In this document: piece after piece, positions 1 to 59,277 of the stretch
Position numbering within the stretch: position 1 is the stretch's first letter
Layout: the number at the start of each line of letters is the position of its first letter
IMG/VR virus record: IMGVR_UViG_3300036901_000095
Location: 1 to 59,277 of that record
DNA: 59,277 nucleotides
Reading direction: 5' to 3' (one strand)
Origin: a virus
Lineage: Duplodnaviria > Caudoviricetes
The notes under the pieces: model-generated
Told to the model about the DNA's origin: nothing
Seen by the model: only the letters and a program-made list of their open reading frames with translations
Databases searched by the model: none
Translations under genes and position numbers: made by a program

Positions 1-654
1 AACCTTTGGCGGAAGTTCAAGGCTTGTGAACAAATCGCCGAGTCGCTGCAAACGGCTGAGGCAATCAAGCGTTCCGTACTCAATCTGACCGCAGCCATCG
101 CGATCATCTCGTCGAGATACGAAGTCGCCATCCCAATCGATTCAACGGCCAAGGAACACCAGCGGCGTCTGAATGTTGACGCTGAACTCATCTCCTTCGC
201 CGTCCACGATGCGAACACGGCTGAACTGGCCAAGGACGCCGAAACGAAGTTCGAATTCAGCGTCGAGACCTTGAAGTCGATGAGGCACAAGCTGAATCTC
301 ATCGAGGCCCTGATGGAGGATGCGAACGAGGTCGAAACGGCTGAAATCGAGAAGGCAAAGGTTCCCGACGTGATCTGTCTCGGCGCACCCGAGCCGGAGA
401 CAGTGGACACCGGCACCGAGGAAACTGAAGGCGGTACCGAAGGAACCACCGAGACCACGGGAGCCGAGGAGGACACCGGACCATCCAATGATGATGACAA
501 AGTGACTTGGGACATCCCCTTGGCGGCGTTCACCAATCTCTCCGAGACCACGGTGGAAATCGTGATCCGTGTCCCCCGCCCACTCGCGGACGGCGACCAC
601 ACCATCACGTTCAGCAGCGTTGATGGCGTGATCAGCAACGCGAAACTCAACTGA
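1..654 (+). CDS. hypothetical protein, 5'-truncated by window edge, acidic Glu/Thr-rich linker
   Basis: Frame 1 is open from base 1 to TGA at 652-654; the listed 271 start is internal. Confidence 0.7.
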   Translation, partial: NLWRKFKACEQIAESLQTAEAIKRSVLNLTAAIAIISSRYEVAIPIDSTAKEHQRRLNVDAELISFAVHDANTAELAKDAETKFEFSVETLKSMRHKLNLIEALMEDANEVETAEIEKAKVPDVICLGAPEPETVDTGTEETEGGTEGTTETTGAEEDTGPSNDDDKVTWDIPLAAFTNLSETTVEIVIRVPRPLADGDHTITFSSVDGVISNAKLN

Positions 655-691
655 GCCTAACCAGTCGAGGCCGAGGAGAGCGGCGGGCCAA

Positions 692-2662
692 TCACCCGCC
701 GTTTTCTATGTGCGCGGTCGCCACAAATGTTTTGGTTCGAGCGTCGGGATCAATTGACTGGATCAGGTTCTGCCGCTCCAGGTGATCGGTCGCATGCCGA
801 TACGCCCTTGGATCAACATCAGGATCAATCGAAACCACCCAGTCAGATTTCATCAATTTGGAAAGCGTGGTCCCAGTGGCTCCGGCCCGAAAAATCCCCT
901 CGAAAACCATGCGCATCGGGTCCTTCAACAATGGACGTGCTTCTTGGCAAATCCGTTCAAATCTAAGAGCCTCGGCGGCGCTTAGGTCTGGAAGCATCTC
1001 CTTCGCTCTCATCCATCGTTCCAGTCCCTGTCCCGTGAAACCATATTGTCCCACCGTTTCGTTGGCACTGGACCTCACCGTTCCAACTTTTTCGAGAATC
1101 TGCAAGCCAAACTGGTTGTCGGTCTCCGCCGCCAATTCTGAAAGTCGAGGATGGACCGGATGCTGATCACCTTTGTACTGATGGCGCTTATCCCAAATGA
1201 TGATGACCTGTTCCTTCGTCAAAGGGGATGGATGGTTTTCCTCAAAAATTTGCAGAACCTGTCGGTGTCGCAGGCTGAATGACTTCTTGGATTTCTTGAC
1301 AGCGGTGCTGAATTTTTCGTTCAACAGATCATGGAACACGTCCTGACTGAGGATGCAGTCGATCTCGGTCAGCAAATTGGCGAAATTCTCGTCATGCGAT
1401 AGATACCGGCCATGCGTGACCTCATGCTTCGCCATCGCCAACATGCGTAGCTGGTCATCGGAATCGTCTGGGTCGATCCACGAGTCAGCGTTCCGGTTAA
1501 GCGGATTGACGCAAAAGATGTTCAACGCGCCTTTACGCCTGGTGATGGCGCGTAAGCTCGCGTCGCCAAAATACCATCCGACACTCCACTCCAGCTTATC
1601 GAGGCCCGAGACCCGCAGCAGGGCCGTGACAGCCGTTTGACAGGCGACGGTCCAGGTGATCATGGCCTTGCGATTGGCGATGCTCCACCGCTCCGGATAA
1701 AATCGCTTCGCCGCCTTCGCCACGTCGGAGTCCTCGTCCGACTCATCGAAAATGTACACGAGCTTATCGACATCGAAATCCATGGGCGGCACGTTCGGGA
1801 TCGAGGTAATGGTCTGCTCGCCGACCAGCACCGGCTCCGTGCGAATGGAATTGCGCCGCAGCGCCGACGAGTTGAGGGTCATCCCCTCAATGAATGCATC
1901 CACCACGGCGCGATAGCCGTGCAGCAGACCATCGCGGTTGCCGGTCAGCACGTCGCGCAGCATCGACGGCTCGATCTCGATCATGACCTGGGTGGTGACA
2001 TGCGACAATTGGTAGAAGGTTTGGACGCCCCGACTGCGAAAAATGACGTGCTTCGCCATGCCCGTGGGCAGCACGTAGACCGAGGCGAACTCAATCCCGT
2101 CCAGATCAAGCTTGCGGACCAACTGCCCGCGCAAGGCCCACTCAGACCACACCACGCCATTGACGATGACCTTGCAGCCTAGCTGGCTCTGCCGCAGGAA
2201 CACCCGTAAGGCCCCCAGGAGGTCGCGTAGCGTGCCGTCGTCAACATCTATGGAGAGGTGGCATCCCCGAACTTCATCGGTCTCCTTGATGCTGTAATTC
2301 GCGCCATCGCCGGTCACGAGATATCGCTGCGTGCGGATCACGTACCGCATCATGGAAAAACAGGTAAGGATGCGCGCCCGCCCAAAGCCGCCCAGCCGGG
2401 TGACGTTCGTCGGGCCGCTCTTGGTCGTCTCCCCAAGCCGGAAATAAACATCTTCCAACGTCTCACGCGTCATGCCGGGACCGTCATCGCAGAAGCGGAC
2501 AGTGACGTAGCCATCCATCTGCTCAAGCTCTATGGTGATGGTGCGCGATCCGGCATCCACCGCGTTCTGGACTAACTCCCGCCAGAACGCCATCGGCCAG
2601 TTGGCGTAGATTTGTTTCCTTTCGTTCTTGAAAAATTCCTTTGGAACCTGAACAACTGGCAT
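692..2662 (-). CDS. GHKL (Hsp90/MORC-like) ATPase fused to HExxH zincin-like segment and C-terminal winged-helix-like domains
   Basis: RELVQNAVDA (N box), DDGPGM (G1), LGGFGRA (G2); KHEVTHGRYLSHDENF HExxH...H motif. Confidence 0.8.
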   Translation of the reverse strand: MPVVQVPKEFFKNERKQIYANWPMAFWRELVQNAVDAGSRTITIELEQMDGYVTVRFCDDGPGMTRETLEDVYFRLGETTKSGPTNVTRLGGFGRARILTCFSMMRYVIRTQRYLVTGDGANYSIKETDEVRGCHLSIDVDDGTLRDLLGALRVFLRQSQLGCKVIVNGVVWSEWALRGQLVRKLDLDGIEFASVYVLPTGMAKHVIFRSRGVQTFYQLSHVTTQVMIEIEPSMLRDVLTGNRDGLLHGYRAVVDAFIEGMTLNSSALRRNSIRTEPVLVGEQTITSIPNVPPMDFDVDKLVYIFDESDEDSDVAKAAKRFYPERWSIANRKAMITWTVACQTAVTALLRVSGLDKLEWSVGWYFGDASLRAITRRKGALNIFCVNPLNRNADSWIDPDDSDDQLRMLAMAKHEVTHGRYLSHDENFANLLTEIDCILSQDVFHDLLNEKFSTAVKKSKKSFSLRHRQVLQIFEENHPSPLTKEQVIIIWDKRHQYKGDQHPVHPRLSELAAETDNQFGLQILEKVGTVRSSANETVGQYGFTGQGLERWMRAKEMLPDLSAAEALRFERICQEARPLLKDPMRMVFEGIFRAGATGTTLSKLMKSDWVVSIDPDVDPRAYRHATDHLERQNLIQSIDPDARTKTFVATAHIENGG

Positions 2663-2721
2663 CCAATATCCCTCGGCTGAATCGATTTTAGATTTCTAAA
2701 CGATGTGGGTCGTCAGAGCAA

Positions 2722-2904
2722 TCACCGAAAAGTACCGGGCGGAAAATTGCTGGGAGCGATCTCGTCGCGATGCGGGGTTTCAGCCGGTCGCACCTGATCG
2801 ACGAACCTCCGCAACAATTCGCCCACGGATATCCCAAGACGCGCGGCCTCGGCCTCAAGCCATTCGGATTGCGGCTCGCTGAACGACACTGACATGCGAT
2901 GCAT
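2722..2904 (-). CDS. ribbon-helix-helix (CopG/MetJ-like) DNA-binding protein
   Basis: MHRMSVSFSEPQSEWLEAEAARLGISVGELLRRFVD; AGAGGAG RBS before ATG at 2904. Confidence 0.75.
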   Translation of the reverse strand: MHRMSVSFSEPQSEWLEAEAARLGISVGELLRRFVDQVRPAETPHRDEIAPSNFPPGTFR

Positions 2905-2919
2905 ACGCGCTCCTCTGAC

Positions 2920-2987
2920 GCACCAGAGGGCCACTATACGGTGCGCTGGTAATGTGTCAAGACACCACCATGCACCATATACGCACC
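2920..2987 (-). promoter_or_regulatory. sigma70-type promoter with GGTGC repeats (putative RHH operator)
   Basis: TTGACA (2955-2960)-N16-TATAGT (2933-2938). GCACC/GGTGC pentamers at 2920, 2940, 2972 and 2983 flank and overlap the promoter. Confidence 0.55.
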
Positions 2988-3027
2988 GCGCACGCATCAG
3001 ATCGATCAATGTCCTAGAGTAATGTAC

Positions 3028-4056
3028 TCACCGCGCGAACATTGGACAGTACAGAACTACTGTATTTCCAACCAGCTTGCGATTGACCGAGGTCGATTGA
3101 ACATACACATCATAATTCGCCAGGTTGTGTGGGGTCAGTTTGATCGCGCCATAGTGCGGCAACCCCAACAAATCTCTCGCCGATATGCCGGAGTAGATCG
3201 CCCCAGAGGCCCGGTCGCAGATGCAAATCTGTTTCGATTCCTGCACGGTCTCGGTCTTCGACAGCAAATAAAACACCGTGCCGATCTGGAACGGGACATT
3301 CTGCCTCTCGATGAAGCTCCTGATGTCAACACCATGATCAGAATTGGTAACGGAGAATCGTCTCACCTGACCGGAGATGTCATTCAAGGTCTGCTTGATC
3401 TCATTCACGCTGACCTTGGAGAGATCGGCGTAGAATTTCGTGGTGCTGCTCATGCCTTTGGAACGATCAACGAAGTATGATGCCATCGCCGATGCCGTCA
3501 CGGCGCTCGCCACGGCCACGCCCTGAGCCGTTTGATCCCATTCCAAAACATTGCCTGGTGGTATCCCCAACTTCGTCAGCGTATCTCTGCCTCCTCTCGG
3601 GCATCTGAATACGAAGGTCCAACGATCAGAATTCTGGAGTTCCGTGATCTTGGCACCCAGTTTCGTGCGCCACTTTCTGGAGGCATTTTCTTCGCCGTCC
3701 GTAATGGCCATGACCAGGAACGAAACGGTCGGGTCAGAGGCATCAGGGACGCTTGATAAGGTTTCGATCAGGTCGCCAATCGAGTCAAACAACGGTGTGC
3801 CACTGCCGTCAGCGATGTACGCGTTCTCCATGATTGGTTGGACGACATTGACGTTGGAATTGGTGACCTCGCGATCCACTCTGGCCTGAGCACCCACGCC
3901 GCATTTTACGACACTTATGATCGTGTCGATGCTGTTGATCTTGGCCGCTTCCTGGATCGTCCGGATGTTTTCGTTGAAATCGCGAGCGGCTGGTCGCGTG
4001 ATGTTCCACATGGAACGACTATGATCTCTGGAGATACCTACGTATTGCTTGGTCAT
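3028..4056 (-). CDS. von Willebrand factor A domain protein
   Basis: MIDAS DHSRS, TPLFDSIG, ITDGEENAS. Confidence 0.85.
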   Translation of the reverse strand: MTKQYVGISRDHSRSMWNITRPAARDFNENIRTIQEAAKINSIDTIISVVKCGVGAQARVDREVTNSNVNVVQPIMENAYIADGSGTPLFDSIGDLIETLSSVPDASDPTVSFLVMAITDGEENASRKWRTKLGAKITELQNSDRWTFVFRCPRGGRDTLTKLGIPPGNVLEWDQTAQGVAVASAVTASAMASYFVDRSKGMSSTTKFYADLSKVSVNEIKQTLNDISGQVRRFSVTNSDHGVDIRSFIERQNVPFQIGTVFYLLSKTETVQESKQICICDRASGAIYSGISARDLLGLPHYGAIKLTPHNLANYDVYVQSTSVNRKLVGNTVVLYCPMFAR

Positions 4057-4145
4057 GAACTTTGCCCTTCATTTTGCTATAATTTTGCTAAGACCTACGA
4101 ACTGTAGGACTCAGATAATGTAGCATAAATGATGCAAAATGGCAA

Positions 4146-4373
4146 CTAAATTTCAGTCAACATGAAGCATCCGCGCGTCCTGAAATAAGAACTCGCGAAC
4201 CAAGGAACTTTGGTCAACTCGATCATCTGCCAGGTGTCATGGTGCACCTTGACAAGACCGTCATTGGAGGTATCGAGGATTGTATAAGTCTCGCCTTTCT
4301 GAAGGCACAGGAGCCGGTAGCTAAAGAACGTGAAGTTCACATCGCAGACTACGCGGTCACCGAGTTTGAACAT
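4146..4373 (-). CDS. small SH3/KOW-like hypothetical protein
   Basis: MFKLGDRVVC...KGETYTI; ends FMLTEI. Confidence 0.55.
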   Translation of the reverse strand: MFKLGDRVVCDVNFTFFSYRLLCLQKGETYTILDTSNDGLVKVHHDTWQMIELTKVPWFASSYFRTRGCFMLTEI

Positions 4374-4974
4374 GATCTTCCAGACCGAACACATCTGCGT
4401 TGCTTCGTATGACTTGCAGCGGTCCTAGACAGCCCCACTGCACGGCCATCGCCTCAGCGATACCCAGATAGGTGAGACTGCGCATCTTCCATCGATCATC
4501 GGATGGTGGCATACGATGCACTACCGGTTCGCGTCCTTCGACGATGTTCGTTGGTATCAGGTCTGGCAAATTCTTCAGCCATAAGCAGGTTGACTTGGTT
4601 TCTCCATGGCCATACTGCCACGGCTGGATGATCTGGGTTGGCTTCTTGATCCGCGAAGAAATGATCGAGATCGGATTTTCCACGGCGATCCGAGGAATAT
4701 TGGCGTCCATCAGGAGTTGAACAAAATTCAGCGCCTCGATCTGCTCTTGAATTTTGTCTTTGAACCATCTGGCACCACTGACCGCGAGATGCGTGCATGG
4801 CGGATGAGCGACCATCAAATCCCATCCATTATGCAAGATGTCTGTTACGTCGCCCTGATAATGCGGACCAGGAACATCCGTGGGGAGAAGGTCACAACTC
4901 ATGACATCATGGCCAAGTTTTATAAAAGCGTCTCGAACCCGACCGCTGTATTCACAGGCAACTAAAACTCTCAC
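4357..4974 (-). CDS. phage C5-cytosine DNA methyltransferase-like protein
   Basis: VLVACEYSG, HPPCT (PC catalytic motif), VENP; late promoter CATAAATA at 5002-5009. Confidence 0.8.
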   Translation of the reverse strand: MRVLVACEYSGRVRDAFIKLGHDVMSCDLLPTDVPGPHYQGDVTDILHNGWDLMVAHPPCTHLAVSGARWFKDKIQEQIEALNFVQLLMDANIPRIAVENPISIISSRIKKPTQIIQPWQYGHGETKSTCLWLKNLPDLIPTNIVEGREPVVHRMPPSDDRWKMRSLTYLGIAEAMAVQWGCLGPLQVIRSNADVFGLEDHVQTR

Positions 4975-5022
4975 GATAAAATGCTCTCATTAGATGTCCT
5001 TTATTTATGGTGCGAAAATGAT

Positions 5023-5051
5023 GATGTGGACTGAATCACCCAGTCCACATC
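5023..5051 (-). terminator. intrinsic terminator-like hairpin
   Basis: Perfect 11-bp stem GATGTGGACTG/CAGTCCACATC just downstream of the 5062-5799 gene. Confidence 0.6.
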
Positions 5052-5061
5052 GGTCAAATGG

Positions 5062-5799
5062 TCAGGCGGCCTTTCGAACAATGTTCAATTCTTTGAGCAA
5101 CCTCGGCAGGCTGGATAGCTTGTGAACACGAGGGGTCTTGAAGGCTTTGACCAGGTGATCTCTCATTACGAGGTGAAAACCAAATCCAAGGATTTCATCC
5201 ACCTGAGTTTGCACAGGATTGGGTTCATCGGTGACCAAAATGATGAGAGCCTGAAACCGTTTCCTGAGTGGTGAATAAACCTTCTCCATTCTGTGACGTT
5301 CTCGTAATGTGTGCTTCACCGGCAAGAAGGCCGTGGGGTAACCGTCAGCATCAACCGACACCAGATCAATGGTGGCTTCATAGAGTGCTGGCGACGGAGA
5401 AAATACATCGATACCAGGATATAAGCTTAGTTCTGAAGGAATAACCTGCTGATAGAATATTCCGGCATTGGTCTTGCGTCCTTGAGCCTGGTGAAACTCC
5501 AACTTGATGTCTCGATATTGAAGGACCTCAAGCGGATCATCATTGTCATTGAATACGTCGAGCGAAATCTTATTTGCTTGACATTCGGCGCGAAATTCGT
5601 GACGAATACGCGTCACTTCGATCTTATTTTCATGTCGCCGATAAGCCTCTGCCTTCTCAAGCAGAACAGCCATTTTCTGTTCAAGTGTCTTGCCATAACG
5701 ATCAATCGTCGGTGACAGTTCTTCGAGGAGAATTTTGTTGGGCTTGCTCAATGTAGTTCTTTCTGAAATGTGAAACTGAAAAGCTAACTCGTGTTTCAT
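5062..5799 (-). CDS. putative type II restriction endonuclease (PD-(D/E)xK, CCGG-family-like)
   Basis: IDLVS...FLPVKHTLRER matches the K-x-T/S-L-R-E-R motif of EcoRII/SsoII/BsaWI-type enzymes; adjacent to an MTase. Confidence 0.55.
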   Translation of the reverse strand: MKHELAFQFHISERTTLSKPNKILLEELSPTIDRYGKTLEQKMAVLLEKAEAYRRHENKIEVTRIRHEFRAECQANKISLDVFNDNDDPLEVLQYRDIKLEFHQAQGRKTNAGIFYQQVIPSELSLYPGIDVFSPSPALYEATIDLVSVDADGYPTAFLPVKHTLRERHRMEKVYSPLRKRFQALIILVTDEPNPVQTQVDEILGFGFHLVMRDHLVKAFKTPRVHKLSSLPRLLKELNIVRKAA

Positions 5800-5844
5800 A
5801 CCGGAGTCGCATCATCAAAAGCAAGATACGATTGCGTTACGAAC

Positions 5845-6831
5845 TCAAAGAATATCAGCCTGGACACCAAACAGCGTGATACCATCCTGAACTTGACTCA
5901 GACGCCTGAAGGCGATGGCGAAGTGTTCTTCGTTAAGCTCCGCCGCGTAAGGAACGCAGCCGTTCTGGATGGCCGCGACACTGCCGGAGACGAACCCGCC
6001 GAATGGCTCCCAGACGATGTCGCCCTTTTTGCACACCGCGCGAATGATGCGATGCATCAACGCCAATGGCTTCTGGTTCAGATGCAGCGTCTTGGCTCCA
6101 TCCTTGATCCGTTCCTTGCCACGAAGGGCCGGTTCATCCCAGACATTACTTACGCCATACTCAAATTTCCATGTGTACCAAAGTCGTTCCCAGCCACCAT
6201 TGAGCGTAAGCTCTGGTGGGAGTTCGAAATAAGGGCTGCCTTCCGGACGACCATGCGCATTGGCGTAAGACCTCAGACGCTCGAAGACCTCAGCCGGGGG
6301 AAAGTAGAACAGATGATCCCTGGTGAAGTATTTTCGCGTGGCCGCGTTCTTGACACCGCACGCCTCGTTGGTGCGCGTTAATGGCATGCCAGTGCGCAGC
6401 CATTCGACTCGGAGCCAGTCCTGGATCGAGAGATTGTTGATCTTGATGTAATCAGGGTCGCGAACATACTGCACACAGACCTCGGTGACTATCGGGAAGC
6501 CACGCATCGTCTTGCCGTTGCAATTTCCGGCGACGTGACCAATACCCTTGTTCCAGATATTGCAGCCGTGATACTTCCAGCCATGCCGTTCGAGGATCGG
6601 ATGCATGGTCGCCCAGCCCAGTTCGGTGTTCCAGAACCACAATACCGTGGATGACTTCGCGTATTGGCTCCAGGCGGCGATGTGAGGCTCGTAGAGGGCG
6701 GGTAAGTCCTTGACCGTGGTTGGGTCACCGATGAAGCCACCGACGCCGTAGGGGCCGTCTGAGACGATTACCGTGGGGGTCGGCCAGCGCGGATATTGCG
6801 TGAGAGAATCGCCGAGGACGAAATCAAACAT
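5845..6831 (-). CDS. amino (N6A/N4C) DNA methyltransferase, beta class
   Basis: VIVSDGPY catalytic motif; HLNQKP; WEPFGG SAM motif. Confidence 0.85.
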   Translation of the reverse strand: MFDFVLGDSLTQYPRWPTPTVIVSDGPYGVGGFIGDPTTVKDLPALYEPHIAAWSQYAKSSTVLWFWNTELGWATMHPILERHGWKYHGCNIWNKGIGHVAGNCNGKTMRGFPIVTEVCVQYVRDPDYIKINNLSIQDWLRVEWLRTGMPLTRTNEACGVKNAATRKYFTRDHLFYFPPAEVFERLRSYANAHGRPEGSPYFELPPELTLNGGWERLWYTWKFEYGVSNVWDEPALRGKERIKDGAKTLHLNQKPLALMHRIIRAVCKKGDIVWEPFGGFVSGSVAAIQNGCVPYAAELNEEHFAIAFRRLSQVQDGITLFGVQADIL

Positions 6832-7750
6832 CAATTACGTCAGCACCCCCGAGAGGTCGGGTGATTTCCTCGATCTTGTCATCGACTTTCGTGGTAGATA
6901 TGCGGGTTTCTGCTATCGCGGCATAATCTGGATTGAGTTCTATCCCGATGTAATTCCGGTCCAATCTTTTGGCGACGACACCAGTTGTTCCCGATCCACT
7001 GAATGGATCAAGTATAGTATCGTTCAGGGACGAGGACGCGAGAACGCACGGTTCCACAAGCTTTTCTGGATAGGTCGCGAAATGTGCTTCCTTGAAAGGT
7101 TGCACCTGAACTTCCCAAACGTCACGTTTATTGCGTCTGCCGCCTTCCAGACATGTCTTATTATTCTCTAACCCCTTCTCCTGATATTTCTCGATGTTGC
7201 TTTTATTGACGTTAAGTTTTTTCTTTCCCCATGACGTGGCCTTACGGGCATGTTCGTCGGCGTAGATCGCCAGTTCCGAGATCGCCATCCGATCATACTT
7301 ATAGTCATGTTGTTTCGATAGTAAAAAGATGTACTCATGCGCCTTCGTGCAACGATCTGTGATGCTCTCCGGCATTGGATTTGGCTTCGACCAGATGATG
7401 TCCTGGCGTAGATACCATCCGTCGTCTCGGAGGGCGAAGGCTAACATCCAGGGGATGCCAATCAGGTCTTTGGATTTGATTGAGGTACCAGCGAACTTCT
7501 TACTGGAGTAAGTGTCACCGATGTTGATCCACAATGTGCCATCGTCCTTAAGCACCTTGCGCACTAATCTGAACACATCAACCAGCTTCGCGATATACTC
7601 AGCCGGTGATTTCTCGATGCCGATCTGATCTGGACTGTCGTAGTTTCTAAGATTGAAATAAGGAGGACTTGTGATGCATGTCTGAACTGATAATTTCTCC
7701 AATTTTGATAGTTCGATCAAACAATTTCCATGGGTCAATGTAGTTACCAT
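6824..7750 (-). CDS. N4C/N6A DNA methyltransferase, beta class
   Basis: ITSPPY, IIWSKPNPMPES, HFATYP, LDPFSGSGTT. Confidence 0.92.
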   Translation of the reverse strand: MVTTLTHGNCLIELSKLEKLSVQTCITSPPYFNLRNYDSPDQIGIEKSPAEYIAKLVDVFRLVRKVLKDDGTLWINIGDTYSSKKFAGTSIKSKDLIGIPWMLAFALRDDGWYLRQDIIWSKPNPMPESITDRCTKAHEYIFLLSKQHDYKYDRMAISELAIYADEHARKATSWGKKKLNVNKSNIEKYQEKGLENNKTCLEGGRRNKRDVWEVQVQPFKEAHFATYPEKLVEPCVLASSSLNDTILDPFSGSGTTGVVAKRLDRNYIGIELNPDYAAIAETRISTTKVDDKIEEITRPLGGADVIDV

Positions 7751-8511
7751 TCAAATAAACCTTCTCCTCCCTTGATGTTAGGTCGCACGTTGGATATACC
7801 TCGAATCACGCGTGCCAATACGTCTTTCATGTGATCGCTCACATGTTTTATAGTTCTGTTTGACTGGACGATTCGAGAATTATCATCAGAAATTCTGCAC
7901 ATAACGTCAAGTTTGTGAGAAGATTCCCCGATGGTGAGCAACCGAATCTTCTCACCGTTTATGTAATCACCAGCCCATAGGTTTCCCGTATGAGTTTTTG
8001 AATACCATTCATAAGGTCGAATGAAGAACTTTGCGGGTAATTCGGCAAACAAGTATGTCCGAGGATCACCATACAAGCACAGAAACATTCTCCCAGATTT
8101 GGCTCCGCACCTTCTAAGTTCCTCGTCAATTTGTTTTTGTATCATATCTAAAATATTGTCAACTGATTGCTTGTCCGTTAATCCATCCTTAAGCGTTTTC
8201 AGGTAATCTCCGACCCGCTTGAAAGGAAAACTTACCAAGCGTTCTGCCGGTGATATCCCAATGCTTTTGTTAGCAAGCAAGATTGGAGTCTCACCAATGG
8301 TTAATTCGACATCAAAAAAGTCGGTGGTCTTCAGTGCGGTCTCACAATTTGTTTGCCCGGTGGCTAACTTCGTTGCAAGTTCAAAGACATTGTTCTTGCC
8401 GCAGCAAGAGCCGGACGGAGGTTGATGATAGTGATCTTGATAGAAATCCAAAATTTGTCCTAAATCGGAGATATAAGTTTCATCCAATAATGTCAAGTTT
8501 TTTGTCCTCAT
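7744..8511 (-). CDS. hypothetical protein, possible restriction endonuclease
   Basis: AT-rich, overlaps the downstream MTase; FDV...LANKS resembles a PD-xK site. Confidence 0.4.
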   Translation of the reverse strand: MRTKNLTLLDETYISDLGQILDFYQDHYHQPPSGSCCGKNNVFELATKLATGQTNCETALKTTDFFDVELTIGETPILLANKSIGISPAERLVSFPFKRVGDYLKTLKDGLTDKQSVDNILDMIQKQIDEELRRCGAKSGRMFLCLYGDPRTYLFAELPAKFFIRPYEWYSKTHTGNLWAGDYINGEKIRLLTIGESSHKLDVMCRISDDNSRIVQSNRTIKHVSDHMKDVLARVIRGISNVRPNIKGGEGLFEW

Positions 8512-8574
8512 CAATCAATCATTGAGTATAGCTTAGCAAGTAGGAATTTTCAACTTAAACGATGCGGATAGGTA

Positions 8575-9591
8575 TCAGCCTAAGCCCGTGTAAATCTCGA
8601 TCAGTCGTCCAGAACTCAACTCTTTCGAATCGATGCTTTCTAAGCCTGAAATAACGATCTGATCCACCGACTTAAATTGCACCTTGGCATCGTCGAAGTC
8701 CTGCTCGCCGTCCAGATGTCCGTTGATCAGTTCGATCTTTCTCAATCCATAATCAGTAATCATCGAGTTCCTTAATTCCTGTGCTTCTTCGTAACGTAAC
8801 GGCAAGTCAATGGTCACCCGCACGGTCATCTTGGATGCCAGCTTCTCAGGCTCTGAGAGCATCTGGGAGAGCGTCATCGTCTGATACAGGGGCTGGTCAG
8901 GCCATGAGCGAAACTCAGGCTCTTTGCCGTACTCAAGCAGCATGATACCACGATTGGAATCGCCAGCGTCACTAAAATCAAACGGGAAGAAGTTGCCGAT
9001 GTAGCAAACGTTCTTCTTGTTCTGCCGTGCGTGGAAATGCCCGGTGAACACATACTCGGGATTTCTGAACGCATCGACTGTCTGACTATGCTCGCCCTCC
9101 GGCATCTGGTGGCCGGTGTTTGATAGAAAGCCGGATAGTTCGAAATGACCGAACAGATATCTCGTTGATGATAAGTCAAGTGTTTTGTGCTCGCCTGGCA
9201 TCAACCATGGTAGGAACGTTATGTCACCGATGGTGAGCGGATCGTTGATCAGGGTGATGTTCGGGATGTAGTTGATGATCTCAACGGAGGTAATGTCCCG
9301 TCGTGTCTTGAAGAACTGATCATGATTGCCGCTGATGAAGAAGGACTGTTTGAAGCCGGTGCTGATCATCTCCAGTCCCTTCAGGGCGAAATGCATGGTT
9401 TCCACACCGACGAGGGACCGGTTGTGGAACCAGTCGCCGAGCATCAGACAGGTCTCAGCGCCCCAGGTTTTCGCCGTTTCGATGGCCCATCGGAGGAAGT
9501 CGATGTTGTCCTGGTTGGCGATGATACTGTTCCCGGAACGACCGAAATGGGCGTCCGAGATGACGAGGGCTTTGTGAAAAAGTGAATTCAT
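8575..9591 (-). CDS. gp47: recombination endonuclease subunit (T4 gp47 / Mre11-SbcD metallophosphoesterase)
   Basis: SDAHFG, LGDWFHNR, SGNHD, FGHFE, GHFH. Confidence 0.9.
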   Translation of the reverse strand: MNSLFHKALVISDAHFGRSGNSIIANQDNIDFLRWAIETAKTWGAETCLMLGDWFHNRSLVGVETMHFALKGLEMISTGFKQSFFISGNHDQFFKTRRDITSVEIINYIPNITLINDPLTIGDITFLPWLMPGEHKTLDLSSTRYLFGHFELSGFLSNTGHQMPEGEHSQTVDAFRNPEYVFTGHFHARQNKKNVCYIGNFFPFDFSDAGDSNRGIMLLEYGKEPEFRSWPDQPLYQTMTLSQMLSEPEKLASKMTVRVTIDLPLRYEEAQELRNSMITDYGLRKIELINGHLDGEQDFDDAKVQFKSVDQIVISGLESIDSKELSSGRLIEIYTGLG

Positions 9592-9677
9592 CTGCAAGAT
9601 CATAAGGCTTTGGTGACAAGAATTCAAACGTAAACGAGTTGTTGCTTTTTCGTTACCATATTCATTATGATGGGTTT

Positions 9678-10859
9678 ATGAATGTATTTTACGGTGAAGT
9701 GGTGGAGGAGTCGCAGTCATGGATCGTTCTGCCCAATTCCTTACCACCCGGTTTTACTCAAACCCCCAAAGATGGTTTATATTACAGCCATTCCAGGTAC
9801 TCCACACGCCATGACAGCAGAATTCCTCGTGATATAAATTACCTGCTCGACGGAATATTGGAGCAGGTTAAGGCGGGAAACCATGAACATCAACACCGTA
9901 AGATAGCTTACTCGGTCGGCGTGTTGCTGAATTTCAAGACCTGTGTCAAGGCTGTGGTTTCGTGTTTGGCGACATCCGCTGTCATTAAACTCATTGATCC
10001 TAATCATGATGTGATTTATCATGATCAGATTCGTGGTAAGAACCTCAACTTTGGACTCGCCGAGGGGAGCCATCGCCTCGACACGCGCGGCGCTTATACG
10101 GAACCGGTGGCTGACTGGTTCAGGAAATCCATCGGCAAAGACCTGTCAGTGCCGGAAATTGGTCGTGTCGGCATCAGCCAACCTCATCCGTACGACAGTA
10201 ACTATCCCAATCTCTTCAGGAAAAAGGAAGTGCATGGCATATTTCTGACACTCATAAGAGCCATTCAATATGGCGGTGATTCCGAGCGTCATACCGTGTT
10301 GTTCGAGATGATGAAGAGGTTTCATGAGGATTCACTCAAGGCTGGCCGGAAGATCACGATAAAGAATCGCTCGGTCCTGGATGTCATGACCAAGTTCATT
10401 ATCGATTCTCCATCAATTCGCATGCCATTCGCCGTCCAGGCAATCGTTGCGTCCATATACCCAGCCGAGACGCTCACGCTCAAACGACATACCGCCAATG
10501 ACCATCACGGCGTTGGCGACGTGGAGGTGATGAGAGACGGACGCTACATCAAGGCGTTCGATCCCAAGCTGACCATCGATGAAAGTGGCATCCGCAGAAT
10601 TGATCATAAGATCGCGGAGAATGGTTGCTGTGATGACTTTACCATCATCGTGTTCAAGCAGTACAAGCATCCGTGGCCAGATGGACTGAAATCTGGCGTG
10701 TTGAAACTCATGACCATGCAGCAGTTCCTGAACAATCACCTGGGACCCGGTGGTCTCGTTATCGCTGAAGATGTATTGTCTCGTCTGCAAGCGATTGTTT
10801 CTGATCACGGCGATTTTGAAGATCAAATTCAACTAAAAAATATCCTTGAGAACTGCTAA
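9678..10859 (+). CDS. putative type II restriction endonuclease (SacI-like)
   Basis: QPHPYDSNY and HTANDHHGVGDVEV...AFDPK catalytic-type motif; stop abuts the MTase start. Confidence 0.55.
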   Translation: MNVFYGEVVEESQSWIVLPNSLPPGFTQTPKDGLYYSHSRYSTRHDSRIPRDINYLLDGILEQVKAGNHEHQHRKIAYSVGVLLNFKTCVKAVVSCLATSAVIKLIDPNHDVIYHDQIRGKNLNFGLAEGSHRLDTRGAYTEPVADWFRKSIGKDLSVPEIGRVGISQPHPYDSNYPNLFRKKEVHGIFLTLIRAIQYGGDSERHTVLFEMMKRFHEDSLKAGRKITIKNRSVLDVMTKFIIDSPSIRMPFAVQAIVASIYPAETLTLKRHTANDHHGVGDVEVMRDGRYIKAFDPKLTIDESGIRRIDHKIAENGCCDDFTIIVFKQYKHPWPDGLKSGVLKLMTMQQFLNNHLGPGGLVIAEDVLSRLQAIVSDHGDFEDQIQLKNILENC

Positions 10860-11945
10860 ATGACATTTGTGGACGTCGATGACGTGATTTTGGGTGACAG
10901 CTTAGAACTATTGCAAGACATCGAGAGATTCCCCGACGACACCTTTGACGCCGTTATGACCTCTCCGCCTTACTTTCAACAGCGTCATTATAACGATGTT
11001 GGAATGGGGTTCGAGGTCACTCAACAAGAATATCTCGACAAGCTGCTGCGATTGTTCGAGCAATGCATCCGGGTGGTGAAACCGACCGGCTCGATTGTGT
11101 TCAACCTCGGCGACAAATACGTGGGTGGCTCGCTGGCGCTTCTACCTTACAAGTTCGCCATCGCCGCCAGCGAGAGATTTCCGGTCAGCCTCATTAACAC
11201 GGTGACCTGGATCAAGTCCAATCCGACACCGCGCCAGGACCAGAGCAAGCTGATCAACGCCACCGAGCCGTTCTTCGTCTTTACCAAGACGAAGAACTAT
11301 CATTTCAACTCGGATTTGTATCAGACGCATCTGGACAAGACACCAGACAAAGTCGGTGACAATGTTGGCTCCATGTATTTCACCATGATCGACGCCTCGA
11401 CGCTGAGTGAAGATGAGAAGCAAGCCGCCAGGATCGCCCTCACCAGCGCGATCCAAGAGGCCAAGAACGGCCTGATCACCGGCCTGCGGATGAAGATACG
11501 CGGCATCCACGCATTGGCGTACGGTGGCCTTGAGGGTGGCCGCAACAATCAGATCGAAACCAAGGGGTTCACCATCATCAAATTGCGAGGGAAAACCCTG
11601 AAGAAGGACGTTCTTCGAGAAGATGTCATCGAGACCAACGTCGAAACGATCAAAGGCAACAAGCACCCGGCGATTTTTCCTCAGACGATCATCGAGGAAC
11701 TCATCCGGCTGCTCACGCCAGAGAACGGAATAGTGTTTGATCCCTTCAATGGCAGCGCCACTACATCCATCGCCGCCATGAACACGAATCGGCACTATTG
11801 CGGAATCGAGATTGATCCTGCTTATCTGGCCATTGGTCATGATCGAATTGAGAAGTATGAGATGGATTGTAATGCAACCACGTCGAAAGTCAAACCTGTT
11901 GCGTCCATAACAGAACTAGAATGGATCACGATAGGAACTAACTAA
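10860..11945 (+). CDS. N4C/N6A DNA methyltransferase, beta class
   Basis: MTSPPY, HPAIFP, FDPFNGSATT. Confidence 0.92.
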   Translation: MTFVDVDDVILGDSLELLQDIERFPDDTFDAVMTSPPYFQQRHYNDVGMGFEVTQQEYLDKLLRLFEQCIRVVKPTGSIVFNLGDKYVGGSLALLPYKFAIAASERFPVSLINTVTWIKSNPTPRQDQSKLINATEPFFVFTKTKNYHFNSDLYQTHLDKTPDKVGDNVGSMYFTMIDASTLSEDEKQAARIALTSAIQEAKNGLITGLRMKIRGIHALAYGGLEGGRNNQIETKGFTIIKLRGKTLKKDVLREDVIETNVETIKGNKHPAIFPQTIIEELIRLLTPENGIVFDPFNGSATTSIAAMNTNRHYCGIEIDPAYLAIGHDRIEKYEMDCNATTSKVKPVASITELEWITIGTN

Positions 11946-12032
11946 ATTCGAAATGCATCACATTTTCGGTTGCGCGCGACCGCTTCTTTCCGCTAGGTGT
12001 TTGGTTCCACGACATTTGAAAGTCAGTCCGAT

Positions 12033-12644
12033 ATGTCCGAATCACAATCGAAAGTCACCACGGTGGATGTACAAACGATCATCGATGACAAACCAGGATT
12101 GCTCGTTAGCGAATACTCCGAAATGAGCGGTTGGCCGCAACCAGAAATCGAGAACTATCTGGCATCCGAAGAGGGTCAGAAACGCGTTTGTCTTGGTATG
12201 GTGGCGATGCTCGCCGGTACCAAGACTTTTCCGGCGTGGGCGGTCGACTACTCTGGCAACTTCATGACGGAAATTCCAATTCGCAAGGCTCCCAAGGCCG
12301 CTAAAGCACTTGTCACGCTGCCGGACCCTCCGAAGAGCGGTGTCCCCCAATACGATGAAGCGGTGCGGGATAGTCATGAATATGATCGGGCTTTATTGGC
12401 TCGTGTTCCGCAAACCAAGCACAGCATCGCCAGCGTCAATTTGAAAATGTCTGGGAAGATACGGGAATCGGAATTCGTCAAGCACCAGGGTGAGATGGTT
12501 GATTCTTCGAACCGAACCAGTGACGCGCTCGAAACGGCGGTCATGGCTCAGCGAAGTGAGATAGGCTCACTCAAAATGGTGATACAAATGAAGGACCAGG
12601 AAATCGAGACACTCAAGACCGAACTCAGCAAGCGTCATCTGTGA
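12033..12644 (+). CDS. hypothetical protein with C-terminal coiled coil
   Basis: ORF with typical codon usage; heptad-like C-terminus. Confidence 0.6.
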   Translation: MSESQSKVTTVDVQTIIDDKPGLLVSEYSEMSGWPQPEIENYLASEEGQKRVCLGMVAMLAGTKTFPAWAVDYSGNFMTEIPIRKAPKAAKALVTLPDPPKSGVPQYDEAVRDSHEYDRALLARVPQTKHSIASVNLKMSGKIRESEFVKHQGEMVDSSNRTSDALETAVMAQRSEIGSLKMVIQMKDQEIETLKTELSKRHL

Positions 12645-12647
12645 TCC

Positions 12648-13442
12648 ATGGTCGAAACCACCGTCAAGACCAAGATTGAAAAGAGAGTCACCCCGCTGCT
12701 GAAGTCGCTTCTCAGAGCAGCGGGGTCCGTGTTGGAGGAACTGAAAATCGCCACACAAGAGAACAGCAACGCGCTGGCGCTCATGTGCGCGCTGGTTGGT
12801 CCTGAGAATGTTGACGGCGTGTTCGTGACCCTACAGGAGGAAAAATCCCTCGACGAGATCATCTCTGAAAATAAGGTCAGAAGAGAACTGTTTGATATCC
12901 AGAATAATCCGGAGAAGTATCGGGATCGGGTGAGCGGTCTCGAAACTGATATTGATCGCCTTCAGGCTGAGAACGAGGAACTGCGCAACTCTCGGGTACA
13001 AAGCGCATCCTCGCCACAACTACCTCGCGCGTCGCCAAAAAGCGCCAAAGCCTCGATATCCGTTACCGGACGATTGAACAAAAAAGTCACCCGTCTCCAT
13101 TTGGCGATAATTCGTTTCGTTGGCAAACACGAAGATCAAGGGATCAATGCGACTGAACCTGGGGTTTACGAGGAAGTCATACGTTTCAGGGGTATAGACC
13201 TGGAAGCTGAACACAAGGCCAATCCCAGGTATCGACATCCCGCCGCGCCGCGCATACCAGAACTTTGCACGCCACATGTATATGGTCATACGTTGCTTGA
13301 ACGCGTGAAGATAGATGGAATAATGACATGCAGGCTCACTGAGGTGGGACGAAAGGTCTATGAAGCCAATCGTGAGCCTAGTCAGGCTCATGTTGAAGCT
13401 TTTGATCCACTTCAATCACCTTCACGACGGTCACTGTGCTGA
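12648..13442 (+). CDS. coiled-coil plus winged-helix-like protein
   Basis: LETDIDRLQAENEEL coiled coil; C-terminal HP..PR..EL...G..LLE.V...LT..G domain. Confidence 0.6.
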   Translation: MVETTVKTKIEKRVTPLLKSLLRAAGSVLEELKIATQENSNALALMCALVGPENVDGVFVTLQEEKSLDEIISENKVRRELFDIQNNPEKYRDRVSGLETDIDRLQAENEELRNSRVQSASSPQLPRASPKSAKASISVTGRLNKKVTRLHLAIIRFVGKHEDQGINATEPGVYEEVIRFRGIDLEAEHKANPRYRHPAAPRIPELCTPHVYGHTLLERVKIDGIMTCRLTEVGRKVYEANREPSQAHVEAFDPLQSPSRRSLC

Positions 13443-13472
13443 TCTGGGTGGCGGCGTCAAACACCACCCAGA
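13443..13472. terminator. hairpin between convergent genes
   Basis: 9-bp stem TCTGGGTGG/CCACCCAGA. Confidence 0.55.
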
Positions 13473-13604
13473 CCATTAGTTCTTCAAAGAAGAATCGACG
13501 GAAGGAATTGTTCATCATGGACGGTTATCTTCGGAGTGTGATCTTTTTCTCTTTCAGCCGTTTCAGTACGTCTTGATTGTGCGTGACATTACGCATCATT
13601 CTTA

Positions 13605-15455
13605 CTAAGCTTGCAACTTTGGTTTACGGCCCCTCTTCGCCGGAATCTTCTTGACGGTGTCCTCGGTCTCGGATTTGTTGTTGGCGTCGTCTCGTTGATC
13701 CATTTCGTTATCGACTTGACGTGCGAATGAGGGACTGACCCCAGCCATTATCAACAGGTCATCACGAATGTTCTGATTTCTTTTTTCCAAATTGAGCACA
13801 CGGGTGAAGCAGTGTTTGATTACCTGAGTTAGGAAACTAAACGGATTACTAGACCTAGATTCATCAAATTGTAGACCTACAGCGGCGAGATGTACTAAAG
13901 CGTGGGCTCGCATTTCGTCGACATACGTGTTTCCTGTCAGATAGATGTAGCCGTTTCTTCTGGCCATGAATGAGCCATACTCGGTCTCCGGACACCAAAC
14001 GCGTCCCTGATAGTCAACGGTCGGTACGTTTTGATGGTGTTCTTTTCCTCTACCGCTTCCACTTCTTTTGCCACCGTGGAAGTCGATGTTCTCGACGTTC
14101 GAGCTATTGGTCCGGGAAAAGATGTTCATCTGATAAATCTGGGTCGGCTTGCCAGACGATTCGATGTCTTGCAGCTTAGCGGAGACCCGATATCCGGCTA
14201 ACGTGCAAAGTGCCGCGAAGGCATCGACGTGTCTGATATCCTTTTGGCAGTACCTGCGTGACACTGTTTTGCACTCCTGTATGGTCCGCCAGCCATCGGC
14301 GTCGATCATCGTGTTGATCAGCAACTCTCTTTGGGCTTGTGACAATGAGAGAATGAACGGCATCGACATGATCCTGTCTCCAGCGACCGCCATGATTTGC
14401 TCAGATATCGCTTTCGACAGATTGAAAGCGACTGTCGGTTTACCGTTCTCTCGATTGTCCCTGTGAAACTCGCTGTATTGTACATCCAAGGTATTCAAGC
14501 AGGCCCTAATCCGCTCCGCGTAGTCGCCCTCGTTCTGAAAGATCGTCATGCGGCAATAATTTCGTTCTTCCGAGAAATAGTAATTGCCCTCGGTCACGAT
14601 CCAGCCGATGAGTTCCACGAAGGCATCACTGTACGTAGTGCTACCATCCTCAACATACTCTCCGGTAAGGATGATCTTATCCTTTTCCAGGAGAAGCTCG
14701 ACCTCCTTCAATCCCTTGTCAGTGACGAACTTATGATGCGGTGTCACCAATGCATCCATGCCAACAACGGTCAGATGAAACATCTTGCCATCGTAATCAT
14801 CCCTGAAGATGGATTTGATGCGAGACCATTTCAGTTTGTCATCATCATACGAGAGGATGATATCATCCTCCGTGATGTCATTGATACCAAGCCAGCCGCG
14901 TTGGGTTAGAGCCTCGGTTTCCTGATCGACACAATATCCTCTCCAGTTTCCTCGATGCGAATACTGTTCCGCGAGCAACATGAACATCTGCGCCAGTCGG
15001 TTCGACATCTTCCCATCGACGAGGCTAAATCGACCATTATGCAAGCCATCACGCCAGTGTGAGCGACCCACCTCGACCGGGTAACCATCGACCACGATGT
15101 AGTGACTAAATGGCGGGAAGTTCGGCTTCGTCACCCATTCCCCTCTGCTCGATTTCTTGCGCCGTTTCTCATCCGTTTCATGCGGCAAGTGTGCGTCGGT
15201 CATCACACGAAACACGACACTTTCAGGATTGATCGTCGAAGGATCAACGATGTTGGTCTTGCTCGACAGCTTGGCTGCCTTGATGAGGATGGTCGCCGCT
15301 AGCAGTTCCGGTGTGAGTAGATCGAGCGATGAGATCACGGCGTCGAAACTTGAATACTCAGGTGAAATAAAATAACAGAAACTTGCTTTGCTGCGGCCAA
15401 TCTCGACCAATAGTTCTTTATTCGAAATGTACTTGACTTTAACCGGAGGAATCAT
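13605..15455 (-). CDS. gp55: late-transcription sigma factor (T4 gp55-like), intein-containing
   Basis: KYISNKELL; exteins join as YSHRGNWRGY|TYVDEMRAHAL...QFDESRSSNPFSFLTQ...EKRNQNIRD. Confidence 0.88.
   Translation of the reverse strand: MIPPVKVKYISNKELLVEIGRSKASFCYFISPEYSSFDAVISSLDLLTPELLAATILIKAAKLSSKTNIVDPSTINPESVVFRVMTDAHLPHETDEKRRKKSSRGEWVTKPNFPPFSHYIVVDGYPVEVGRSHWRDGLHNGRFSLVDGKMSNRLAQMFMLLAEQYSHRGNWRGYCVDQETEALTQRGWLGINDITEDDIILSYDDDKLKWSRIKSIFRDDYDGKMFHLTVVGMDALVTPHHKFVTDKGLKEVELLLEKDKIILTGEYVEDGSTTYSDAFVELIGWIVTEGNYYFSEERNYCRMTIFQNEGDYAERIRACLNTLDVQYSEFHRDNRENGKPTVAFNLSKAISEQIMAVAGDRIMSMPFILSLSQAQRELLINTMIDADGWRTIQECKTVSRRYCQKDIRHVDAFAALCTLAGYRVSAKLQDIESSGKPTQIYQMNIFSRTNSSNVENIDFHGGKRSGSGRGKEHHQNVPTVDYQGRVWCPETEYGSFMARRNGYIYLTGNTYVDEMRAHALVHLAAVGLQFDESRSSNPFSFLTQVIKHCFTRVLNLEKRNQNIRDDLLIMAGVSPSFARQVDNEMDQRDDANNKSETEDTVKKIPAKRGRKPKLQA
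13929..14933 (-). mobile_element. intein (335 aa) with LAGLIDADG homing endonuclease
   Basis: Starts CVDQETEALTQRGW, block B VTPHHKF, LIGWIVTEG and MIDADG motifs, ends VWCPET...YLTGN followed by Thr+1. Confidence 0.92.
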
Positions 15456-15544
15456 GATTTTCGTTTCTTTTTTATGGTGAACTTCAACATAACAGAAACG
15501 CGCCTGAGAATACAACCCCATGAAATATCTGGCTTTAATTCCAC

Positions 15545-15552
15545 CATAAATA
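15545..15552 (+). promoter_or_regulatory. T4-type late promoter
   Basis: CATAAATA before the baseplate operon. Equivalent boxes: 5002(-), 22144, 26709, 31108(-), 31167, 33223, 38346(-), 40627, 45721, 47388(-), 48945(-), 51401(-), 51921(-), 55344, 56245, 58454. Confidence 0.75.
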
Positions 15553-15578
15553 GCAAGATACAATGGGATTAAGAACAG

Positions 15579-16517
15579 ATGAGTGGTTTTCAATCTGACA
15601 GCGCGGCATCAGCGCCATCGACTGGATTTCTTGGCGGCGCGCAATCCGACAGTGCCGCATCGGCTCCGGTCACGCAGGTACCGGTCGCTGGCAACACGGT
15701 GGCGGGCGCGGCGTCGCCCATTGGCAGTGCCACCTCGGGTAATCCCATAACCGGCAGTGCGATCACTGCTTCTCCCGACATGCGCATCAGACTGGCGGCG
15801 TTGAACCCTGCGGCAGTTTATCAGAATTCTCCCATTATGTCAATTTTAAGTCAGACCAATGGCATGTTATTTCCTTACACACCATCGATCACGGTGACGC
15901 AAGGCGTGGATTACGCAGCCATACAATTGGTACACTCTAACACTGATTATCAGGCGTATACCCGTACACCATCGGTAAAAATCTCGATAAATGGCAAATT
16001 CACTGTGCAGAATCAGCGCGAAGGTCAGTACGCGATGGCGGCGATTCATTTTCTCCGAACGGTGTCGAAATCTTACTTCGGTGAGAAGGACGCGATGACG
16101 ACCAATTCAGCGGCGAGTCCTTTGACGAACACCGCCAATACGCCAATCAGCGGTCTCATGTCGCCATCGAGCAATGCTGGCGGAGGCAACGCCGGACTGC
16201 CACCTCCTGTTCTGTTGTTCAGTGGTTACGGAAACTTAATGTTCAATAACTTAAGAGTCATTCTGACTAACCATACATACACCTTCGATGAAACCATGGA
16301 CACGGTTCCGGTGATTATTTCTTCACAGGGTTTCAACAGTCTTGGCGCGCTGCTGGGCGGAGCGACATCGGGAGGGATCGTGCGTCTGCCAGCCATGTTC
16401 ACGCTATCCTGTGAACTGACCGTGATACAGACACCGAAACGCATGAGAAAAGTCTTCAGTTTCGAGGATTTCGCCAACGGAAAACTGATGAACAGCACTG
16501 ACGGAGGATGGATTTAA
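15579..16517 (+). CDS. baseplate/tail-tube-initiator-like virion protein
   Basis: FPYTPSI...IHFLRTVSK...PPPVLLFSGYG motifs seen in myophage baseplate operons; late promoter. Confidence 0.65.
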   Translation: MSGFQSDSAASAPSTGFLGGAQSDSAASAPVTQVPVAGNTVAGAASPIGSATSGNPITGSAITASPDMRIRLAALNPAAVYQNSPIMSILSQTNGMLFPYTPSITVTQGVDYAAIQLVHSNTDYQAYTRTPSVKISINGKFTVQNQREGQYAMAAIHFLRTVSKSYFGEKDAMTTNSAASPLTNTANTPISGLMSPSSNAGGGNAGLPPPVLLFSGYGNLMFNNLRVILTNHTYTFDETMDTVPVIISSQGFNSLGALLGGATSGGIVRLPAMFTLSCELTVIQTPKRMRKVFSFEDFANGKLMNSTDGGWI

Positions 16518-16518
16518 C

Positions 16519-16824
16519 ATGAGTATCATCACCTATCCTCCCAATTCCGCTTATTTCAGCACCACCCAGACCAGTTGGCACATCAATCAGTTCGTGATGC
16601 GAAAGATTCGTCCTAATGCTGGCGACACTCTCATAACATTGACGCAAATGTACCAGTATCGTCCTGATCGTCTGGCTTATGATCTGTATCGTTCATCGTC
16701 ATATTGGTGGATATTCGCGGTACGCAACCCCTTCCTCAGACCGGACCCGATCTGGAATTTCATTGTTGGGGTGACGCTCACCGTGCCGTCCGCGAGTTAT
16801 CTTACCAGCGTGTTGGGAAGCTGA
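16519..16824 (+). CDS. gp53: baseplate wedge subunit (gp53-like, LysM-like)
   Basis: YQYRPDRLAYDLY....WWIFA.RN. Confidence 0.75.
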   Translation: MSIITYPPNSAYFSTTQTSWHINQFVMRKIRPNAGDTLITLTQMYQYRPDRLAYDLYRSSSYWWIFAVRNPFLRPDPIWNFIVGVTLTVPSASYLTSVLGS

Positions 16825-16828
16825 AATC

Positions 16829-19651
16829 ATGGCCGTCACCAACAATGTTCCGCTCCAGCCTGGTGGTACTCCTGTCGCTCGCGATCCGACAACCGGATAC
16901 CCGTTGGCTCCGCAAAGCATGACCAGCACCACCACCGATTCCAATTTGCCCGCGCCCGTGCCAGCGACATCTGTTCCAAGCGCGGCGCACGATCCTAGTG
17001 ATTCACCGACCTCGGCCCAGACTCCAGGAGCGTTGCCAGATGGGGGAGGAGGCGGTAGCTCGACTCCTACTCCGCCCCCGTCTCAGGTCACCACCCCTCC
17101 CAGCAGCCCAACGGGACCGGCCACGCCCCCGACGACCTCCACCACTCCGATATCTCCCACCAATCCCACGACATCCGACTACGCGTCATTGTCGCAGGCA
17201 TTGCTGGGTGTCACCGAAGCAAATTCGCTGAACGCGTATTACAACCCGACCTATCATTTTCGCCTGTTTGTGGCTGGTGACGCCGACATTATGACGCAGG
17301 CGCAAAACAATATCGCCAACATCACCAGCGGCGCGGTGCCCCAGGTGACCATCGTGGAAAGCGGTGTCACGGGTGCCAGCATCAGGAATGTGGAAATCAA
17401 CACGTTTCTGTCGCACACCGGTCCTGCGAAAGACCAATATCTTCAGGACCTCACGATGACGGTCATCGATCCTCTTGGCATGTCATTTCTCGATGGTCTG
17501 GTCGAGGCCGCAGGAATCATGGGTTCGAGCAACTATACAAAAATGCCGTATTACGTACAGCTTACATTCAAGGCATATGATGAACAGGGCTATCCGATGC
17601 AAGCCGCCAATCTTCCAAATGGCGGTGTCTGGATTTGGGCGGTGCTCATCACCGGCATTGAAGTCAAGATAACCGAAGCTGGTGGAGTATTCGACCTCCA
17701 AATGGTTCCCACCGGAACCGGGGGTTCGCCTGATTGCAACAAAAACGAAGAGCAACGAAATCCCCAGGCACTGGTCGTCTCCGGCAAGACCGTGAGCGAG
17801 ATTTTTCAGGACTTCACCACCCAGATCAATAATTCATGGAAGAACAGCACGGGCGGTCCTCTCGTTCAGATCGCCGTTGTCACGCATCCAATCACGATAG
17901 GGCCAACCAACGCCATCGGGTTGAACCCTGGTAATTTCAAGATGAAATCCACGCTGCCATTCCAAAGCTCGGAACGAACATGGCAATTCTCGGCAACCGC
18001 CGGGGATGATGGCAAGGTAACATGTCATGTGCCGCCCAACGCCTCGGTTAGTGAATTTCTGACGGCGACGATCAAATCCACCGAACAGGCGCAGGCATTG
18101 ATGAAGGATCAACCGATCACCACTCAGACCGATTCATCGACCGCGCAGGTTAACAGTCGAGGCTATCGGGATTCCGTGTTGTTCTCGGTGGAGGTTGATC
18201 CGATGAATGTCAATTTCGACACGAACACCAACAACTACATGAAACAGGTAACGTTTCACGTGGTGGCGCATTCTACCCAAAGTGTGATCCTGGGTCCGGT
18301 TCAACTCGCGCAGGCCACCACACCTCAGATTCAGAACGCGATGCTTCAAAATTTCATCTCAAAAGGGATGATAAAAAAGCGTTACGATTATATCTACACC
18401 GGACTGAATACCGAGGTGCTTGATTTTCAGATCGAATGCAATCTCGCGTTCAGTGTCACCTTGTCGAAATATGCTGGTTCACGCGCCGGATACAACAACA
18501 CGAGTGTCAACAGCGTGCTGAGCGGTGGCAACACGAATCCGCAAGGCACTTTGAATGAGGCGAGCGCCGCGTTGAAGGTTGATCCAGGTAATAATAACAG
18601 CACGGTGCCGGTCGCATCCGGTTCAACACCGACGAATACCGCGTCAGGTGCCACGAATTCGGGCGGTTCGATAGCCACGTCGGGTGCCACGGCCGCCAGC
18701 ATGACCACGCCCGCCGCGAATTCCAATCCGATATCGACGAGCACGCCAGCGGTCAGTGGAATCGCTCCCACCAGTTCGACCTCGGCTCCGGGAGTCGCCG
18801 CCACGTCGCAAGTGACCACCAACAGTACAACACCGTCGCAGATTAGCGCGAGCCAGAACATTTATGTTGAAGACGTATTGGCGAGTCAATTTAGTCAGCA
18901 GCCTAATGTTCCAATTTCGTTCAAATACGGCAACAATGACACCCAGCAGGAATCCGGCAGCCGGGTGAATCCTGGGCAGTTTCACAGGGATCAATCCGTC
19001 ATAGGATCAATTTTCACACAGATGTATCAGGGCACCAATTGCGGCGGTTTAGGTGAAAACAAATTCTTCACCATACACCTGGACATCAGAGGTGATCCAT
19101 ACTGGATCGGTCAGACCAATCTCAACCGGGTCGCGGTGATTCGCGATTTTCAGAACAATACCCCAACGTATGATCCCAAGTCATCGCCTGATTTTATTTC
19201 GTGCAAAGAACTGATTTATCTGCATTTTCGGTATCCGTTGACGGTCGGCGACGATTTCGTGCCGATCCTGACATCCAGTGAGACATTCAACGCCTTGTAT
19301 GAGGTTTATGAGGTCAAGCACAGTTTCTCGGATGGCGTGTTCAAACAAACCCTGACCGCGTTCATCCATCCCCTGATCGCGGATAATATGGGGCAAAACG
19401 CCGCGAGCGCATCTCCGTCCTCGGGTGGACCACCCGCGTCTCCGCAGGCCGGTCCCACGGCTCCCGCCGCCAGCACTGGACCGTCTTCATTTCATGACAA
19501 GGATAGTAGTGAATCACCGAACCTTCCGGCGACACCAACATCGCCAAGCGCGGCGGGTGATCAGTTCCAACCCAATCCGACGAATCCGTTGCCCGCCACG
19601 CCAACCACGGTTCCGCCATCAGAAGTTACCTACGGCACCCCAACACCATGA
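16829..19651 (+). CDS. baseplate hub-like protein with Pro/Thr/Ser-rich termini
   Basis: Lies between gp53 and gp5; YDYIYTGLNTEVL, IRGDPYWIG, V.HSF..G.F.QTL motifs. Confidence 0.6.
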   Translation: MAVTNNVPLQPGGTPVARDPTTGYPLAPQSMTSTTTDSNLPAPVPATSVPSAAHDPSDSPTSAQTPGALPDGGGGGSSTPTPPPSQVTTPPSSPTGPATPPTTSTTPISPTNPTTSDYASLSQALLGVTEANSLNAYYNPTYHFRLFVAGDADIMTQAQNNIANITSGAVPQVTIVESGVTGASIRNVEINTFLSHTGPAKDQYLQDLTMTVIDPLGMSFLDGLVEAAGIMGSSNYTKMPYYVQLTFKAYDEQGYPMQAANLPNGGVWIWAVLITGIEVKITEAGGVFDLQMVPTGTGGSPDCNKNEEQRNPQALVVSGKTVSEIFQDFTTQINNSWKNSTGGPLVQIAVVTHPITIGPTNAIGLNPGNFKMKSTLPFQSSERTWQFSATAGDDGKVTCHVPPNASVSEFLTATIKSTEQAQALMKDQPITTQTDSSTAQVNSRGYRDSVLFSVEVDPMNVNFDTNTNNYMKQVTFHVVAHSTQSVILGPVQLAQATTPQIQNAMLQNFISKGMIKKRYDYIYTGLNTEVLDFQIECNLAFSVTLSKYAGSRAGYNNTSVNSVLSGGNTNPQGTLNEASAALKVDPGNNNSTVPVASGSTPTNTASGATNSGGSIATSGATAASMTTPAANSNPISTSTPAVSGIAPTSSTSAPGVAATSQVTTNSTTPSQISASQNIYVEDVLASQFSQQPNVPISFKYGNNDTQQESGSRVNPGQFHRDQSVIGSIFTQMYQGTNCGGLGENKFFTIHLDIRGDPYWIGQTNLNRVAVIRDFQNNTPTYDPKSSPDFISCKELIYLHFRYPLTVGDDFVPILTSSETFNALYEVYEVKHSFSDGVFKQTLTAFIHPLIADNMGQNAASASPSSGGPPASPQAGPTAPAASTGPSSFHDKDSSESPNLPATPTSPSAAGDQFQPNPTNPLPATPTTVPPSEVTYGTPTP

Positions 19652-19657
19652 GGCATC

Positions 19658-22141
19658 ATGACTTTAAATAAATCCAATCCGGCATTCACGCCAAAATCAA
19701 ACAGCAGCATCGCGCTGTTGCCCTATCCTTATATTGGTCTCGTAAAGAACAACACCGATTCACAAAACATGGGTCGACTCGGGGTGTGGATTCCCGAGCT
19801 TTGCGGCGATCCGCTGGACCAGGGTTCGTGGATCATTTGTAGTTATTGTTCTCCTTTCGCTGGCGCGACAAACCTCAATGAACTTGAAAACTATCAGGAC
19901 CCGAACACGCAGATCGTCAGCCAGCAATCCTATGGCTGGGTGGGAATCCCGCCTGACCTCAACAACGAGGTCATGGTGGTGTTCGCTTGTGGAGACATCA
20001 ACAAGGCTTATTGGGTTGGTTGCACATATCAACAAAACATGAACCACATGGTGCCGGGTATTTCCGTTGATACCACGTACCCAAATCAACAGGATATCGA
20101 TGGTGCGCCATTACCGACCATTGTTCCGGTCATGGAATATAACAAAGCGGGTGTGACTGGGTCTCCGAACAACGTGAATCGTCCGGTGTTTCAACCGCTG
20201 GCCACCGGTTTGATGCGGGAAGGCTTGTTGAACGATTTGGAACGTGGCGCGGCCTCGACCTCGATGCGTCGTGAAGCACCGCCGCTGATGTCGGGCTGGT
20301 TATCGCCACGCGGGAACACTATCCACATCGATGACAACGCGCAGGATGAATTCATCCGCTTTCGCACTCGTTCCGGTACCCAAATTTTAATCCACGAGAC
20401 AACCGGTTACATCTACATGAATTCGAAGAACGGTAATTCATGGTTCGAGATTTCCGATTCCGGGATCAATGGTTACACATCCGGTCCATTGAGCATGCGC
20501 GCGGTTGGCGACATCAATCTCATAGCCGGTGGCAACATGAATCTGGACGCCGCCAACATCAACATGCGCGCCACCAATCAGATCAACATGGGCGCGGTTA
20601 CCATCCAGATCGGTGCCAGTGGCGCACTGACCATGTCGGCTGGCACCAACATCAATTCAGCGGCGGCGGGCATCTGGGCGCGATCAGGCAGCACCATTCA
20701 GGACAACGCCGGAATCGTCCCGCCCGCGACTCCACCAACCAGCGTCACGGTCTCGGACACGAAGGCGATCAGTCCCACGGGCATCTGGACCTATGGTGCG
20801 ACCACCTTGAATTCCATCGCCAGTGTCATTCCCATGCACGAACCATGGCCGGGGCATCCGAATGCCAATATTCCACCCTTTCCAACAACGATTGTTCCCC
20901 AGCCCAATGTCGGGGGGCAGGGCAACGGCTCAAACGGTGGCGGGACGACCTACGCCCCTAACGCAGGCTCAGCCCCCGGATCATCCGGATCATCCACGCC
21001 ATCTAATGGTGCGATTGCCCCATCGAATCCGGCGACCAATTCATGCACGTTCGGCATCCCGAACACGGCTCCTATTTCCACGGTCAATTTCAACGCGATT
21101 CAGACCGCGTCACAACAGGTCAGCGGACTCCCCGCCAATCCTTTCGCCACCCTGCTGGCGTTCGCCAATATTGAGTCAACCTTTAACTCGTCCGCAGGAC
21201 CGGTATCAGGTCCAGGCGCGAAGGGACTGTTTCAGTTTATCGATGGAACATGGGACTGGATCGTCAGTCAGGCTGGCGCGCAATACGGTGTTCCCACTAC
21301 CAGTGGAGCGGTGTTCAATCCTGGCTATAATGCGCTGATGGGCGCGGCATACATGGTAAGTAACATGAAGGTACTCTCGAATAATGGATTAACCCCGGAT
21401 GCCGGAAATCTGTATCTCCTGCATTTCTTTGGACCGGGCGGCGGACAACTTGGAACCAGGGCCGCTGGAGGAATCACGTTTCTGAAGACTCTTGCCACTC
21501 AACCGTCCGGTATAGCAGCGTCATTATTCCCTAATCAGGCGGCTGGTGCGATCAACCACAATAATTTTTACAATCGCGCCAATAACGCTCCTTACACGAT
21601 GCAACAGGTTCATGACAATCTCAGAACCATCATCAACGACAAAGTCACGGCTTATCAGACGCAGGTAGGTTTGCCCGCGCCATGTGACAGAGTAAAAGGC
21701 AATACCACTGGGGTGTCCAACAAAATCAATCAGTCAAGTCCACAGGCAGCCGTCGCCAGCGCGCAAGGACTGACCGGACGATATTGGGGACGCAATGAGG
21801 AATGCGTTTCGTTGGTTCAATCGCCGATTCTCAATTTACAGAATACCTCGACATGGACCAAGGGTAGTAGTGATTTGGTCGCCAATCCGCCGCCTCCAGG
21901 AACAGCCATCGCGACCTTCGCGCCGAATGGTACATACACCAACCAGTATGGTCTGTCGCACGCGGCGATTTATCTCGGCCCAGCGGACAGCGGTAATGGC
22001 ATCAAAGTACTCGAACAATCCAATGGCCATCCGGCGCATATCAATCAATATCAGGTCGGCAATTCGCCTGGTTACGGCGCATGGGTCAAGGGCGTGGAGC
22101 AAGACGCGCGTAACTATTCCGTCGTCAACTACAACAACTGA
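19658..22141 (+). CDS. gp5: baseplate central spike (gp5/VgrG-like) with lytic transglycosylase and C-terminal amidase domains
   Basis: OB fold GLVKNNTD..MGRL.VWIP...PPDLNNEVMVVF; SLT IESTFN...AKGLFQFIDGTW; ECVSLVQ...GTAIATF...SHAAIYLG. Confidence 0.85.
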   Translation: MTLNKSNPAFTPKSNSSIALLPYPYIGLVKNNTDSQNMGRLGVWIPELCGDPLDQGSWIICSYCSPFAGATNLNELENYQDPNTQIVSQQSYGWVGIPPDLNNEVMVVFACGDINKAYWVGCTYQQNMNHMVPGISVDTTYPNQQDIDGAPLPTIVPVMEYNKAGVTGSPNNVNRPVFQPLATGLMREGLLNDLERGAASTSMRREAPPLMSGWLSPRGNTIHIDDNAQDEFIRFRTRSGTQILIHETTGYIYMNSKNGNSWFEISDSGINGYTSGPLSMRAVGDINLIAGGNMNLDAANINMRATNQINMGAVTIQIGASGALTMSAGTNINSAAAGIWARSGSTIQDNAGIVPPATPPTSVTVSDTKAISPTGIWTYGATTLNSIASVIPMHEPWPGHPNANIPPFPTTIVPQPNVGGQGNGSNGGGTTYAPNAGSAPGSSGSSTPSNGAIAPSNPATNSCTFGIPNTAPISTVNFNAIQTASQQVSGLPANPFATLLAFANIESTFNSSAGPVSGPGAKGLFQFIDGTWDWIVSQAGAQYGVPTTSGAVFNPGYNALMGAAYMVSNMKVLSNNGLTPDAGNLYLLHFFGPGGGQLGTRAAGGITFLKTLATQPSGIAASLFPNQAAGAINHNNFYNRANNAPYTMQQVHDNLRTIINDKVTAYQTQVGLPAPCDRVKGNTTGVSNKINQSSPQAAVASAQGLTGRYWGRNEECVSLVQSPILNLQNTSTWTKGSSDLVANPPPPGTAIATFAPNGTYTNQYGLSHAAIYLGPADSGNGIKVLEQSNGHPAHINQYQVGNSPGYGAWVKGVEQDARNYSVVNYNN

Positions 22142-22158
22142 TACATAAATAACAAATC

Positions 22159-22287
22159 ATGCCACCACAATTGAAAAATGATGAAGATCAGAAAGACAAG
22201 GTTGGTTTCGCGCTCGATGAGGTCGAGGACGAACCCGAGACGCAACCCGTCGAACAATCACAATATTACTACGATGGATGTTGCTGA
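22159..22287 (+). CDS. small acidic protein with FALDE motif (42 aa)
   Basis: ATG 7 nt after CATAAATA; not in the ORF track. Confidence 0.55.
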   Translation: MPPQLKNDEDQKDKVGFALDEVEDEPETQPVEQSQYYYDGCC

Positions 22288-22440
22288 ATGGCGACCATAC
22301 CCTCACATATCATGACACCAGCCGAAGCCGTCGAACTGATGCGCCAGGCACTCAAACCGAAATCCAAAACTTTTGCTTTGGACGAACTTGAAGACGAAGA
22401 CGATGATCCCATCGTCTTTCCTGATGAGTTTAGTTATTGA
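22288..22440 (+). CDS. small acidic protein with FALDE motif (50 aa)
   Basis: ATG immediately follows the previous stop. Confidence 0.55.
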   Translation: MATIPSHIMTPAEAVELMRQALKPKSKTFALDELEDEDDDPIVFPDEFSY

Positions 22441-22484
22441 ACACTGACACCATTCCTTGTATCATCCCCTGATTGGAGAGAACT

Positions 22485-23492
22485 ATGACATTGAAAATTA
22501 GTGAATTAGTCCGTGATGGTTACGAACGAGTGGTTAGTTTTTCCGACGACAGTGGATTTCAGGCGTATATCGCCATTCACAGCACGATTCTGGGACCGGC
22601 CCTCGGTGGCTGTCGCATCAAGTCCTACGCCTCGACCGATGATGCCCTGACCGATGTCCTGCTCTTGTCAAAAGGCATGACTTATAAAAGTAGCATCGCC
22701 GGATTGAACTTCGGTGGCGGCAAATGCGTTGTGATGGCCGAAAAGGCGACCCGCGAGATCATGCTCAAGGTTGGCGAGGCGGTCGAATATTTCAACGGTC
22801 TCTACGTTACCGCCGAGGATGTCGGCACCACTCTGGCGGATATTCAGACCGCCGCTGAAGTCACTGATTATACCGTCCATCTCGATGGTTCCAGCATGAC
22901 CGCCCGAGGCGTGCTGGCCTGCATGAAGACCGCCGTGAAATTTCACGGTGGATGGGGCGAAGAACTGAATGGCCTGCCCATTTGGGTCCAGGGACTGGGC
23001 AAGGTTGGCATGGACTTAGCCGAACGCATTGCCGCGCATATTCCAGATCACCTCAATCTGATGGTGTCTGATTTGCGTCCCGAGGCCGTGACCCAGGCTG
23101 AAGCCATGGGTGCCAGGGAACTCACCGAGGGCGACAAACGCTTCGTCGCCATTTACGCGCCGTGCGCGATGGGTCAGGTGATCAATGCCGACAATGTCAA
23201 CAAGGTGAACTATTCGATCATCTGCGGATCGGCCAACAACCAGTTATTGCATGATGATTACGCCGAGGTTCTGCGTCAGCGGGATGTCCTGTACTGCCCA
23301 GAATTCCTTGTCAATGCCGGTGGCATCATTAACGCGAGTTATGAATTCGAGCGTGACTTCGACCAGCAGAAATGCGAGGAACACACCGATTACCTCAGTG
23401 AGGTATTGCTCAAAGTTCTGACGATGGCGAAGGACGACAACACCACCCCCCTGAAGATCGCCATGCAACTGGCTGAAGCCGGACTGGAATGA
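22485..23492 (+). CDS. Leu/Val/Phe (ELFV family) amino-acid dehydrogenase
   Basis: AIHSTILGPALGGCR, GMTYK, GGGK, TAEDVGT, QGLGKVG, GSANNQL, VNAGG. Confidence 0.93.
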   Translation: MTLKISELVRDGYERVVSFSDDSGFQAYIAIHSTILGPALGGCRIKSYASTDDALTDVLLLSKGMTYKSSIAGLNFGGGKCVVMAEKATREIMLKVGEAVEYFNGLYVTAEDVGTTLADIQTAAEVTDYTVHLDGSSMTARGVLACMKTAVKFHGGWGEELNGLPIWVQGLGKVGMDLAERIAAHIPDHLNLMVSDLRPEAVTQAEAMGARELTEGDKRFVAIYAPCAMGQVINADNVNKVNYSIICGSANNQLLHDDYAEVLRQRDVLYCPEFLVNAGGIINASYEFERDFDQQKCEEHTDYLSEVLLKVLTMAKDDNTTPLKIAMQLAEAGLE

Positions 23493-23493
23493 C

Positions 23494-23823
23494 ATGTTAA
23501 AAACAATTGGATTGATTTTCGCGCTGAGCACGAGTATCGCTTACGCGCAGGACGATGTTTGGTATACGGTCCATCAGGCGGGCTGCGTGTCATTGTCCGA
23601 TGCCTCGAAAGGAATGCCCGACATTCAGGAGCCATGGACCAAGCCATCTGATTTACTGGCCTCGGCGGTCAGTCATGGCATGACCTTGAAAGCGCACATG
23701 GAAAGCGAGGATAACACGTCGGTGATGTATGTATTCACCGGCCATGATGACGCGCCGTTGAACATCGTCATGATCAAAGGTCGCGAGTTGTGTGAAAAGG
23801 CGTTGGAAGCCATCTCCAAGTAA
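23494..23823 (+). CDS. secreted hypothetical protein
   Basis: Signal peptide ending in AYA. Confidence 0.65.
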   Translation: MLKTIGLIFALSTSIAYAQDDVWYTVHQAGCVSLSDASKGMPDIQEPWTKPSDLLASAVSHGMTLKAHMESEDNTSVMYVFTGHDDAPLNIVMIKGRELCEKALEAISK

Positions 23824-23838
23824 CTGGAAGGAACTGTC

Positions 23839-24111
23839 ATGGCGTTCGAACTGGATGATCTCCCGCCGTTCATCGACGTGGTGCGGGCCACCCCTGTGAA
23901 AGTCAATAAGTTCGGACCTGTCTTGCAGATGACGCAGGACATCATGAAATATGATGACCTTGAGATGTCACTCGCTCTCAAGGTTCCCGTGGAGACCTAC
24001 CGGCGATGGAAGGCGTTCGATACGGTGCATTTTCCATTTGCGCGAAACATACTGGATCAACTGCTCGCGGAAACGAAGCCTCACATTGAACATTACGGAG
24101 ACGAAACATGA
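23839..24111 (+). CDS. small protein, N-terminal MAFELDD
   Basis: GAAGGA RBS; ATGA overlap with the next gene. Confidence 0.65.
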   Translation: MAFELDDLPPFIDVVRATPVKVNKFGPVLQMTQDIMKYDDLEMSLALKVPVETYRRWKAFDTVHFPFARNILDQLLAETKPHIEHYGDET

Positions 24112-24440
24112 CATTCAGTCTTGATGGCACTCATGATGCGCAACACGATGAGCGAGAGGCTCTCTACAAGGCTCTCAACGAGTTTTTCCTGCCGATGACG
24201 ACGGTTTACATGAAGCGTTACGTCGGACGGCCAATTCGCCCAATCATCGAAGACACCAACGTGCCATTCACACTCGATGACTCGCAAGCCTCGGTCAGCC
24301 TGGTGGGATCGCCACACCCAACCAAATTCGCGAGCCATATCAGCCGAATGATGACCGGATTCCTGAAAGACGAATTGCAGATTGTCCATTGTAGTCATTA
24401 TGCAGCCATCATAGCCAAACCACCAACGGAGATCGTATGA
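24108..24440 (+). CDS. small protein, N-terminal MTFSLDG and internal FTLDD
   Basis: GGAG RBS; ATGA overlaps at both ends. Confidence 0.65.
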   Translation: MTFSLDGTHDAQHDEREALYKALNEFFLPMTTVYMKRYVGRPIRPIIEDTNVPFTLDDSQASVSLVGSPHPTKFASHISRMMTGFLKDELQIVHCSHYAAIIAKPPTEIV

Positions 24441-24616
24441 CATTCAATCTTGATGACGGTAAACCGGGGAGCAATCCTCTACTTTTCGAACCCAACCTGC
24501 CCCTGCAATTAGGCGGCACATTCCGGATCATCATCCCCTCGTTCCCAGGGGTTTACCTGAGCAGGGATGTCATCATTCCTCCTGGTGGACTGGAAATCAT
24601 AGTCACGGAGTGTTGA
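24437..24616 (+). CDS. small protein, N-terminal MTFNLDD (59 aa)
   Basis: GGAG RBS, ATGA overlap; below the ORF-track length cutoff. Confidence 0.6.
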   Translation: MTFNLDDGKPGSNPLLFEPNLPLQLGGTFRIIIPSFPGVYLSRDVIIPPGGLEIIVTEC

Positions 24617-24617
24617 C

Positions 24618-24947
24618 ATGTTGAGTCGTCGCACGCTGTTCATTGGCCTGACCGGATTGTTGGTGGCTCCAGCCATCATCAAGGCGTCCTCATTGATGCC
24701 ATTGTCTCAGAAGAGCAATGGTTTGCTTGGCTTCGGTGATCCGCGCTACAATTATGAAGTCTTGTTCGATCACGAGACGGGTGAGAGAATGTCGCGCAGG
24801 ACCGACACTGCGACGCTCTGGCAGCCATCCCCTCGGCGAGACCAATGGTTTGAATTCGGACCTCAGGTTGATGGCTCGAAGGGTTTCACCATCTACAAGG
24901 CGAATCGTGTCCACACGACACAGATGGTCAGCGGTAATTTCGCATGA
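24618..24947 (+). CDS. twin-arginine signal protein
   Basis: MLSRRTLFIG...APAIIKASSLMP. Confidence 0.65.
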   Translation: MLSRRTLFIGLTGLLVAPAIIKASSLMPLSQKSNGLLGFGDPRYNYEVLFDHETGERMSRRTDTATLWQPSPRRDQWFEFGPQVDGSKGFTIYKANRVHTTQMVSGNFA

Positions 24948-25114
24948 GCTTCAATCTTGACGAGGGTGAACCGGTCGATATCCATGACCTGATCGTGCTG
25001 GTGGAACCGAGCGAGTCCCTTGCGCGGAAATTCGCTGATATGGAAAACTGGCGGGGAGAAATAGCAACGAGTCTTGGCTGGTTTGTGAAGAATGACGACC
25101 CTCGACCCGTCTGA
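24944..25114 (+). CDS. small protein, N-terminal MSFNLDE (56 aa)
   Basis: ATGA overlap with the upstream gene; overlaps the map start. Confidence 0.55.
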   Translation: MSFNLDEGEPVDIHDLIVLVEPSESLARKFADMENWRGEIATSLGWFVKNDDPRPV

Positions 25115-25877
25115 CTGGGACGGCATGCGAGCCGCTGGGCAACTGGCGGCGCGAGTCCTCGACATGATCCATCCGCACGTCGTTGAAGGTGTCACCACCG
25201 ATCAACTGAACACGCTCTGCCATGACTTCATCATCGCCCATGACGCGATTCCGGCCCCACTGAATTACAAGGACTTCCCAAAATCCATTTGCACGTCGAT
25301 CAATCACGTCGTCTGCCATGGTATCCCGTCCACCCGAAAACTGCTCGATGGTGACATCCTCAACATCGATGTGACGGTGATCCTTAATGGCTGGCATGGT
25401 GATAGCTCGCGCATGTATAGCGTCGGTGATCTATCCACCAAGGCGCGCAATCTGATGGACATCACCTATGAGGCCATGCTGCTCGGCATCGCGGCGGTCA
25501 GGCCCGGTGCCACTCTGGGCGACGTTGGTTTCGCCATACAGAGCTTCGCGGAAAGTCATCGCTACAGCGTGGTGCGGGATTTCTGCGGGCATGGCATTGG
25601 CCGTTTGTTCCACGAACCTCCGCCGATCCTGCATTACGGCAAGCCGAGTCAGGGGCTCGTTTTGCAGCCTGGCATGTTCTTCACCATTGAGCCGATGCTC
25701 AACATCGGTGGCTGGGAGGTCAAGACCCTGGCCGACAAATGGACTTCCGTCACCAAGGATCGGTCATTGTCCGCTCAGTACGAACACACGGTGGGCGTGA
25801 CCGAGACCGGCCATGAGATATTCACTCTTTCTTTCGCAGGATTGCATAAGACGCATGTACCAATTCAAAAAGGGTGA
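25092..25877 (+). CDS. map: type I methionine aminopeptidase
   Basis: CTSINHVVCHGIP, NIDVT, HGDSSRM, GHGIG..FHE, FTIEPM, AQYEHT. Confidence 0.96.
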   Translation: MTTLDPSDWDGMRAAGQLAARVLDMIHPHVVEGVTTDQLNTLCHDFIIAHDAIPAPLNYKDFPKSICTSINHVVCHGIPSTRKLLDGDILNIDVTVILNGWHGDSSRMYSVGDLSTKARNLMDITYEAMLLGIAAVRPGATLGDVGFAIQSFAESHRYSVVRDFCGHGIGRLFHEPPPILHYGKPSQGLVLQPGMFFTIEPMLNIGGWEVKTLADKWTSVTKDRSLSAQYEHTVGVTETGHEIFTLSFAGLHKTHVPIQKG

Positions 25878-26037
25878 TAAGATCAAGTTCCATGACTCGC
25901 CCACTATTTGGACCATCGACGAAGTACTGCCGAATGATTGTTTCAGTCTGAAAGAACATTGGTGCGCTCACCCGTTTCATGTGTCCATTCTGATTCTGGT
26001 TCAATCAGCGTCGTTTTCCCTCGACGACATCGACTAG
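25855..26037 (+). CDS. small SH3/KOW-like protein ending in FSLDDID
   Basis: MYQFKKGDKIKF start; same architecture as 4146-4373. Confidence 0.55.
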   Translation: MYQFKKGDKIKFHDSPTIWTIDEVLPNDCFSLKEHWCAHPFHVSILILVQSASFSLDDID

Positions 26038-26256
26038 CGTTTCCACCATGCCAGCATGCGATAGGCGGATTGCTGGCAATCACTTCCATCCATCCTCAGT
26101 CCCAGCCAGATCAAGGGGCAGAGGGGCAGGAGAACGATGGTCTTGATGGCCATACGACCGACATTGGTTGGAATCGCGTCGAAAATGCTATTAAGCGTGT
26201 CTCGTGGCATGGCATGAACTCCTTGACAAAATCCGAGGCTAGGCTACAAATTCGTC

Positions 26257-26706
26257 ATGATCAAGAGCCTCGATCCATTTGATGCCATCGCTTGGGATTT
26301 CGATGGCACGCTCATCAATCATCCCAAGTCTTCGTTGATGCATCAGTACATCAAGGCTCATCCCCAGAAGAAGCACGTCATCATCACCTTCCGCACGCAT
26401 GGCGCGCAATACCTGATTTTTGAGGAGATGCAGTTTCTTTATCCAGGCTCACCTGGGAAGGATCGTTTTGGTGACGTGATCAACATCAGCAATCTGGCGT
26501 GGCTTAATTTCACGCGGTATGATCGCATGCGTTATCATGGGCGGCTGAAGGGACCACTGACGCCGCACGAGGAATATTACATCAACTGGAAAGGCTCGAT
26601 CTGCAAGCAGCATGGTTTGTCGGTGCTGGTGGATGATCGTACCGACCATGTGGCGTCCGGTTGTGAGAAACACGGCATCGTGTTCATTCATCCCGACGAT
26701 TTGTAA
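26257..26706 (+). CDS. HAD-superfamily hydrolase
   Basis: WDFDGTL, ITFR, K...LVDD; TTGACA promoter immediately upstream. Confidence 0.75.
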   Translation: MIKSLDPFDAIAWDFDGTLINHPKSSLMHQYIKAHPQKKHVIITFRTHGAQYLIFEEMQFLYPGSPGKDRFGDVINISNLAWLNFTRYDRMRYHGRLKGPLTPHEEYYINWKGSICKQHGLSVLVDDRTDHVASGCEKHGIVFIHPDDL

Positions 26707-26716
26707 AGTATAAATA

Positions 26717-26865
26717 GAATTGTCGATGAAGACGACCTGATAAAGATCGTAATCCGCCCCTTGTGGGCGTTGTTGCCCTAAGGGGAAATCTTCAAAGACA
26801 CGGACTAAAACTTAGCTACGGCTTCCATCATCTTCGGAGGGTAAAGATTCATGTGTCTTTGCCAA
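26717..26865 (+). ncRNA. candidate structured non-coding RNA under a late promoter
   Basis: TATAAATA at 26709 with no downstream + ORF; stems GTCG/CGAC, CGCCC/GGGCG, AAAGACAC/GTGTCTTT, CTTCC/GGAGG. Confidence 0.4.
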
Positions 26866-26874
26866 GTTAAATCT

Positions 26875-27183
26875 TTATGTCCGCCCCATGCGGGATAATT
26901 GCATGGCGTCGCGCACCGCGAGGGCGAGGGCCATCATCTCAGTCAGTTCATTTCTGGCTTCCATGTAGGCTCGCGCGCTCTTGGCCGTCTCGGGAAACCG
27001 GTCTTCAAGAATCTTCAGACGTGCTTGGTGTTGCGCTTTCAGATCATCATGGAATTGCATGACATTCGTATATTCCACGGCCTCCGCAATGGTCGCATTC
27101 CAGTCATGATGATCGATCCGCTCCAGATGCCAGATGATGGCATCCTCGCCGCCGATGGGTTCACCTGGAAAATCAGAGATCAT
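26875..27183 (-). CDS. hypothetical protein
   Basis: ORF in a tightly packed minus-strand run. Confidence 0.55.
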   Translation of the reverse strand: MISDFPGEPIGGEDAIIWHLERIDHHDWNATIAEAVEYTNVMQFHDDLKAQHQARLKILEDRFPETAKSARAYMEARNELTEMMALALAVRDAMQLSRMGRT

Positions 27184-27442
27184 CGATCACACGCACTTCA
27201 TCCATGTTGATGGGAATGCCCTGTCTCTCGCAAGCGTCTGAAAGAAACTGCGTGGCTTGTTTCCTTCCCATCTTATTTCGTAATTTGGTGAGGCGAATAT
27301 CGGTATAGCCTGCTTGTTTCAGATAAGTCGATGCCTTGTCGGATTTTCCCGTGGTGATGAAGATCGGCACGATTTTGCGGCTCTCGGTTTCAATCGCGTG
27401 ACCGACCATGGTCACGTGGATTCCGGTATGCGATATTGACAT
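27173..27442 (-). CDS. hypothetical protein
   Basis: GGGAG RBS before MSISH. Confidence 0.55.
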   Translation of the reverse strand: MSISHTGIHVTMVGHAIETESRKIVPIFITTGKSDKASTYLKQAGYTDIRLTKLRNKMGRKQATQFLSDACERQGIPINMDEVRVIDDL

Positions 27443-27672
27443 TTTTGACTCCCTCGCAGCGGATGATTCCACGCGTAATAGCTCAATTCATCGAACAATT
27501 GCTTGAGGCTATGACTGATGATGATGAGCGGAAAGATCATGAGGAACATCTGAGCCGCCATGAAACAAAAACGATGCGTGAGAATGTCGACCACCATCCA
27601 GCCTGCGACGGCGCAGGATATGAACAGCTTGATGATGGCGACACCCAACCAAATCATGCGTCTTGATCCACC

Positions 27673-28080
27673 TCAGTCGATCTTGTAGTCGCCGGTCCAA
27701 GTCCCCGTGGAACCGGTCGGGGTCTGTTTGTCGGTGAACGTCCCTCCACCGGAGAGATTCTCGAACATACCGGTGCCCCCGATGAATTGCCACTTGCCTT
27801 CCATGATCAACTCTTCTCCCCTCAACCTCACGGTGGCCTCGCTCGTTCCGTAGCTGGTATCACCGGTCGGATGGGTATTTCTGAAGTAGCCTCGCATCGT
27901 GCCATTGCCGCCCACGGTATCAATGATTCCCCACAAGGTCAGTATCGATCCTTCGAACTCCGGCTCGGTCGTTTCCTGCGGGCCGCGCGCCATCATCAAT
28001 CCGATCTGATGATCGGCTGGACCGTTTATCATGGTTTGTGTTTCGATTGTCACCGTGTAGCCGCCATTGAATTTTGGCAT
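27673..28080 (-). CDS. beta-barrel (allene-oxide-cyclase/dirigent-like) hypothetical protein
   Basis: GKWQFIGGTGMFENLSGGGTF motif; RBS before MPKFNGG. Confidence 0.5.
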   Translation of the reverse strand: MPKFNGGYTVTIETQTMINGPADHQIGLMMARGPQETTEPEFEGSILTLWGIIDTVGGNGTMRGYFRNTHPTGDTSYGTSEATVRLRGEELIMEGKWQFIGGTGMFENLSGGGTFTDKQTPTGSTGTWTGDYKID

Positions 28081-28176
28081 TGTCGGACCCCTTCGTTCAT
28101 GGATGCGGAGAGCGGCGGCAAACTCTCCGATTTCCCACAGATCGTCAACAGATATTCCCATGAGCGAACTCTAAAT

Positions 28177-28689
28177 TTATTCTCGCATCCTGAGACGCAG
28201 GCGTGTCAGATCATCGGGCAGCAATTTCTCGCCATTCCATTCGGCGACGGCGTGTCCGACAGGGATATCCCCGACAGCGTTGATCAGGCTCTCGGCCAGT
28301 TCCAACGCGCCATGATGATAGGGACGCTCGGCGGGGGTTATGACATGCACCAAGCGTTGCCGTACATAGAAACCGAGCCACCCAGACGAGTCAACGATCA
28401 CCAGACCATCATGCGCCTCGGTCCAGTCATGATTGATCTCCTTGGCATCGACCACGGGCGTCCCTGCGGGCATCTCTGAGGCGGTGACGCCTTCGCCGCT
28501 ATCCCAACGCGGCTTCATCCCTGGATGGCCCTGTACGGCCCGCAGGGAGTTGACACAGAGGTATTTGGGACTGAATTTGGCGACGCCTTCGATGCGTTCG
28601 AAATGTTTCCAGCGGATTTCCTCTCCCACCGGTTCGACGACAACGACGCGCTGGCCGATAGTGGCCTCGCTCAACTTGAAAGTTTTCAT
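28177..28689 (-). CDS. hypothetical protein
   Basis: Start MKTFKLSE coupled to the upstream ORF 28686-28874. Confidence 0.5.
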   Translation of the reverse strand: MKTFKLSEATIGQRVVVVEPVGEEIRWKHFERIEGVAKFSPKYLCVNSLRAVQGHPGMKPRWDSGEGVTASEMPAGTPVVDAKEINHDWTEAHDGLVIVDSSGWLGFYVRQRLVHVITPAERPYHHGALELAESLINAVGDIPVGHAVAEWNGEKLLPDDLTRLRLRMRE

Positions 28690-29632
28690 TTTAATGCCGT
28701 TTTCAATGCCTCGCGAACGGAGGCGAACATGATGGGTGGTTTGCGTTTGGCCTTGTCCTGGTCGGCCAGCCGATTGGCGTCGAACGCGGTCATGAATTTG
28801 GACTTCGGAGACGGTCCACTGATGCCGCACCGGCCATGCTTTCGACTGCCAATGCCTCTTGTCTTGAGTTGCATCCTCCAGTAGTATTCTCCATCAGGTG
28901 AATTTGTCAATCTTTGGTGACATCTAATGGTCAGAAGCACTCCGATACCGGCGACCCGCGGCCCATGCGGCGTGAACCTGAACATGGCGACCGGCCTGGG
29001 TGGTGCCACGCCAAGTCCTGGCGATTGCACCATCTGTATTACCTGCGACACCATCCTGCTGTTCGACGACAATCTGCTCCTGCATCGAGCGTCGAAGGAA
29101 GAAATCGAAACAATTCCTGATGAGATCAAGGCGTGTTACGCCAAGTACATAGCGTTCAAGAAAACCCATCCATTACCTAACACACGGACGATGAAACATT
29201 AATTGGCTGGTGGTTCAATCTTGTTCCGTTTTTCCCGGAACATACGGCCCATGACATGAAAAACCTGGTTCCAGATACCGAACAATTTCAGCACACGATC
29301 CAATACGAATAGGCCGCCTTCCAGCAACCCCCACATGGCTGCCGCACAGAACGTCATGAGACCCAGCCACCAGAGCGCGATGTTGATCATCTAGTGTCTC
29401 GTGGTAGTACGTTTCAGTTCATCAAAGATCGTTCTGGTGTTCCCAATTTTGGTTCGGTTCCTCTCATCAAGTGTGATCTCACCATCGGTCGAGAGCGCCT
29501 TGAGGATTTCCTCCTCGGTTTCGAGCAGGCATCCTTCGAGGCTATAATGTCTGATGCCATTCATCAACGCGGCGCGCACGGACGCGACCAGGAGCAGCCC
29601 TTGTTCGAAAGTATCCATAATCCACTCCTATG

Positions 29633-29665
29633 AAAAGGGCGGCGAATCCTCCGACCTCGCCGCCC
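29633..29665 (-). terminator. intrinsic terminator
   Basis: 9-bp stem GGGCGGCGA/TCGCCGCCC followed by TTTT on the minus strand. Confidence 0.7.
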
Positions 29666-30474
29666 AGTTCATTGTTGAATTCACATCAGATTAGGTGGCC
29701 ACTTCGGTGCCACTTGTAGGCTTCATGCCATGCCGAAGTCATGGCCCGCATGCGTGACGGTCACTGTAATCAAGTATCTCGAAAGGTCAATGGTCAGCCA
29801 TCGGATCAAATCTTCGGCAGCTTTTCGGGGACGTTTATTCCGATATGCGTCGGAAGCTCACCATTCAGGTGGTTGATGTGAACACCTACGTTCCGATGGC
29901 CGAAAACAACTTCGACGATGCTCTGGCCATCAACACTAACATAAACTCCGCTGTCGCCTTGCGTCTGGGCGACACGAACATCCATATCGTGCGATCTGAA
30001 ACTAAAATTCGACATTTCTTATCTCCTTATCACCAGATGGCGGGGTCGGTTCCTTCGATTTCCTCGATCAGTGGCGTCAGTCGGGCGATCAGATCGCGCG
30101 CCTCGACCGTGGTCAGCGCGAACGCGACGACCGCTTCGTTCGTCCACTTGAATTCCAACCAGCCATCACTGGTGATACAGACTTCCAGCAGACCATCGTC
30201 GGTTTCTATCAGATTGTCGGCGGGTTCAGCGTAACCAAATTAAACATGAATTATTCTCCAGTGTGATTGTCGGGTATTTCGAAAAATATCTTCGGCTGTG
30301 GCATCGATTCATTTTGAAAGTCACCATTTTCATCGAAGTACCATGTCATGCCGTCGCTTTTGTCGGTTTCATCGGGCATGATCGGAGCGTCATAGATCAC
30401 CACTGGTGGAGCGGCGGGAATTTCCGTTGGTGATACCGACGCCAGCAGGCCCATCAGCAATATGATGCCGCTCA

Positions 30475-31083
30475 TCAGCCGACCGTCTTGACGCCGAGCA
30501 CGACTCTCGCCTTGTCCGACGACATGAGCGGGACCCGCGTCGCCAGTACCGAGGCCGGAACCGGTTTGAAATTCAGCTTGTGCACTGATTTGGTGACCGG
30601 TGCCTTCAGAAGTTGCGTGACCAGCGCCTCGATGGCCGGTGCCAGCGAGATGGCGGCTTCCACCACCGCGACAATCGCCAGCGAACCTGGCACTGTCGCC
30701 GCCACGACACCGGCAATCGCGGCCACGACATTCAATACCAGATTGATGTCCTGTTCAGCGGAAGCCAGATTGGTGATGGCGACCGGCGTGGTGCTGACGA
30801 GGCCGATGAGCAACTTGATCGCGATGTCCAACCAGCCAGTACCCGCCGCGTTGGTGAGGTCGGAGACCGGCACCACGTTGGCCGCGCCGTTCAGTGTGAG
30901 GATGTTGGGGAACAATGTCGCGATGGCGGCGGCGTCGGTCTTCAATGAGGTGGCGATGCCCAGCGCGTCGGCGATGGCCTGACTGATGGTCAGCGGCGCG
31001 GTGGTAGAACAGGCGGTCAACGCGGTGACCGCGACGATACTGGCGGTGGATGACAGGAATAATGCCCGGCGTGATAGCTGCAT
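30475..31083 (-). CDS. Tat-exported lipoprotein, late promoter
   Basis: MQLSRRALFL...LTAC lipobox; TATAAATA at 31108-31115 (-). Confidence 0.65.
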   Translation of the reverse strand: MQLSRRALFLSSTASIVAVTALTACSTTAPLTISQAIADALGIATSLKTDAAAIATLFPNILTLNGAANVVPVSDLTNAAGTGWLDIAIKLLIGLVSTTPVAITNLASAEQDINLVLNVVAAIAGVVAATVPGSLAIVAVVEAAISLAPAIEALVTQLLKAPVTKSVHKLNFKPVPASVLATRVPLMSSDKARVVLGVKTVG

Positions 31084-31179
31084 GATATGTCCTTCAGGAA
31101 TATCCAATATTTATACCCGCTAACGTTGGGCTAAAGCAACGTTATAAACCATGGATTTAAATCAGCCATAAATACTGGT

Positions 31180-31608
31180 ATGCCAGTCATTCCGCCTCCC
31201 AAACGATACTTCGTTGGTTTCAGTACCCAGAATTCCGCGAAAACTCATGTCACCACGTTGTATGACATCGACCTGATCAACGTCGATTTGATGACCGCTT
31301 TTCAGACACGGGTTGGCGAGCGCCTCATGCGGCCGGATTACGGCTGTCTGTTGTGGAATTATCTGATGGAGCCATGGACCACTGAATTATCCAACGACAT
31401 CATCGCCGAAGTGAACCGCATCTGCGGCCTGGACAGTCGGGTGGTGATCGTGACCTCCCAGGTGTATCAGCAGAATTTTGGTTTCCAGATCAACATGACA
31501 CTGCAATATTTGCCGTGGCTGGTCATCCAGTCGTTCACCGTCAACTTTGAAAATAATGAAACCATCTATTTTGATTCCACGCCAAATACAACTAATTTGA
31601 TAGGATAA
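31180..31608 (+). CDS. gp25: baseplate wedge subunit (gp25-like)
   Basis: TRVGERLMRPDYGC..W..LMEP, DSRV. Confidence 0.88.
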   Translation: MPVIPPPKRYFVGFSTQNSAKTHVTTLYDIDLINVDLMTAFQTRVGERLMRPDYGCLLWNYLMEPWTTELSNDIIAEVNRICGLDSRVVIVTSQVYQQNFGFQINMTLQYLPWLVIQSFTVNFENNETIYFDSTPNTTNLIG

Positions 31609-31613
31609 CGAAA

Positions 31614-32090
31614 ATGTCGTGTGTCGTTTGCAGATTGACCGGTCAGTTCATCGTGAATTTTCTCAACCTCGCGGATCACGCGCTCAATTTTCTGTTGCTG
31701 GGCGATTCCGACGAAACCGTGTCGGCGCGCACCGCCCGCGCCCGCAACGCCGGACAGAAATGGGCGGCATGGGCGTGTGCTACGCTGACCTTTCTGGCAA
31801 AACTCACAACTTTTGGAAAGTCCACCCAGGATCATTGTGATTATGCTCTCGACAAGTCGATTCGTCCCAACAGCGGGGAAATCTGGAACTGGTCGCTCAA
31901 CGAAATCAACATCATCCCGATCAGTGAGGTGATTGTCATAGATAACGGATCGGTGGCGACATCGTCTGATGGCGCACGTGCGCTGGCTCAGGCTAGCGGA
32001 CAGATGCTGCTCATAAAACTACGAAATCCATCCGATCAGCAATTTCTCCGGCCCACGTCCACCTACATCATACGAGAAAACGTTAAATAG
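31614..32090 (+). CDS. conserved phage protein (DETxSxR...DHC family)
   Basis: DHALNFLLLGDSDETVSART...QDHC. Confidence 0.6.
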   Translation: MSCVVCRLTGQFIVNFLNLADHALNFLLLGDSDETVSARTARARNAGQKWAAWACATLTFLAKLTTFGKSTQDHCDYALDKSIRPNSGEIWNWSLNEINIIPISEVIVIDNGSVATSSDGARALAQASGQMLLIKLRNPSDQQFLRPTSTYIIRENVK

Positions 32091-32108
32091 GCACCAGAGG
32101 TATCATTC

Positions 32109-32570
32109 ATGTCCGCGCTTTTATTCACTCCCTACATATCCACCGTTCTGACATTTGGCACCGCGTTGACTGGTGTCACGTCTGGTAGCTACTCGGTTCC
32201 GAGTGCGCTCTATGACAATTCTCCCACCGGTCAGCAAATGCGCGCCAACGCCACGCTGCTGTTGACCTTCGGCACGCCATTGACCGCTGGTTCCGGATCA
32301 CCCTATGTCGGGCTTTATCCCATGTCATTACCCGATGGCACGACGTATCCAAATCCTCCCGGCAACGCCGCAGCCGCCCCCTCGCCGAACGCCTACGAGG
32401 TGGTCGTGCAGGTTGTCGCCTCGGCCAATTACTCAGCGTTGATATTCCCCAACATTCAGCTTCTGCCAACCAAATTCGCCTTCAGTCTGTATAACAACTC
32501 GGGCGTCAACTGGTCGGGTGGCGGCACCATCACGGCGACGCTGTTCACCTATTCTCCGGATTACTATTGA
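32109..32570 (+). CDS. putative virion beta-sandwich protein
   Basis: Thr/Ser/Gly/Pro-rich; within the late baseplate operon. Confidence 0.5.
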   Translation: MSALLFTPYISTVLTFGTALTGVTSGSYSVPSALYDNSPTGQQMRANATLLLTFGTPLTAGSGSPYVGLYPMSLPDGTTYPNPPGNAAAAPSPNAYEVVVQVVASANYSALIFPNIQLLPTKFAFSLYNNSGVNWSGGGTITATLFTYSPDYY

Positions 32571-33199
32571 TGCTGGATCGTGCCGACCCACTCAATGTCG
32601 GATTGCAGGCATGGTGGCCGCTCGGTGGCAATGGCAACGAAACGACCAGTCGTTATCCCGCCGTAGCTAATGGCAACACGACATCGCCTTCGATGTTTGG
32701 TCCAACCTACTACTTCGATGGGTCATCGAAATATCTTACCGTCTCGACATTTCCCGTTCTCTCGACACCGCTGACCGTCAGCGTGTGGGTCTATCCGACC
32801 AGTCTGTCACAAAGCTCGAATGGTGGTGGATCAGGTGGCACGATCCTGACATCCAACACCACTGGCAACACCAGTGGCTGGTCGTTTGGTCTGGAATACA
32901 CCTACAAGATGTGGTTCTGGCCAGCCGGGGGCGCTGATCAGCGCAGCACCAGTCTGGTCAGCCTGAATACCTGGAACCATGTCGCGGTCACCGTGGGAAG
33001 CGGCTCGGTCAGTTTTTATCTGAACGGCGTGTTCAGCAACACCACGACGATGACCGCGCCCCAAGTCCCGACCTTCCTTGAGATCGGTACCGTAAGCTGG
33101 ATCACCGGCTACATGGAAGGCCAGATGGCGCATTTGCGTTTGCATAACCGAGCGCTGACCTGGGCGGAAATCCAACGACTTTATTTCCTCGAAGGTTGA
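32567..33199 (+). CDS. LamG/concanavalin A-like domain protein
   Basis: FDGSS, TVSVWVYP, WNHVAVT, FYLNG, HNRALT..EI..LY. Confidence 0.85.
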   Translation: MMLDRADPLNVGLQAWWPLGGNGNETTSRYPAVANGNTTSPSMFGPTYYFDGSSKYLTVSTFPVLSTPLTVSVWVYPTSLSQSSNGGGSGGTILTSNTTGNTSGWSFGLEYTYKMWFWPAGGADQRSTSLVSLNTWNHVAVTVGSGSVSFYLNGVFSNTTTMTAPQVPTFLEIGTVSWITGYMEGQMAHLRLHNRALTWAEIQRLYFLEG

Positions 33200-33255
33200 A
33201 TTATAGCACGCCTTAATCAGTCCATAAATAGACTGTATTTAAAGAGGATAACAAT

Positions 33256-36200
33256 ATGTCAGCAACTGAACGCCAAACCGATCTATTCGCTGGCGAGTTA
33301 TGGACGGTTCTGTATCAGGCGTTCCCCAGCATAAATTTCAACGCGAGCGATCCGGTATCGATAAATCAGGCTCTGCAAAATTATCTGCAAATAAATTATC
33401 CAGAGAACTTTAACGATTGGATTATTAGTTCTGAATTCGTCGCCATCATCGATCTGTTGTCGTGGCTGGCCGGAACGCTGGCGTTCAAAACCGACATCGC
33501 CGCGCGAGAGAATTTTCTCGACACTGCGGAAGCCAAGGAAAGTGTCCTGCGGCTCGCTCGCTTCCTGTCCTACAATCCCAGCCGCTGCCAGACTGCCTCT
33601 GGCATCCTCAAGATCACCGCCGTCAGCACCAACAATGATGTCTACGACAGTTTTGGCAATGACCTCATCAATACCACGATCAACTGGAATGATCCCAACA
33701 ACGCCAACTGGTTTGAACAATTCACTTACGTGATGAACGACGCCTTCGTCACCACCAATCCGTTCGGCGTGCCGTTGAGTCAGGGCACCGTCTCCAGCAT
33801 CGCCACCCAACTGTATCGCGTCAACGGTCTGACCAGCAATGATACTCTGGGATTTTCCTCGACCGTCAGTGGCGTCGCCATGGACTTCGAGGTCTGTGAC
33901 GGTGATTTCCTCAGTGGGGGAACTCTGTTCGAACGTGATCCAAATCCAAACGTCAACGCGTTTCAGTTATATTATCTCAACGACAACAACGGATATTCGA
34001 GCAGCAGAACGGGTTTCTTCCTGCTGTTCAAACAAGGCTCGACACAAAGTCAGACCTTCAATATCTCGATTCCGATTGAAAATCAGTTGCTCAGCATCGC
34101 CGTGCAGAACATCAATCAGACCGATGTCTGGGTGGACACCGTGGATGACAGTGGCAACGTGCTGATCGACTGGACCATGGTTCCGGCGATCTTCAATTCG
34201 AACGTGACCTACAACAGCATTCCGATCAATCAACGAAATATCTTCTCGGTGATCACCGGCACCAATGATCAGATCACCGTCCGGTTCTCCGATGGCCGGT
34301 TCGGCAACGCGCCGTCCGGCAATGTCAAGGTCGCCTACCGAGTATCGAATGGCCTATCCTATCAGATCAAGGCTCAGGAAATCAACAACGTACAATTACC
34401 GGTGCAGTACATCAACAGTGTCACGGGCGCGACCCAGACCTTGACCATCACCTTCGGCTTGTTCGAGGCGGTGTCGAATTCGGCGGCGTCCGAGACCATT
34501 GAATCGATCAGACAACGGGCTCCAAGGGTTTACGGCACGCAGGGTCGCATGGTGTCCGGCGAGGATTACAACGCCTTCCCGCTGTCCACCAATCTGGCGG
34601 TCAAGATCAACGCCGTGAACCGGGTCTATTCCGGCCAGTCGCGCTACATCGATCTGCATGACCCGACCGGCACCTATCAGGATTTGTCGATCTTCGCGGA
34701 AGATGGCATTCTGTTTCGCGAGGCGCGGGACAGTTATTTTGAAATCCCCAGCAGTCTCAATCAGACGAATTCCCAGATCATCTCCGGCTACATTCAACCG
34801 GTCATCACGCAGTATACCATCTCCAATGTGATCCGCGACGTTTTGTTGCAGAACACCAACTATGTGACAAGTACGTTTCCAACCCTTCAATGGTCGGGCG
34901 GCATGATCGATGTGTCCCCGCAAGGACTGATCTGGACCACGTCGAACGCCAATCTGTTTCAGACCACCGGTTGGTTCTCGCAGACGCAGAATCTCATCCA
35001 ACCCGGCAGCATCGTGCAATTCAACATCGCTGGCGTGCCGACCTGGGTGGCCGTCATCGACATCCAGCCGCCGATCAACACGGTGCCGCTCACCGACGCG
35101 GCGGGACCGGTCACCCTCGGCCAGGAGGTTCCCAGTGGTTCGTTGGTGCTGGCCATTCTGCCATCCGCCACGGTGCAACCATCCGCCGTGCTCACCACCG
35201 TGCTGACGCAAATGAACCTGAAGTTATCATATTCATTGTGGTATGATTACTCGAATGGCAACTCGACGAACGGCCCGGTATGGGTGATGAATGCTCCGGC
35301 CAGTGACTTTGGCACGCCGGAGCCCGCCTTGGTCGGCACGCAACTGCAAATCATGAACGTGAATTACATTGGCGGCATCTGGCGCATCACCGCGCAGGGC
35401 CTGAATTACGTGTTCGAGAGCGTTTCTGATGTGGAATGGTTCTTCAATGGCAATACGGCACTGGCTGCGGCCACCGGAGAAGCCGATCTCGATCTCATCC
35501 GGGTGATGCGGATCAATCGCAATTTGAATGACGTTCGGGGCTACGCGTTCAGCAAGGACTACTATTTCACGCAGGATCGGATGTGGTCCTACCCGGATGG
35601 CACCGAGGAAGCACGCCGTTGCGTCGTGCTGTTGAATGACAGCACCGGAGACGGCTATCCGGACGCGCCCGACACCTTGTACGCCGTCATGTCGAGCATC
35701 GAACAGAACAATTATCTGTTCTGGTCGAACGCGGCGAATCCACCCTATGATCTGCCGCTCTACACCGTGGTCATTTACGACACCAACACCTTGTTGCAGG
35801 CGGACAGCACTCAGGTGATTGGCACCGTTGGCTTTCAGGTGACCTCCACCGAGACCTTTCTGAGCGATGAAACATTTTGGGTCTACAATGGCACGATATG
35901 GCAACAGGATTTGAACGCGGTCTACCGCATGGAGCGTGGTCGAGGCCCCAATGTCGGTGCGTCCTGGGTGACCAGAGACGGCGTATTGGTGCCAAGCGGT
36001 GACGAACTTGTTTTCCAATGGAAACATTACGCCGAATCCGATCATCGCATCGATCCGTGTACCACCAACATCATTGATATTTTCGTACTGACCTATTCCT
36101 ATGATAGCGCGATCCGGCAATGGATCACCGCTGGCGCGGTGGTCGCCAACATGCCGACAGCGCCATCGGAGCTTGATCTGAGCATCGCGTTTTCGGCGCT

Positions 36201-36639
36201 CAGCCAGTATCAGATGTTCTCGGACACCATCATCTGGCGACCTGTTAGTTATAAACTCTTGTTCGGCAACGGGGCTGATCCGGAACTGATGGCGCAATTC
36301 AAGGTCGTTCGTCTGGTCAACGCCACGATTTCAGATGGCCAGATTCAGAGCGGCGTGATCACCGCCATCAATACGTTTTTCGCGGTCTCCAACTGGGATT
36401 TTGGCGAGACCTTCTATTACACCGAACTCGCGGCCTATATTCATCAGCAGATGGTTGGCATGATCAGTTCGGTGGTGTTGGTGCCCTTGGCGGCGGACTC
36501 GGCGTTCGGCAATAACTTCGAGACTTCCTGTGATCCGGATGAGATTTTCATTTCGACGGCGACGGTTTCCAATGTGACGATCATCACCTCGAACACGGCG
36601 ACCAATCTGCGGATCAACGCCTCGCCTTTGGGTTCCTGA
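33256..36639 (+). CDS. gp6: baseplate wedge protein (gp6-like)
   Basis: FNDWI.SSEF, RENFLDTAE, FSDGRFGNAP, ETIESIRQRAP...QGRMVSGEDY, WDFGETFY. Confidence 0.88.
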   Translation: MSATERQTDLFAGELWTVLYQAFPSINFNASDPVSINQALQNYLQINYPENFNDWIISSEFVAIIDLLSWLAGTLAFKTDIAARENFLDTAEAKESVLRLARFLSYNPSRCQTASGILKITAVSTNNDVYDSFGNDLINTTINWNDPNNANWFEQFTYVMNDAFVTTNPFGVPLSQGTVSSIATQLYRVNGLTSNDTLGFSSTVSGVAMDFEVCDGDFLSGGTLFERDPNPNVNAFQLYYLNDNNGYSSSRTGFFLLFKQGSTQSQTFNISIPIENQLLSIAVQNINQTDVWVDTVDDSGNVLIDWTMVPAIFNSNVTYNSIPINQRNIFSVITGTNDQITVRFSDGRFGNAPSGNVKVAYRVSNGLSYQIKAQEINNVQLPVQYINSVTGATQTLTITFGLFEAVSNSAASETIESIRQRAPRVYGTQGRMVSGEDYNAFPLSTNLAVKINAVNRVYSGQSRYIDLHDPTGTYQDLSIFAEDGILFREARDSYFEIPSSLNQTNSQIISGYIQPVITQYTISNVIRDVLLQNTNYVTSTFPTLQWSGGMIDVSPQGLIWTTSNANLFQTTGWFSQTQNLIQPGSIVQFNIAGVPTWVAVIDIQPPINTVPLTDAAGPVTLGQEVPSGSLVLAILPSATVQPSAVLTTVLTQMNLKLSYSLWYDYSNGNSTNGPVWVMNAPASDFGTPEPALVGTQLQIMNVNYIGGIWRITAQGLNYVFESVSDVEWFFNGNTALAAATGEADLDLIRVMRINRNLNDVRGYAFSKDYYFTQDRMWSYPDGTEEARRCVVLLNDSTGDGYPDAPDTLYAVMSSIEQNNYLFWSNAANPPYDLPLYTVVIYDTNTLLQADSTQVIGTVGFQVTSTETFLSDETFWVYNGTIWQQDLNAVYRMERGRGPNVGASWVTRDGVLVPSGDELVFQWKHYAESDHRIDPCTTNIIDIFVLTYSYDSAIRQWITAGAVVANMPTAPSELDLSIAFSALSQYQMFSDTIIWRPVSYKLLFGNGADPELMAQFKVVRLVNATISDGQIQSGVITAINTFFAVSNWDFGETFYYTELAAYIHQQMVGMISSVVLVPLAADSAFGNNFETSCDPDEIFISTATVSNVTIITSNTATNLRINASPLGS

Positions 36640-37111
36640 CTTTTATCTTTTGAATTGACAGGATGGAGGCGGGATTCCAGATGCATCCGCTGGCGCAGTC
36701 CCATGTGAAGTGCCAGGTGAGCAGATTGATCGGACTATCGGTGTATTTTTCCCATGGCGTGATGATCAAACCATCATAGCGTTTGGCTACGTCAACCCAT
36801 GGAAATGGGTGGAACGCCACGTCTTGCAGATTGTCTAGCGTGGTTCCCAGAAATTCGCATACGAATGTCTCGATTTCTTTCACGGTACGCATGATCAACA
36901 CATTGTGACTACGAAACAGACGAATCTCGTAGGCGTGCTTGAATGAGAAATTGGACATCCATCGCAGACTGGTCCCCTTCACATAGTCGGGCCAGGTCAT
37001 GTCCATACTGTCATCGGATACCCACAATCCCCTTGGCTTGTGTTGCCATGGCTGTTGCTCGATCTCGATGATGGGAGGCAGTGGATCGCCCGTGTAGTGG
37101 ACCAGTTTCAT
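36614..37111 (-). CDS. conserved phage protein (KPxGLW...WD.xS family)
   Basis: MKLVHY, HKPRGLWVS, YDGLII, TWDCASGCIWN. Confidence 0.55.
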   Translation of the reverse strand: MKLVHYTGDPLPPIIEIEQQPWQHKPRGLWVSDDSMDMTWPDYVKGTSLRWMSNFSFKHAYEIRLFRSHNVLIMRTVKEIETFVCEFLGTTLDNLQDVAFHPFPWVDVAKRYDGLIITPWEKYTDSPINLLTWHFTWDCASGCIWNPASILSIQKIKVRNPKARR

Positions 37112-37508
37112 AGAACGCGGTGGTTCCAATCCTCGGAGGTCATGCTCGGAAGACCAAGAAATCCTTTCACCCCAATGCCTTCGACGAACTTTCCATCGCG
37201 AATCAGACGGGCGATCCGCGCGTGATCGGTCATGGCGTCGGCTTCCGAGGTATGCGGGGCATGATAGCGACCCTCGGTGCCGATCTCTCGAAACACCATG
37301 ACTTCGTAAGGCCATGGGGACGTGTCGGCGAAATCGGAATCCTTGATCAGGCTACCAAGCGGTTGATAATCACTGCCGCCACCGGAGAGGGTGCGGATGG
37401 TGCTGATGTTCCAGGTGCCTTGCGGGCCGGTCACGGTCTCATATTTTAGTTGATCACTCATGTTCACATTCTCCGTGAGCGGCAGACTATCTTATCTGTT
37501 GGTCGGCA

Positions 37509-38168
37509 TCAACGCGACAGGGCTTCCGCCGCGTTTTTCATCAGCATCCCACGACCGCCCAAGGTCGCCATGATGGCCTGGTCATGGCTGTCATCATCGA
37601 AATCGAGCGTCATCCTCGCCCAGTCCATGAAATCATCGATCTTGCCATTGGCGGCGTCCTGCAACACGCGCCGGTCGTCCGGACTGCGCGACAGCAAGAG
37701 GAACACGGACTTGAGATCATACGCCTGTTGCTTATTGAGAACGTCCTGGGCGGGTGCCTCAGGCTCGTCATCCGGTATCTCGAAGATCGCGTAGTCTTCG
37801 GGCGTCAGGCTCCTGGCGTAGGCCACCAGCTTGTTCACGGCAGTGCCTTCGATGTCATCGTGCTCGCCGATCATGACCAGGCGGATTTCGTTGGTGATTC
37901 CGTAAATGACGATTGCTTTGCCATGGATCAGATGGACCCTGCGCAGGTTCAGGCGGCTGTCGCGCCAGATATTTCCGGCCAGCTTGGCGTCCTTGTTGCC
38001 GTACGGTTCTTCCACACGGGCGGTCTCACGGAACAACAAGAAATCCTTCAGGTTATTCTTGAAGGACGTGTACTTTTTGGCGAATTTGGGATATTCTTTG
38101 AAAAAGCGTTGGGTGGCGACGACAAGGCGTTTCTGTCCGTCTTCCTCGAATAATTCACTCAGGTTCAT
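37509..38168 (-). CDS. YafQ/RelE-superfamily mRNA-interferase-like protein with capsid-targeting-like N-terminus
   Basis: MNLSELFEE; TQRFFKEY, KDAKLAG, RRVHL, IVIYGI...IRLVMIGEHDD parallel YafQ (T..FkK, DH.L.G, R.CHI, LLIY, L.R.G.H). Confidence 0.6.
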   Translation of the reverse strand: MNLSELFEEDGQKRLVVATQRFFKEYPKFAKKYTSFKNNLKDFLLFRETARVEEPYGNKDAKLAGNIWRDSRLNLRRVHLIHGKAIVIYGITNEIRLVMIGEHDDIEGTAVNKLVAYARSLTPEDYAIFEIPDDEPEAPAQDVLNKQQAYDLKSVFLLLSRSPDDRRVLQDAANGKIDDFMDWARMTLDFDDDSHDQAIMATLGGRGMLMKNAAEALSR

Positions 38169-38328
38169 CGGGCAGGGAATCCAACTTGCGCATGAAGGAT
38201 TCCACGGTGAACTTTTGCTCAGTACCCTCGGTGAGGGTCTCCTGCGCCGCCTCGCGAGCGAGCTTCTGTTCATTGACCTTGCGGCGAATGTCCATGAAGC
38301 GTGCGACGGTGAATCTCCTAAGTGCCAT
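38155..38328 (-). CDS. small antitoxin-like protein (57 aa) overlapping the toxin-like gene
   Basis: MALRRFTVARFM...FTVESFMRKLDSLPDEPE; ACTAAATA at 38346-38353; not in the ORF track. Confidence 0.5.
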   Translation of the reverse strand: MALRRFTVARFMDIRRKVNEQKLAREAAQETLTEGTEQKFTVESFMRKLDSLPDEPE

Positions 38329-38604
38329 GTGAAATGCCTTTCTGATATTTAGTTGCTTCGTGCAGCTTGATCGCCATTTTGAGGGTGACTGGAATCTCGG
38401 CCTTCATGTTTCCGTGGAACGCCCGGATCGCTGTGCCGAGGTCGTCCAGCTTATTCCTGAAATGCGCCCGCAGCAGCCAGACATTCTCCCTGCCGTCGAT
38501 GGTCGACGTTTCCTGTGGGTCGGTCAGACCGAGACGCTTGGCGAGCGTGAATTGAACCTCCGGGGCCAGTCGTCTGAATTGCGCGCCGAGGGCGGCGTGA
38601 TTAC

Positions 38605-38907
38605 TCATTCGGTTTTCGGCTTGACGAGAACGCGGATCGGCGAACCAAACTCGATGCCTCGATACGCGTCCCACAGGTCGTACTGACGTTGCAGATTGAG
38701 CCAGAATTCCGCCGATGAACTCAATGCCTTGGCGAGACGCAACGCCATGTCCGTGGTGATGTTGCGCTTGGCATTGACGATCTGATTGACCGAATAGCGC
38801 GACACGTTGAGGGCGTCGGCCAGCGTCTCCTGCGTGATATCGTTATCCGTCAGCGCCTTCCGCAGCACCTCGCCGGGATGGATTGGTGGGGGCGCGATCT
38901 TATTCAT
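38605..38907 (-). CDS. higA: HigA/VapI family antitoxin (HTH)
   Basis: PIHPGEVL...TQ..LA.AL.VSR..V..IVN....IT.DMALRLA.AL..SAEFWLNLQ..YDL. Confidence 0.9.
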   Translation of the reverse strand: MNKIAPPPIHPGEVLRKALTDNDITQETLADALNVSRYSVNQIVNAKRNITTDMALRLAKALSSSAEFWLNLQRQYDLWDAYRGIEFGSPIRVLVKPKTE

Positions 38908-39151
38908 ATCACCGGCCCATCAGTGAATCCCTCGGCCTGTCCATTGACCGTGACCATGTGGGTATCCCAGCCGATCCGGTCATCGCGACCATAGGGCTCG
39001 ACCTTGACCGTCTCCGGCGTCACCGTGCCGTCCAGCGTCGGCCAGTGCGACCGGCTCTCGCGGATGACTTCCAGCAGATGGGCGAAATCACGGACTTCTT
39101 TGACCGTGGCCATGGAGTCCGCGAGCGTGCCCTTATGTTCGCGATACAGCA

Positions 39152-39442
39152 TCATTTCCTCTTGGCATCGACGATGGCTTGCTCATACATTCCCTGTTTC
39201 ATGATGGCGGGCATGTTCGCCTTCACGTCCTCGGGGATTTCCAACGCGTCTCGCGGAACACCGGCTTGGACGGCTTCCCAGTACCATTCCGCGTATTTTT
39301 TCGTGGTGAGGTCCCATGCTTCCTAGCGCACCTTGGCACCGAACCGGTGACCGCCCAGATGCGCATCAGCGGCAGCGGCGAGCAGGCCAGCCAAGAGAGA
39401 CAGGACGGCGTATTCCTCGGTCATCTCTCGGTCTTCTGGCAT
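39152..39442 (-). pseudogene. ORF interrupted by a single in-frame TAG
   Basis: 39 codons, TAG at 39323-39325, then 56 further sense codons ending in an ATGA overlap with the next gene. Confidence 0.5.
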
Positions 39443-39451
39443 TGCGTGTCG

Positions 39452-39997
39452 TTACTCCCCTGATTTGGCGTGGTGATCGAGCCGCATAGTCGTCCACATT
39501 TCCGCGAAGAATGCCTCCATCTGTCGAACGCTTTCCCCATGCGACACCATCTCGACGTTGAACGTCAAGTCGCCGCGTTTCAACTGAACCAATGGCGCGA
39601 ACAAATCCAGCGTCCCATATTCGCCATGCAGCGGTCGAGGCGGAATGACCGAGTGCGTGATGGTGATGAAGTAGCGGATTCCGTCATCATCGGCGAGTCG
39701 CTTCTGATAGGACCCACGATACCAATCGCCCATCCGGCTCGCCGCGTGCGGATCGCTAATTTGCTTATAACGGGCGGCGAGCAGCGTTTCAACGCTCATC
39801 GGTTCCGGCTTCGCGGCCACCTCATATTCCGCGAGGACTTTCTCCGCGCAATGATCCTCCCAAGTCTTGACATCGAACGCAGTCATGCTCGCCAACGCGT
39901 CGTCTTGCAGAACGACCGTCTTGGCGAACCGCTCATTCAGGATCGCGAGGTCACGAACGCTGTAGCCCTCGGTATTGTCCTTGGTGAAGCGTGTCAT
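39452..39997 (-). CDS. hypothetical protein (DNTEGY family)
   Basis: MTRFTKDNTEGYS; GGAGG RBS. Confidence 0.6.
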   Translation of the reverse strand: MTRFTKDNTEGYSVRDLAILNERFAKTVVLQDDALASMTAFDVKTWEDHCAEKVLAEYEVAAKPEPMSVETLLAARYKQISDPHAASRMGDWYRGSYQKRLADDDGIRYFITITHSVIPPRPLHGEYGTLDLFAPLVQLKRGDLTFNVEMVSHGESVRQMEAFFAEMWTTMRLDHHAKSGE

Positions 39998-40353
39998 CAA
40001 CCCTCCTTGAAATTCTTCCGCCAGTCCTGGCTGACCCACTCCATCCGGTTGAGCCACCCGGTCTCCACTTCGATGTCCCGGTAGCGGCACTCGGTGACGG
40101 GACCGTGCTTGGAGAAGGTGGCGACGATGCTGTCCAGATATTCCTCGCGGATCGCTTCCATTCCGGTGATGGTAAAGTGATACATCATCGTCGAGCCGCC
40201 GTGCATGTTCGGCAAATAGTATTTCTCGCCCCACGCCATCTTCAGGCCCAGACTTGGCGCGTGCAATCCGCCGATGACCCGCTGAAGCTCATCATTGCCA
40301 TTGAGATCGAACGGCAGGCTGCCTTTGACGAAAACTTCCTTCACATTGCTCAT
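39997..40353 (-). CDS. hypothetical protein
   Basis: GAGG RBS before MSNVKE; downstream of a TTGACA early promoter near 40580. Confidence 0.55.
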   Translation of the reverse strand: MSNVKEVFVKGSLPFDLNGNDELQRVIGGLHAPSLGLKMAWGEKYYLPNMHGGSTMMYHFTITGMEAIREEYLDSIVATFSKHGPVTECRYRDIEVETGWLNRMEWVSQDWRKNFKEG

Positions 40354-40661
40354 GCGCCAGCCCTCAGACGCCGCATAGTCGTCCGCGCTCTCTTGCTGGC
40401 TTTCGACGGCAGCTTGAGCCAAGAATTGTGCGTCGCGTTTCCCGAATACAGGAACCATCCACGTCCGGACGGAACGTCGGCGACTGGCAGCCACGCGGCC
40501 AACAGGCCAGGGAAGCGAACGGATTTCATAACCATGTCCTTACGCGATTGCATGACACAGGAATACCATGGAATCGGGTTTTGTCAAGATTCTCAGGGAG
40601 AGAAATGTTTGAATAGATGGATGGCCGATAAATAAGCCAATGAATGAACCGAGGTCGTCCA

Positions 40662-41438
40662 ATGGACTTTAAACAGTATATCACGGAATCGCAAAAGCAG
40701 TATCATCTTCGTCTTAAAACCATTGTTCCATTGGACGATGAGGCGATGGACAAGATCGAAATGATGGTCGCCAAATATCAGCCCATCACGATCTCCCGGC
40801 CAAAGAAGACGATGATGCAACGCCAGCCGCTGGATTTCCCCAACGTGGATCATGCCGAGGTCTACATCCTCGACATGACCTTCGCGCTACCCATCGCGCC
40901 ACATATCCTGCGCGCCGACATGCGCAAGGTGCTCGACGCCCCGGAGAATTACGTGTTCGTCCGTACCCGCAGTGAGCCAGGTGAAATCCAGACCCAAATC
41001 CTCAACGCCATCAGCGACATCACCGCCGAAGCCGAGACCAAGGGCTTCACTGTCGTGGCCATGCTCGATGACCCTGACTACAATGAAGGTCTGACGTTTC
41101 CCAATATGTATGGCACGGACTACAATGAATCCCTGTTGGGATATCTTGGTCAGGTCGAGCAGGATCGCAAGGACGCCATCGCGCGCATTCCGACGAGTTA
41201 TTTCAACTGGCTCGATCTGCCGGATCGCAAGGATCAGGAGCCGGTGCAAGATGACGCGAATTATAATGCCGACATCGAGGGCGCTCCCTACAATGGGAAG
41301 TCATCGCCCAAGAAACTGGAAGTTGACTTCAGTATATTTGGCAATTTCGATCCGGAGAGCGGAGAAATTCGTCGGACGTACAAGGACAAAAGTGGTAAGA
41401 AGGTCGTATTGACCCGCAAGTTGAAGGACGCAGAATAA
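40662..41438 (+). CDS. putative internal head protein
   Basis: MDFKQYITE resembles the T4 capsid-targeting sequence; GATAAATA promoter. Confidence 0.6.
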   Translation: MDFKQYITESQKQYHLRLKTIVPLDDEAMDKIEMMVAKYQPITISRPKKTMMQRQPLDFPNVDHAEVYILDMTFALPIAPHILRADMRKVLDAPENYVFVRTRSEPGEIQTQILNAISDITAEAETKGFTVVAMLDDPDYNEGLTFPNMYGTDYNESLLGYLGQVEQDRKDAIARIPTSYFNWLDLPDRKDQEPVQDDANYNADIEGAPYNGKSSPKKLEVDFSIFGNFDPESGEIRRTYKDKSGKKVVLTRKLKDAE

Positions 41439-42508
41439 TGTCAGAAGCCAAGATTTTACAGTTTCCAAAAACCATGAGAACGTACATGACGCTCCTGGAA
41501 CAAGCCGACGCCGATGACATGTATGGTGATTCCCGGATGACGAGCATTGGTCCGAAGCATGGCGAGGCGTTCACCGATCATGGCAGGGCGGATACCAAAT
41601 CGCGTCCCAACGATCCGCGTTTCGCCGACAATCCGATGACGATTGATGAATTCGCCGAATCAGAAATCGCCCCGGAATTGGATCGCATTCATCAAGCATT
41701 GAACAAGGCGGGCTATTCCGATCTCGAAATCCGCCAGGGCGTGGAACTGACGCATGAGGGCAAGACGAAGATCGCCGCCGCTCTCGGCATCTCCACCGAG
41801 GAAGTCGATCTTTACGTCAATTCCCTGATCCAGAATCTCGAAGACGAGAGCAACACCGACACCGACGCGTTGTTGAGTGATTACTACGGTGGCATGTCGG
41901 AAGGCGCGGATGCGCCGATCTGGGCGGGACCGATCCGGCCAATCGTCAGCCCAATCGTTGAAAAGAAAAACTGGGCGTTCGATGATGATGACGAGCAAGA
42001 GGACAAGAAATCCGCCAAGGCGCGCGATAAGCAAAAGAAAGATGCCCGTCGCGAGAAGGATTCAAAAAAAAAATCAGTGACTGAGAGATTCTCCGCCGAG
42101 CCCGACAGTCTTGGCAATGTCACGATCAGGGATCAACAGACCGGCAAGGAAAAATTCATTCAGGGGTCTCAGGCATCCGAAATTCTCGACAAACTCGATG
42201 GTGGTGATCCGGATCAGGTGTTGGCTCCGCTGATGGAATACGCCAACCTGAATGCCGAGGACGATGAACCCGATTCATCTGGTTTCGCCGATGAGATAAA
42301 CGCCGAGGCCGGTTCGTACAATTTCCCGTGGGACTACGCGACGAAGCATGGCACCGGAACCGTGTTTTATTCGCTGAAGAACAAGCGTCCCGATTTCAAG
42401 ATGGTCAGTGTCAGGACCGATGCCGGTGATGACATTCTCGACACGCTTGACAGTGGAGAATATAAGAATATTCTCGGTCAGGCGAAAAAGTTCATCGAGC
42501 AAGCCTGA
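41438..42508 (+). CDS. acidic putative head/core protein
   Basis: MRTYMTLLE; repeated hydrophobic-x-E motifs (LLE, MSE, IVE, VTE, LME). Confidence 0.55.
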   Translation: MSEAKILQFPKTMRTYMTLLEQADADDMYGDSRMTSIGPKHGEAFTDHGRADTKSRPNDPRFADNPMTIDEFAESEIAPELDRIHQALNKAGYSDLEIRQGVELTHEGKTKIAAALGISTEEVDLYVNSLIQNLEDESNTDTDALLSDYYGGMSEGADAPIWAGPIRPIVSPIVEKKNWAFDDDDEQEDKKSAKARDKQKKDARREKDSKKKSVTERFSAEPDSLGNVTIRDQQTGKEKFIQGSQASEILDKLDGGDPDQVLAPLMEYANLNAEDDEPDSSGFADEINAEAGSYNFPWDYATKHGTGTVFYSLKNKRPDFKMVSVRTDAGDDILDTLDSGEYKNILGQAKKFIEQA

Positions 42509-42987
42509 TGGAAATTAGTGAGTTGTTTGAGAGCGACGAGGAGCACTTTGCAGCATTATCTCGTACGGGGTTCTTTGGAAAACGAGGCGCTGGTTGCATC
42601 ATTTTCGCTGAGGACACCAAACGATTTCTGCTCGCGCATCGATCAGAAGCCGTGGAGCAATCTGGCACCTGGGGAACCTTTGGTGGCGCGATAGATGCCA
42701 AAGAAAATCCCCAGGAGGCGGCGAAGCGCGAGGTTCATGAAGAAGCCGGTTACGCCGGTCCATTGAGACTTGTACCGTTATTCGTCTTCAAATCCAATAC
42801 ATTCAGATATTTCAACTTTCTGGCTATCGTCCAGACGGAATTCACGCCACGTCTGAACTGGGAATCCCAGGGCTTCGAATGGTGTGAGTTCGGCAAATGG
42901 CCTTCACCATTGCACTTTGGGGTAAAATCTGTGCTGAGTGATCCTGTCAGTGTACGCACGATGACGGAACTTTCACGACCGGAGTGA
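42508..42987 (+). CDS. NUDIX hydrolase
   Basis: Nudix box GGAIDAKENPQEAAKREVHEEAG; N-terminus MEISELFE. Confidence 0.9.
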   Translation: MEISELFESDEEHFAALSRTGFFGKRGAGCIIFAEDTKRFLLAHRSEAVEQSGTWGTFGGAIDAKENPQEAAKREVHEEAGYAGPLRLVPLFVFKSNTFRYFNFLAIVQTEFTPRLNWESQGFEWCEFGKWPSPLHFGVKSVLSDPVSVRTMTELSRPE

Positions 42988-44066
42988 AATCATGTCCGAG
43001 CCACCGACCAATATTTTACGCGCGGCCCGTTTCGCGGATATCGAGCACAGATTGCTCGAACTTGGTATCATGCCATCCCATCTGGTTGAGTACGTTCGGT
43101 TGGCGGAATACACGAAGCTGGCTGGCGACGATTCAAACGCGTCCGTGCTCATCGCAGATCGCCGCATGCGCGTTGCCCAGGCCGTGCTGAACGGAGAGAT
43201 CGATGAATGCCTGCCGATGATGATCAGGTTCCTCGATATCAACCTCCTCTATCCCGATGATAGCAAGGCATGAACCCGCTCAAGGGCACCGTTGAATCCC
43301 ATTTCGCTCAGATCGAGCAGGCCGCTTTGGCGTGCATGGCGAAGGTTTCATTCACGCCCGCCGAGCTTCTCGGTCTGATCGGCATGGCGCTGGTCGCCGG
43401 GATCGTGATCGGTGCTTTTGGAGCGATGCTATGGGGACGGCGTCAGTCGAGAAATTGACAATTCATGCGTCGCGGATGCCAAAAAATCTCCAAGGTTTCG
43501 GTTCATCCTTGCCGACGAAGCATGCGACGGCTCCTTCGTAATGCCGTCCCTTGGTATCATACGCCTTATTGCAAATTCGAAACGATGGATAGACGGATTT
43601 GTACCATGCGATGACTTCAGCCTGTGAATAACGCATGCCGTAAACTTCATATCCACGATCCGAGACGTTCGTGAAAAACTCTTCACCTTCTCGTAAATCC
43701 GGATGGGGAACCTTGTCTTCCTCTGGTTCCAACCTGAAAAGTTTCTCCATTCGATCTGTGTGAAAGACGTGAATGCGTGAAAAAAAGGACGCCACCGTGT
43801 GGTGCCCCTCAAGAGCCTCGCTATGCTGGTCTGGATCAAAAGGATCAAAAGCGTCTGTCATCAGATGACGCCCGCGCCATAAAGCCATGCGATACCGAAC
43901 GCCGACCCGAACACGATCACGATGGTCCATTCCCTTCGTCCAAATCGCATCATGGTTCTCCTTGTGGCGACGGCCAGAGTGGGTGCTCTGGCACGGCCCG
44001 ACCCACGAGCCTCGCCGCCACACTCTCAGATATCATCGTTCCGATTTTTGTCAAGTTCTGGGCGGT

Positions 44067-44867
44067 TTAATCGCTCAACAATGGCAACAACGCCGACACG
44101 ATGCTGACATAGAGCCGGTCCTTGGTCTTTTCCAACAGTGGCAATTCGGCGAATGGAATCATGGCCGGATGAGTTTTCAAGAGCGAATCCTTGGCACTGC
44201 CGTATCGCCATCCGGCCCGATGCATGGTCAGCATCCAATCGGTGTGGATTTCCTCATCGGTTCGTTTTGGATTGGCGATGTGCAACCGGACGCCTTCCTC
44301 GAACAGCAGCCGGTCATCGGCGGACACGTCCTCCCACGGTCGCGCGATGGAGCCGGTGAGGAGATCGAGCCGCATATTGGCCTCGTAGGCGATCCTGGTG
44401 ATGTCTTCGGTGCTCAGTCGCGCCGTGGTGGCCTCGCCACGCAAGGCGTCCATCATCGCTTCTGGGGTGATCCCAAGGCAGGGGAACCGCATCTCGAAGC
44501 GAATGACATCGGCGGGACGTTTCAACAGGATGCCGAAATGACTGCCATCCTCCGGGACCGGCAACTGTGGTCGGTCGGTATGCACGTTGCCATTGCCGAC
44601 CCACGACCATTTGCCAATCGTGATCCGTTCATTGTACAGCCATTCGACGATCTCGGTCTCGAATTCCAGTGCCGATGCCCACGGTTGTTTACCAGGCGTC
44701 ATGTCGGCGCGCAGCGCGTACCAGCCATCGCGGAAGCCGAGAAATTCAAACTGGAACGCGGGTTTCTCCTCGACGATGACGGTTGCTCTGACCCGTCTGC
44801 GCGTGACGGTTCTTGGAGCTTTCCTCGCCGCTTTCTTTCGCGACGCTCGTTTGACCGGAGGTCTCAT
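44067..44867 (-). CDS. RyR-domain protein
   Basis: HTDWM......GWRYG..KD...KTHP.MIPF.ELP..EK.KD. Confidence 0.8.
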   Translation of the reverse strand: MRPPVKRASRKKAARKAPRTVTRRRVRATVIVEEKPAFQFEFLGFRDGWYALRADMTPGKQPWASALEFETEIVEWLYNERITIGKWSWVGNGNVHTDRPQLPVPEDGSHFGILLKRPADVIRFEMRFPCLGITPEAMMDALRGEATTARLSTEDITRIAYEANMRLDLLTGSIARPWEDVSADDRLLFEEGVRLHIANPKRTDEEIHTDWMLTMHRAGWRYGSAKDSLLKTHPAMIPFAELPLLEKTKDRLYVSIVSALLPLLSD

Positions 44868-45610
44868 CCAGCGACTCGTTTGAGATTGGCTCGCGCCGAA
44901 TCCTCGAAGATTCTGTGCAGCGCCGGATGCCGATAGATCACCGGGCTCTGGTCCAACTTGGCAAGGAACGCCTTACGACCCGTGTCCCATTCTTCATGGG
45001 TCAGATGCGAATATTCGGCGCGCAGCATGTAGCCGCCCTGGTCGAACAGATAGTCTGGCGCGGCCAGCGGGATCAGATCGAGGCCGAGAAACCAGTGCAT
45101 GAGAATTTCGTTCGGCAGCAGCATGCGCGGATCAGCGCCGAGATGATCTGCGGTCGCCGTGATGAAACTACCGACATGCGCGATGTGGTTCGCATTCAGT
45201 CCATGCACGAGCAAGTCAGACTGTAGGTCACCAGAATATCGCTCGACATGCAGGTACCACCACTCAGCCGATTGCTGTTCGCTCCAACCATGCGATAGCT
45301 GCGATTGCGTGGGGTCGTAAATCACGTCATGGCAGGCAATCGCGTTCGCCATCATCTTATGAACATGCAACGCATCCCAGCCCATCGAGCCATCAGGGTC
45401 TTTCAGAAGATCATCTTTGAGCGCGACATGGCAATGCCACAGAAACGCGAGGTGGTTGATGCCATGATACGTGCGATTGTTCATGTAATGATCGCGAAGC
45501 TCGATTTTTGATTCCGACGACAGTTGAGTGAATGACATGAGTTCATCGAAATACCTGAACGCGTCACCGGGTTGTGAGCAAAAATTGACGTATGTTTCTG
45601 GGTCTTCCAT
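44864..45610 (-). CDS. HD-superfamily metal-dependent phosphohydrolase
   Basis: RTYH...HL, CHDVIYDP, SEQQSA, TADH, LDL..LA, RAEY. Confidence 0.8.
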   Translation of the reverse strand: MEDPETYVNFCSQPGDAFRYFDELMSFTQLSSESKIELRDHYMNNRTYHGINHLAFLWHCHVALKDDLLKDPDGSMGWDALHVHKMMANAIACHDVIYDPTQSQLSHGWSEQQSAEWWYLHVERYSGDLQSDLLVHGLNANHIAHVGSFITATADHLGADPRMLLPNEILMHWFLGLDLIPLAAPDYLFDQGGYMLRAEYSHLTHEEWDTGRKAFLAKLDQSPVIYRHPALHRIFEDSARANLKRVAG

Positions 45611-45760
45611 GGAAATGTTCTCCTACGGAACATACTATACCAAAACTGATAGTAGTCAAGCCATTCGGGCGTCAGGTGTCTTCTAAGGAACCACGAGCCA
45701 GCCATGCCGAGATAACAAATCATAAATAGATTAGAAAATATATTTCTAATCGGAGAATTT

Positions 45761-46174
45761 ATGATTTGTTCATCATGTGAAAAAGACCTAAACGAAACTG
45801 AGTTCTACATAAAAAAGGAAAAAGGAAAGGAAAAAATTGGACACCAAAGCTATTGTAAAAAATGCTTTAATAAATTCTGTGTAGAGAGATGGGTAAAAAG
45901 AAAAAAGGATGCCATTGAGTATAAAGGCGGAAAGTGCGAATTATGCGGGTACAAAAAGTACTATGGTGCATTGGTTTTTCACCATGTTGATCCGATGCAA
46001 AAAGATTTTGAATGGACTCATCTTCGGAAAAAAAGCTGGGATAAAATAAAAGCAGAATTGGATAAATGTATGATGCTATGTTCCAATTGTCACTCAGAAA
46101 TACACGCCAAGGACGCGACAGGTTTCGACATCGAGGCGGGTATGGCGTTGCCGACAGGTCTCGAACCTGCATAA
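45761..46174 (+). CDS. HNH homing endonuclease (Zn-finger type)
   Basis: CSSC, YCKKC, KGGKCELCGY, FHHVDP, KCMMLCSNCHSEIH; AT-rich; CATAAATA at 45721. Confidence 0.88.
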   Translation: MICSSCEKDLNETEFYIKKEKGKEKIGHQSYCKKCFNKFCVERWVKRKKDAIEYKGGKCELCGYKKYYGALVFHHVDPMQKDFEWTHLRKKSWDKIKAELDKCMMLCSNCHSEIHAKDATGFDIEAGMALPTGLEPA

Positions 46175-46221
46175 AAAGCCGGATTAGAACTCCGGTGCCT
46201 CTCCAATTAGGCTACGGCAAC
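46143..46221 (-). tRNA. tRNA-Arg(TCT)
   Basis: GTTGCCG/CGGCAAC acceptor, CCGGA-GTTCTAA-TCCGG, A20, G73, encoded CCA; own TTGACA-N17-TAGGTT promoter. Confidence 0.85.
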
Positions 46222-46333
46222 ACAACTTCAACCTACGTCATTTCACAAGAACTGTCAACATCCGAGAGGCTAAATAAACGGGTAAATTTTCGCCAACTTC
46301 TGTATAGTGATCAAAACATAGTGAGAAGTTCAT

Positions 46334-46888
46334 ATGATCGAGAACGAAGAAAAAATCGTCCTGAGATACTCGCCTGAACTCGAACACGACCTGATAACCA
46401 AATATGGTTGGCATGACATCAGGCAAGGCTACTTCAACAGCAATAACCGAATTCGCGAGATCACCCATCAGTCTGGTCGTATGAACCATGTTTTCTCATT
46501 CAAGCAGCGGCTGCCAAACGGGCATAACATCGAGATCGAATCAGATGAGATCACCAAACAGGACTTTGACCATATCTGGCAGTTTACCGAGAACCGGCTG
46601 ATCAAGCGGCGGGTCACATGCTTCATCACCATCGACGATCCGAAAAATCATGAGGGACATTCGGCGATCCGGTGGGACATTGACTTTCCACAATGGGAGA
46701 GCGGCGTAAAGCATTTCGGCATGGCGGAGGTGGAAATGCCGGTCTACATGGAGAAGCCGCCATTCATTCTCGCGGATATCGCGCCTCACGTAGTCTATGA
46801 AGTGCCGCGATCCGACAACCGATTCTCAGCCAAGAAGCTCAGTGACGAAAAACATGCCAGGAAAATGGCGAAAGAGCTTAGCTTATGA
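46334..46888 (+). CDS. CYTH (triphosphate tunnel metalloenzyme) domain protein
   Basis: IENEEK, IRQGY, RIRE, IEIE, KRR, WDIDF, AEVEM. Confidence 0.8.
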   Translation: MIENEEKIVLRYSPELEHDLITKYGWHDIRQGYFNSNNRIREITHQSGRMNHVFSFKQRLPNGHNIEIESDEITKQDFDHIWQFTENRLIKRRVTCFITIDDPKNHEGHSAIRWDIDFPQWESGVKHFGMAEVEMPVYMEKPPFILADIAPHVVYEVPRSDNRFSAKKLSDEKHARKMAKELSL

Positions 46889-47383
46889 TGGCCCTTCCTC
46901 ATCGTCATATTCTTCATCCGCCGAATAATGTTCTTCTTCTTCGAGATCGGCTTCGGTCAGGGTGCGCACGTAGCGAAAATCCTGCCCGAGCGTTAGATGA
47001 GTTCGAGTCGTCAGCAATACATGGCTGTCGGCGCTCACCGCGTCTCGATCCATGATCTGATTGTCCTCCACCAGCACATCGGTATCGAGGCAGTTTATCT
47101 CGATGACATAGGCCAGTGCCGCACGGCCATAATCATGCACCAGTTGGGTGAACCAGAACTCCACGTCTCCGGTCACATGCAGGCCATAGACGCCAACGAC
47201 ATTTGGGCCGAGGCCGACCTGATCGAGTTCGCCGGTCTCGATCACGTTTTCTTTCTCCCAGACCACCCGTTCACAGGTGCCCAGATCGGTATAAATGTCG
47301 GTTGCTCGATCATCCGCCACGTCGATGGGCAGAATGGGTCGTTCGCTCTCACATAAGCGCATCCAACGTCGGAGTTCATGCAT
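46883..47383 (-). CDS. acidic late protein, putative internal head protein
   Basis: MHELRRWMRLCE; TAAATA 4 nt before ATG. Confidence 0.55.
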   Translation of the reverse strand: MHELRRWMRLCESERPILPIDVADDRATDIYTDLGTCERVVWEKENVIETGELDQVGLGPNVVGVYGLHVTGDVEFWFTQLVHDYGRAALAYVIEINCLDTDVLVEDNQIMDRDAVSADSHVLLTTRTHLTLGQDFRYVRTLTEADLEEEEHYSADEEYDDEEGPS

Positions 47384-47599
47384 CCATTATTTACTTTTTC
47401 ATGGAACTATCGCGAAAAAATCCCTGATTGACCTGAAATTATCAGTGGATTAGACTGATCGTCTGAACTCAGGAGGACGGTGTCATGAAAGTCCTAGAAA
47501 CAGGTGACGGCGACGTGAGTGATAAGGCGATACCGAAAACCACCCCACGATATTTTGTTCCGCTAACCTCTGCTGGCACCATTTTTTCTTCCTCCATCG

Positions 47600-48142
47600 T
47601 TGACGACAACGATTACCCCAATCCAAGCGTTCCAGGCGGTCTCAGAACTTTCCTGCTTGGCGATGTGCCCGATGATCCCGCCACCTAAGCTGCGGGTCCC
47701 CTACGAGGATGGCAGTGGGTATCTTGAGATCAATCCATTCGACATCGATTATAGCGAGCAGATATTCACGCACATCAACCACGATGATGGCGTGCAACGT
47801 CATTACTACATCAACAAGTTGTATGAGATGGCCGTCGCTGATCCGGTGGGGTTCCCGCTGCAAAACATAGAACTGGAGGCGTCGGTCGCCTCTCACATTT
47901 CGCGCACCAAGGGTATCGACAGAAAACATGTCAAGAACATGTCGCCAAAACGAGCCATGGAACCTGGTCTGATATTGCTGTTTGATGAACAGTTGCTCAC
48001 CGTCATCGACGGCAACCATCGCTATCTGAAACGACTGAGCATGGGACGCACCCACATGCGTTTCTACGTGTTCACCGAGGCGGAAGCCAGACCGGCGAAA
48101 CTGATCCTGCCGGATGCGTTTGGAAGACATATAGTCAAATAA
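47600..48142 (+). CDS. ParB/Srx-like domain protein (start uncertain)
   Basis: PGLIL...VIDGNHRY. Confidence 0.6.
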   Translation: MTTTITPIQAFQAVSELSCLAMCPMIPPPKLRVPYEDGSGYLEINPFDIDYSEQIFTHINHDDGVQRHYYINKLYEMAVADPVGFPLQNIELEASVASHISRTKGIDRKHVKNMSPKRAMEPGLILLFDEQLLTVIDGNHRYLKRLSMGRTHMRFYVFTEAEARPAKLILPDAFGRHIVK

Positions 48143-48145
48143 ATT

Positions 48146-48236
48146 TGGCGCAACCGGTGGGACTCGAACCCACAACGGCCTTTCGGCACCCTCCAGCTTC
48201 GGAGGCTGGCGCTCTGTCCATTTGAGCTACGGCTAC
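48146..48236 (-). tRNA. tRNA-Arg(CCG) with long variable arm
   Basis: GTAGCCG/CGGTTGC; CCAGC-CTCCGAA-GCTGG; 19-nt variable region; GTGGG-TTCGAGT-CCCAC; CCA. Confidence 0.85.
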
Positions 48237-48613
48237 GTCATCAAACCTCTGGCGATGGCGGCATGTCTGGCGATGGTCAGTTCAAGATCACCTTCGTGGC
48301 TCAGCGGCATTCCACTTTTATAGGCGTCCGGACGGTCACTCCATCGTGCGAGAACGGTGGAACCAACGCCACCTCGCGGACAGTAGTAGAGGTCAAAATT
48401 GTCGTGGTGACCGAGGAACACGCATTGTGGGCAATCGTTGGCGTACCGTGGTGAAATCATCACCTTCTCCATGGCGACTTTCATATCATTCAAGACCGCC
48501 CGCATGTCATCGTCAAGTTTCTGCCGGTCGGATCGCGGATCGAGAGGCGGACTGACCGGAAACCAGTTGAACGCCTGCGCCGCGCCTCTGAGGAAATCTC
48601 GCCATTTGGTCAT
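48233..48613 (-). CDS. hypothetical protein between tRNA genes
   Basis: DCPQCVFLG...DLYYC...TVLARW motif. Confidence 0.6.
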   Translation of the reverse strand: MTKWRDFLRGAAQAFNWFPVSPPLDPRSDRQKLDDDMRAVLNDMKVAMEKVMISPRYANDCPQCVFLGHHDNFDLYYCPRGGVGSTVLARWSDRPDAYKSGMPLSHEGDLELTIARHAAIARGLMT

Positions 48614-48617
48614 TGGT

Positions 48618-48693
48618 TGGTGCCAGTTGCAGGGATCGAACCCACGACATCCCCATTACGGGTGGGGTGCTCTACCAACTGAGCTAAACTGGC
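48618..48693 (-). tRNA. tRNA-Thr(CGT)
   Basis: GCCAGTT/AACTGGC; CCCCA-CCCGTAA-TGGGG; A73; CCA. Confidence 0.88.
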
Positions 48694-48745
48694 CATGAAC
48701 CCAAAATTGTTCGATGATTTAAGTTGAAAAGGGATGGATACGATT

Positions 48746-48822
48746 TGGGGTCCTCGGAGAGATTTGAACTCCCAGCCTTGGCGTCCGTAGCGCCACGCTC
48801 TGTCCAGTTGAGCTACGAGGAC
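48746..48822 (-). tRNA. tRNA-Arg(ACG)
   Basis: GTCCTCG/CGAGGAC; TGGCG-CTACGGA-CGCCA; A20; CCA. Confidence 0.9.
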
Positions 48823-48861
48823 ATGCCAGAAACGGCGATTCCTCACAGATGAGAATGCCCC

Positions 48862-48939
48862 TTAAAGCGTGATTCTCCTCGACCGTCGTCGGATGACGAC
48901 AGGAACGATGGGACCAAATGAGGAAGCAGACATAGACAT
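48862..48939 (-). CDS. putative leader peptide MSMSASSFGPIVPVVIRRRSRRITL
   Basis: ATG at the predicted +1; run of rare Arg codons; 39 nt upstream of tRNA-Arg(ACG). Confidence 0.5.
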   Translation of the reverse strand: MSMSASSFGPIVPVVIRRRSRRITL

Positions 48940-48944
48940 GATCG

Positions 48945-48975
48945 TATTTATAAGACAAGGGCCGGAGAGTGTCAA
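48945..48975 (-). promoter_or_regulatory. overlapping sigma70 and T4-late promoter of the tRNA operon
   Basis: TTGACA (48970-48975)-N17-TATAAA; the -10 box is also TATAAATA. Confidence 0.75.
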
Positions 48976-49275
48976 GCATCAAACGAAAAAATCCTCCAGG
49001 GCGAGGCCAGCCGCCTTGAGCAGTCCTGACCTGGCCATCTCCTGATTGGGAAAGTGTCCGACCATCTCGCCGGTCGGGATGGTCTGGATGAAGGCGGCAC
49101 AGGTATCTTGGCCTTCCTCGAACGGGTAAAGCGGAACGATTTTCCCAATGTAGATTTTGTTGAGATAGAGCGAGTTCGCTTTCCAAACATAATGCATCAT
49201 GAATTTTTCCTCCGATTTGAAGTTTACATTGCTTAAAAGCGTGGTTCAAGGCTATATAGAGGCATGACGTAACTT

Positions 49276-49341
49276 CTCCACTTAGCACAAATCCAATCAC
49301 GGATTTGGCACTCGCCTGAACATCAGGCGGGAATAGTGGAG
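49276..49341 (+). promoter_or_regulatory. three-way-junction 5' UTR structure sequestering the SD
   Basis: CTCCACT/AGTGGAG encloses CAAATCC/GGATTTG and CTCGCCTGA/TCAGGCGGG. Confidence 0.45.
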
Positions 49342-49351
49342 TCTTAACATC

Positions 49352-49531
49352 ATGCAATCAGATTATCGCTCGATCAAAGAGCATCTCGCCAAGCGCCTGT
49401 TCACCAACAAGAAGCCATACCGTACCGCCGCCCAGAAGGCGGAGGCGCGGTGTCTGGCGCGTGTGGTGGATGGTCACTGGGTGTCGTCCGCTGCGGTTTC
49501 CTTTCATAACGAAAGGAGACCGCGCGATTGA
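49352..49531 (+). CDS. small basic protein (59 aa)
   Basis: GGAG RBS; MQSDYRSIKEHLAKRLFTNKKPY... Confidence 0.45.
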   Translation: MQSDYRSIKEHLAKRLFTNKKPYRTAAQKAEARCLARVVDGHWVSSAAVSFHNERRPRD

Positions 49532-49533
49532 GG

Positions 49534-51375
49534 TCAATTGCCGCCGAAGGCACCGATATTCCAGCCGCTGCCGGTTGAGTTCGGTTCGCTGGTACCATAG
49601 AAATCGAGCACGGGGTTGATGGTCGTCACGCTGAGCGAGGAAGGCGCAACGCCGACACCGAGCAATGGCGATCCACCTCCCAGTGCGTAGCCGGAAGGCA
49701 ATGTCTGATTACCGGTGGCGTTCCAGGACACCGTGCCAGCGGGCACGGTTCCCACGAAGCCAGGATTGCTTGTCGTGCCTCCAGTTTCTGCTGTTCGGGT
49801 TTCCCATTGCGCCAATGAGCCACTGGGCGCGGAAGCCGAGCCACAGTTCGGATCGACTCTGACGGTGGTGCCCCCATTGATCGCGAAATAGCTGTTGTTG
49901 CGCCACGTTCCAACCGGAGTCAGCGCCGGGTTACAGGTGACCGCGTAATTTCCCGAGGTGTAGGCGAAGATATTGTCGGCGATGACCGATCCGGCACCGA
50001 TGCCATTGGAGCCGTTCTGAGTCGCGAGCACGAGCGCGCCACGTCCAGCAAGGCTTGAGTTCTGGTAAATGGTATTGCCATAGGCATAGACGACGCAGGC
50101 AGTGCAACCCGTGTTATTGAATGACATTCCACCGAAAAACTCTTGCGGATTATCCTCAACGATGTAGGCGTCATTTTCACTGATGTTGCCGCGATAGGTG
50201 TTGTTGGTCCAGTCACTGGTGACGACTCCCATCCAGCCATAAAGTCCTGCTCCGGCGTTGTTATGGGTGTAATTGTACTCCACCACGCTGTTCGTGGTTG
50301 ATCCATCGAGATCAATTCCGTCGCCGTCACAACCGGTGGTCATGTTGATCGCTGTATTATAAACTTCGTTGCTGGAAATCGTGACATTTGAAACATCCTG
50401 GGTTTCTATTCCCGATGTGCCGCCGCATTGCGTGGTCTGATTGTATCCGCTGTCATGCACGATGTTGTTCGTGATCAGTATCGTGCCACTGTGAGAATGG
50501 ACTATGTTCATGCCTTCACCGCCGAACACATTCAGAAACGATGGCCGACCGCCGAAATTCGAAAGCACGTTGCCAGAGACAATAATGTTTCCGGTTGATC
50601 CGTTGATCTGCACACCGTCATCATCTAGCGCCGCTGTCGTCAGTCCATGCAGCACGTTGTCGGCGATGACGACATTGCCGCTCGAATCAGTGCGGGTGGC
50701 CGAGGTGATGTCTCCGCCGCCAATCGTCTCACCGTTGGCGACGAAAAATCCACCGATGTCATTCCCGTTCACCGATCCGGTCGACGCACCGGTCACATAG
50801 ACGCCAGCGGTGGTGCAGTTAGCGCCAGCGCCACTTGGACAGGTGCCTGATATGCCAGAGCGGATGGTGAGATTCTGAACGACGAAACCGTTGACCGAAT
50901 TCACCAGGACAGTGGAACTGATGTCTCCCCCGGTGTTGGACTGAAGAATCGCGTTGCCTGTGCCATAGGATTGCACGACTATTGGATTGTTTGGCGAGGC
51001 ACCAGTAACATTCACGGTCGATGGAGTCGGGGAGCAAATCGAACACGAATTGACTGTGCTTAAGACGAGATTTCCGGAGAAAGTCTGCCCACCATTGAAG
51101 TTAATGCATTGACCAGCCGTGAAACTGGAGAAACTGCTGACATGCGCGATGGTTTGCCATGCGGTCGCGGGGGACAGTCCGTTCGCTGAATCGGAACCAG
51201 AATTTGACACATAGTATTGCGTACCCACGCAAGTGGAGGTTGGCGGGACGCTCATTTGCGCGGCAAAACCCGCTGGCAGTCCGATTTGCGCGCTTGCTCT
51301 CTCGACGGGCAGTACCGATAATGATAATGATGCCGTAATCATCACAATCGCGATGACGGCCAATTTCCTAAACAT
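49534..51375 (-). CDS. secreted right-handed parallel beta-helix (pectin-lyase-like) protein
   Basis: Signal peptide; YYVSNSGSDSANGLSPATAWQTI; Asn-ladder repeats; DGDGIDLD; late promoter at 51401. Confidence 0.8.
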   Translation of the reverse strand: MFRKLAVIAIVMITASLSLSVLPVERASAQIGLPAGFAAQMSVPPTSTCVGTQYYVSNSGSDSANGLSPATAWQTIAHVSSFSSFTAGQCINFNGGQTFSGNLVLSTVNSCSICSPTPSTVNVTGASPNNPIVVQSYGTGNAILQSNTGGDISSTVLVNSVNGFVVQNLTIRSGISGTCPSGAGANCTTAGVYVTGASTGSVNGNDIGGFFVANGETIGGGDITSATRTDSSGNVVIADNVLHGLTTAALDDDGVQINGSTGNIIVSGNVLSNFGGRPSFLNVFGGEGMNIVHSHSGTILITNNIVHDSGYNQTTQCGGTSGIETQDVSNVTISSNEVYNTAINMTTGCDGDGIDLDGSTTNSVVEYNYTHNNAGAGLYGWMGVVTSDWTNNTYRGNISENDAYIVEDNPQEFFGGMSFNNTGCTACVVYAYGNTIYQNSSLAGRGALVLATQNGSNGIGAGSVIADNIFAYTSGNYAVTCNPALTPVGTWRNNSYFAINGGTTVRVDPNCGSASAPSGSLAQWETRTAETGGTTSNPGFVGTVPAGTVSWNATGNQTLPSGYALGGGSPLLGVGVAPSSLSVTTINPVLDFYGTSEPNSTGSGWNIGAFGGN

Positions 51376-51418
51376 CAGTTCTTAGTCCTGTTTTCTCCTC
51401 TATTTATTTTGGAGAAAA

Positions 51419-51916
51419 CTATCGCAGTTTATTTTGCTTACATTTTCCGAAATGAAGCCGAGCCATCATGGCTTTTTGCCCGATCTTACCACAATGCGGG
51501 CAAGTCGTTTTTGCAGCAAAAGGATGTGTTCCATTTTCGATGCAGCGACGCTGTATTTCTCCACCCAATAAATGGTGCGTCCCATCTGCTAATCGACGCT
51601 GAGTCTGTATCCGTGATATTTGACCCCCTAAGAAATTATGAGTGCCGTTTTCTATCTGTTGTCGAGCGGTTTTTCTTGCTAAATCACTTATAACTTCTGG
51701 ACTTGATTTCAATCGGAACGTCATTATCAAACAAGCTTTCCAATCATCTTGAGCGTAATGAATATCGTAATGCTCTTGTACGGTGATAGCTTTTAAGTTT
51801 GAAGGATCGTGATTTTTGTGATTTCCGTCTACGTGATGAATATCGTAGGATTTTCCATCTGGCTCTCTCGGTATTGGGCCATAATGTTGCTCATATATTT
51901 TACGGTATTTTGACAT
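51419..51916 (-). CDS. HNH homing endonuclease
   Basis: YRKIYEQHYGPIP, DIHHVDGNHKNHDPSNL...EHYDIH, GTH repeats, CPHCGK; GATAAATA 4 nt before ATG. Confidence 0.88.
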   Translation of the reverse strand: MSKYRKIYEQHYGPIPREPDGKSYDIHHVDGNHKNHDPSNLKAITVQEHYDIHYAQDDWKACLIMTFRLKSSPEVISDLARKTARQQIENGTHNFLGGQISRIQTQRRLADGTHHLLGGEIQRRCIENGTHPFAAKTTCPHCGKIGQKAMMARLHFGKCKQNKLR

Positions 51917-51941
51917 ACCGTATTTATCAAAAGGAGAGAGT

Positions 51942-52378
51942 GGATCACTGTTTCTATAAGCTGGGTTCTGTCCAGAATCTTTCGATTCCTGTACTGTCAT
52001 TCCTCTTGCCTAAACCGTCGCCGGTCAGGTCTTTGCCCTCAACCCGGAACCATCCCCTGACGATGGGTAGCAAGTTCCCTATTTGAGGTTGCACCCTCTA
52101 TCCTGTCGCCAGCGTTTCACCCCATCTCCTGTGATCAGGCAGTTGGCCGGATTACCTCTAAGTCTTTCGACCTGGCGTTCTCCAGTTTCCTGTCCATGAC
52201 ATGGCGAATATTATCTCCCGAAGGAGTTTCATCCCTTCCTCAGGCGGGTCTCGTCTCTGTGGCCGTGTCTCACCTCTCGGTGGGCAGGTGTTACCTGCTA
52301 AAGTTCGTCAGCGGTGCCCAGACTTTCCTCTCTACCATCATTGCTGATGGCACGAGCGACAATCCAAAACAGTGATCC
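51942..52378 (-). ncRNA. rnpB: RNase P RNA
   Basis: P1 GGATCACTGTTT/AAACAGTGATCC; GAGGAAAGTCTGGGC pairs with ACAGAACCCAGCTTA (compensated P4); P8/P9 hairpins, TGAAAC and GCAA motifs. Confidence 0.92.
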
Positions 52379-52461
52379 AAGGAAACACATAGATGATTTT
52401 TTCTTTATAGACAAGGAAGAAGCGACATCTTAGATGAACGAACACAAAAGGTGATCCCACG

Positions 52462-53319
52462 GTGCTTGCCAATGTTCACGTCCACGGCAATTTAACTGAA
52501 CCAGGTTCCTTCGCTGAAGCCGACAGGCGGATACTGTCCACACCACGCCATCTGCGGGCGTTCCAGAGGGCCTTCGGACGGCTCCCGGTCAACCTGGAAG
52601 TTCACTTCGTTCATCTCGATAGGGACCTCTCTCAACCGGGATGGTCATATTACCATGAGGACGGAACAAAACGGCTGAGACACCTGGTGGGTACTGATAT
52701 CGGGTTTCTGACACCCGAGCACATCACCAGGGTCTATGGCGTCGAGATACGGGAAAGTTCCTCGGCGCTAACGGCTGTCTTCGTCGAGAATTTCGGCGGC
52801 AGGCAGCCGCTTCCGTTCACGACATGGATGGTCATGCATCGCCTGGGTCACTTGTTGTTCCAGCGCAATCCGGACCCGAATTTAAATCTGATCTGGGATG
52901 ATTTCATCAACACCATGAGAGGTATTGGGGGGCTCTATTGGTGCGATGTTCTCAACCATACATCCTTGGAGCTTACCTACTCACCCCGTGAAATCCAGGT
53001 CCAGATGTCCGCCATCGACGTTTCACTCGATTGCTACTTTGGCACGTCTCACGCGGCGCGGAATGGAACATGCATCAATGAAACGGAGTGGTTCTTTGAT
53101 TGTTTCGCGCAACTCTACATGACTGGCGCGATTTCATTCCGACGAGCGCAGCGACAGTTGATCTCATTGCACGGATCGCGACCCAATGTGCTCTTCGTCC
53201 TGGCTCCCACCATCGACTCAGCGGTGATCGATGAGAAACTCACCGGTCTGGCCACGCGCCTCAAACAGACGTTCGACGGCCTTCTGACGCGGAACGTAGG
53301 CCGGATCGGGGTGCTCTGA
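52462..53319 (+). CDS. zincin-like protein with HRxGH motif
   Basis: TWMVMHRLGH...EWFFDCFAQ. Confidence 0.55.
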   Translation: MLANVHVHGNLTEPGSFAEADRRILSTPRHLRAFQRAFGRLPVNLEVHFVHLDRDLSQPGWSYYHEDGTKRLRHLVGTDIGFLTPEHITRVYGVEIRESSSALTAVFVENFGGRQPLPFTTWMVMHRLGHLLFQRNPDPNLNLIWDDFINTMRGIGGLYWCDVLNHTSLELTYSPREIQVQMSAIDVSLDCYFGTSHAARNGTCINETEWFFDCFAQLYMTGAISFRRAQRQLISLHGSRPNVLFVLAPTIDSAVIDEKLTGLATRLKQTFDGLLTRNVGRIGVL

Positions 53320-53506
53320 CTCGATACTATTTGAGCAGTAGGATGATCAAGCTTGTCACGAACACGGCCACCATAAGGATTCTGACCGTTATTACCAGCC
53401 TATCGACTGGCCTCGACTGCCTCGACCGGTTGGCACCGTAGGCTCCTGTTTCGTCGTACATCTTCGCTTCCCACACGTCGTTTCACATCGTATACTAACT
53501 TATCGT

Positions 53507-53914
53507 CTAGTGCAAAGTTGTCGAGGGCGTTGGTTTCGGATTATTCGCCGCGTATATGGCGAGACCTTCGTACAATAGTCTGACTTCGGCATCGAGCGGA
53601 GTCTGATCCTCCGGCAAGGCAATCGGACGTTCCCTCCCACGAGTGGTGCCGATCACTTCCGCGCCCCAACACCGGCCATTCCACGGCAGCGGCATGTTGG
53701 CGAGATAGACCCGCACTTTCTCATCAGAACTGTTGTCGTCCAGCAGCTTACGATTATCGTCTTCAGTGACCGGCACGCACCAGACGCCTTCACTCCTGGG
53801 CCAACCTTCGTGACGAACCAGATTGATTTTTTTAACGCCGAATTTCTCCCCCAGGCTCTGCGCCAGAGAAATCCGTTGGTTGGCGAATTCAAGGGCCTCT
53901 TCGCTGTCTGCCAT
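53507..53914 (-). CDS. hypothetical protein
   Basis: SEGVWC...LANMP; coupled to the upstream gene. Confidence 0.55.
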   Translation of the reverse strand: MADSEEALEFANQRISLAQSLGEKFGVKKINLVRHEGWPRSEGVWCVPVTEDDNRKLLDDNSSDEKVRVYLANMPLPWNGRCWGAEVIGTTRGRERPIALPEDQTPLDAEVRLLYEGLAIYAANNPKPTPSTTLH

Positions 53915-54345
53915 CAATCGATTCCCATTTTGGCTGCGCATTCTGGCCCAATGCCTCGGTCGATGCTCTCCGGCACGGTCAACAGCCTGCCGCACTTGCC
54001 GCACTTCCCCTCGTGCCGGACTTCAAGATGAACCGTCTCCGGTTTTTTCTTCTGAGTCAACACCTTCTCGCACATGAAATTGAGCGCGAGGATTGGCTTG
54101 GAATTGGACAGCAATTTGCTTCCACGGGTGAGCCGAAACTCGCTGTCTTTCAACTCACCGATGTAGATGTAATCCGACGTGTTATCTCGACCATACAAGA
54201 CCTCAACGAAAATCTGACCCGTTTTTTTCTTCAGACGGGCGCGATAGGTGTAATGTGCTCCGGTCTTGATGGATGACAGCGTGAACGTGGCGTTGCCAGC
54301 ATTCACGAATCGCTCGATATCCACTGGATCATGCATGATGGACAT
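53914..54345 (-). CDS. Zn-finger phage protein (DUF6011-like)
   Basis: HEGKCGKCGRLLTVPESIDRGIGPEC. Confidence 0.75.
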   Translation of the reverse strand: MSIMHDPVDIERFVNAGNATFTLSSIKTGAHYTYRARLKKKTGQIFVEVLYGRDNTSDYIYIGELKDSEFRLTRGSKLLSNSKPILALNFMCEKVLTQKKKPETVHLEVRHEGKCGKCGRLLTVPESIDRGIGPECAAKMGID

Positions 54346-55205
54346 CAGGCTGTCGCCTTCTGCGTTGTCTTGACTGCCTTGGCTGTCTTGATTCTCACAT
54401 AGTTGAGAACCGTTTGCGCCTCATTGTTGAATTCGGAATGCTCTTTCACGATACCACTAATCGTCAAGGTGTCACCGACCGGAACGCGAAAGGAAGTAGA
54501 TTTCACCACGATGGCCGCGCCGTCCGCCGTCCGCATGGTGGTGACGTAAACCGTCTCGCTATTGTCGTGATAGAAGCTCTTGAAAAACGCCTGTTTCACA
54601 TATGTCGACTCACGTTCCGCAGTCACCACAAGCTCAAGCTTGTCACCAACGTTGCCGATATGACGCGACGCGGCGCGAACCACCGCGCGAGCCTGATCCT
54701 TTTCGAACGACGCATAAACCGCCAACTCCTGCGCTGGTGTCCAATGCGCCTTTTTATTCGCGTGACGCAGCATGTCACCCAGGAAACCATCCCGATACGG
54801 AACGTCTTCACCGTCAAACGCACGACCAGAGTCGCGGCCCGCGACTTCAAGCCAGGCGAGCACTTCTTTGTGTTCAGCGAGAAACGCGCCGCGCCGCGCG
54901 GAAATCTCGGCTTGTGCCGTGGCGTACGCACGGTCGTTCTTGGCTTTCTCGGCGGCTGCCTTCTTGTCGCGTGCCGCATTCAGTTTGGCCAGCTTCTCGC
55001 CCGTGTAAATGGGAACCGACTTGGGGGTGCCACGGCAACTGCCTCGGCATTGGAAGCAGATACCGCCTTCAACGTGCCGGTAGCCCTCGATCCATCCCGC
55101 TCCACCGCAACGACCACAGACCGGAACGATGATGGTGTGACCGTCCGCCTTGTCGGCACTTGAACCTTTGAAAACCGAGCCGTCGCGAAAGAACATCTCG
55201 ACCAC
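54345..55205 (-). CDS. Zn-finger plus C-terminal OB-fold protein
   Basis: CGRCGGAG, CFQCRG; HIGNVGD...SGIVKEHSEF...QT; early TTGACA promoter upstream. Confidence 0.65.
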   Translation of the reverse strand: MVEMFFRDGSVFKGSSADKADGHTIIVPVCGRCGGAGWIEGYRHVEGGICFQCRGSCRGTPKSVPIYTGEKLAKLNAARDKKAAAEKAKNDRAYATAQAEISARRGAFLAEHKEVLAWLEVAGRDSGRAFDGEDVPYRDGFLGDMLRHANKKAHWTPAQELAVYASFEKDQARAVVRAASRHIGNVGDKLELVVTAERESTYVKQAFFKSFYHDNSETVYVTTMRTADGAAIVVKSTSFRVPVGDTLTISGIVKEHSEFNNEAQTVLNYVRIKTAKAVKTTQKATA

Positions 55206-55383
55206 AATACGTCTCCAACCCGTCTTGATATCCAGAGGTTACCACGGTTTTTCAATCTGTCAAGAAAGTTCGGTGAGAAAAAACCGCCATTTATCCATCT
55301 TTCGTCATAACAAAAAGCTGTCGGGAACCGGCACACGCGATGGTCTAAATATCAGTCATAGAAGGACCCTTTATGACTGTGTC

Positions 55384-55617
55384 ATGACCATCATCCGATT
55401 TCCTGGTAGTCCCGAAATCTGCGGTACTACCGACCCTGATCCAAATCACCGATTAGCGGTCGGCCAGGTCTCGTTCACATGCACATCCTGCGACAATACC
55501 ACCAGCGTCGATTTCCATAACATGATCTTTCGCAGTCTTGAGTTCTATTGCGGCACCTGTGGAAATCCTTACAGAATCGTAAATCCGGCCTTCGTCAACA
55601 TCACCAAATTAAAATAA
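55384..55617 (+). CDS. Zn-ribbon protein
   Basis: CTSC...CGTC; TCTAAATA at 55344. Confidence 0.55.
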   Translation: MTIIRFPGSPEICGTTDPDPNHRLAVGQVSFTCTSCDNTTSVDFHNMIFRSLEFYCGTCGNPYRIVNPAFVNITKLK

Positions 55618-55676
55618 CGTGCTGGACATTATCACGATAGCTTAACTATACTGGCTTTTTGCAGAGAAAGTTCATT

Positions 55677-56249
55677 ATGTTTCAACGTGTAAATGAGTTC
55701 CATCGTATTTTCGGTCAGCACATCGCCGATGCCCCCGCCCTTCCCGACATGCGCGAACGCGCGCTACGCATGAGCCTGCTTCTGGAGGAAGTGGATGAGT
55801 TCTGTGTCGCGTACTTTGATGATGATCTGGTGGAAATGGCCGATGGCCTGGCTGACATGTGCTACATCATCGCCGGAACCTGTGTCAGCTATGGTATCTG
55901 TCCGGAGGGCAGCTTCGAATCGCCCTATGAGGACGTGCTTGGTCAGATGACCATGTTCTACAATCTAAAACTCGATGAGATCGTGCGCGAGGATTTCGCC
56001 AAATACGTCTGGGCGGAAACCGACAACGATCTGCCGCGCATCAAGGACACGCTCATGCAACTGATGACTTCGATCTTCGGCATCAGCCTGCATCTCGGCA
56101 TCCCGTTGAACCAGGTATTCGCCGAAGTGCATCGCAGCAACCTTGCGAAGGCTCCTGATGGTGTCGTACAGTACAGAGAGGACGGCAAAGTTCAAAAACC
56201 GAGCGGATGGACGCCGCCTGACATCAAATCCATTCTTGGTGTCGAATAA
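55677..56249 (+). CDS. all-alpha NTP pyrophosphohydrolase (MazG-like)
   Basis: LLEEVDE, EMADGLAD, EVHRSN.AK, REDGKV.KP. Confidence 0.85.
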   Translation: MFQRVNEFHRIFGQHIADAPALPDMRERALRMSLLLEEVDEFCVAYFDDDLVEMADGLADMCYIIAGTCVSYGICPEGSFESPYEDVLGQMTMFYNLKLDEIVREDFAKYVWAETDNDLPRIKDTLMQLMTSIFGISLHLGIPLNQVFAEVHRSNLAKAPDGVVQYREDGKVQKPSGWTPPDIKSILGVE

Positions 56250-56256
56250 ATACCTC

Positions 56257-56607
56257 ATGTTCTTCGACCCAAAGACCTTCACCAATGACCAGTTGTTTGA
56301 AAAACAACTGGAATTGGTGCGCAAGAAAATCATGTCCGCCCGGTTCGGCAACGTCGACACGACCACGCAGATTCAGAACATGATCGACGCGATAGACAAT
56401 GAACGACGGGAGCGGATGTTCACCGACATCATTGGGTCGTACATGAAATCATCCCCAGCCGTCACCATCGAAACCGATCCTTTCCTGAAGGAACATGATG
56501 CCGCTGAAGCAGAAATCGAACTTGAAAAGCACCCCAAGCCGGTGGTGAGCAAACCGGTGAGACGACCAGTGAGAACCTTACGACCTGTGAATTTGAAGGA
56601 TGGGTGA
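56257..56607 (+). CDS. hypothetical late protein
   Basis: AATAAATA 4 nt before ATG (MFFDP). Confidence 0.6.
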   Translation: MFFDPKTFTNDQLFEKQLELVRKKIMSARFGNVDTTTQIQNMIDAIDNERRERMFTDIIGSYMKSSPAVTIETDPFLKEHDAAEAEIELEKHPKPVVSKPVRRPVRTLRPVNLKDG

Positions 56608-57316
56608 CATGAACGAAGAAAGCGCCTTGGACAGCAGCATTAATGTTGTCATAGACTACAATCAGAGAGTGACGTTGATCCGATTCATGGGCAACCATCT
56701 GCTTCCGGCCTACATGTCGATTCGGGCGGAAGTGATTCCATCGGAATACACGAAGGAGGTGGATTTCGATGTCACGTTCGCCAAGATCAAGTTCTGGTTC
56801 GATACCATCGTGGCCAGATCAGTCGTGTTCTGCCGCACCAACAAAGCGGCCATCGACATGATCATGAAGGAGAATGAGCAGCCCAATATCGCCAACCACA
56901 TCATGATCACGCCTTTTGAACCAAACGATGAACATCTGGCGTCGTTGTTCCAGAGCAAAATGACCGCTCTGTCCGGTGGCACGATCAATTTCGGTTGTGT
57001 TCGTATCAAAACAGAATCAAATGGTCTCGTGTTCACCTATGTCGGCGACTGGGAAGAAGATTTGCCGAAGATGGAAGAATGGTTCAATACCAAGCCGTAC
57101 TATTTCGACACCCCGTGGTGGACCCGCGATGACGTGTCGACCTTGGACATGACGGTTGGCGAGATCGACCCAACGGTCACTCCGGCCTGGGCGTTCAATC
57201 TGAATTTCATCGAGGAATCGATCAGACCGAAACGGGATGACAAGGAAGATGAGGAGAGCGTTGTGATAAAAGGCACCTTTCAGCCCAAGATTATCGATGG
57301 TGGCCAGGACGAGTGA
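56600..57316 (+). CDS. conserved hypothetical protein
   Basis: Overlaps both neighbours; PWWTRDD.ST motif. Confidence 0.6.
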   Translation: MGDMNEESALDSSINVVIDYNQRVTLIRFMGNHLLPAYMSIRAEVIPSEYTKEVDFDVTFAKIKFWFDTIVARSVVFCRTNKAAIDMIMKENEQPNIANHIMITPFEPNDEHLASLFQSKMTALSGGTINFGCVRIKTESNGLVFTYVGDWEEDLPKMEEWFNTKPYYFDTPWWTRDDVSTLDMTVGEIDPTVTPAWAFNLNFIEESIRPKRDDKEDEESVVIKGTFQPKIIDGGQDE

Positions 57317-57834
57317 ATCGTCAGGTCGACGAATGGGGCAGGGTATTGTTCAATGGCGAGGACGCGATTGAATTGCTGTTCCAGGGCCATGACATAACCG
57401 AACTTTTCGTTCTGTCATCGCCGGAAATCATCGAGTATAACGCCGCCTGCGTCATTCACGACAAGCTCGACCATGTGATTGAACCGGTGACCGAGCCATC
57501 CCTCACGCCGCGCGAGGACGCCAGCCAACGCCAGGAGACCTGGTGGATGCCGGAAGCATACAAGGAACTCGACGTTCGGGGCAGGCTTCTGCGGCTGTGT
57601 CGGAACCAGCAAGACGAAGATCGCGTGACCATGGAGATGGCAATGTTCGAATCGCGCGGGCTGCTGATGGTGTTGCGCCTGATGTGTTTCCTGGTGGATC
57701 ACTGGCGCGAGACTGGTATAGTTTGGGGCGTGGGTCGTGGTAGTTCGGTGGCGAGCCATTGTCTGTTCCTGATTGGAGTTCACCACATCGACTCACTCAA
57801 ATACGATCTCGATATCACGGAGTTTCTGAAATGA
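57313..57834 (+). CDS. dnaE: DNA polymerase III alpha-subunit fragment
   Basis: IVWGVGRGSSVAS..LFLIGVH.ID.LKYDL...EFLK. Confidence 0.85.
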   Translation: MNRQVDEWGRVLFNGEDAIELLFQGHDITELFVLSSPEIIEYNAACVIHDKLDHVIEPVTEPSLTPREDASQRQETWWMPEAYKELDVRGRLLRLCRNQQDEDRVTMEMAMFESRGLLMVLRLMCFLVDHWRETGIVWGVGRGSSVASHCLFLIGVHHIDSLKYDLDITEFLK

Positions 57835-58049
57835 GCGACGCCAAGCTGCTGGACCGGGTTCAAGGATCACTGACCATCCTCGCTCACGCGCCGCGCGTCG
57901 AAGGCCGCGCCGCGTGGTTGTGTCGCTGCGAGTGCGGGAACGAACTTGTCATCACTCAGCAACGTCTGACCAGTGGCGCGAAGAATTGTGGTCTTGCTCG
58001 GCATCCGCGACAGTGTGAGGCCAAACGCGGTCCCACCAAACGGTTTTAA
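57831..58049 (+). CDS. homing-endonuclease-associated Zn-binding module (WxCxCxCG), no nuclease domain
   Basis: GSLTIL...WLCRCECGN...LTSG..NCG. Confidence 0.55.
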   Translation: MSDAKLLDRVQGSLTILAHAPRVEGRAAWLCRCECGNELVITQQRLTSGAKNCGLARHPRQCEAKRGPTKRF

Positions 58050-58414
58050 TCCTCGAACACCTGTGGCACCAGATTGATGTAGGTCGGCCACACCGGTTCC
58101 CATCCCTTCTCCTTGAGAACATTCAAGGAATGGAACGGTTTGCGATTATGCGTCTCCCGATCCACCGACCAAGTGATATGGTAGGTATAGCCGTCTGGCC
58201 GATTGATCGCGCCATCGATTTGCACGACCAGCGCCTGAACACCGTTGCCGTCATCGACGATGCCCACGATCACGCCCTCGGTTGGTTCGGGAACTTCGTT
58301 CGCGCCCATTCTGAGGGTGACATGATGAGCGATGACATCATGATAAGTGGGTGGGAAGAGCCGCAAGAGTTTGTCTCTGTCCGCTTCTGGTAACAACCAT
58401 CCCGTGTAACTCAT
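58046..58414 (-). CDS. 2H phosphoesterase
   Basis: Two HxT motifs: HHVTL and YHITWS. Confidence 0.75.
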   Translation of the reverse strand: MSYTGWLLPEADRDKLLRLFPPTYHDVIAHHVTLRMGANEVPEPTEGVIVGIVDDGNGVQALVVQIDGAINRPDGYTYHITWSVDRETHNRKPFHSLNVLKEKGWEPVWPTYINLVPQVFED

Positions 58415-58494
58415 GTTCCTGCTCCGAAATTAAGCGTCACCTTAATTTGTCCTGATAAATATGTCAGAATATATTTACCAAAGGTAATAGAAAA

Positions 58495-58824
58495 ATGCAA
58501 TCCGTCACCATGCGTGGGAAAATGCTCGACATGGGCAAGCTCATCGCCCAGAACTCACATAAGAAAGCCCTTGGCAACGCCAAGATGAACGCCAGGGGCG
58601 ACATCATCGATCCGTATGGCAAGGTGCTGGTCGCGCGAGAAGCCGTGGCGCGTGAGTATCATAAGACAAATCCAAAGGCGATCAAGCAAGTTCCCTTGCG
58701 GAACATCAATCAGGAAGTCGTCACCTTCGATACTCCGGCGCAGGCGGTCATGAAGCAAAAGGAACTCTTGGCTTCGCAGCAGGCGTCCCAACAGGTGAAG
58801 CCGAAGCGCAAAATCAGCGATTGA
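58495..58824 (+). CDS. conserved late phage protein
   Basis: MRGK.LDM..L...N....ALGN..MNARGD; GATAAATA at 58454. Confidence 0.65.
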   Translation: MQSVTMRGKMLDMGKLIAQNSHKKALGNAKMNARGDIIDPYGKVLVAREAVAREYHKTNPKAIKQVPLRNINQEVVTFDTPAQAVMKQKELLASQQASQQVKPKRKISD

Positions 58825-58855
58825 TCGCGCGAGCGGCTTTGTTCTATAATGAAGC

Positions 58856-59277
58856 ATGCCAACCATTGATTCTCGTCGACAAGTCCCCCAGGTTCTCGAT
58901 GATGTGCGTCTTTATGTCCTGATACGAACTGACCTCAATAGCATGAATCGTGGCAAGGCTTGTGCTCAGGCCACGCACGCCGCGAACAAATGCGTCTACG
59001 ACATTCGCCAGTCCGGCGATGAATGGCTACACGAGCTACTCCGGTCCTGGGAAGGTAACCGGGGATTTGGCACCGCCGTGATTTTGGATGGCGGGTCTGG
59101 CAACATGATGACGAAGATTTATTGGAATTTGAAGGACGCTGGACATCACGCGGCCATCGTTCATGATTCCGGCTATCCGTTGTCGGACGGCAAATTCACC
59201 CATCAAATCCCTGTTGATACCTGCGTCTATGTCTTTGGTGAGAAGAGTCGGCTCGAATCTTTCCTGGGCAATCTGCA
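58856..59277 (+). CDS. peptidyl-tRNA hydrolase, Pth2 family (3'-truncated by window edge)
   Basis: LYVLIRTDLNSMNRGKACAQATHAA...IVHDSGYP...T; not in the ORF track. Confidence 0.8.
   Translation, partial: MPTIDSRRQVPQVLDDVRLYVLIRTDLNSMNRGKACAQATHAANKCVYDIRQSGDEWLHELLRSWEGNRGFGTAVILDGGSGNMMTKIYWNLKDAGHHAAIVHDSGYPLSDGKFTHQIPVDTCVYVFGEKSRLESFLGNL

Follow-up and report, generated by a model that had tools for sequence, protein, structure and literature searches.

A short F-x-L-D motif on seven unrelated small proteins behind the baseplate hub gene of a giant phage: a candidate docking or propeptide tag

The window analyzed here is a 59-kb fragment (59,277 nt) of a jumbo myovirus with a T4-like core and an Atu_ph07/PA5oct-like baseplate, an uncultured giant phage whose origin is peat. 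Just 3' of the baseplate hub/lysozyme gene, and downstream of virion, wedge and hub genes whose order matches that of Atu_ph07, lies a co-directional block of 12 genes (22159-26706; + strand, as for all features below) in which packing is tandem and tight and start codons overlap preceding stops. Seven of its small ORFs carry a short motif, [small]-F-x-L-D-[D/E/G], hereafter the tag. The first tagged ORF is preceded, at a distance of 7 nt, by a T4-type late-promoter-like box, CATAAATA (22144..22151). Of the 14 ATAAATA copies in the window, 11 sit 0-33 nt 5' of a co-oriented gene start (P ~7e-15), the genes so preceded including virion and baseplate genes, and the window also encodes a gp55-like late sigma factor. 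The arrangement suggests that the block may be one late transcription unit.

The block opens with two acidic ORFs. The first (22159..22287; 42 aa, pI 4.05) carries the tag as G-FALDE at residues 17-21 (22207-22221), ends in YYYDGCC and gave no match in family searches; the second (22288..22440; 50 aa) carries T-FALDE at residues 29-33 (22372-22386), followed by LEDEDDD, and has an aromatic-rich tail. A 100% identical RNA-library contig spans 22172-22469, although this is not proof of transcription. They are followed by an untagged amino-acid dehydrogenase of the Glu/Leu/Phe/Val family (22473..23492; Pfam ELFV_dehydrog_N 1.9e-20, ELFV_dehydrog 7.9e-14), for which the top NCBIfam model, tryptophan dehydrogenase ScyB, scores 226 bits, under its cut-off of 600, and by an untagged 109-aa ORF (23494..23823) with an N-terminus judged Sec-signal-like by eye, for which a homologue search returned itself alone.

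The 90-aa ORF at 23839..24111 starts MAFELDD (tag 23845-23859) and has an HTH-like body, with atlas structure and feature matches to HTH_3/HTH_31 clusters from about residue 20 that are taken as a lead only; its homologues are self-like sequences and one repeat protein of 790 aa, which aligns with residues 32-75. The 110-aa ORF that follows (24108..24440) starts MTFSLDG (tag 24114-24128). An in-frame GTG within it is immediately followed by a second tag, P-FTLDD (24267-24281), and the ORF is possibly two fused units of ~55 aa each. Both tags lie in low-confidence coil of the predicted model, and the homologue search for this ORF was empty. Its stop is overlapped (ATGA) by the start of a 59-aa ORF, MTFNLDDGKPG (24437..24616; tag 24443-24457). 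The untagged 109-aa ORF at 24618..24947 encodes the block's sole basic protein (pI 9.9) and has an N-terminus, SRRTLF, that appears Tat-like by eye; an atlas search with it yielded nothing usable. A 56-aa acidic ORF starting MSFNLDEGEPV (24944..25114; tag 24950-24964) is modeled by AF2 as coil over residues 1-12 (pLDDT ~53) and helix over 24-49. The untagged type I methionine aminopeptidase, Map (25092..25877; Pfam Peptidase_M24 1.9e-51; TIGR00500 303.6 bits, over the cut-off of 171), is followed by the last tagged ORF (25855..26037; 60 aa, or 74 aa if begun at ATG 25813), which ends S-FSLDD-ID (tag 26014-26028). The last gene of the block encodes an untagged 149-aa HAD-like protein (26257..26706) with a DxDGT motif recognized by eye and a weak HAD-IB match (E = 0.09). 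Tagged proteins are 42-110 aa long and mostly acidic (pI 4.0-6.0).

The motif strings listed in an earlier sequence-only reading of this DNA are all present and amount to eight copies in seven ORFs, four directly after Met, three internal and one C-terminal; a further ORF that it had added, at 4146, does end in FMLTEI, but this string is off motif and was excluded from the count. The residue preceding F is small in all eight copies (G, T, A, T, P, T, S, S) and, since it is kept at internal copies too, is part of the motif and not merely a requirement of Map. Tags at residues 2-7 or at the C-terminal end occupy segments whose pLDDT is about 53 or lower in AF2 models that were built from single-sequence input and are of low confidence, and the bodies of the carriers differ in predicted secondary structure. 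A motif placed in this way, at the ends or in low-confidence coil segments of small proteins that are otherwise unrelated, has the look of a portable docking tag.

A six-frame scan of the window gave 12 matches to F.LD[DEG], eight of them inside this block (over 3.9 kb) and each in register with its ORF. The 12 block proteins (1,434 aa) hold eight copies, and none is present in the 77 proteins predicted elsewhere in the window (17,046 aa), replication and transcription proteins among them. Within-protein shuffles produced a mean of 0.09 copies and a maximum of 2, with 0/5000 reaching 8, and the combination F3/L5/D6, common to 4 of 84 N-termini, was found that often in 0/300 column shuffles. 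The motif did not extend to related phages. Its N-terminal form, sought as a DNA pattern, was absent from 10 related jumbo-phage records (3.1 Mb), so the clade lends the idea of a virion tag no support; in one relative the motif was at chance level (3 in 84,651 aa), and nothing comparable in the way of a shared N-terminal tag turned up in a 297-kb relative, in 60 hub loci or downstream of the Atu_ph07 hub. Other viral loci (L001-L072, ~969 kb) gave 18 six-frame matches, with no genuine N-terminal copy among them.

Synonymous codons vary at F (TTC six times, TTT twice), L (CTC three times, CTT three times, CTG and TTG) and D (GAT five times, GAC three times), and on this codon evidence the motif is under protein-level selection. 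The starts of ORFs 24108 and 24437 are nevertheless identical at 18 of 19 nt, with the same ACGGAGA upstream, and those of 24437 and 24944 have ~25 of 32 nt in common across F-N-L-D-[DE]-G-[KE]-P. These three starts share DNA beyond the needs of the peptide, and the repetition must therefore be partly common descent. After excision of the motif, all 36 pairwise local alignments among the nine small ORFs stayed at or below z = 2.4, and the bodies are hence unrelated at the sequence level. Variable codons, one near-identical pair of starts and unrelated carriers had all been noticed in the sequence-only reading, and each observation is borne out.

In the absence of homologues, conservation is assessable in near-identical peat variants only. 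In these the tagged ORFs show 7 nonsynonymous and 1 synonymous changes versus 3 and 8 in the hub and enzymes (Fisher p = 0.02), an excess that suggests an arms-race signature. Non-coding or decaying ORFs would give the same excess. Variant L162 has both F3L and D7N within one tag, and that copy is therefore not strictly constrained.

What might such a motif do? The tentative answer preferred here, with a probability of about 0.4, is a lineage-specific docking or propeptide tag whose nearest analog is the capsid-targeting sequence (CTS) of the internal proteins of phage T4. Carried on exposed ends or linkers of seven unrelated small proteins, the tag probably steers all of them to one common partner. 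Its alternating F and L, then acidic residues, would suit a peptide docking in extended form, by strand addition, into this partner, for which the assembling virion would be the favored candidate. In the accounts of T4 drawn on here, internal proteins have as their sole common feature an N-terminal targeting propeptide of 10-19 residues, gp21 cleaves behind L/I-x-E, cleavage is lost while targeting is kept when the cut position is Asp, and Alt bears a C-terminal propeptide as well (PMC9026906; PMC3012670). The three L-D-E copies could accordingly fit the site of gp21-type prohead proteases and be cleaved, and the L-D-D copies would be targeted but uncut. Genes for a receptor, scaffold, portal or protease were not found within the 59-kb window; a Peptidase_S77 prohead protease of the gp21 type is encoded by 5/5 related jumbo phages.

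The likeness to the T4 CTS (IPI, IPII, IPIII and >30 T-even variants) lies in a short peptide common to unrelated, fast-changing accessory proteins, in late synthesis, in a tag end that is hydrophobic-x-acidic, as is the L/I-x-E site, and in variable clustered gene arrays with DNA-level similarity at shared ends (PMC3012670; PMC9026906; PMC2839356). There are also clear differences. The tag has 6 residues of a different sequence and ends in Glu in just 3/8 copies, and half of its copies (three internal, one C-terminal) are not N-terminal as T4 targeting sequences are. Its carriers are acidic, whereas the CTS-bearing proteins described for T4 relatives are basic (PMC9026906; PMC3012670). Unlike the T4 genes, the block lies behind a baseplate hub gene, and no comparable tag was found in the relatives examined. 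Payload genes downstream of tail and spike genes are also described for the extracellular contractile injection systems PVC and Afp, whose diverse cargo enters a particle resembling a phage tail by means of an N-terminal signal that is probably unstructured (PMC11495950; PMC11297309). In the account consulted those signals have no conserved sequence, span 20-50 residues and are slightly positive (PMC11297309), in contrast to the sharp, acidic, six-residue tag. The AAA ATPase of these systems, Pvc15, has no counterpart found in the window.

A distinctly less probable possibility is a real tag whose docking site is a hub in the cytoplasm, such as a sliding clamp, an RNA polymerase or late sigma co-factor, or a host or phage AAA+ protease or adaptor, with the small proteins as recruited regulators or as decoys competing with the normal clients of the hub. 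Clamp-binding and SSB-tail motifs are short and hydrophobic-plus-acidic, with many clients sharing one hub; bacterial clamp-binding motifs occur at N-terminal, internal or C-terminal positions, as the tag does, and its make-up resembles that of T4-family clamp-binding tails. One carrier is HTH-like, the proteins are acidic as cytoplasmic inhibitors should be, and the gp55-like late sigma factor and Pol III alpha-like fragment encoded in the window make clamp-dependent machinery plausible. Against this, the residue order differs from that of the clamp motifs, the window contains no clamp, ClpS or adaptor gene, and no client bears the motif, either among the 77 other window proteins or above chance level in the relative. 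A Phe N-degron read by ClpS, one of the analogs first proposed, is a poor fit, as removal of Met never leaves Phe at the N-terminus and three of the copies are internal.

About equally doubtful is the view that the copies have no common receptor and remain from serial duplication, or from recombination at a common "gene head" made up of a ribosome site and the initial codons, in an accessory array that evolves fast. Bodies would have diverged or been replaced, and the head would persist locally, for example as a translation start or first strand. The shared DNA of the three starts, the tight tandem arrangement, the apparent joining of two units at the in-frame GTG of ORF 24108 and the mutated tag of one near-identical strain all agree with this, and analogous conserved elements are described as flanking variable T4 internal-protein loci (PMC2839356). 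The other five copies, however, differ in codons, and four of them lie away from a gene start, beyond the reach of this explanation. Even there a small residue precedes F, and a five-residue vestige surviving in eight copies with the rest erased needs selection on the peptide itself.

The lanthipeptide leader box agrees with the tag in its four letters, FNLD occurring literally in two ORFs, and this box is likely to bind as an extended peptide anchored by F and L. That the ORFs are RiPP-type precursors, with FxLD as the leader box named in the class I lanthipeptide literature for a recognition domain, is nonetheless improbable, and this analogy from the sequence-only reading fails on context. 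The YYYDGCC end of ORF 22159 and the aromatic tail of ORF 22288 could be read as favoring it, but a Pfam scan of 83 window proteins gave no LanB, LanC, RRE, radical SAM, YcaO or PqqD-like family, and the surroundings are phage structural genes. Rather than leader-core peptides, the carriers are small proteins; most of them span 56-110 aa, show predicted helices or a body of HTH type, and lack a core rich in Ser/Thr/Cys. In four ORFs the box begins at residue 3. Still less credible is "hitchhiker" export, in which the acidic proteins would leave the cytoplasm through their tags on ORF 24618; its basic character, SRRTLF N-terminus and position between the two most similar tagged ORFs, with touching or overlapping stops and starts, invite the idea, but its Tat signal is assigned by eye only and the periplasm is an unlikely place for an HTH-like protein. 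Chance, or the misreading of non-coding sequence as ORFs, can be virtually dismissed despite the lack of homologues and the mostly nonsynonymous variation, as no shuffle reached the observed count, the motif is always in the ORF frame and the own frame scores best of six in 9/9 small ORFs (those at 22159, 22288, 24437 and 25855 included).

The claim of an undescribed peptide address tag therefore stands as far as a real motif, protein-level selection, confinement to one block and portable-looking placement are concerned, and docking on a receptor is what we infer from these. The T4 precedent, the late-promoter-like box at the start of the block and the small residue before Phe are additions to the earlier reading. 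The sequence of the tag is new, but the principle of a shared short tag is already known from the T4 CTS. If the CTS-like reading is right, the tag would be a short propeptide that brings a changeable set of accessory proteins, including one HTH-like protein, into the particle for co-injection.

Eight copies of a short motif, F-x-L-D-[D/E/G], lie in seven small ORFs on the plus strand between 22207 and 26028, and every string from which the sequence-only reading had drawn a shared F-x-L-D-[DE] motif was recovered at its position. Four copies come straight after Met and one small residue (ORFs 23839, 24108, 24437 and 24944, named by their start positions), two lie mid-chain in the tiny acidic ORFs 22159 and 22288, ORF 24108 carries a second, internal copy immediately 3' of an in-frame GTG, and one is situated two residues short of the C-terminus of the ORF ending at 26037. 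The tag occupies residues 2-7 in four of the seven ORFs and is internal or C-terminal in three, ORF 24108 having both kinds. The N-terminal form M-[A/T/S]-F had been taken to suit processing by the methionine aminopeptidase (Map) encoded nearby; a small residue does precede Phe in these copies, but it is kept before the internal copies too. Because this residue is G, A, S, T or P in all eight cases, the unit is [small]-F-x-L-D-[D/E/G] and does not reflect only a need for methionine removal. A small protein at 4146, formerly listed as similar, ends FMLTEI, falls outside the motif and was dropped.

The tagged ORFs belong to a block of co-directional genes (22159-26706, +) directly after the gene for a baseplate hub/tail-lysozyme protein (19658-22141; phrog_13211, 3.7e-40; SLT and Phage_base_V domains). 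Its order is ORF 22159, ORF 22288, an ELFV-family amino-acid dehydrogenase, a Sec-signal-like ORF, ORF 23839, ORF 24108 with its two tags, ORF 24437, a Tat-signal-like basic ORF, ORF 24944, the type I methionine aminopeptidase (25092-25877, +), the C-terminally tagged ORF and a HAD-like protein. Each small block protein has either a tag or an export-signal-like N-terminus (signals read by eye), and the tag is absent from all three block enzymes. The small ORFs are tightly packed head to tail, the stop codon of one overlapping the start of the next, and in all nine the ORF's own frame scores best of six (0.16-0.29 per codon, compared with 0.27 for Map). No family match was obtained for them in Pfam, PHROGs, NCBIfam (above chance level) or PADLOC, and homologue searches with ORFs 24108, 23839 and 23494 returned only self-like or near-identical entries. 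The dehydrogenase (22473-23492, +) is of the Leu/Phe/Trp type, with GxGxxG and GGGK motifs on a by-eye reading; its best model is the Trp dehydrogenase ScyB, at 226 bits and below the cut-off. Neither it nor ORF 23839 has relatives in IMG/VR, and a metagenome scan with the dehydrogenase recovered a single 2.6-kb contig of 99.85% identity; three further relatives, at 37-38% identity, are without the block.

The motif exceeds chance by a wide margin. Residue shuffles within the block proteins, the control proposed at the outset, gave a mean of 0.09 copies and never more than two in 5,000 trials, against the eight observed. Six-frame translation of the window yields 12 matches, eight of them inside the 3.9-kb block, and in the gene set all eight copies fall in the 12 block proteins (1,434 aa), with none in the other 77 (17,046 aa). 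F3, L5 and D6 are common to four of 84 N-termini, a number that column shuffles reached in none of 300 trials. Codon choice differs between copies at F (TTC/TTT), L (CTC/CTT/CTG/TTG) and D (GAT/GAC), which argues, as had been claimed, for selection on the peptide. The 18/19-nt identity between the starts at 24108 and 24437 was also borne out, both having an upstream ACGGAGA, and the 24437 and 24944 starts are alike at about 25 of 32 nt, spanning F-N-L-D-[DE]-G-[KE]-P. Given this DNA-level kinship of three N-terminal copies, shared ancestry or gene-head recombination accounts for part of the repetition. The bodies are unrelated, as first described: with the motif removed, none of the 36 pairs of the nine small ORFs gave a local alignment above z = 2.4.

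The tagged proteins are acidic (pI 4.0-6.0), and predicted structures tentatively suggest that the tags lie outside folded parts. In single-sequence AlphaFold2 models, ORF 24944 has a confident helix at residues 24-49, preceded by a coil N-terminus (pLDDT about 53), and the low-confidence model of ORF 24108 (mean pLDDT 42) places its two tags in coil. From about residue 20 on, ORF 23839 resembles small helix-turn-helix (HTH) proteins in language-model features and predicted fold, which may serve as a lead only. One protein matched by ORF 23839 (P0003, 790 aa) aligns in 10 separate stretches with residues 32-75 and is therefore a long repeat array of a small HTH-like unit.

A near-identical 2.6-kb metagenome contig (L162, 99.85% identity) differs from the window at four sites, all nonsynonymous and all in tagged ORFs; two of these hit one tag, changing MAFELDD to MALELDN with loss of Phe and the last Asp in that copy, and the chance of at least two of four changes falling in tag codons is about 0.007. 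When this contig and those of three DNA runs were compared with the studied stretch, the hub and enzymes had eight synonymous and three nonsynonymous changes and the tagged ORFs one and seven, respectively (Fisher p = 0.02, on small numbers, with 21 changes in the variants at hand), and the remaining tags were unchanged where covered by variants. The nonsynonymous excess matches fast-evolving host-interaction proteins and fits relaxed constraint as well.

What kind of phage carries this block? The full record is the window, a single contig of 59,277 bp, and it encodes wedge proteins, one of 1,127 aa (phrog_10646, 4e-301), a gp25-like protein, a gp55-like late sigma factor, an SbcD-like nuclease, several DNA methyltransferases, NUDIX and MazG-like enzymes and a Pol III alpha-like fragment. 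The best named relatives of the hub are jumbo phages (Sinorhizobium phage Phosso, 38%; Agrobacterium phage Atu_ph07, 36%; the Pseudomonas PA5oct group, 36%), and the gene order late sigma factor, virion protein, wedge, virion protein, hub is common to the window and Atu_ph07. No head genes occur within the 59-kb window, which is therefore a fragment of a much larger genome, that of a T4-core jumbo myovirus. The studied stretch occurs in public runs of 20 studies, all of them peat, permafrost or moss metagenomes, and one run contains a 91.5-kb record.

The heptamer ATAAATA, the T4 late promoter core, occurs 14 times in the window, and 11 of these sites lie on the same strand and 0-33 nt upstream of a gene start (P about 7e-15), virion, gp25-like and wedge genes among them. 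Examples are found at 15546, 22145, 31168, 33224, 40628, 45722 and 58455 (+) and at 51407, 31114 and 5008 (-). Since most of these boxes precede gene starts and one stands 7 nt before ORF 22159, the block would most likely be a late transcription unit starting right after the hub gene. At the starts 22159, 31180 and 40644 the box ends just 5-9 nt before the ATG, and these short gaps suggest leaderless or near-leaderless late mRNAs. Contigs from an RNA library are 100% identical to parts of the block, including 22172-22469 and 24051-24462, and are no proof of transcription, strand or ends; gaps in this cover are equally uninformative.

Several other features of the window deserve mention. The late-sigma ORF (13605-15593, -) encodes 662 aa, compared with 277 aa in the Atu_ph07 homologue, and aligns with late-sigma PHROGs over several discrete segments; this could reflect duplication or fusion, or a wrongly placed start. 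An 8-kb stretch contains four DNA methyltransferase genes, at 4357-4974, 5845-6834, 6824-7750 (-) and 10860-11945 (+), three of them of the N6_N4_Mtase family. Alongside Map, translation-related genes include four tRNAs (Arg-tct, Arg-ccg, Thr-cgt and Arg-acg; 46143-48822, -) and a PTH2 peptidyl-tRNA hydrolase (58856-59275, +) truncated at the contig end. A full-length class A bacterial RNase P RNA is present at 51941-52375 (-) (RF00010, scoring 144 bits where the gathering score is 100, over model positions 1-367). This RNA shares its 3' part with the start of an HNH endonuclease ORF (51419-52000; Pfam HNH_3). The term "RNase P RNA" was absent from the few matches listed by one literature search that paired it with huge phages.

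Beyond this phage the tag was sought widely. In related phages, where conservation had been suggested as a check, the DNA pattern for Met-small-F-x-L-D-[D/E] occurs in none of 10 jumbo-phage records (~3.1 Mb). About 969 kb of other viral loci gave 18 six-frame matches and no genuine N-terminal copy, and a 297-kb relative gave three matches in 84,651 aa, as many as chance predicts. No analogous shared tag was found in 60 hub loci, downstream of the Atu_ph07 hub or in the 297-kb relative, and no tagged ORFs in 12 phage loci with Map. The IMG/VR search for M-T-F-N-L-D-[DE] returned 88 stretches, of which 80 were examined; in-frame matches either fell within longer ORFs or opened unrelated proteins (the ~180-aa family phrog_11717, phrog_17490, an RNase H-like protein and two long ORFs), and no further N-terminal copy lay within 2 kb in any of the 80 loci. 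The F-N-L-D-[DE]-G-[KE]-P pattern gave a single stretch, with an internal F-N-F-D-E-G-E-P. Loosening the motif to [FLIMVWY]-x-[LIMV]-D-[DENG], still preceded by a small residue, gave no enrichment outside the block (seven observed, 5.5 expected), so the start MGISVDDL of a 162-aa ORF just past the block on the opposite strand (27673-28161, -), a relaxed look-alike of MAFELDDL, may be coincidence.

Two partial likenesses in other phages were noted. Members of phrog_11717, a family of unknown function (loci L073 and L088 and about 25 further IMG/VR loci), start MTFNLDDYEPV and end in an acidic ...EEPF tail; this N-terminus resembles the ORF 24944 start, MSFNLDEGEPV, and the proteins are otherwise unrelated. 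In an unrelated T7-like contig (L001), four overlapping ORFs of ~50 aa (183-818, +) lie directly upstream of the Map gene and are clear paralogues with a common W-x-x-W...EE..LE...F.D.WY motif, so this is a second phage with small acidic ORFs stacked ahead of Map.

A short, sharp and position-independent motif that is under peptide-level selection, lies in exposed segments and is shared by unrelated proteins made together has the signature of a docking tag, and we put the probability that it is a functional one at roughly 0.7. The F-x-L alternation followed by acidic residues would suit extended peptide binding by strand addition. By analogy, the closest precedent is the capsid-targeting sequence (CTS) of T4 internal proteins. 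Passages of three papers describe the T-even internal proteins as highly diverse, with only a 10-19-residue N-terminal propeptide in common, which in T4 brings them into the scaffolding core and is cut off by gp21 after L/I-x-E; Asp at the cut position stops cutting and not targeting, Alt has a C-terminal propeptide as well, and the variable internal-protein loci are flanked by conserved shuffling-promoting elements (PMC3012670, PMC9026906, PMC2839356). The likeness is one of principle, and homology of the tag to the T4 sequence is not claimed. The CTS is N-terminal, whereas half of the copies here lie elsewhere in the chain; beside the T4 site L/I-x-E, three of eight tags here end L-D-E, four L-D-D and one L-D-G. 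The tag had been called undescribed; for phages, within the searches made, this stands for the motif itself, while the principle of a single short tag on exchangeable cargo is familiar from T4. Among the matches listed by literature searches on FxLD/FNLD, the capsid-targeting sequence and jumbo-phage propeptides, no printed description of the motif in phages was found; the first gave lanthipeptide or unrelated uses and no phage use, and the others T4, phiKZ and SPN3US work only.

For the docking tag, virion loading, with or without cleavage, is tentatively favoured, at well below even odds, because of the T4 precedent, the three L-D-E endings, the position of late genes adjoining structural genes and the gp21-type Peptidase_S77 encoded by all five related jumbo phages checked. 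Several points count against it: head and scaffold genes are missing from the window, four of the eight copies sit away from the N-terminus, the tagged proteins are acidic, no analogous tag turned up in the relatives examined, and one natural copy has lost Phe and the last Asp. That the phage has a six-residue address tag of its own, independent of T4 and working at either end of or inside the chain, which would load a fast-diversifying set of small acidic proteins, one of them DNA-binding, into the virion for entry into the host with the DNA, is rather unlikely.

It is unlikely that the tagged proteins are instead clients or decoys of a cytoplasmic hub, the decoy role having been the alternative in the sequence-only reading; a sliding clamp is one candidate for such a hub, and no clamp gene occurs in the window. 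About as unlikely is a vestigial gene head from duplication, for which the kinship of the three N-terminal starts speaks, and against which stand the varied codons and the copies away from the gene head. ClpS, an analogue raised earlier, recognizes N-degrons that begin with F, L, W or Y; removal of Met here would expose A, T or S, and three copies lie within the chain, so the analogy fails. A class I lanthipeptide-type leader is very improbable: the carriers do contain an FNLD-type box, but with 0-2 Cys each they lack a Ser/Thr/Cys-rich core peptide, and no LanB/LanC or other modifying or leader-recognition enzyme was found among the 83 window proteins scanned with Pfam. Tat hitchhiking of tagged proteins on ORF 24618, the basic block protein with the Tat-like signal read by eye, is more improbable still, and chance or non-coding sequence, given the shuffles and frame scores, is scarcely credible. 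The payload signals of eCIS were also considered and rejected; passages of one paper describe them as hydrophilic, slightly positive N-terminal stretches of 20-50 residues with no conserved sequence, served by a Pvc15-like ATPase (PMC11297309), whereas the tags here are acidic with a sharp motif and no AAA ATPase family occurs in the window.

The observation is solid and unusual; the mechanism, in an uncultured phage, is a proposal only. Small ORFans account for a large share of giant-phage genomes, where homology almost never helps to assign them, and a shared tag is among the few sequence features that group them by destination. Even a mere vestige of duplication would still document gene-head reuse in accessory arrays. 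Should the tag serve in loading or docking, it would single out seven candidate effectors, injected or hub-binding, in one step, a simple search key for more of them would become available across the rest of this widespread peat and permafrost lineage, and the T4 principle of a targeting sequence plus changeable cargo would reach a distant jumbo-phage clade with a much shorter, position-independent tag. If it is a T4-independent virion-loading tag, it would be shorter than any such signal now known, would provide a minimal handle with which to package foreign cargo and, in uncultured giant phages, would mark a whole class of proteins injected to act against the host or its defences.

What the first reader, a model, noticed from the sequence alone, without database searches (positions are those of the whole stretch)
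48823..48975. Candidate ribosome-sensing attenuator controlling a phage tRNA operon
Seen: a dual sigma70/late promoter whose predicted +1 is the A of a leaderless ORF (48939-48862) ending ATC CGA CGA CGG TCG AGG AGA ATC ACG CTT TAA, 39 nt before tRNA-Arg(ACG). All five Arg codons are rare ones. The run matches the phage tRNAs: CGA by Arg(ACG/ICG), CGG by Arg(CCG) and ACG by Thr(CGT) in the same co-oriented cluster, and AGA/AGG by the separately promoted Arg(TCT). Mutually exclusive pairings overlap the run: TCCT-GTCGTC/GACGAC-AGGA, GAGAAT/ATTCTC, TTCTCA/TGAGGA and long-range TTCCTCAT/GTGAGGAA. Known: leader-peptide attenuation senses charged tRNA for amino-acid operons; I know of no case regulating phage tRNA genes. 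No U-tract is present, so output may be Rho termination or 5' processing (the phage encodes RNase P RNA). Inference: a feedback circuit that induces replacement tRNAs when host tRNAs are depleted or cleaved.
Basis: partly seen in the sequence, partly recalled or inferred. Interest (0 to 1): 0.87.

Follow-up and report, generated by a model that had tools for sequence, protein, structure and literature searches.

The report
Cognate-codon leader ORF before phage tRNAs
A jumbo phage from peat carries, right at the promoter of an arginine and threonine tRNA operon, a tiny gene packed with arginine codons, and related phages have the same arrangement before other tRNAs, which suggests that ribosomes are used to sense tRNA supply and tune tRNA production.

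Summary
The described features are present. A TTGACA-N17-TATAAATA promoter is followed after 5 nt by an ATG (48939). This opens a 25-codon ORF ending IRRRSRRITL*, 39 nt before tRNA-Arg(ACG), then Thr(CGT), ORF126 and Arg(CCG). Two sub-claims fail. The Arg codons are not rare in this phage (10-18% each). The hairpins mostly coexist and fold no better than shuffles (z -1.18).

No ortholog of this leader was found. However, five related jumbo-phage records (G004-G008) have mini-ORFs rich in the cognate amino acid before Arg, Thr, Glu and Glu/Gly tRNA units. In G004-G006, cognate pairs scored at least 4 of 6 in 4 of 72 regions, against 2 of 1368 non-cognate pairs. There were 0 of 146 cognate cases in other phages.

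The geometry late motif-N5-ATG marks leaderless late genes in this clade: 23 of 24 such G005 sites open long ORFs. One orthologous pair (G005/G007) keeps the ORF frame through a 3-nt indel and is 88% identical, against 57-62% in its flanks.

The best reading is a leaderless leader-peptide sensor tied to tRNA genes. Regulation itself is not shown. The output step is unknown: there is no terminator and no Rho-like C-richness.

The parts
48970..48975 (-). -35 hexamer TTGACA, 17 nt upstream of TATAAA
   Evidence: the only 0-mismatch match to TTGACA-N17-TATAAA in the window. Similar -35 elements occur at 5 of 7 tRNA-leader promoters of the clade, against 0 of 24 ordinary late promoters.
48945..48952 (-). 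TATAAATA: a T4-type late-promoter motif that also serves as an imperfect -10 (TATAAA)
   Evidence: 3 matches, 0.23 expected. A gp55-like late sigma gene lies at 13605-15593(-). The motif name is recalled knowledge.
48937..48939 (-). ATG 5 nt after the late motif. Its A is the inferred +1 of a leaderless transcript.
   Evidence: HTAAATA-N5-ATG counts against reversed-pattern controls: G004 54 v 3, G005 26 v 0, G006 26 v 3, window 3 v 0. In G005, 23 of 24 such sites open ORFs of at least 86 codons. The TSS is not mapped.
48862..48939 (-). 25-codon leader ORF MSMSASSFGPIVPVVIRRRSRRITL plus TAA
48874..48891 (-). Arg run CGA CGA CGG TCG AGG AGA (5 Arg in 6 codons). CGA is read by Arg(ACG), CGG by Arg(CCG), and AGR by Arg(TCT).
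48868..48870 (-). ACG (Thr) codon, cognate to the operon's tRNA-Thr(CGT)
   Evidence: One such codon in 25 is not unusual.
48883..48902 (-). Hairpin 1 (8-bp stem, loop AUCC). Its 3' arm is CGA CGA CGG.
48851..48877 (-). Hairpin 2 (GAGAAU/AUUCUC), with the stop codon in its loop
48834..48859 (-). Post-ORF hairpin (UUCUCA-UCUG-UGAGGA, outer GGC/GCC), -9.2 kcal/mol. Its 3' arm can instead pair with leader nt 13-22 (48918-48927).
   Evidence: A post-ORF hairpin is present in all 7 clade leaders.
48746..48822 (-). tRNA-Arg(ACG), first gene of the unit
48618..48693 (-). tRNA-Thr(CGT)
48233..48613 (-). ORF126, between the tRNAs; no relatives found
48146..48236 (-). tRNA-Arg(CCG), 91 nt with a long variable arm
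46143..46221 (-). tRNA-Arg(TCT) with its own TTGACA-N17-TAGGTT promoter (46258-46230), almost no leader and no mini-ORF
51941..52375 (-). Phage-encoded RNase P RNA (class A)
   Evidence: 144.2 bits. An RNA-library contig at 51960-52290 has depth 20.4.

Best explanation
The window is part of an uncultured jumbo phage from peat, related to Atu_ph07 and Phosso. A promoter that combines a host-type -35 with the phage's late motif starts transcription at, or within a base of, the A of ATG 48939. The tRNA precursor therefore begins as a leaderless mRNA. Ribosomes translate a 25-codon leader ORF whose last third is a run of Arg codons, plus one ACG Thr codon. These are decoded by the tRNAs encoded just downstream and by the neighbouring Arg(TCT).

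The time a ribosome spends on that run depends on the supply of charged cognate tRNA. That time decides whether the stop-proximal leader, including the hairpin that begins 2-6 nt after the stop, is covered or free while the tRNAs are being made. This tunes how much mature tRNA the unit yields. It would be a homeostat for phage tRNA supply.

Shown: the anatomy; the non-random recurrence of cognate-rich mini-ORFs before tRNA units in the clade; the leaderless-start geometry; and conservation of one orthologous leader.

Inferred: translation, sensing, the sign of the response and the output step. The output step is not a classical intrinsic terminator. It could be processing or folding of the precursor, its stability, or factor-dependent termination.
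For: (1) Recurrence. In tRNA regions of G004-G006 (72 upstream regions), ATG mini-ORFs ending 5-120 nt before a tRNA held at least 4 of 6 cognate residues in 4 of 72 cases, against 2 of 1368 non-cognate pairs (Fisher 8e-5). At a threshold of 5, the counts were 2 of 72 against 0 of 1368 (p 0.0025). A label permutation gave p 0.0002. One of the 4 (L125, Ser) I judge unconvincing.

The cases are:
- G005 Arg(TCT)+Arg(CCT): MSHSVHISRRNRRRA*
- G005 Thr(CGT): MRMTVTTRTTTTG*
- G004 3x Glu(TTC): MFAIREEREER*

Three more were found later:
- G007 Arg pair: MTNPVHISSNRRRA*
- G008 Arg: MNTQARNRLRQSRR*
- G006 Glu-Gly-Glu...RGGSEEREGSAGLLGRV*

(2) Of 20 late-motif sites upstream of tRNAs in the window plus G004-6, 3 have ATG at N5. 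All 3 are cognate-rich mini-ORFs.

(3) The N5-ATG geometry is that of leaderless late genes in this clade. It is absent from Atu_ph07, Phosso and G011, which also lack such mini-ORFs.

(4) In the G005/G007 orthologs, the mini-ORF is identical in 42 of 48 columns. The only indel is 3 nt, so it is in frame. AGG CGA AGA and the stop are conserved. By comparison, the upstream gene is identical in 63 of 101 columns and tRNA-Arg(TCT) in 42 of 74. The post-ORF hairpin keeps pairing through a compensated extra pair. G008 has an Arg-rich ORF of unrelated sequence at the syntenic place.

(5) Codon level. 7 of 10 Arg codons before AGR-reading tRNAs (L117, L176) are AGR, against a 12.6% AGR share in 23 G005 late genes.

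(6) The units with such ORFs carry tRNAs of one or two amino acids only.

(7) An RNA-library contig joins leader nt 21-117 to the tRNA (48712-48919).
Against: - No ortholog of this particular leader was found, so its frame and codons could not be tested directly.
- Strain contigs are identical over the leader.
- The statistic was framed after three relatives' cases had been seen.
- The earlier frame-blind test was weak (sum p 0.05; relatives only p 0.09).
- G007 and G008 ORFs reach only 3 of 6 on that statistic.
- There were 0 of 79 (Atu_ph07, Phosso, G011, G013) and 0 of 67 (six other phage loci) cognate cases.
- Other Arg-led clusters in G004-G006 have roughly 20-100-nt upstream regions after a terminator without any Arg ORF.
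- The window's own Arg(TCT) has no mini-ORF.
- There is no U-tract terminator.
- The leader is not C-rich ((C-G)/(C+G) 0.03).
- The fold is no better than shuffles.
- The Arg codons are not rare in the phage.
- RNA-library contigs also cover the promoter (48932-49103) and may be DNA.
- Translation and any regulation are untested.
Confidence: 0.5

Rival explanations
1. The mini-ORF is translated, but it is not a sensor. The ribosome on a leaderless 5' end merely protects or stabilises the tRNA precursor. Alternatively, the short basic peptide has a job of its own, for example binding RNA. On this reading, the cognate codons simply make translation of the ORF depend on the phage's own tRNAs.
For: The start geometry argues for translation. 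Four of the seven peptides are Arg-rich and basic. The G005/G007 leader is conserved even at synonymous sites of non-Arg codons, which suggests constraints beyond codon identity.
Against: Thr-rich and Glu-rich peptides before Thr and Glu tRNAs have nothing in common as peptides except being cognate to the gene downstream. The first four codons differ between G005 and G007, and G008's peptide is unrelated apart from Arg. Simple protection does not need cognate codons.
Confidence: 0.2
2. This is an ordinary 117-nt pre-tRNA 5' leader removed by RNase P. The ATG after the promoter and the Arg run are chance, the run being partly a by-product of the GTCGTC/GACGAC hairpin. The relatives' cases are unrelated coincidences.
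For: Arg-rich six-codon runs are common in this G+C-rich DNA (18 in the window). The leader has no ortholog, no terminator and no exceptional structure. Most tRNA promoters of the clade (17 of 20) have no ORF at +1. There is no signal outside the clade.
Against: The chance of such a run in this ORF is about 0.004 (my arithmetic). Three of 3 N5-ATG tRNA leaders are cognate-rich. The cognate against non-cognate contrast is 4 of 72 against 2 of 1368. The Thr case has 7 Thr in 13 codons. There is an in-frame indel and high conservation in G005/G007.
Confidence: 0.17
3. The element acts at the RNA level only. The codon-like triplets pair directly with tRNA anticodons (T-box-like), or the leader hairpins guide RNase P or RNase E processing. 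The open frame is incidental.
For: Post-ORF hairpins occur in all seven leaders. One is kept by a compensated change with a fixed 5-nt distance to the tRNA. In thermodynamic models, the G005 Arg leader pairs with the tRNA 5' strand more than 40 of 40 shuffles do.
Against: No Rfam family, T-box included, matches the leader even at E up to 10. The enrichment is at the amino-acid level and uses several different codons, in the frame set by an ATG at the leaderless-start position. The leader-tRNA pairing is not better than shuffles in the other four leaders tested, the window included.
Confidence: 0.06

Closest known systems
Ribosome-mediated (leader-peptide) transcription attenuation of amino-acid operons (trp, his, thr, phe, leu, ilv leaders)
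   Same: A short ORF lies in the 5' leader. It has a run of codons cognate to what the operon supplies, placed just before the stop, and a hairpin follows. The logic is that ribosome speed reports the supply of charged tRNA (general description as in the abstract of PMC1183508, seen in the listing).
   Different: The downstream genes are tRNAs, not biosynthetic enzymes. There is no hairpin-plus-U-tract terminator and no demonstrable antiterminator switch. The ORF is leaderless, starting at the transcript's first base. The element lies in a phage.
tnaC / Rho-dependent leader-peptide control
   Same: A leader ORF whose ribosome occupancy near the stop could decide transcript fate without an intrinsic terminator.
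   Different: No C-rich, G-poor tract: the leader (C-G)/(C+G) is 0.03, and -0.14 to 0.12 across the seven leaders. Only 28-39 nt separate the stop from the tRNA in five of the seven leaders (68 and 109 nt in the other two). The comparison with tnaC rests on recalled knowledge.
T-box riboswitch
   Same: It senses a specific tRNA and controls genes of the translation apparatus.
   Different: No Rfam match. There are many different cognate codons in one reading frame rather than one specifier codon.
Ordinary bacterial and phage tRNA promoters and leaders
   Same: A strong promoter, a U at -1 and removal of the leader by RNase P. Most tRNA promoters of the clade are of this plain kind, with leaders of 4-186 nt.
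   Different: E. coli leaders cited in PMC7049720 (passages read) are 3-22 nt. This one is 117 nt, starts with ATG and is an ORF.
T4-type late promoters with a gp55-like sigma
   Same: The TATAAATA motif, and a late sigma factor encoded in the window.
   Different: In this clade the motif sits exactly 5 nt before the ATG at 15-22% of sites, which implies leaderless late mRNAs. At tRNA leaders it is combined with a -35 element.

Membership tests
Leader-peptide transcription attenuator (trpL/hisL/thrL type) | Short ORF in the 5' leader of the regulated genes | tested here: met
   A 25-codon ORF at 48939-48862, 39 nt before the first tRNA.
Leader-peptide transcription attenuator (trpL/hisL/thrL type) | Cluster of regulatory codons cognate to the regulated function, close to the stop | tested here: met
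   5 Arg in 6 codons, ending 3 codons before the stop. The same holds in 6 related leaders, where the run ends 0-3 codons before the stop.
Leader-peptide transcription attenuator (trpL/hisL/thrL type) | The ORF is translated | tested here: inconclusive
   There is no SD. However, the ATG sits at the leaderless-start position used by 23 of 24 G005 late genes. No ribosome or TSS data exist.
Leader-peptide transcription attenuator (trpL/hisL/thrL type) | Intrinsic terminator (G+C-rich hairpin plus U-tract) between the ORF and the genes | tested here: not met
   No terminator-like site lies in 48823-48939. The post-ORF hairpin is followed by UCGCCGUUUCUGGCAU.
Leader-peptide transcription attenuator (trpL/hisL/thrL type) | Mutually exclusive antiterminator and terminator pairings | tested here: inconclusive
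   One competing pair exists: UGAGGAA can pair with UUCUCA or with UUCCUCA. However, the MFE holds most stems together, and z is -1.18.
Leader-peptide transcription attenuator (trpL/hisL/thrL type) | Regulated genes are amino-acid biosynthesis or aminoacylation genes | tested here: not met
   Downstream are three tRNAs and an ORF of unknown function.
Rho-dependent leader control (tnaC-like) | C-rich, G-poor Rho loading site in or after the leader ORF | tested here: not met
   The leader has C 31 and G 29.
T-box riboswitch | Match to the T-box structure and sequence model | tested here: not met
   cmscan of 48000-49300 at E up to 10 found only the tRNAs and chance hits outside the leader.
T4-type late promoter | TATAAATA motif and a gp55-like late sigma factor | tested here: met
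   (phrog_234 4.7e-17, phrog_12791 2.6e-65).
Sigma-70 promoter | TTGACA, a 16-18-nt spacer, and TATAAT with A at position 2 and T at position 6 | tested here: inconclusive
   11 of 12 positions match, but the last position of the -10 is A, so the scan did not list it.
Leaderless mRNA | Transcript 5' end at the A of the start codon | not testable with these tools
   Only Logan contigs were available, and these cannot show RNA ends. The geometry is inferred.

The most novel reading that the evidence does not exclude
A clade of soil and peat jumbo phages that makes leaderless late mRNAs has evolved leaderless leader peptides, rich in the cognate codons, in front of single-amino-acid tRNA units (Arg, Thr, Glu, Glu/Gly). 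These act as ribosome-based sensors of charged-tRNA supply. They set the yield of phage tRNAs through a step other than an intrinsic terminator, such as folding, processing or stability of the precursor. This would be the first attenuation-like control of tRNA genes, and a way for a phage to replace tRNAs that the host lacks or destroys.
Probability: 0.45. Interest if true: 0.9.

Novelty: new variant of a known kind. Interest (0 to 1): 0.8.

Why it matters
Phage tRNA genes are usually treated as constitutive cargo. A cis-acting sensor that couples tRNA output to decoding of the matching codons would show that phages regulate their tRNA supply on demand. It would extend leader-peptide attenuation from amino-acid operons to tRNA genes. 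It would also give a simple sequence signature, promoter then ATG then cognate run then hairpin then tRNA, for finding such control in other genomes.

It bears on current work on phage tRNAs as countermeasures to tRNA-cleaving defences. It also exposes a phage clade with widespread leaderless late mRNAs.

Five full-text searches found no report of leader-peptide control of tRNA genes. I read only listings, abstracts and passages from two papers. Supplements were not available.

Tried and rejected
Orthologs of the leader:
- The flanking 73-aa and 126-aa ORFs found no relatives in viral contigs or in metagenome contigs (126-aa ORF only).
- A 27-nt tRNA-Arg pattern found nothing in viral contigs.
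- DNA searches of ten related records gave only tRNA matches.
- The three closest relatives (60-62% wedge identity) have no tRNAs and no shared genes in the fetched halves of their contigs (one side of the wedge gene), and one search found no tRNAs in the whole records.
- Homologues of the 613-aa protein in metagenomes are not followed by tRNAs.
- tRNA patterns from G005 hit only G005.
- A tRNA-Arg(CCT) pattern added only unrelated phages.
- The aaRS-like neighbour found only G005 and G007.
- Wedge searches of genome contigs gave one 16-kb contig.

Strain variation: the contigs of runs X3 and X5 are identical over the leader. The diverged pieces of X11 that were listed do not cover it. 52 differences and 69 pieces were not shown. 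A part without RNA cover (48920-48931) means nothing.

Classical terminator: none.

Rho loading site: no C excess.

Leader against tRNA 'anti-fold'. Models suggested that the ORF's 5' part pairs with the tRNA 5' strand and that a ribosome at the first cognate codon relieves this. Shuffled leaders do the same in four of five cases. I therefore drop it, except as a lead for G005 L117. The natural-leader control planned was not run.

Rare-codon idea: not borne out in the phage's own usage.

E. coli pheU/pheV as a possible precedent (a recollection): their leaders are 3-4 nt, so this is no precedent.

Full report
WHAT THE WINDOW IS. The window is a whole IMG/VR virus record of 59,277 bases that CheckV rates 13% complete. 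It encodes a T4-type baseplate wedge protein that is about 40% identical to those of Sinorhizobium phage Phosso and Agrobacterium phage Atu_ph07. It also encodes a gp55-like late sigma factor, an RNase P RNA and four tRNAs. Closer relatives, with 45-62% wedge identity, are IMG/VR records. I call them by their handles G001-G008, and three of them are 415-561 kb long. The DNA is held by peat and permafrost metagenome runs of many studies.

THE OBSERVATION.
- TTGACA at 48975-48970, then a 17-nt spacer, then TATAAATA at 48952-48945.
- Five bases later, ATG at 48939.
- The ORF MSMSASSFGPIVPVVIRRRSRRITL*, with stop at 48864-48862.
- After 39 nt, tRNA-Arg(ACG), followed by Thr(CGT), a 126-codon ORF and Arg(CCG).
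- Arg(TCT), 2.6 kb further on, with its own TTGACA-N17-TAGGTT promoter and almost no leader.
- No terminator-like site in the leader.

Two statements do not hold. First, the Arg codons are not rare in the phage's own genes: CGA 17%, CGG 18%, AGA 12% and AGG 10% of 999 Arg codons in 69 ORFs, and ACG is 30% of Thr codons. Second, the pairings are mostly compatible with one another. The 117-nt leader folds no better than shuffled sequence (-35.6 kcal/mol, z -1.18, 25 of 200 shuffles as good). No Rfam family matches the leader. Runs of at least 5 Arg in 6 codons occur 18 times in the six frames of the window. On its own, the run in this ORF has a chance of roughly 0.004 by my arithmetic. That is notable but not decisive.

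NO ORTHOLOG, LITTLE STRAIN OR RNA INFORMATION. Searches with the flanking ORFs, the tRNA, the whole locus and the upstream 613-aa protein found no second copy of this leader. Contigs of two other DNA runs are identical over it (X3 at 48602-49032 and X5 at 48785-48988, both with 0 differences). One RNA-library run has a contig that joins leader and tRNA (48712-48919). It has another across the promoter (48932-49103) and a deeper one on the RNase P RNA (depth 20.4). Contigs cannot show ends, and DNA carry-over is possible.

THE SAME DESIGN IN RELATIVES. I collected the tRNA regions of G004, G005 and G006, which hold 144 ARAGORN tRNAs. I asked how many residues cognate to each tRNA occur in any six-codon window upstream.

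A frame-blind count over 72 regions (69 from the relatives plus 3 from the window) gave three regions with 5 of 6:
- the window's Arg;
- G005 Arg(TCT)+Arg(CCT), preceded by MSHSVHISRRNRRRA*;
- G005 Thr(CGT), preceded by MRMTVTTRTTTTG* (7 Thr in 13 codons).
A fourth, G004 3x Glu(TTC), is preceded by MFAIREEREER*. The overall permutation test was weak at this stage (p 0.05; relatives only 0.09).

I then restricted the count to ATG mini-ORFs of 6-45 codons that end 5-120 nt before the tRNA. This statistic was framed after I had seen those cases, but it is blind to which amino acid is enriched. Over 72 regions of G004-G006, the result was 4 of 72 cognate against 2 of 1368 non-cognate pairs at 4 of 6 or more (Fisher 8e-5; label permutation p 0.0002). 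At 5 of 6 or more, it was 2 of 72 against 0 of 1368 (p 0.0025). One of the four (a Ser case with a terminator between the ORF and the tRNA) I do not accept.

Outside the clade there is nothing:
- 0 of 79 regions in Atu_ph07, Phosso, G011 and G013.
- 0 of 67 regions in six unrelated phage loci, where 7 of 1273 non-cognate pairs reached the threshold.

Not every tRNA unit in the clade has such an ORF. The Arg-led large clusters of G004-G006 have none, nor does the window's Arg(TCT).

NEW LOCI SEEN AFTERWARDS. Two further fragments of the clade hold tRNAs.
- G007 has the ortholog of the G005 Arg unit, with MTNPVHISSNRRRA*.
- G008, at the syntenic place after the same upstream gene, has MNTQARNRLRQSRR*. 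This is 5 Arg in 14 codons with an unrelated nucleotide sequence.
- G006 has, before Glu(TTC)-Gly(GCC)-Glu(TTC), a 38-codon ORF ending RGGSEEREGSAGLLGRV*.
These three reach only 3 of 6 on the earlier statistic, so they count as descriptive support. In all, 6 of the 7 late-motif-proximal mini-ORFs before tRNAs in the clade are rich in residues cognate to the unit. The exception is a 7-codon ORF before tRNA-Pro. The units concerned carry tRNAs for one or two amino acids only.

A START SIGNAL. In all three N5 cases, the ATG lies exactly 5 nt after HTAAATA. That arrangement is greatly enriched in the clade compared with the reversed pattern:
- G004: 54 against 3
- G005: 26 against 0
- G006: 26 against 3
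- window: 3 against 0
By my arithmetic, this is about 15-22% of all motif sites. In G005, 23 of the 24 sites other than the two tRNA leaders open ORFs of 86 or more codons. In the window, one of the other two opens a 142-codon ORF. The geometry therefore marks leaderless late genes. It is not enriched in Atu_ph07 (12 against 6), Phosso (3 against 1) or G011 (19 against 10), the genomes without cognate mini-ORFs. Of 20 late-motif sites upstream of tRNAs in the window plus G004-G006, three have ATG at N5, and these are exactly the three cognate-rich ORFs.

The tRNA-leader promoters also carry -35-like hexamers (6, 4, 2, 5, 6, 5 and 5 matches of 6). The 24 ordinary G005 late promoters have at most 3 of 6.

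CONSERVATION. In the G005/G007 alignment:
- late motif to ATG: identical in 11 of 12 columns;
- mini-ORF with stop: 42 of 48, with one 3-nt in-frame indel and four substitutions, one just upstream of the ATG and three in codons 2-4;
- upstream gene: 63 of 101;
- tRNA-Arg(TCT): 42 of 74;
- tRNA-Arg(CCT): 66 of 76.
The hairpin after the ORF keeps its GCAA loop and its 5-nt distance to the tRNA, and it gains a compensated base pair.

At the codon level, 7 of 10 Arg codons before AGR-reading tRNAs (G005, G008) are AGA or AGG. Their share in 23 G005 late genes is 12.6% (p 4e-5 against that share, 0.02 against one third).

MECHANISM. The following is shown. The promoter is placed to make the tRNA precursor begin with the ORF's ATG. 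In all seven leaders the cognate run ends 0-3 codons before the stop. A hairpin (-5.5 to -22 kcal/mol) begins within 0-9 nt after the stop. A ribosome at the stop would therefore cover its 5' arm, while one held at the first cognate codons would not.

The following is inferred. Ribosome dwell time on the run reports charged-tRNA supply and changes the fate of the precursor.

The output step is open:
- There is no U-tract terminator. G004 has CUUUAU after its hairpin.
- There is no C excess of the kind expected for Rho loading.
- Models in which the ORF's 5' part traps the tRNA 5' strand are not better than shuffled leaders, except in one case.

COMPARISON WITH WHAT IS KNOWN. The element works like leader-peptide attenuators, but it fails two of their defining features, namely the terminator and the kind of regulated genes. 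It is also not a T-box. I file it as a new variant of that kind of control, not as a member. Five literature searches found no case of leader-peptide control of tRNA genes. I saw listings and abstracts, and passages of PMC3082878 and PMC7049720. Supplements were closed.

VERDICT. I put 0.5 on the sensor reading, 0.2 on a translated ORF with another role, about 0.17 on chance and 0.06 on an RNA-only element.

Noticed in passing
window 31168-31182(+), 40628-40642(+); G004, G005, G006 genome-wide: The late motif HTAAATA is followed after exactly 5 nt by ATG at about 15-22% of its sites. These ATGs open long ORFs (23 of 24 in G005). This implies widespread leaderless late mRNAs in this jumbo-phage clade, but not in Atu_ph07, Phosso or G011.
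   Followed up: partly
window 51941-52375(-): A phage-encoded class A RNase P RNA (144 bits) lies 3 kb from the tRNA unit. The deepest RNA-library contig of the stretch lies on it (51960-52290, depth 20.4).
   Followed up: no
window 48146-48236(-): tRNA-Arg(CCG) is 91 nt long with a long variable arm, which is unusual for an Arg tRNA. The stop of ORF126 overlaps its first bases.
   Followed up: no
window 26709-26860(+): The third TATAAATA of the window is followed by GAATTGT, as at two G004 tRNA promoters, and by no real ORF. The next 139 nt fold with z -1.82 (6 of 200 shuffles as good). This may be a small RNA.
   Followed up: partly
L180 8075-8908 (G007); L156 15-578 (G005): A 277-aa protein with weak matches to class II aminoacyl-tRNA synthetase cores (PF01409, 1.1e-4) lies two small genes upstream of the Arg(TCT)-Arg(CCT) unit. 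It is 91% identical between the two phages.
   Followed up: partly
L176 about 363-451 (G008): Between the Arg-rich mini-ORF and tRNA-Arg(CCT) lies a tRNA-like stretch. It has a TCT anticodon loop and a T arm but no clear D arm, and neither ARAGORN nor Rfam calls it. It is a decayed or aberrant tRNA-Arg.
   Followed up: no
L109 3792-3865 (G004); L122 1386-1473 (G005): ARAGORN calls tRNAs with a CTA anticodon (labelled Pyl). These could be amber-suppressor tRNAs in the relatives.
   Followed up: no
L187 about 20280-20452 (Ralstonia phage RsoM2USA): The mini-ORF MGEMPVRVWILRRRSSGRYKA ends 32 nt before tRNA-Arg(TCT). It is below my threshold (3 of 6) but resembles the clade's Arg leaders.
   Followed up: no
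window 46326-46669 and 49927-50180: Run X11 (permafrost) holds contigs 85-87% identical to these stretches beside identical ones. A diverged relative of this phage therefore exists and could supply the missing ortholog of the leader.
   Followed up: no
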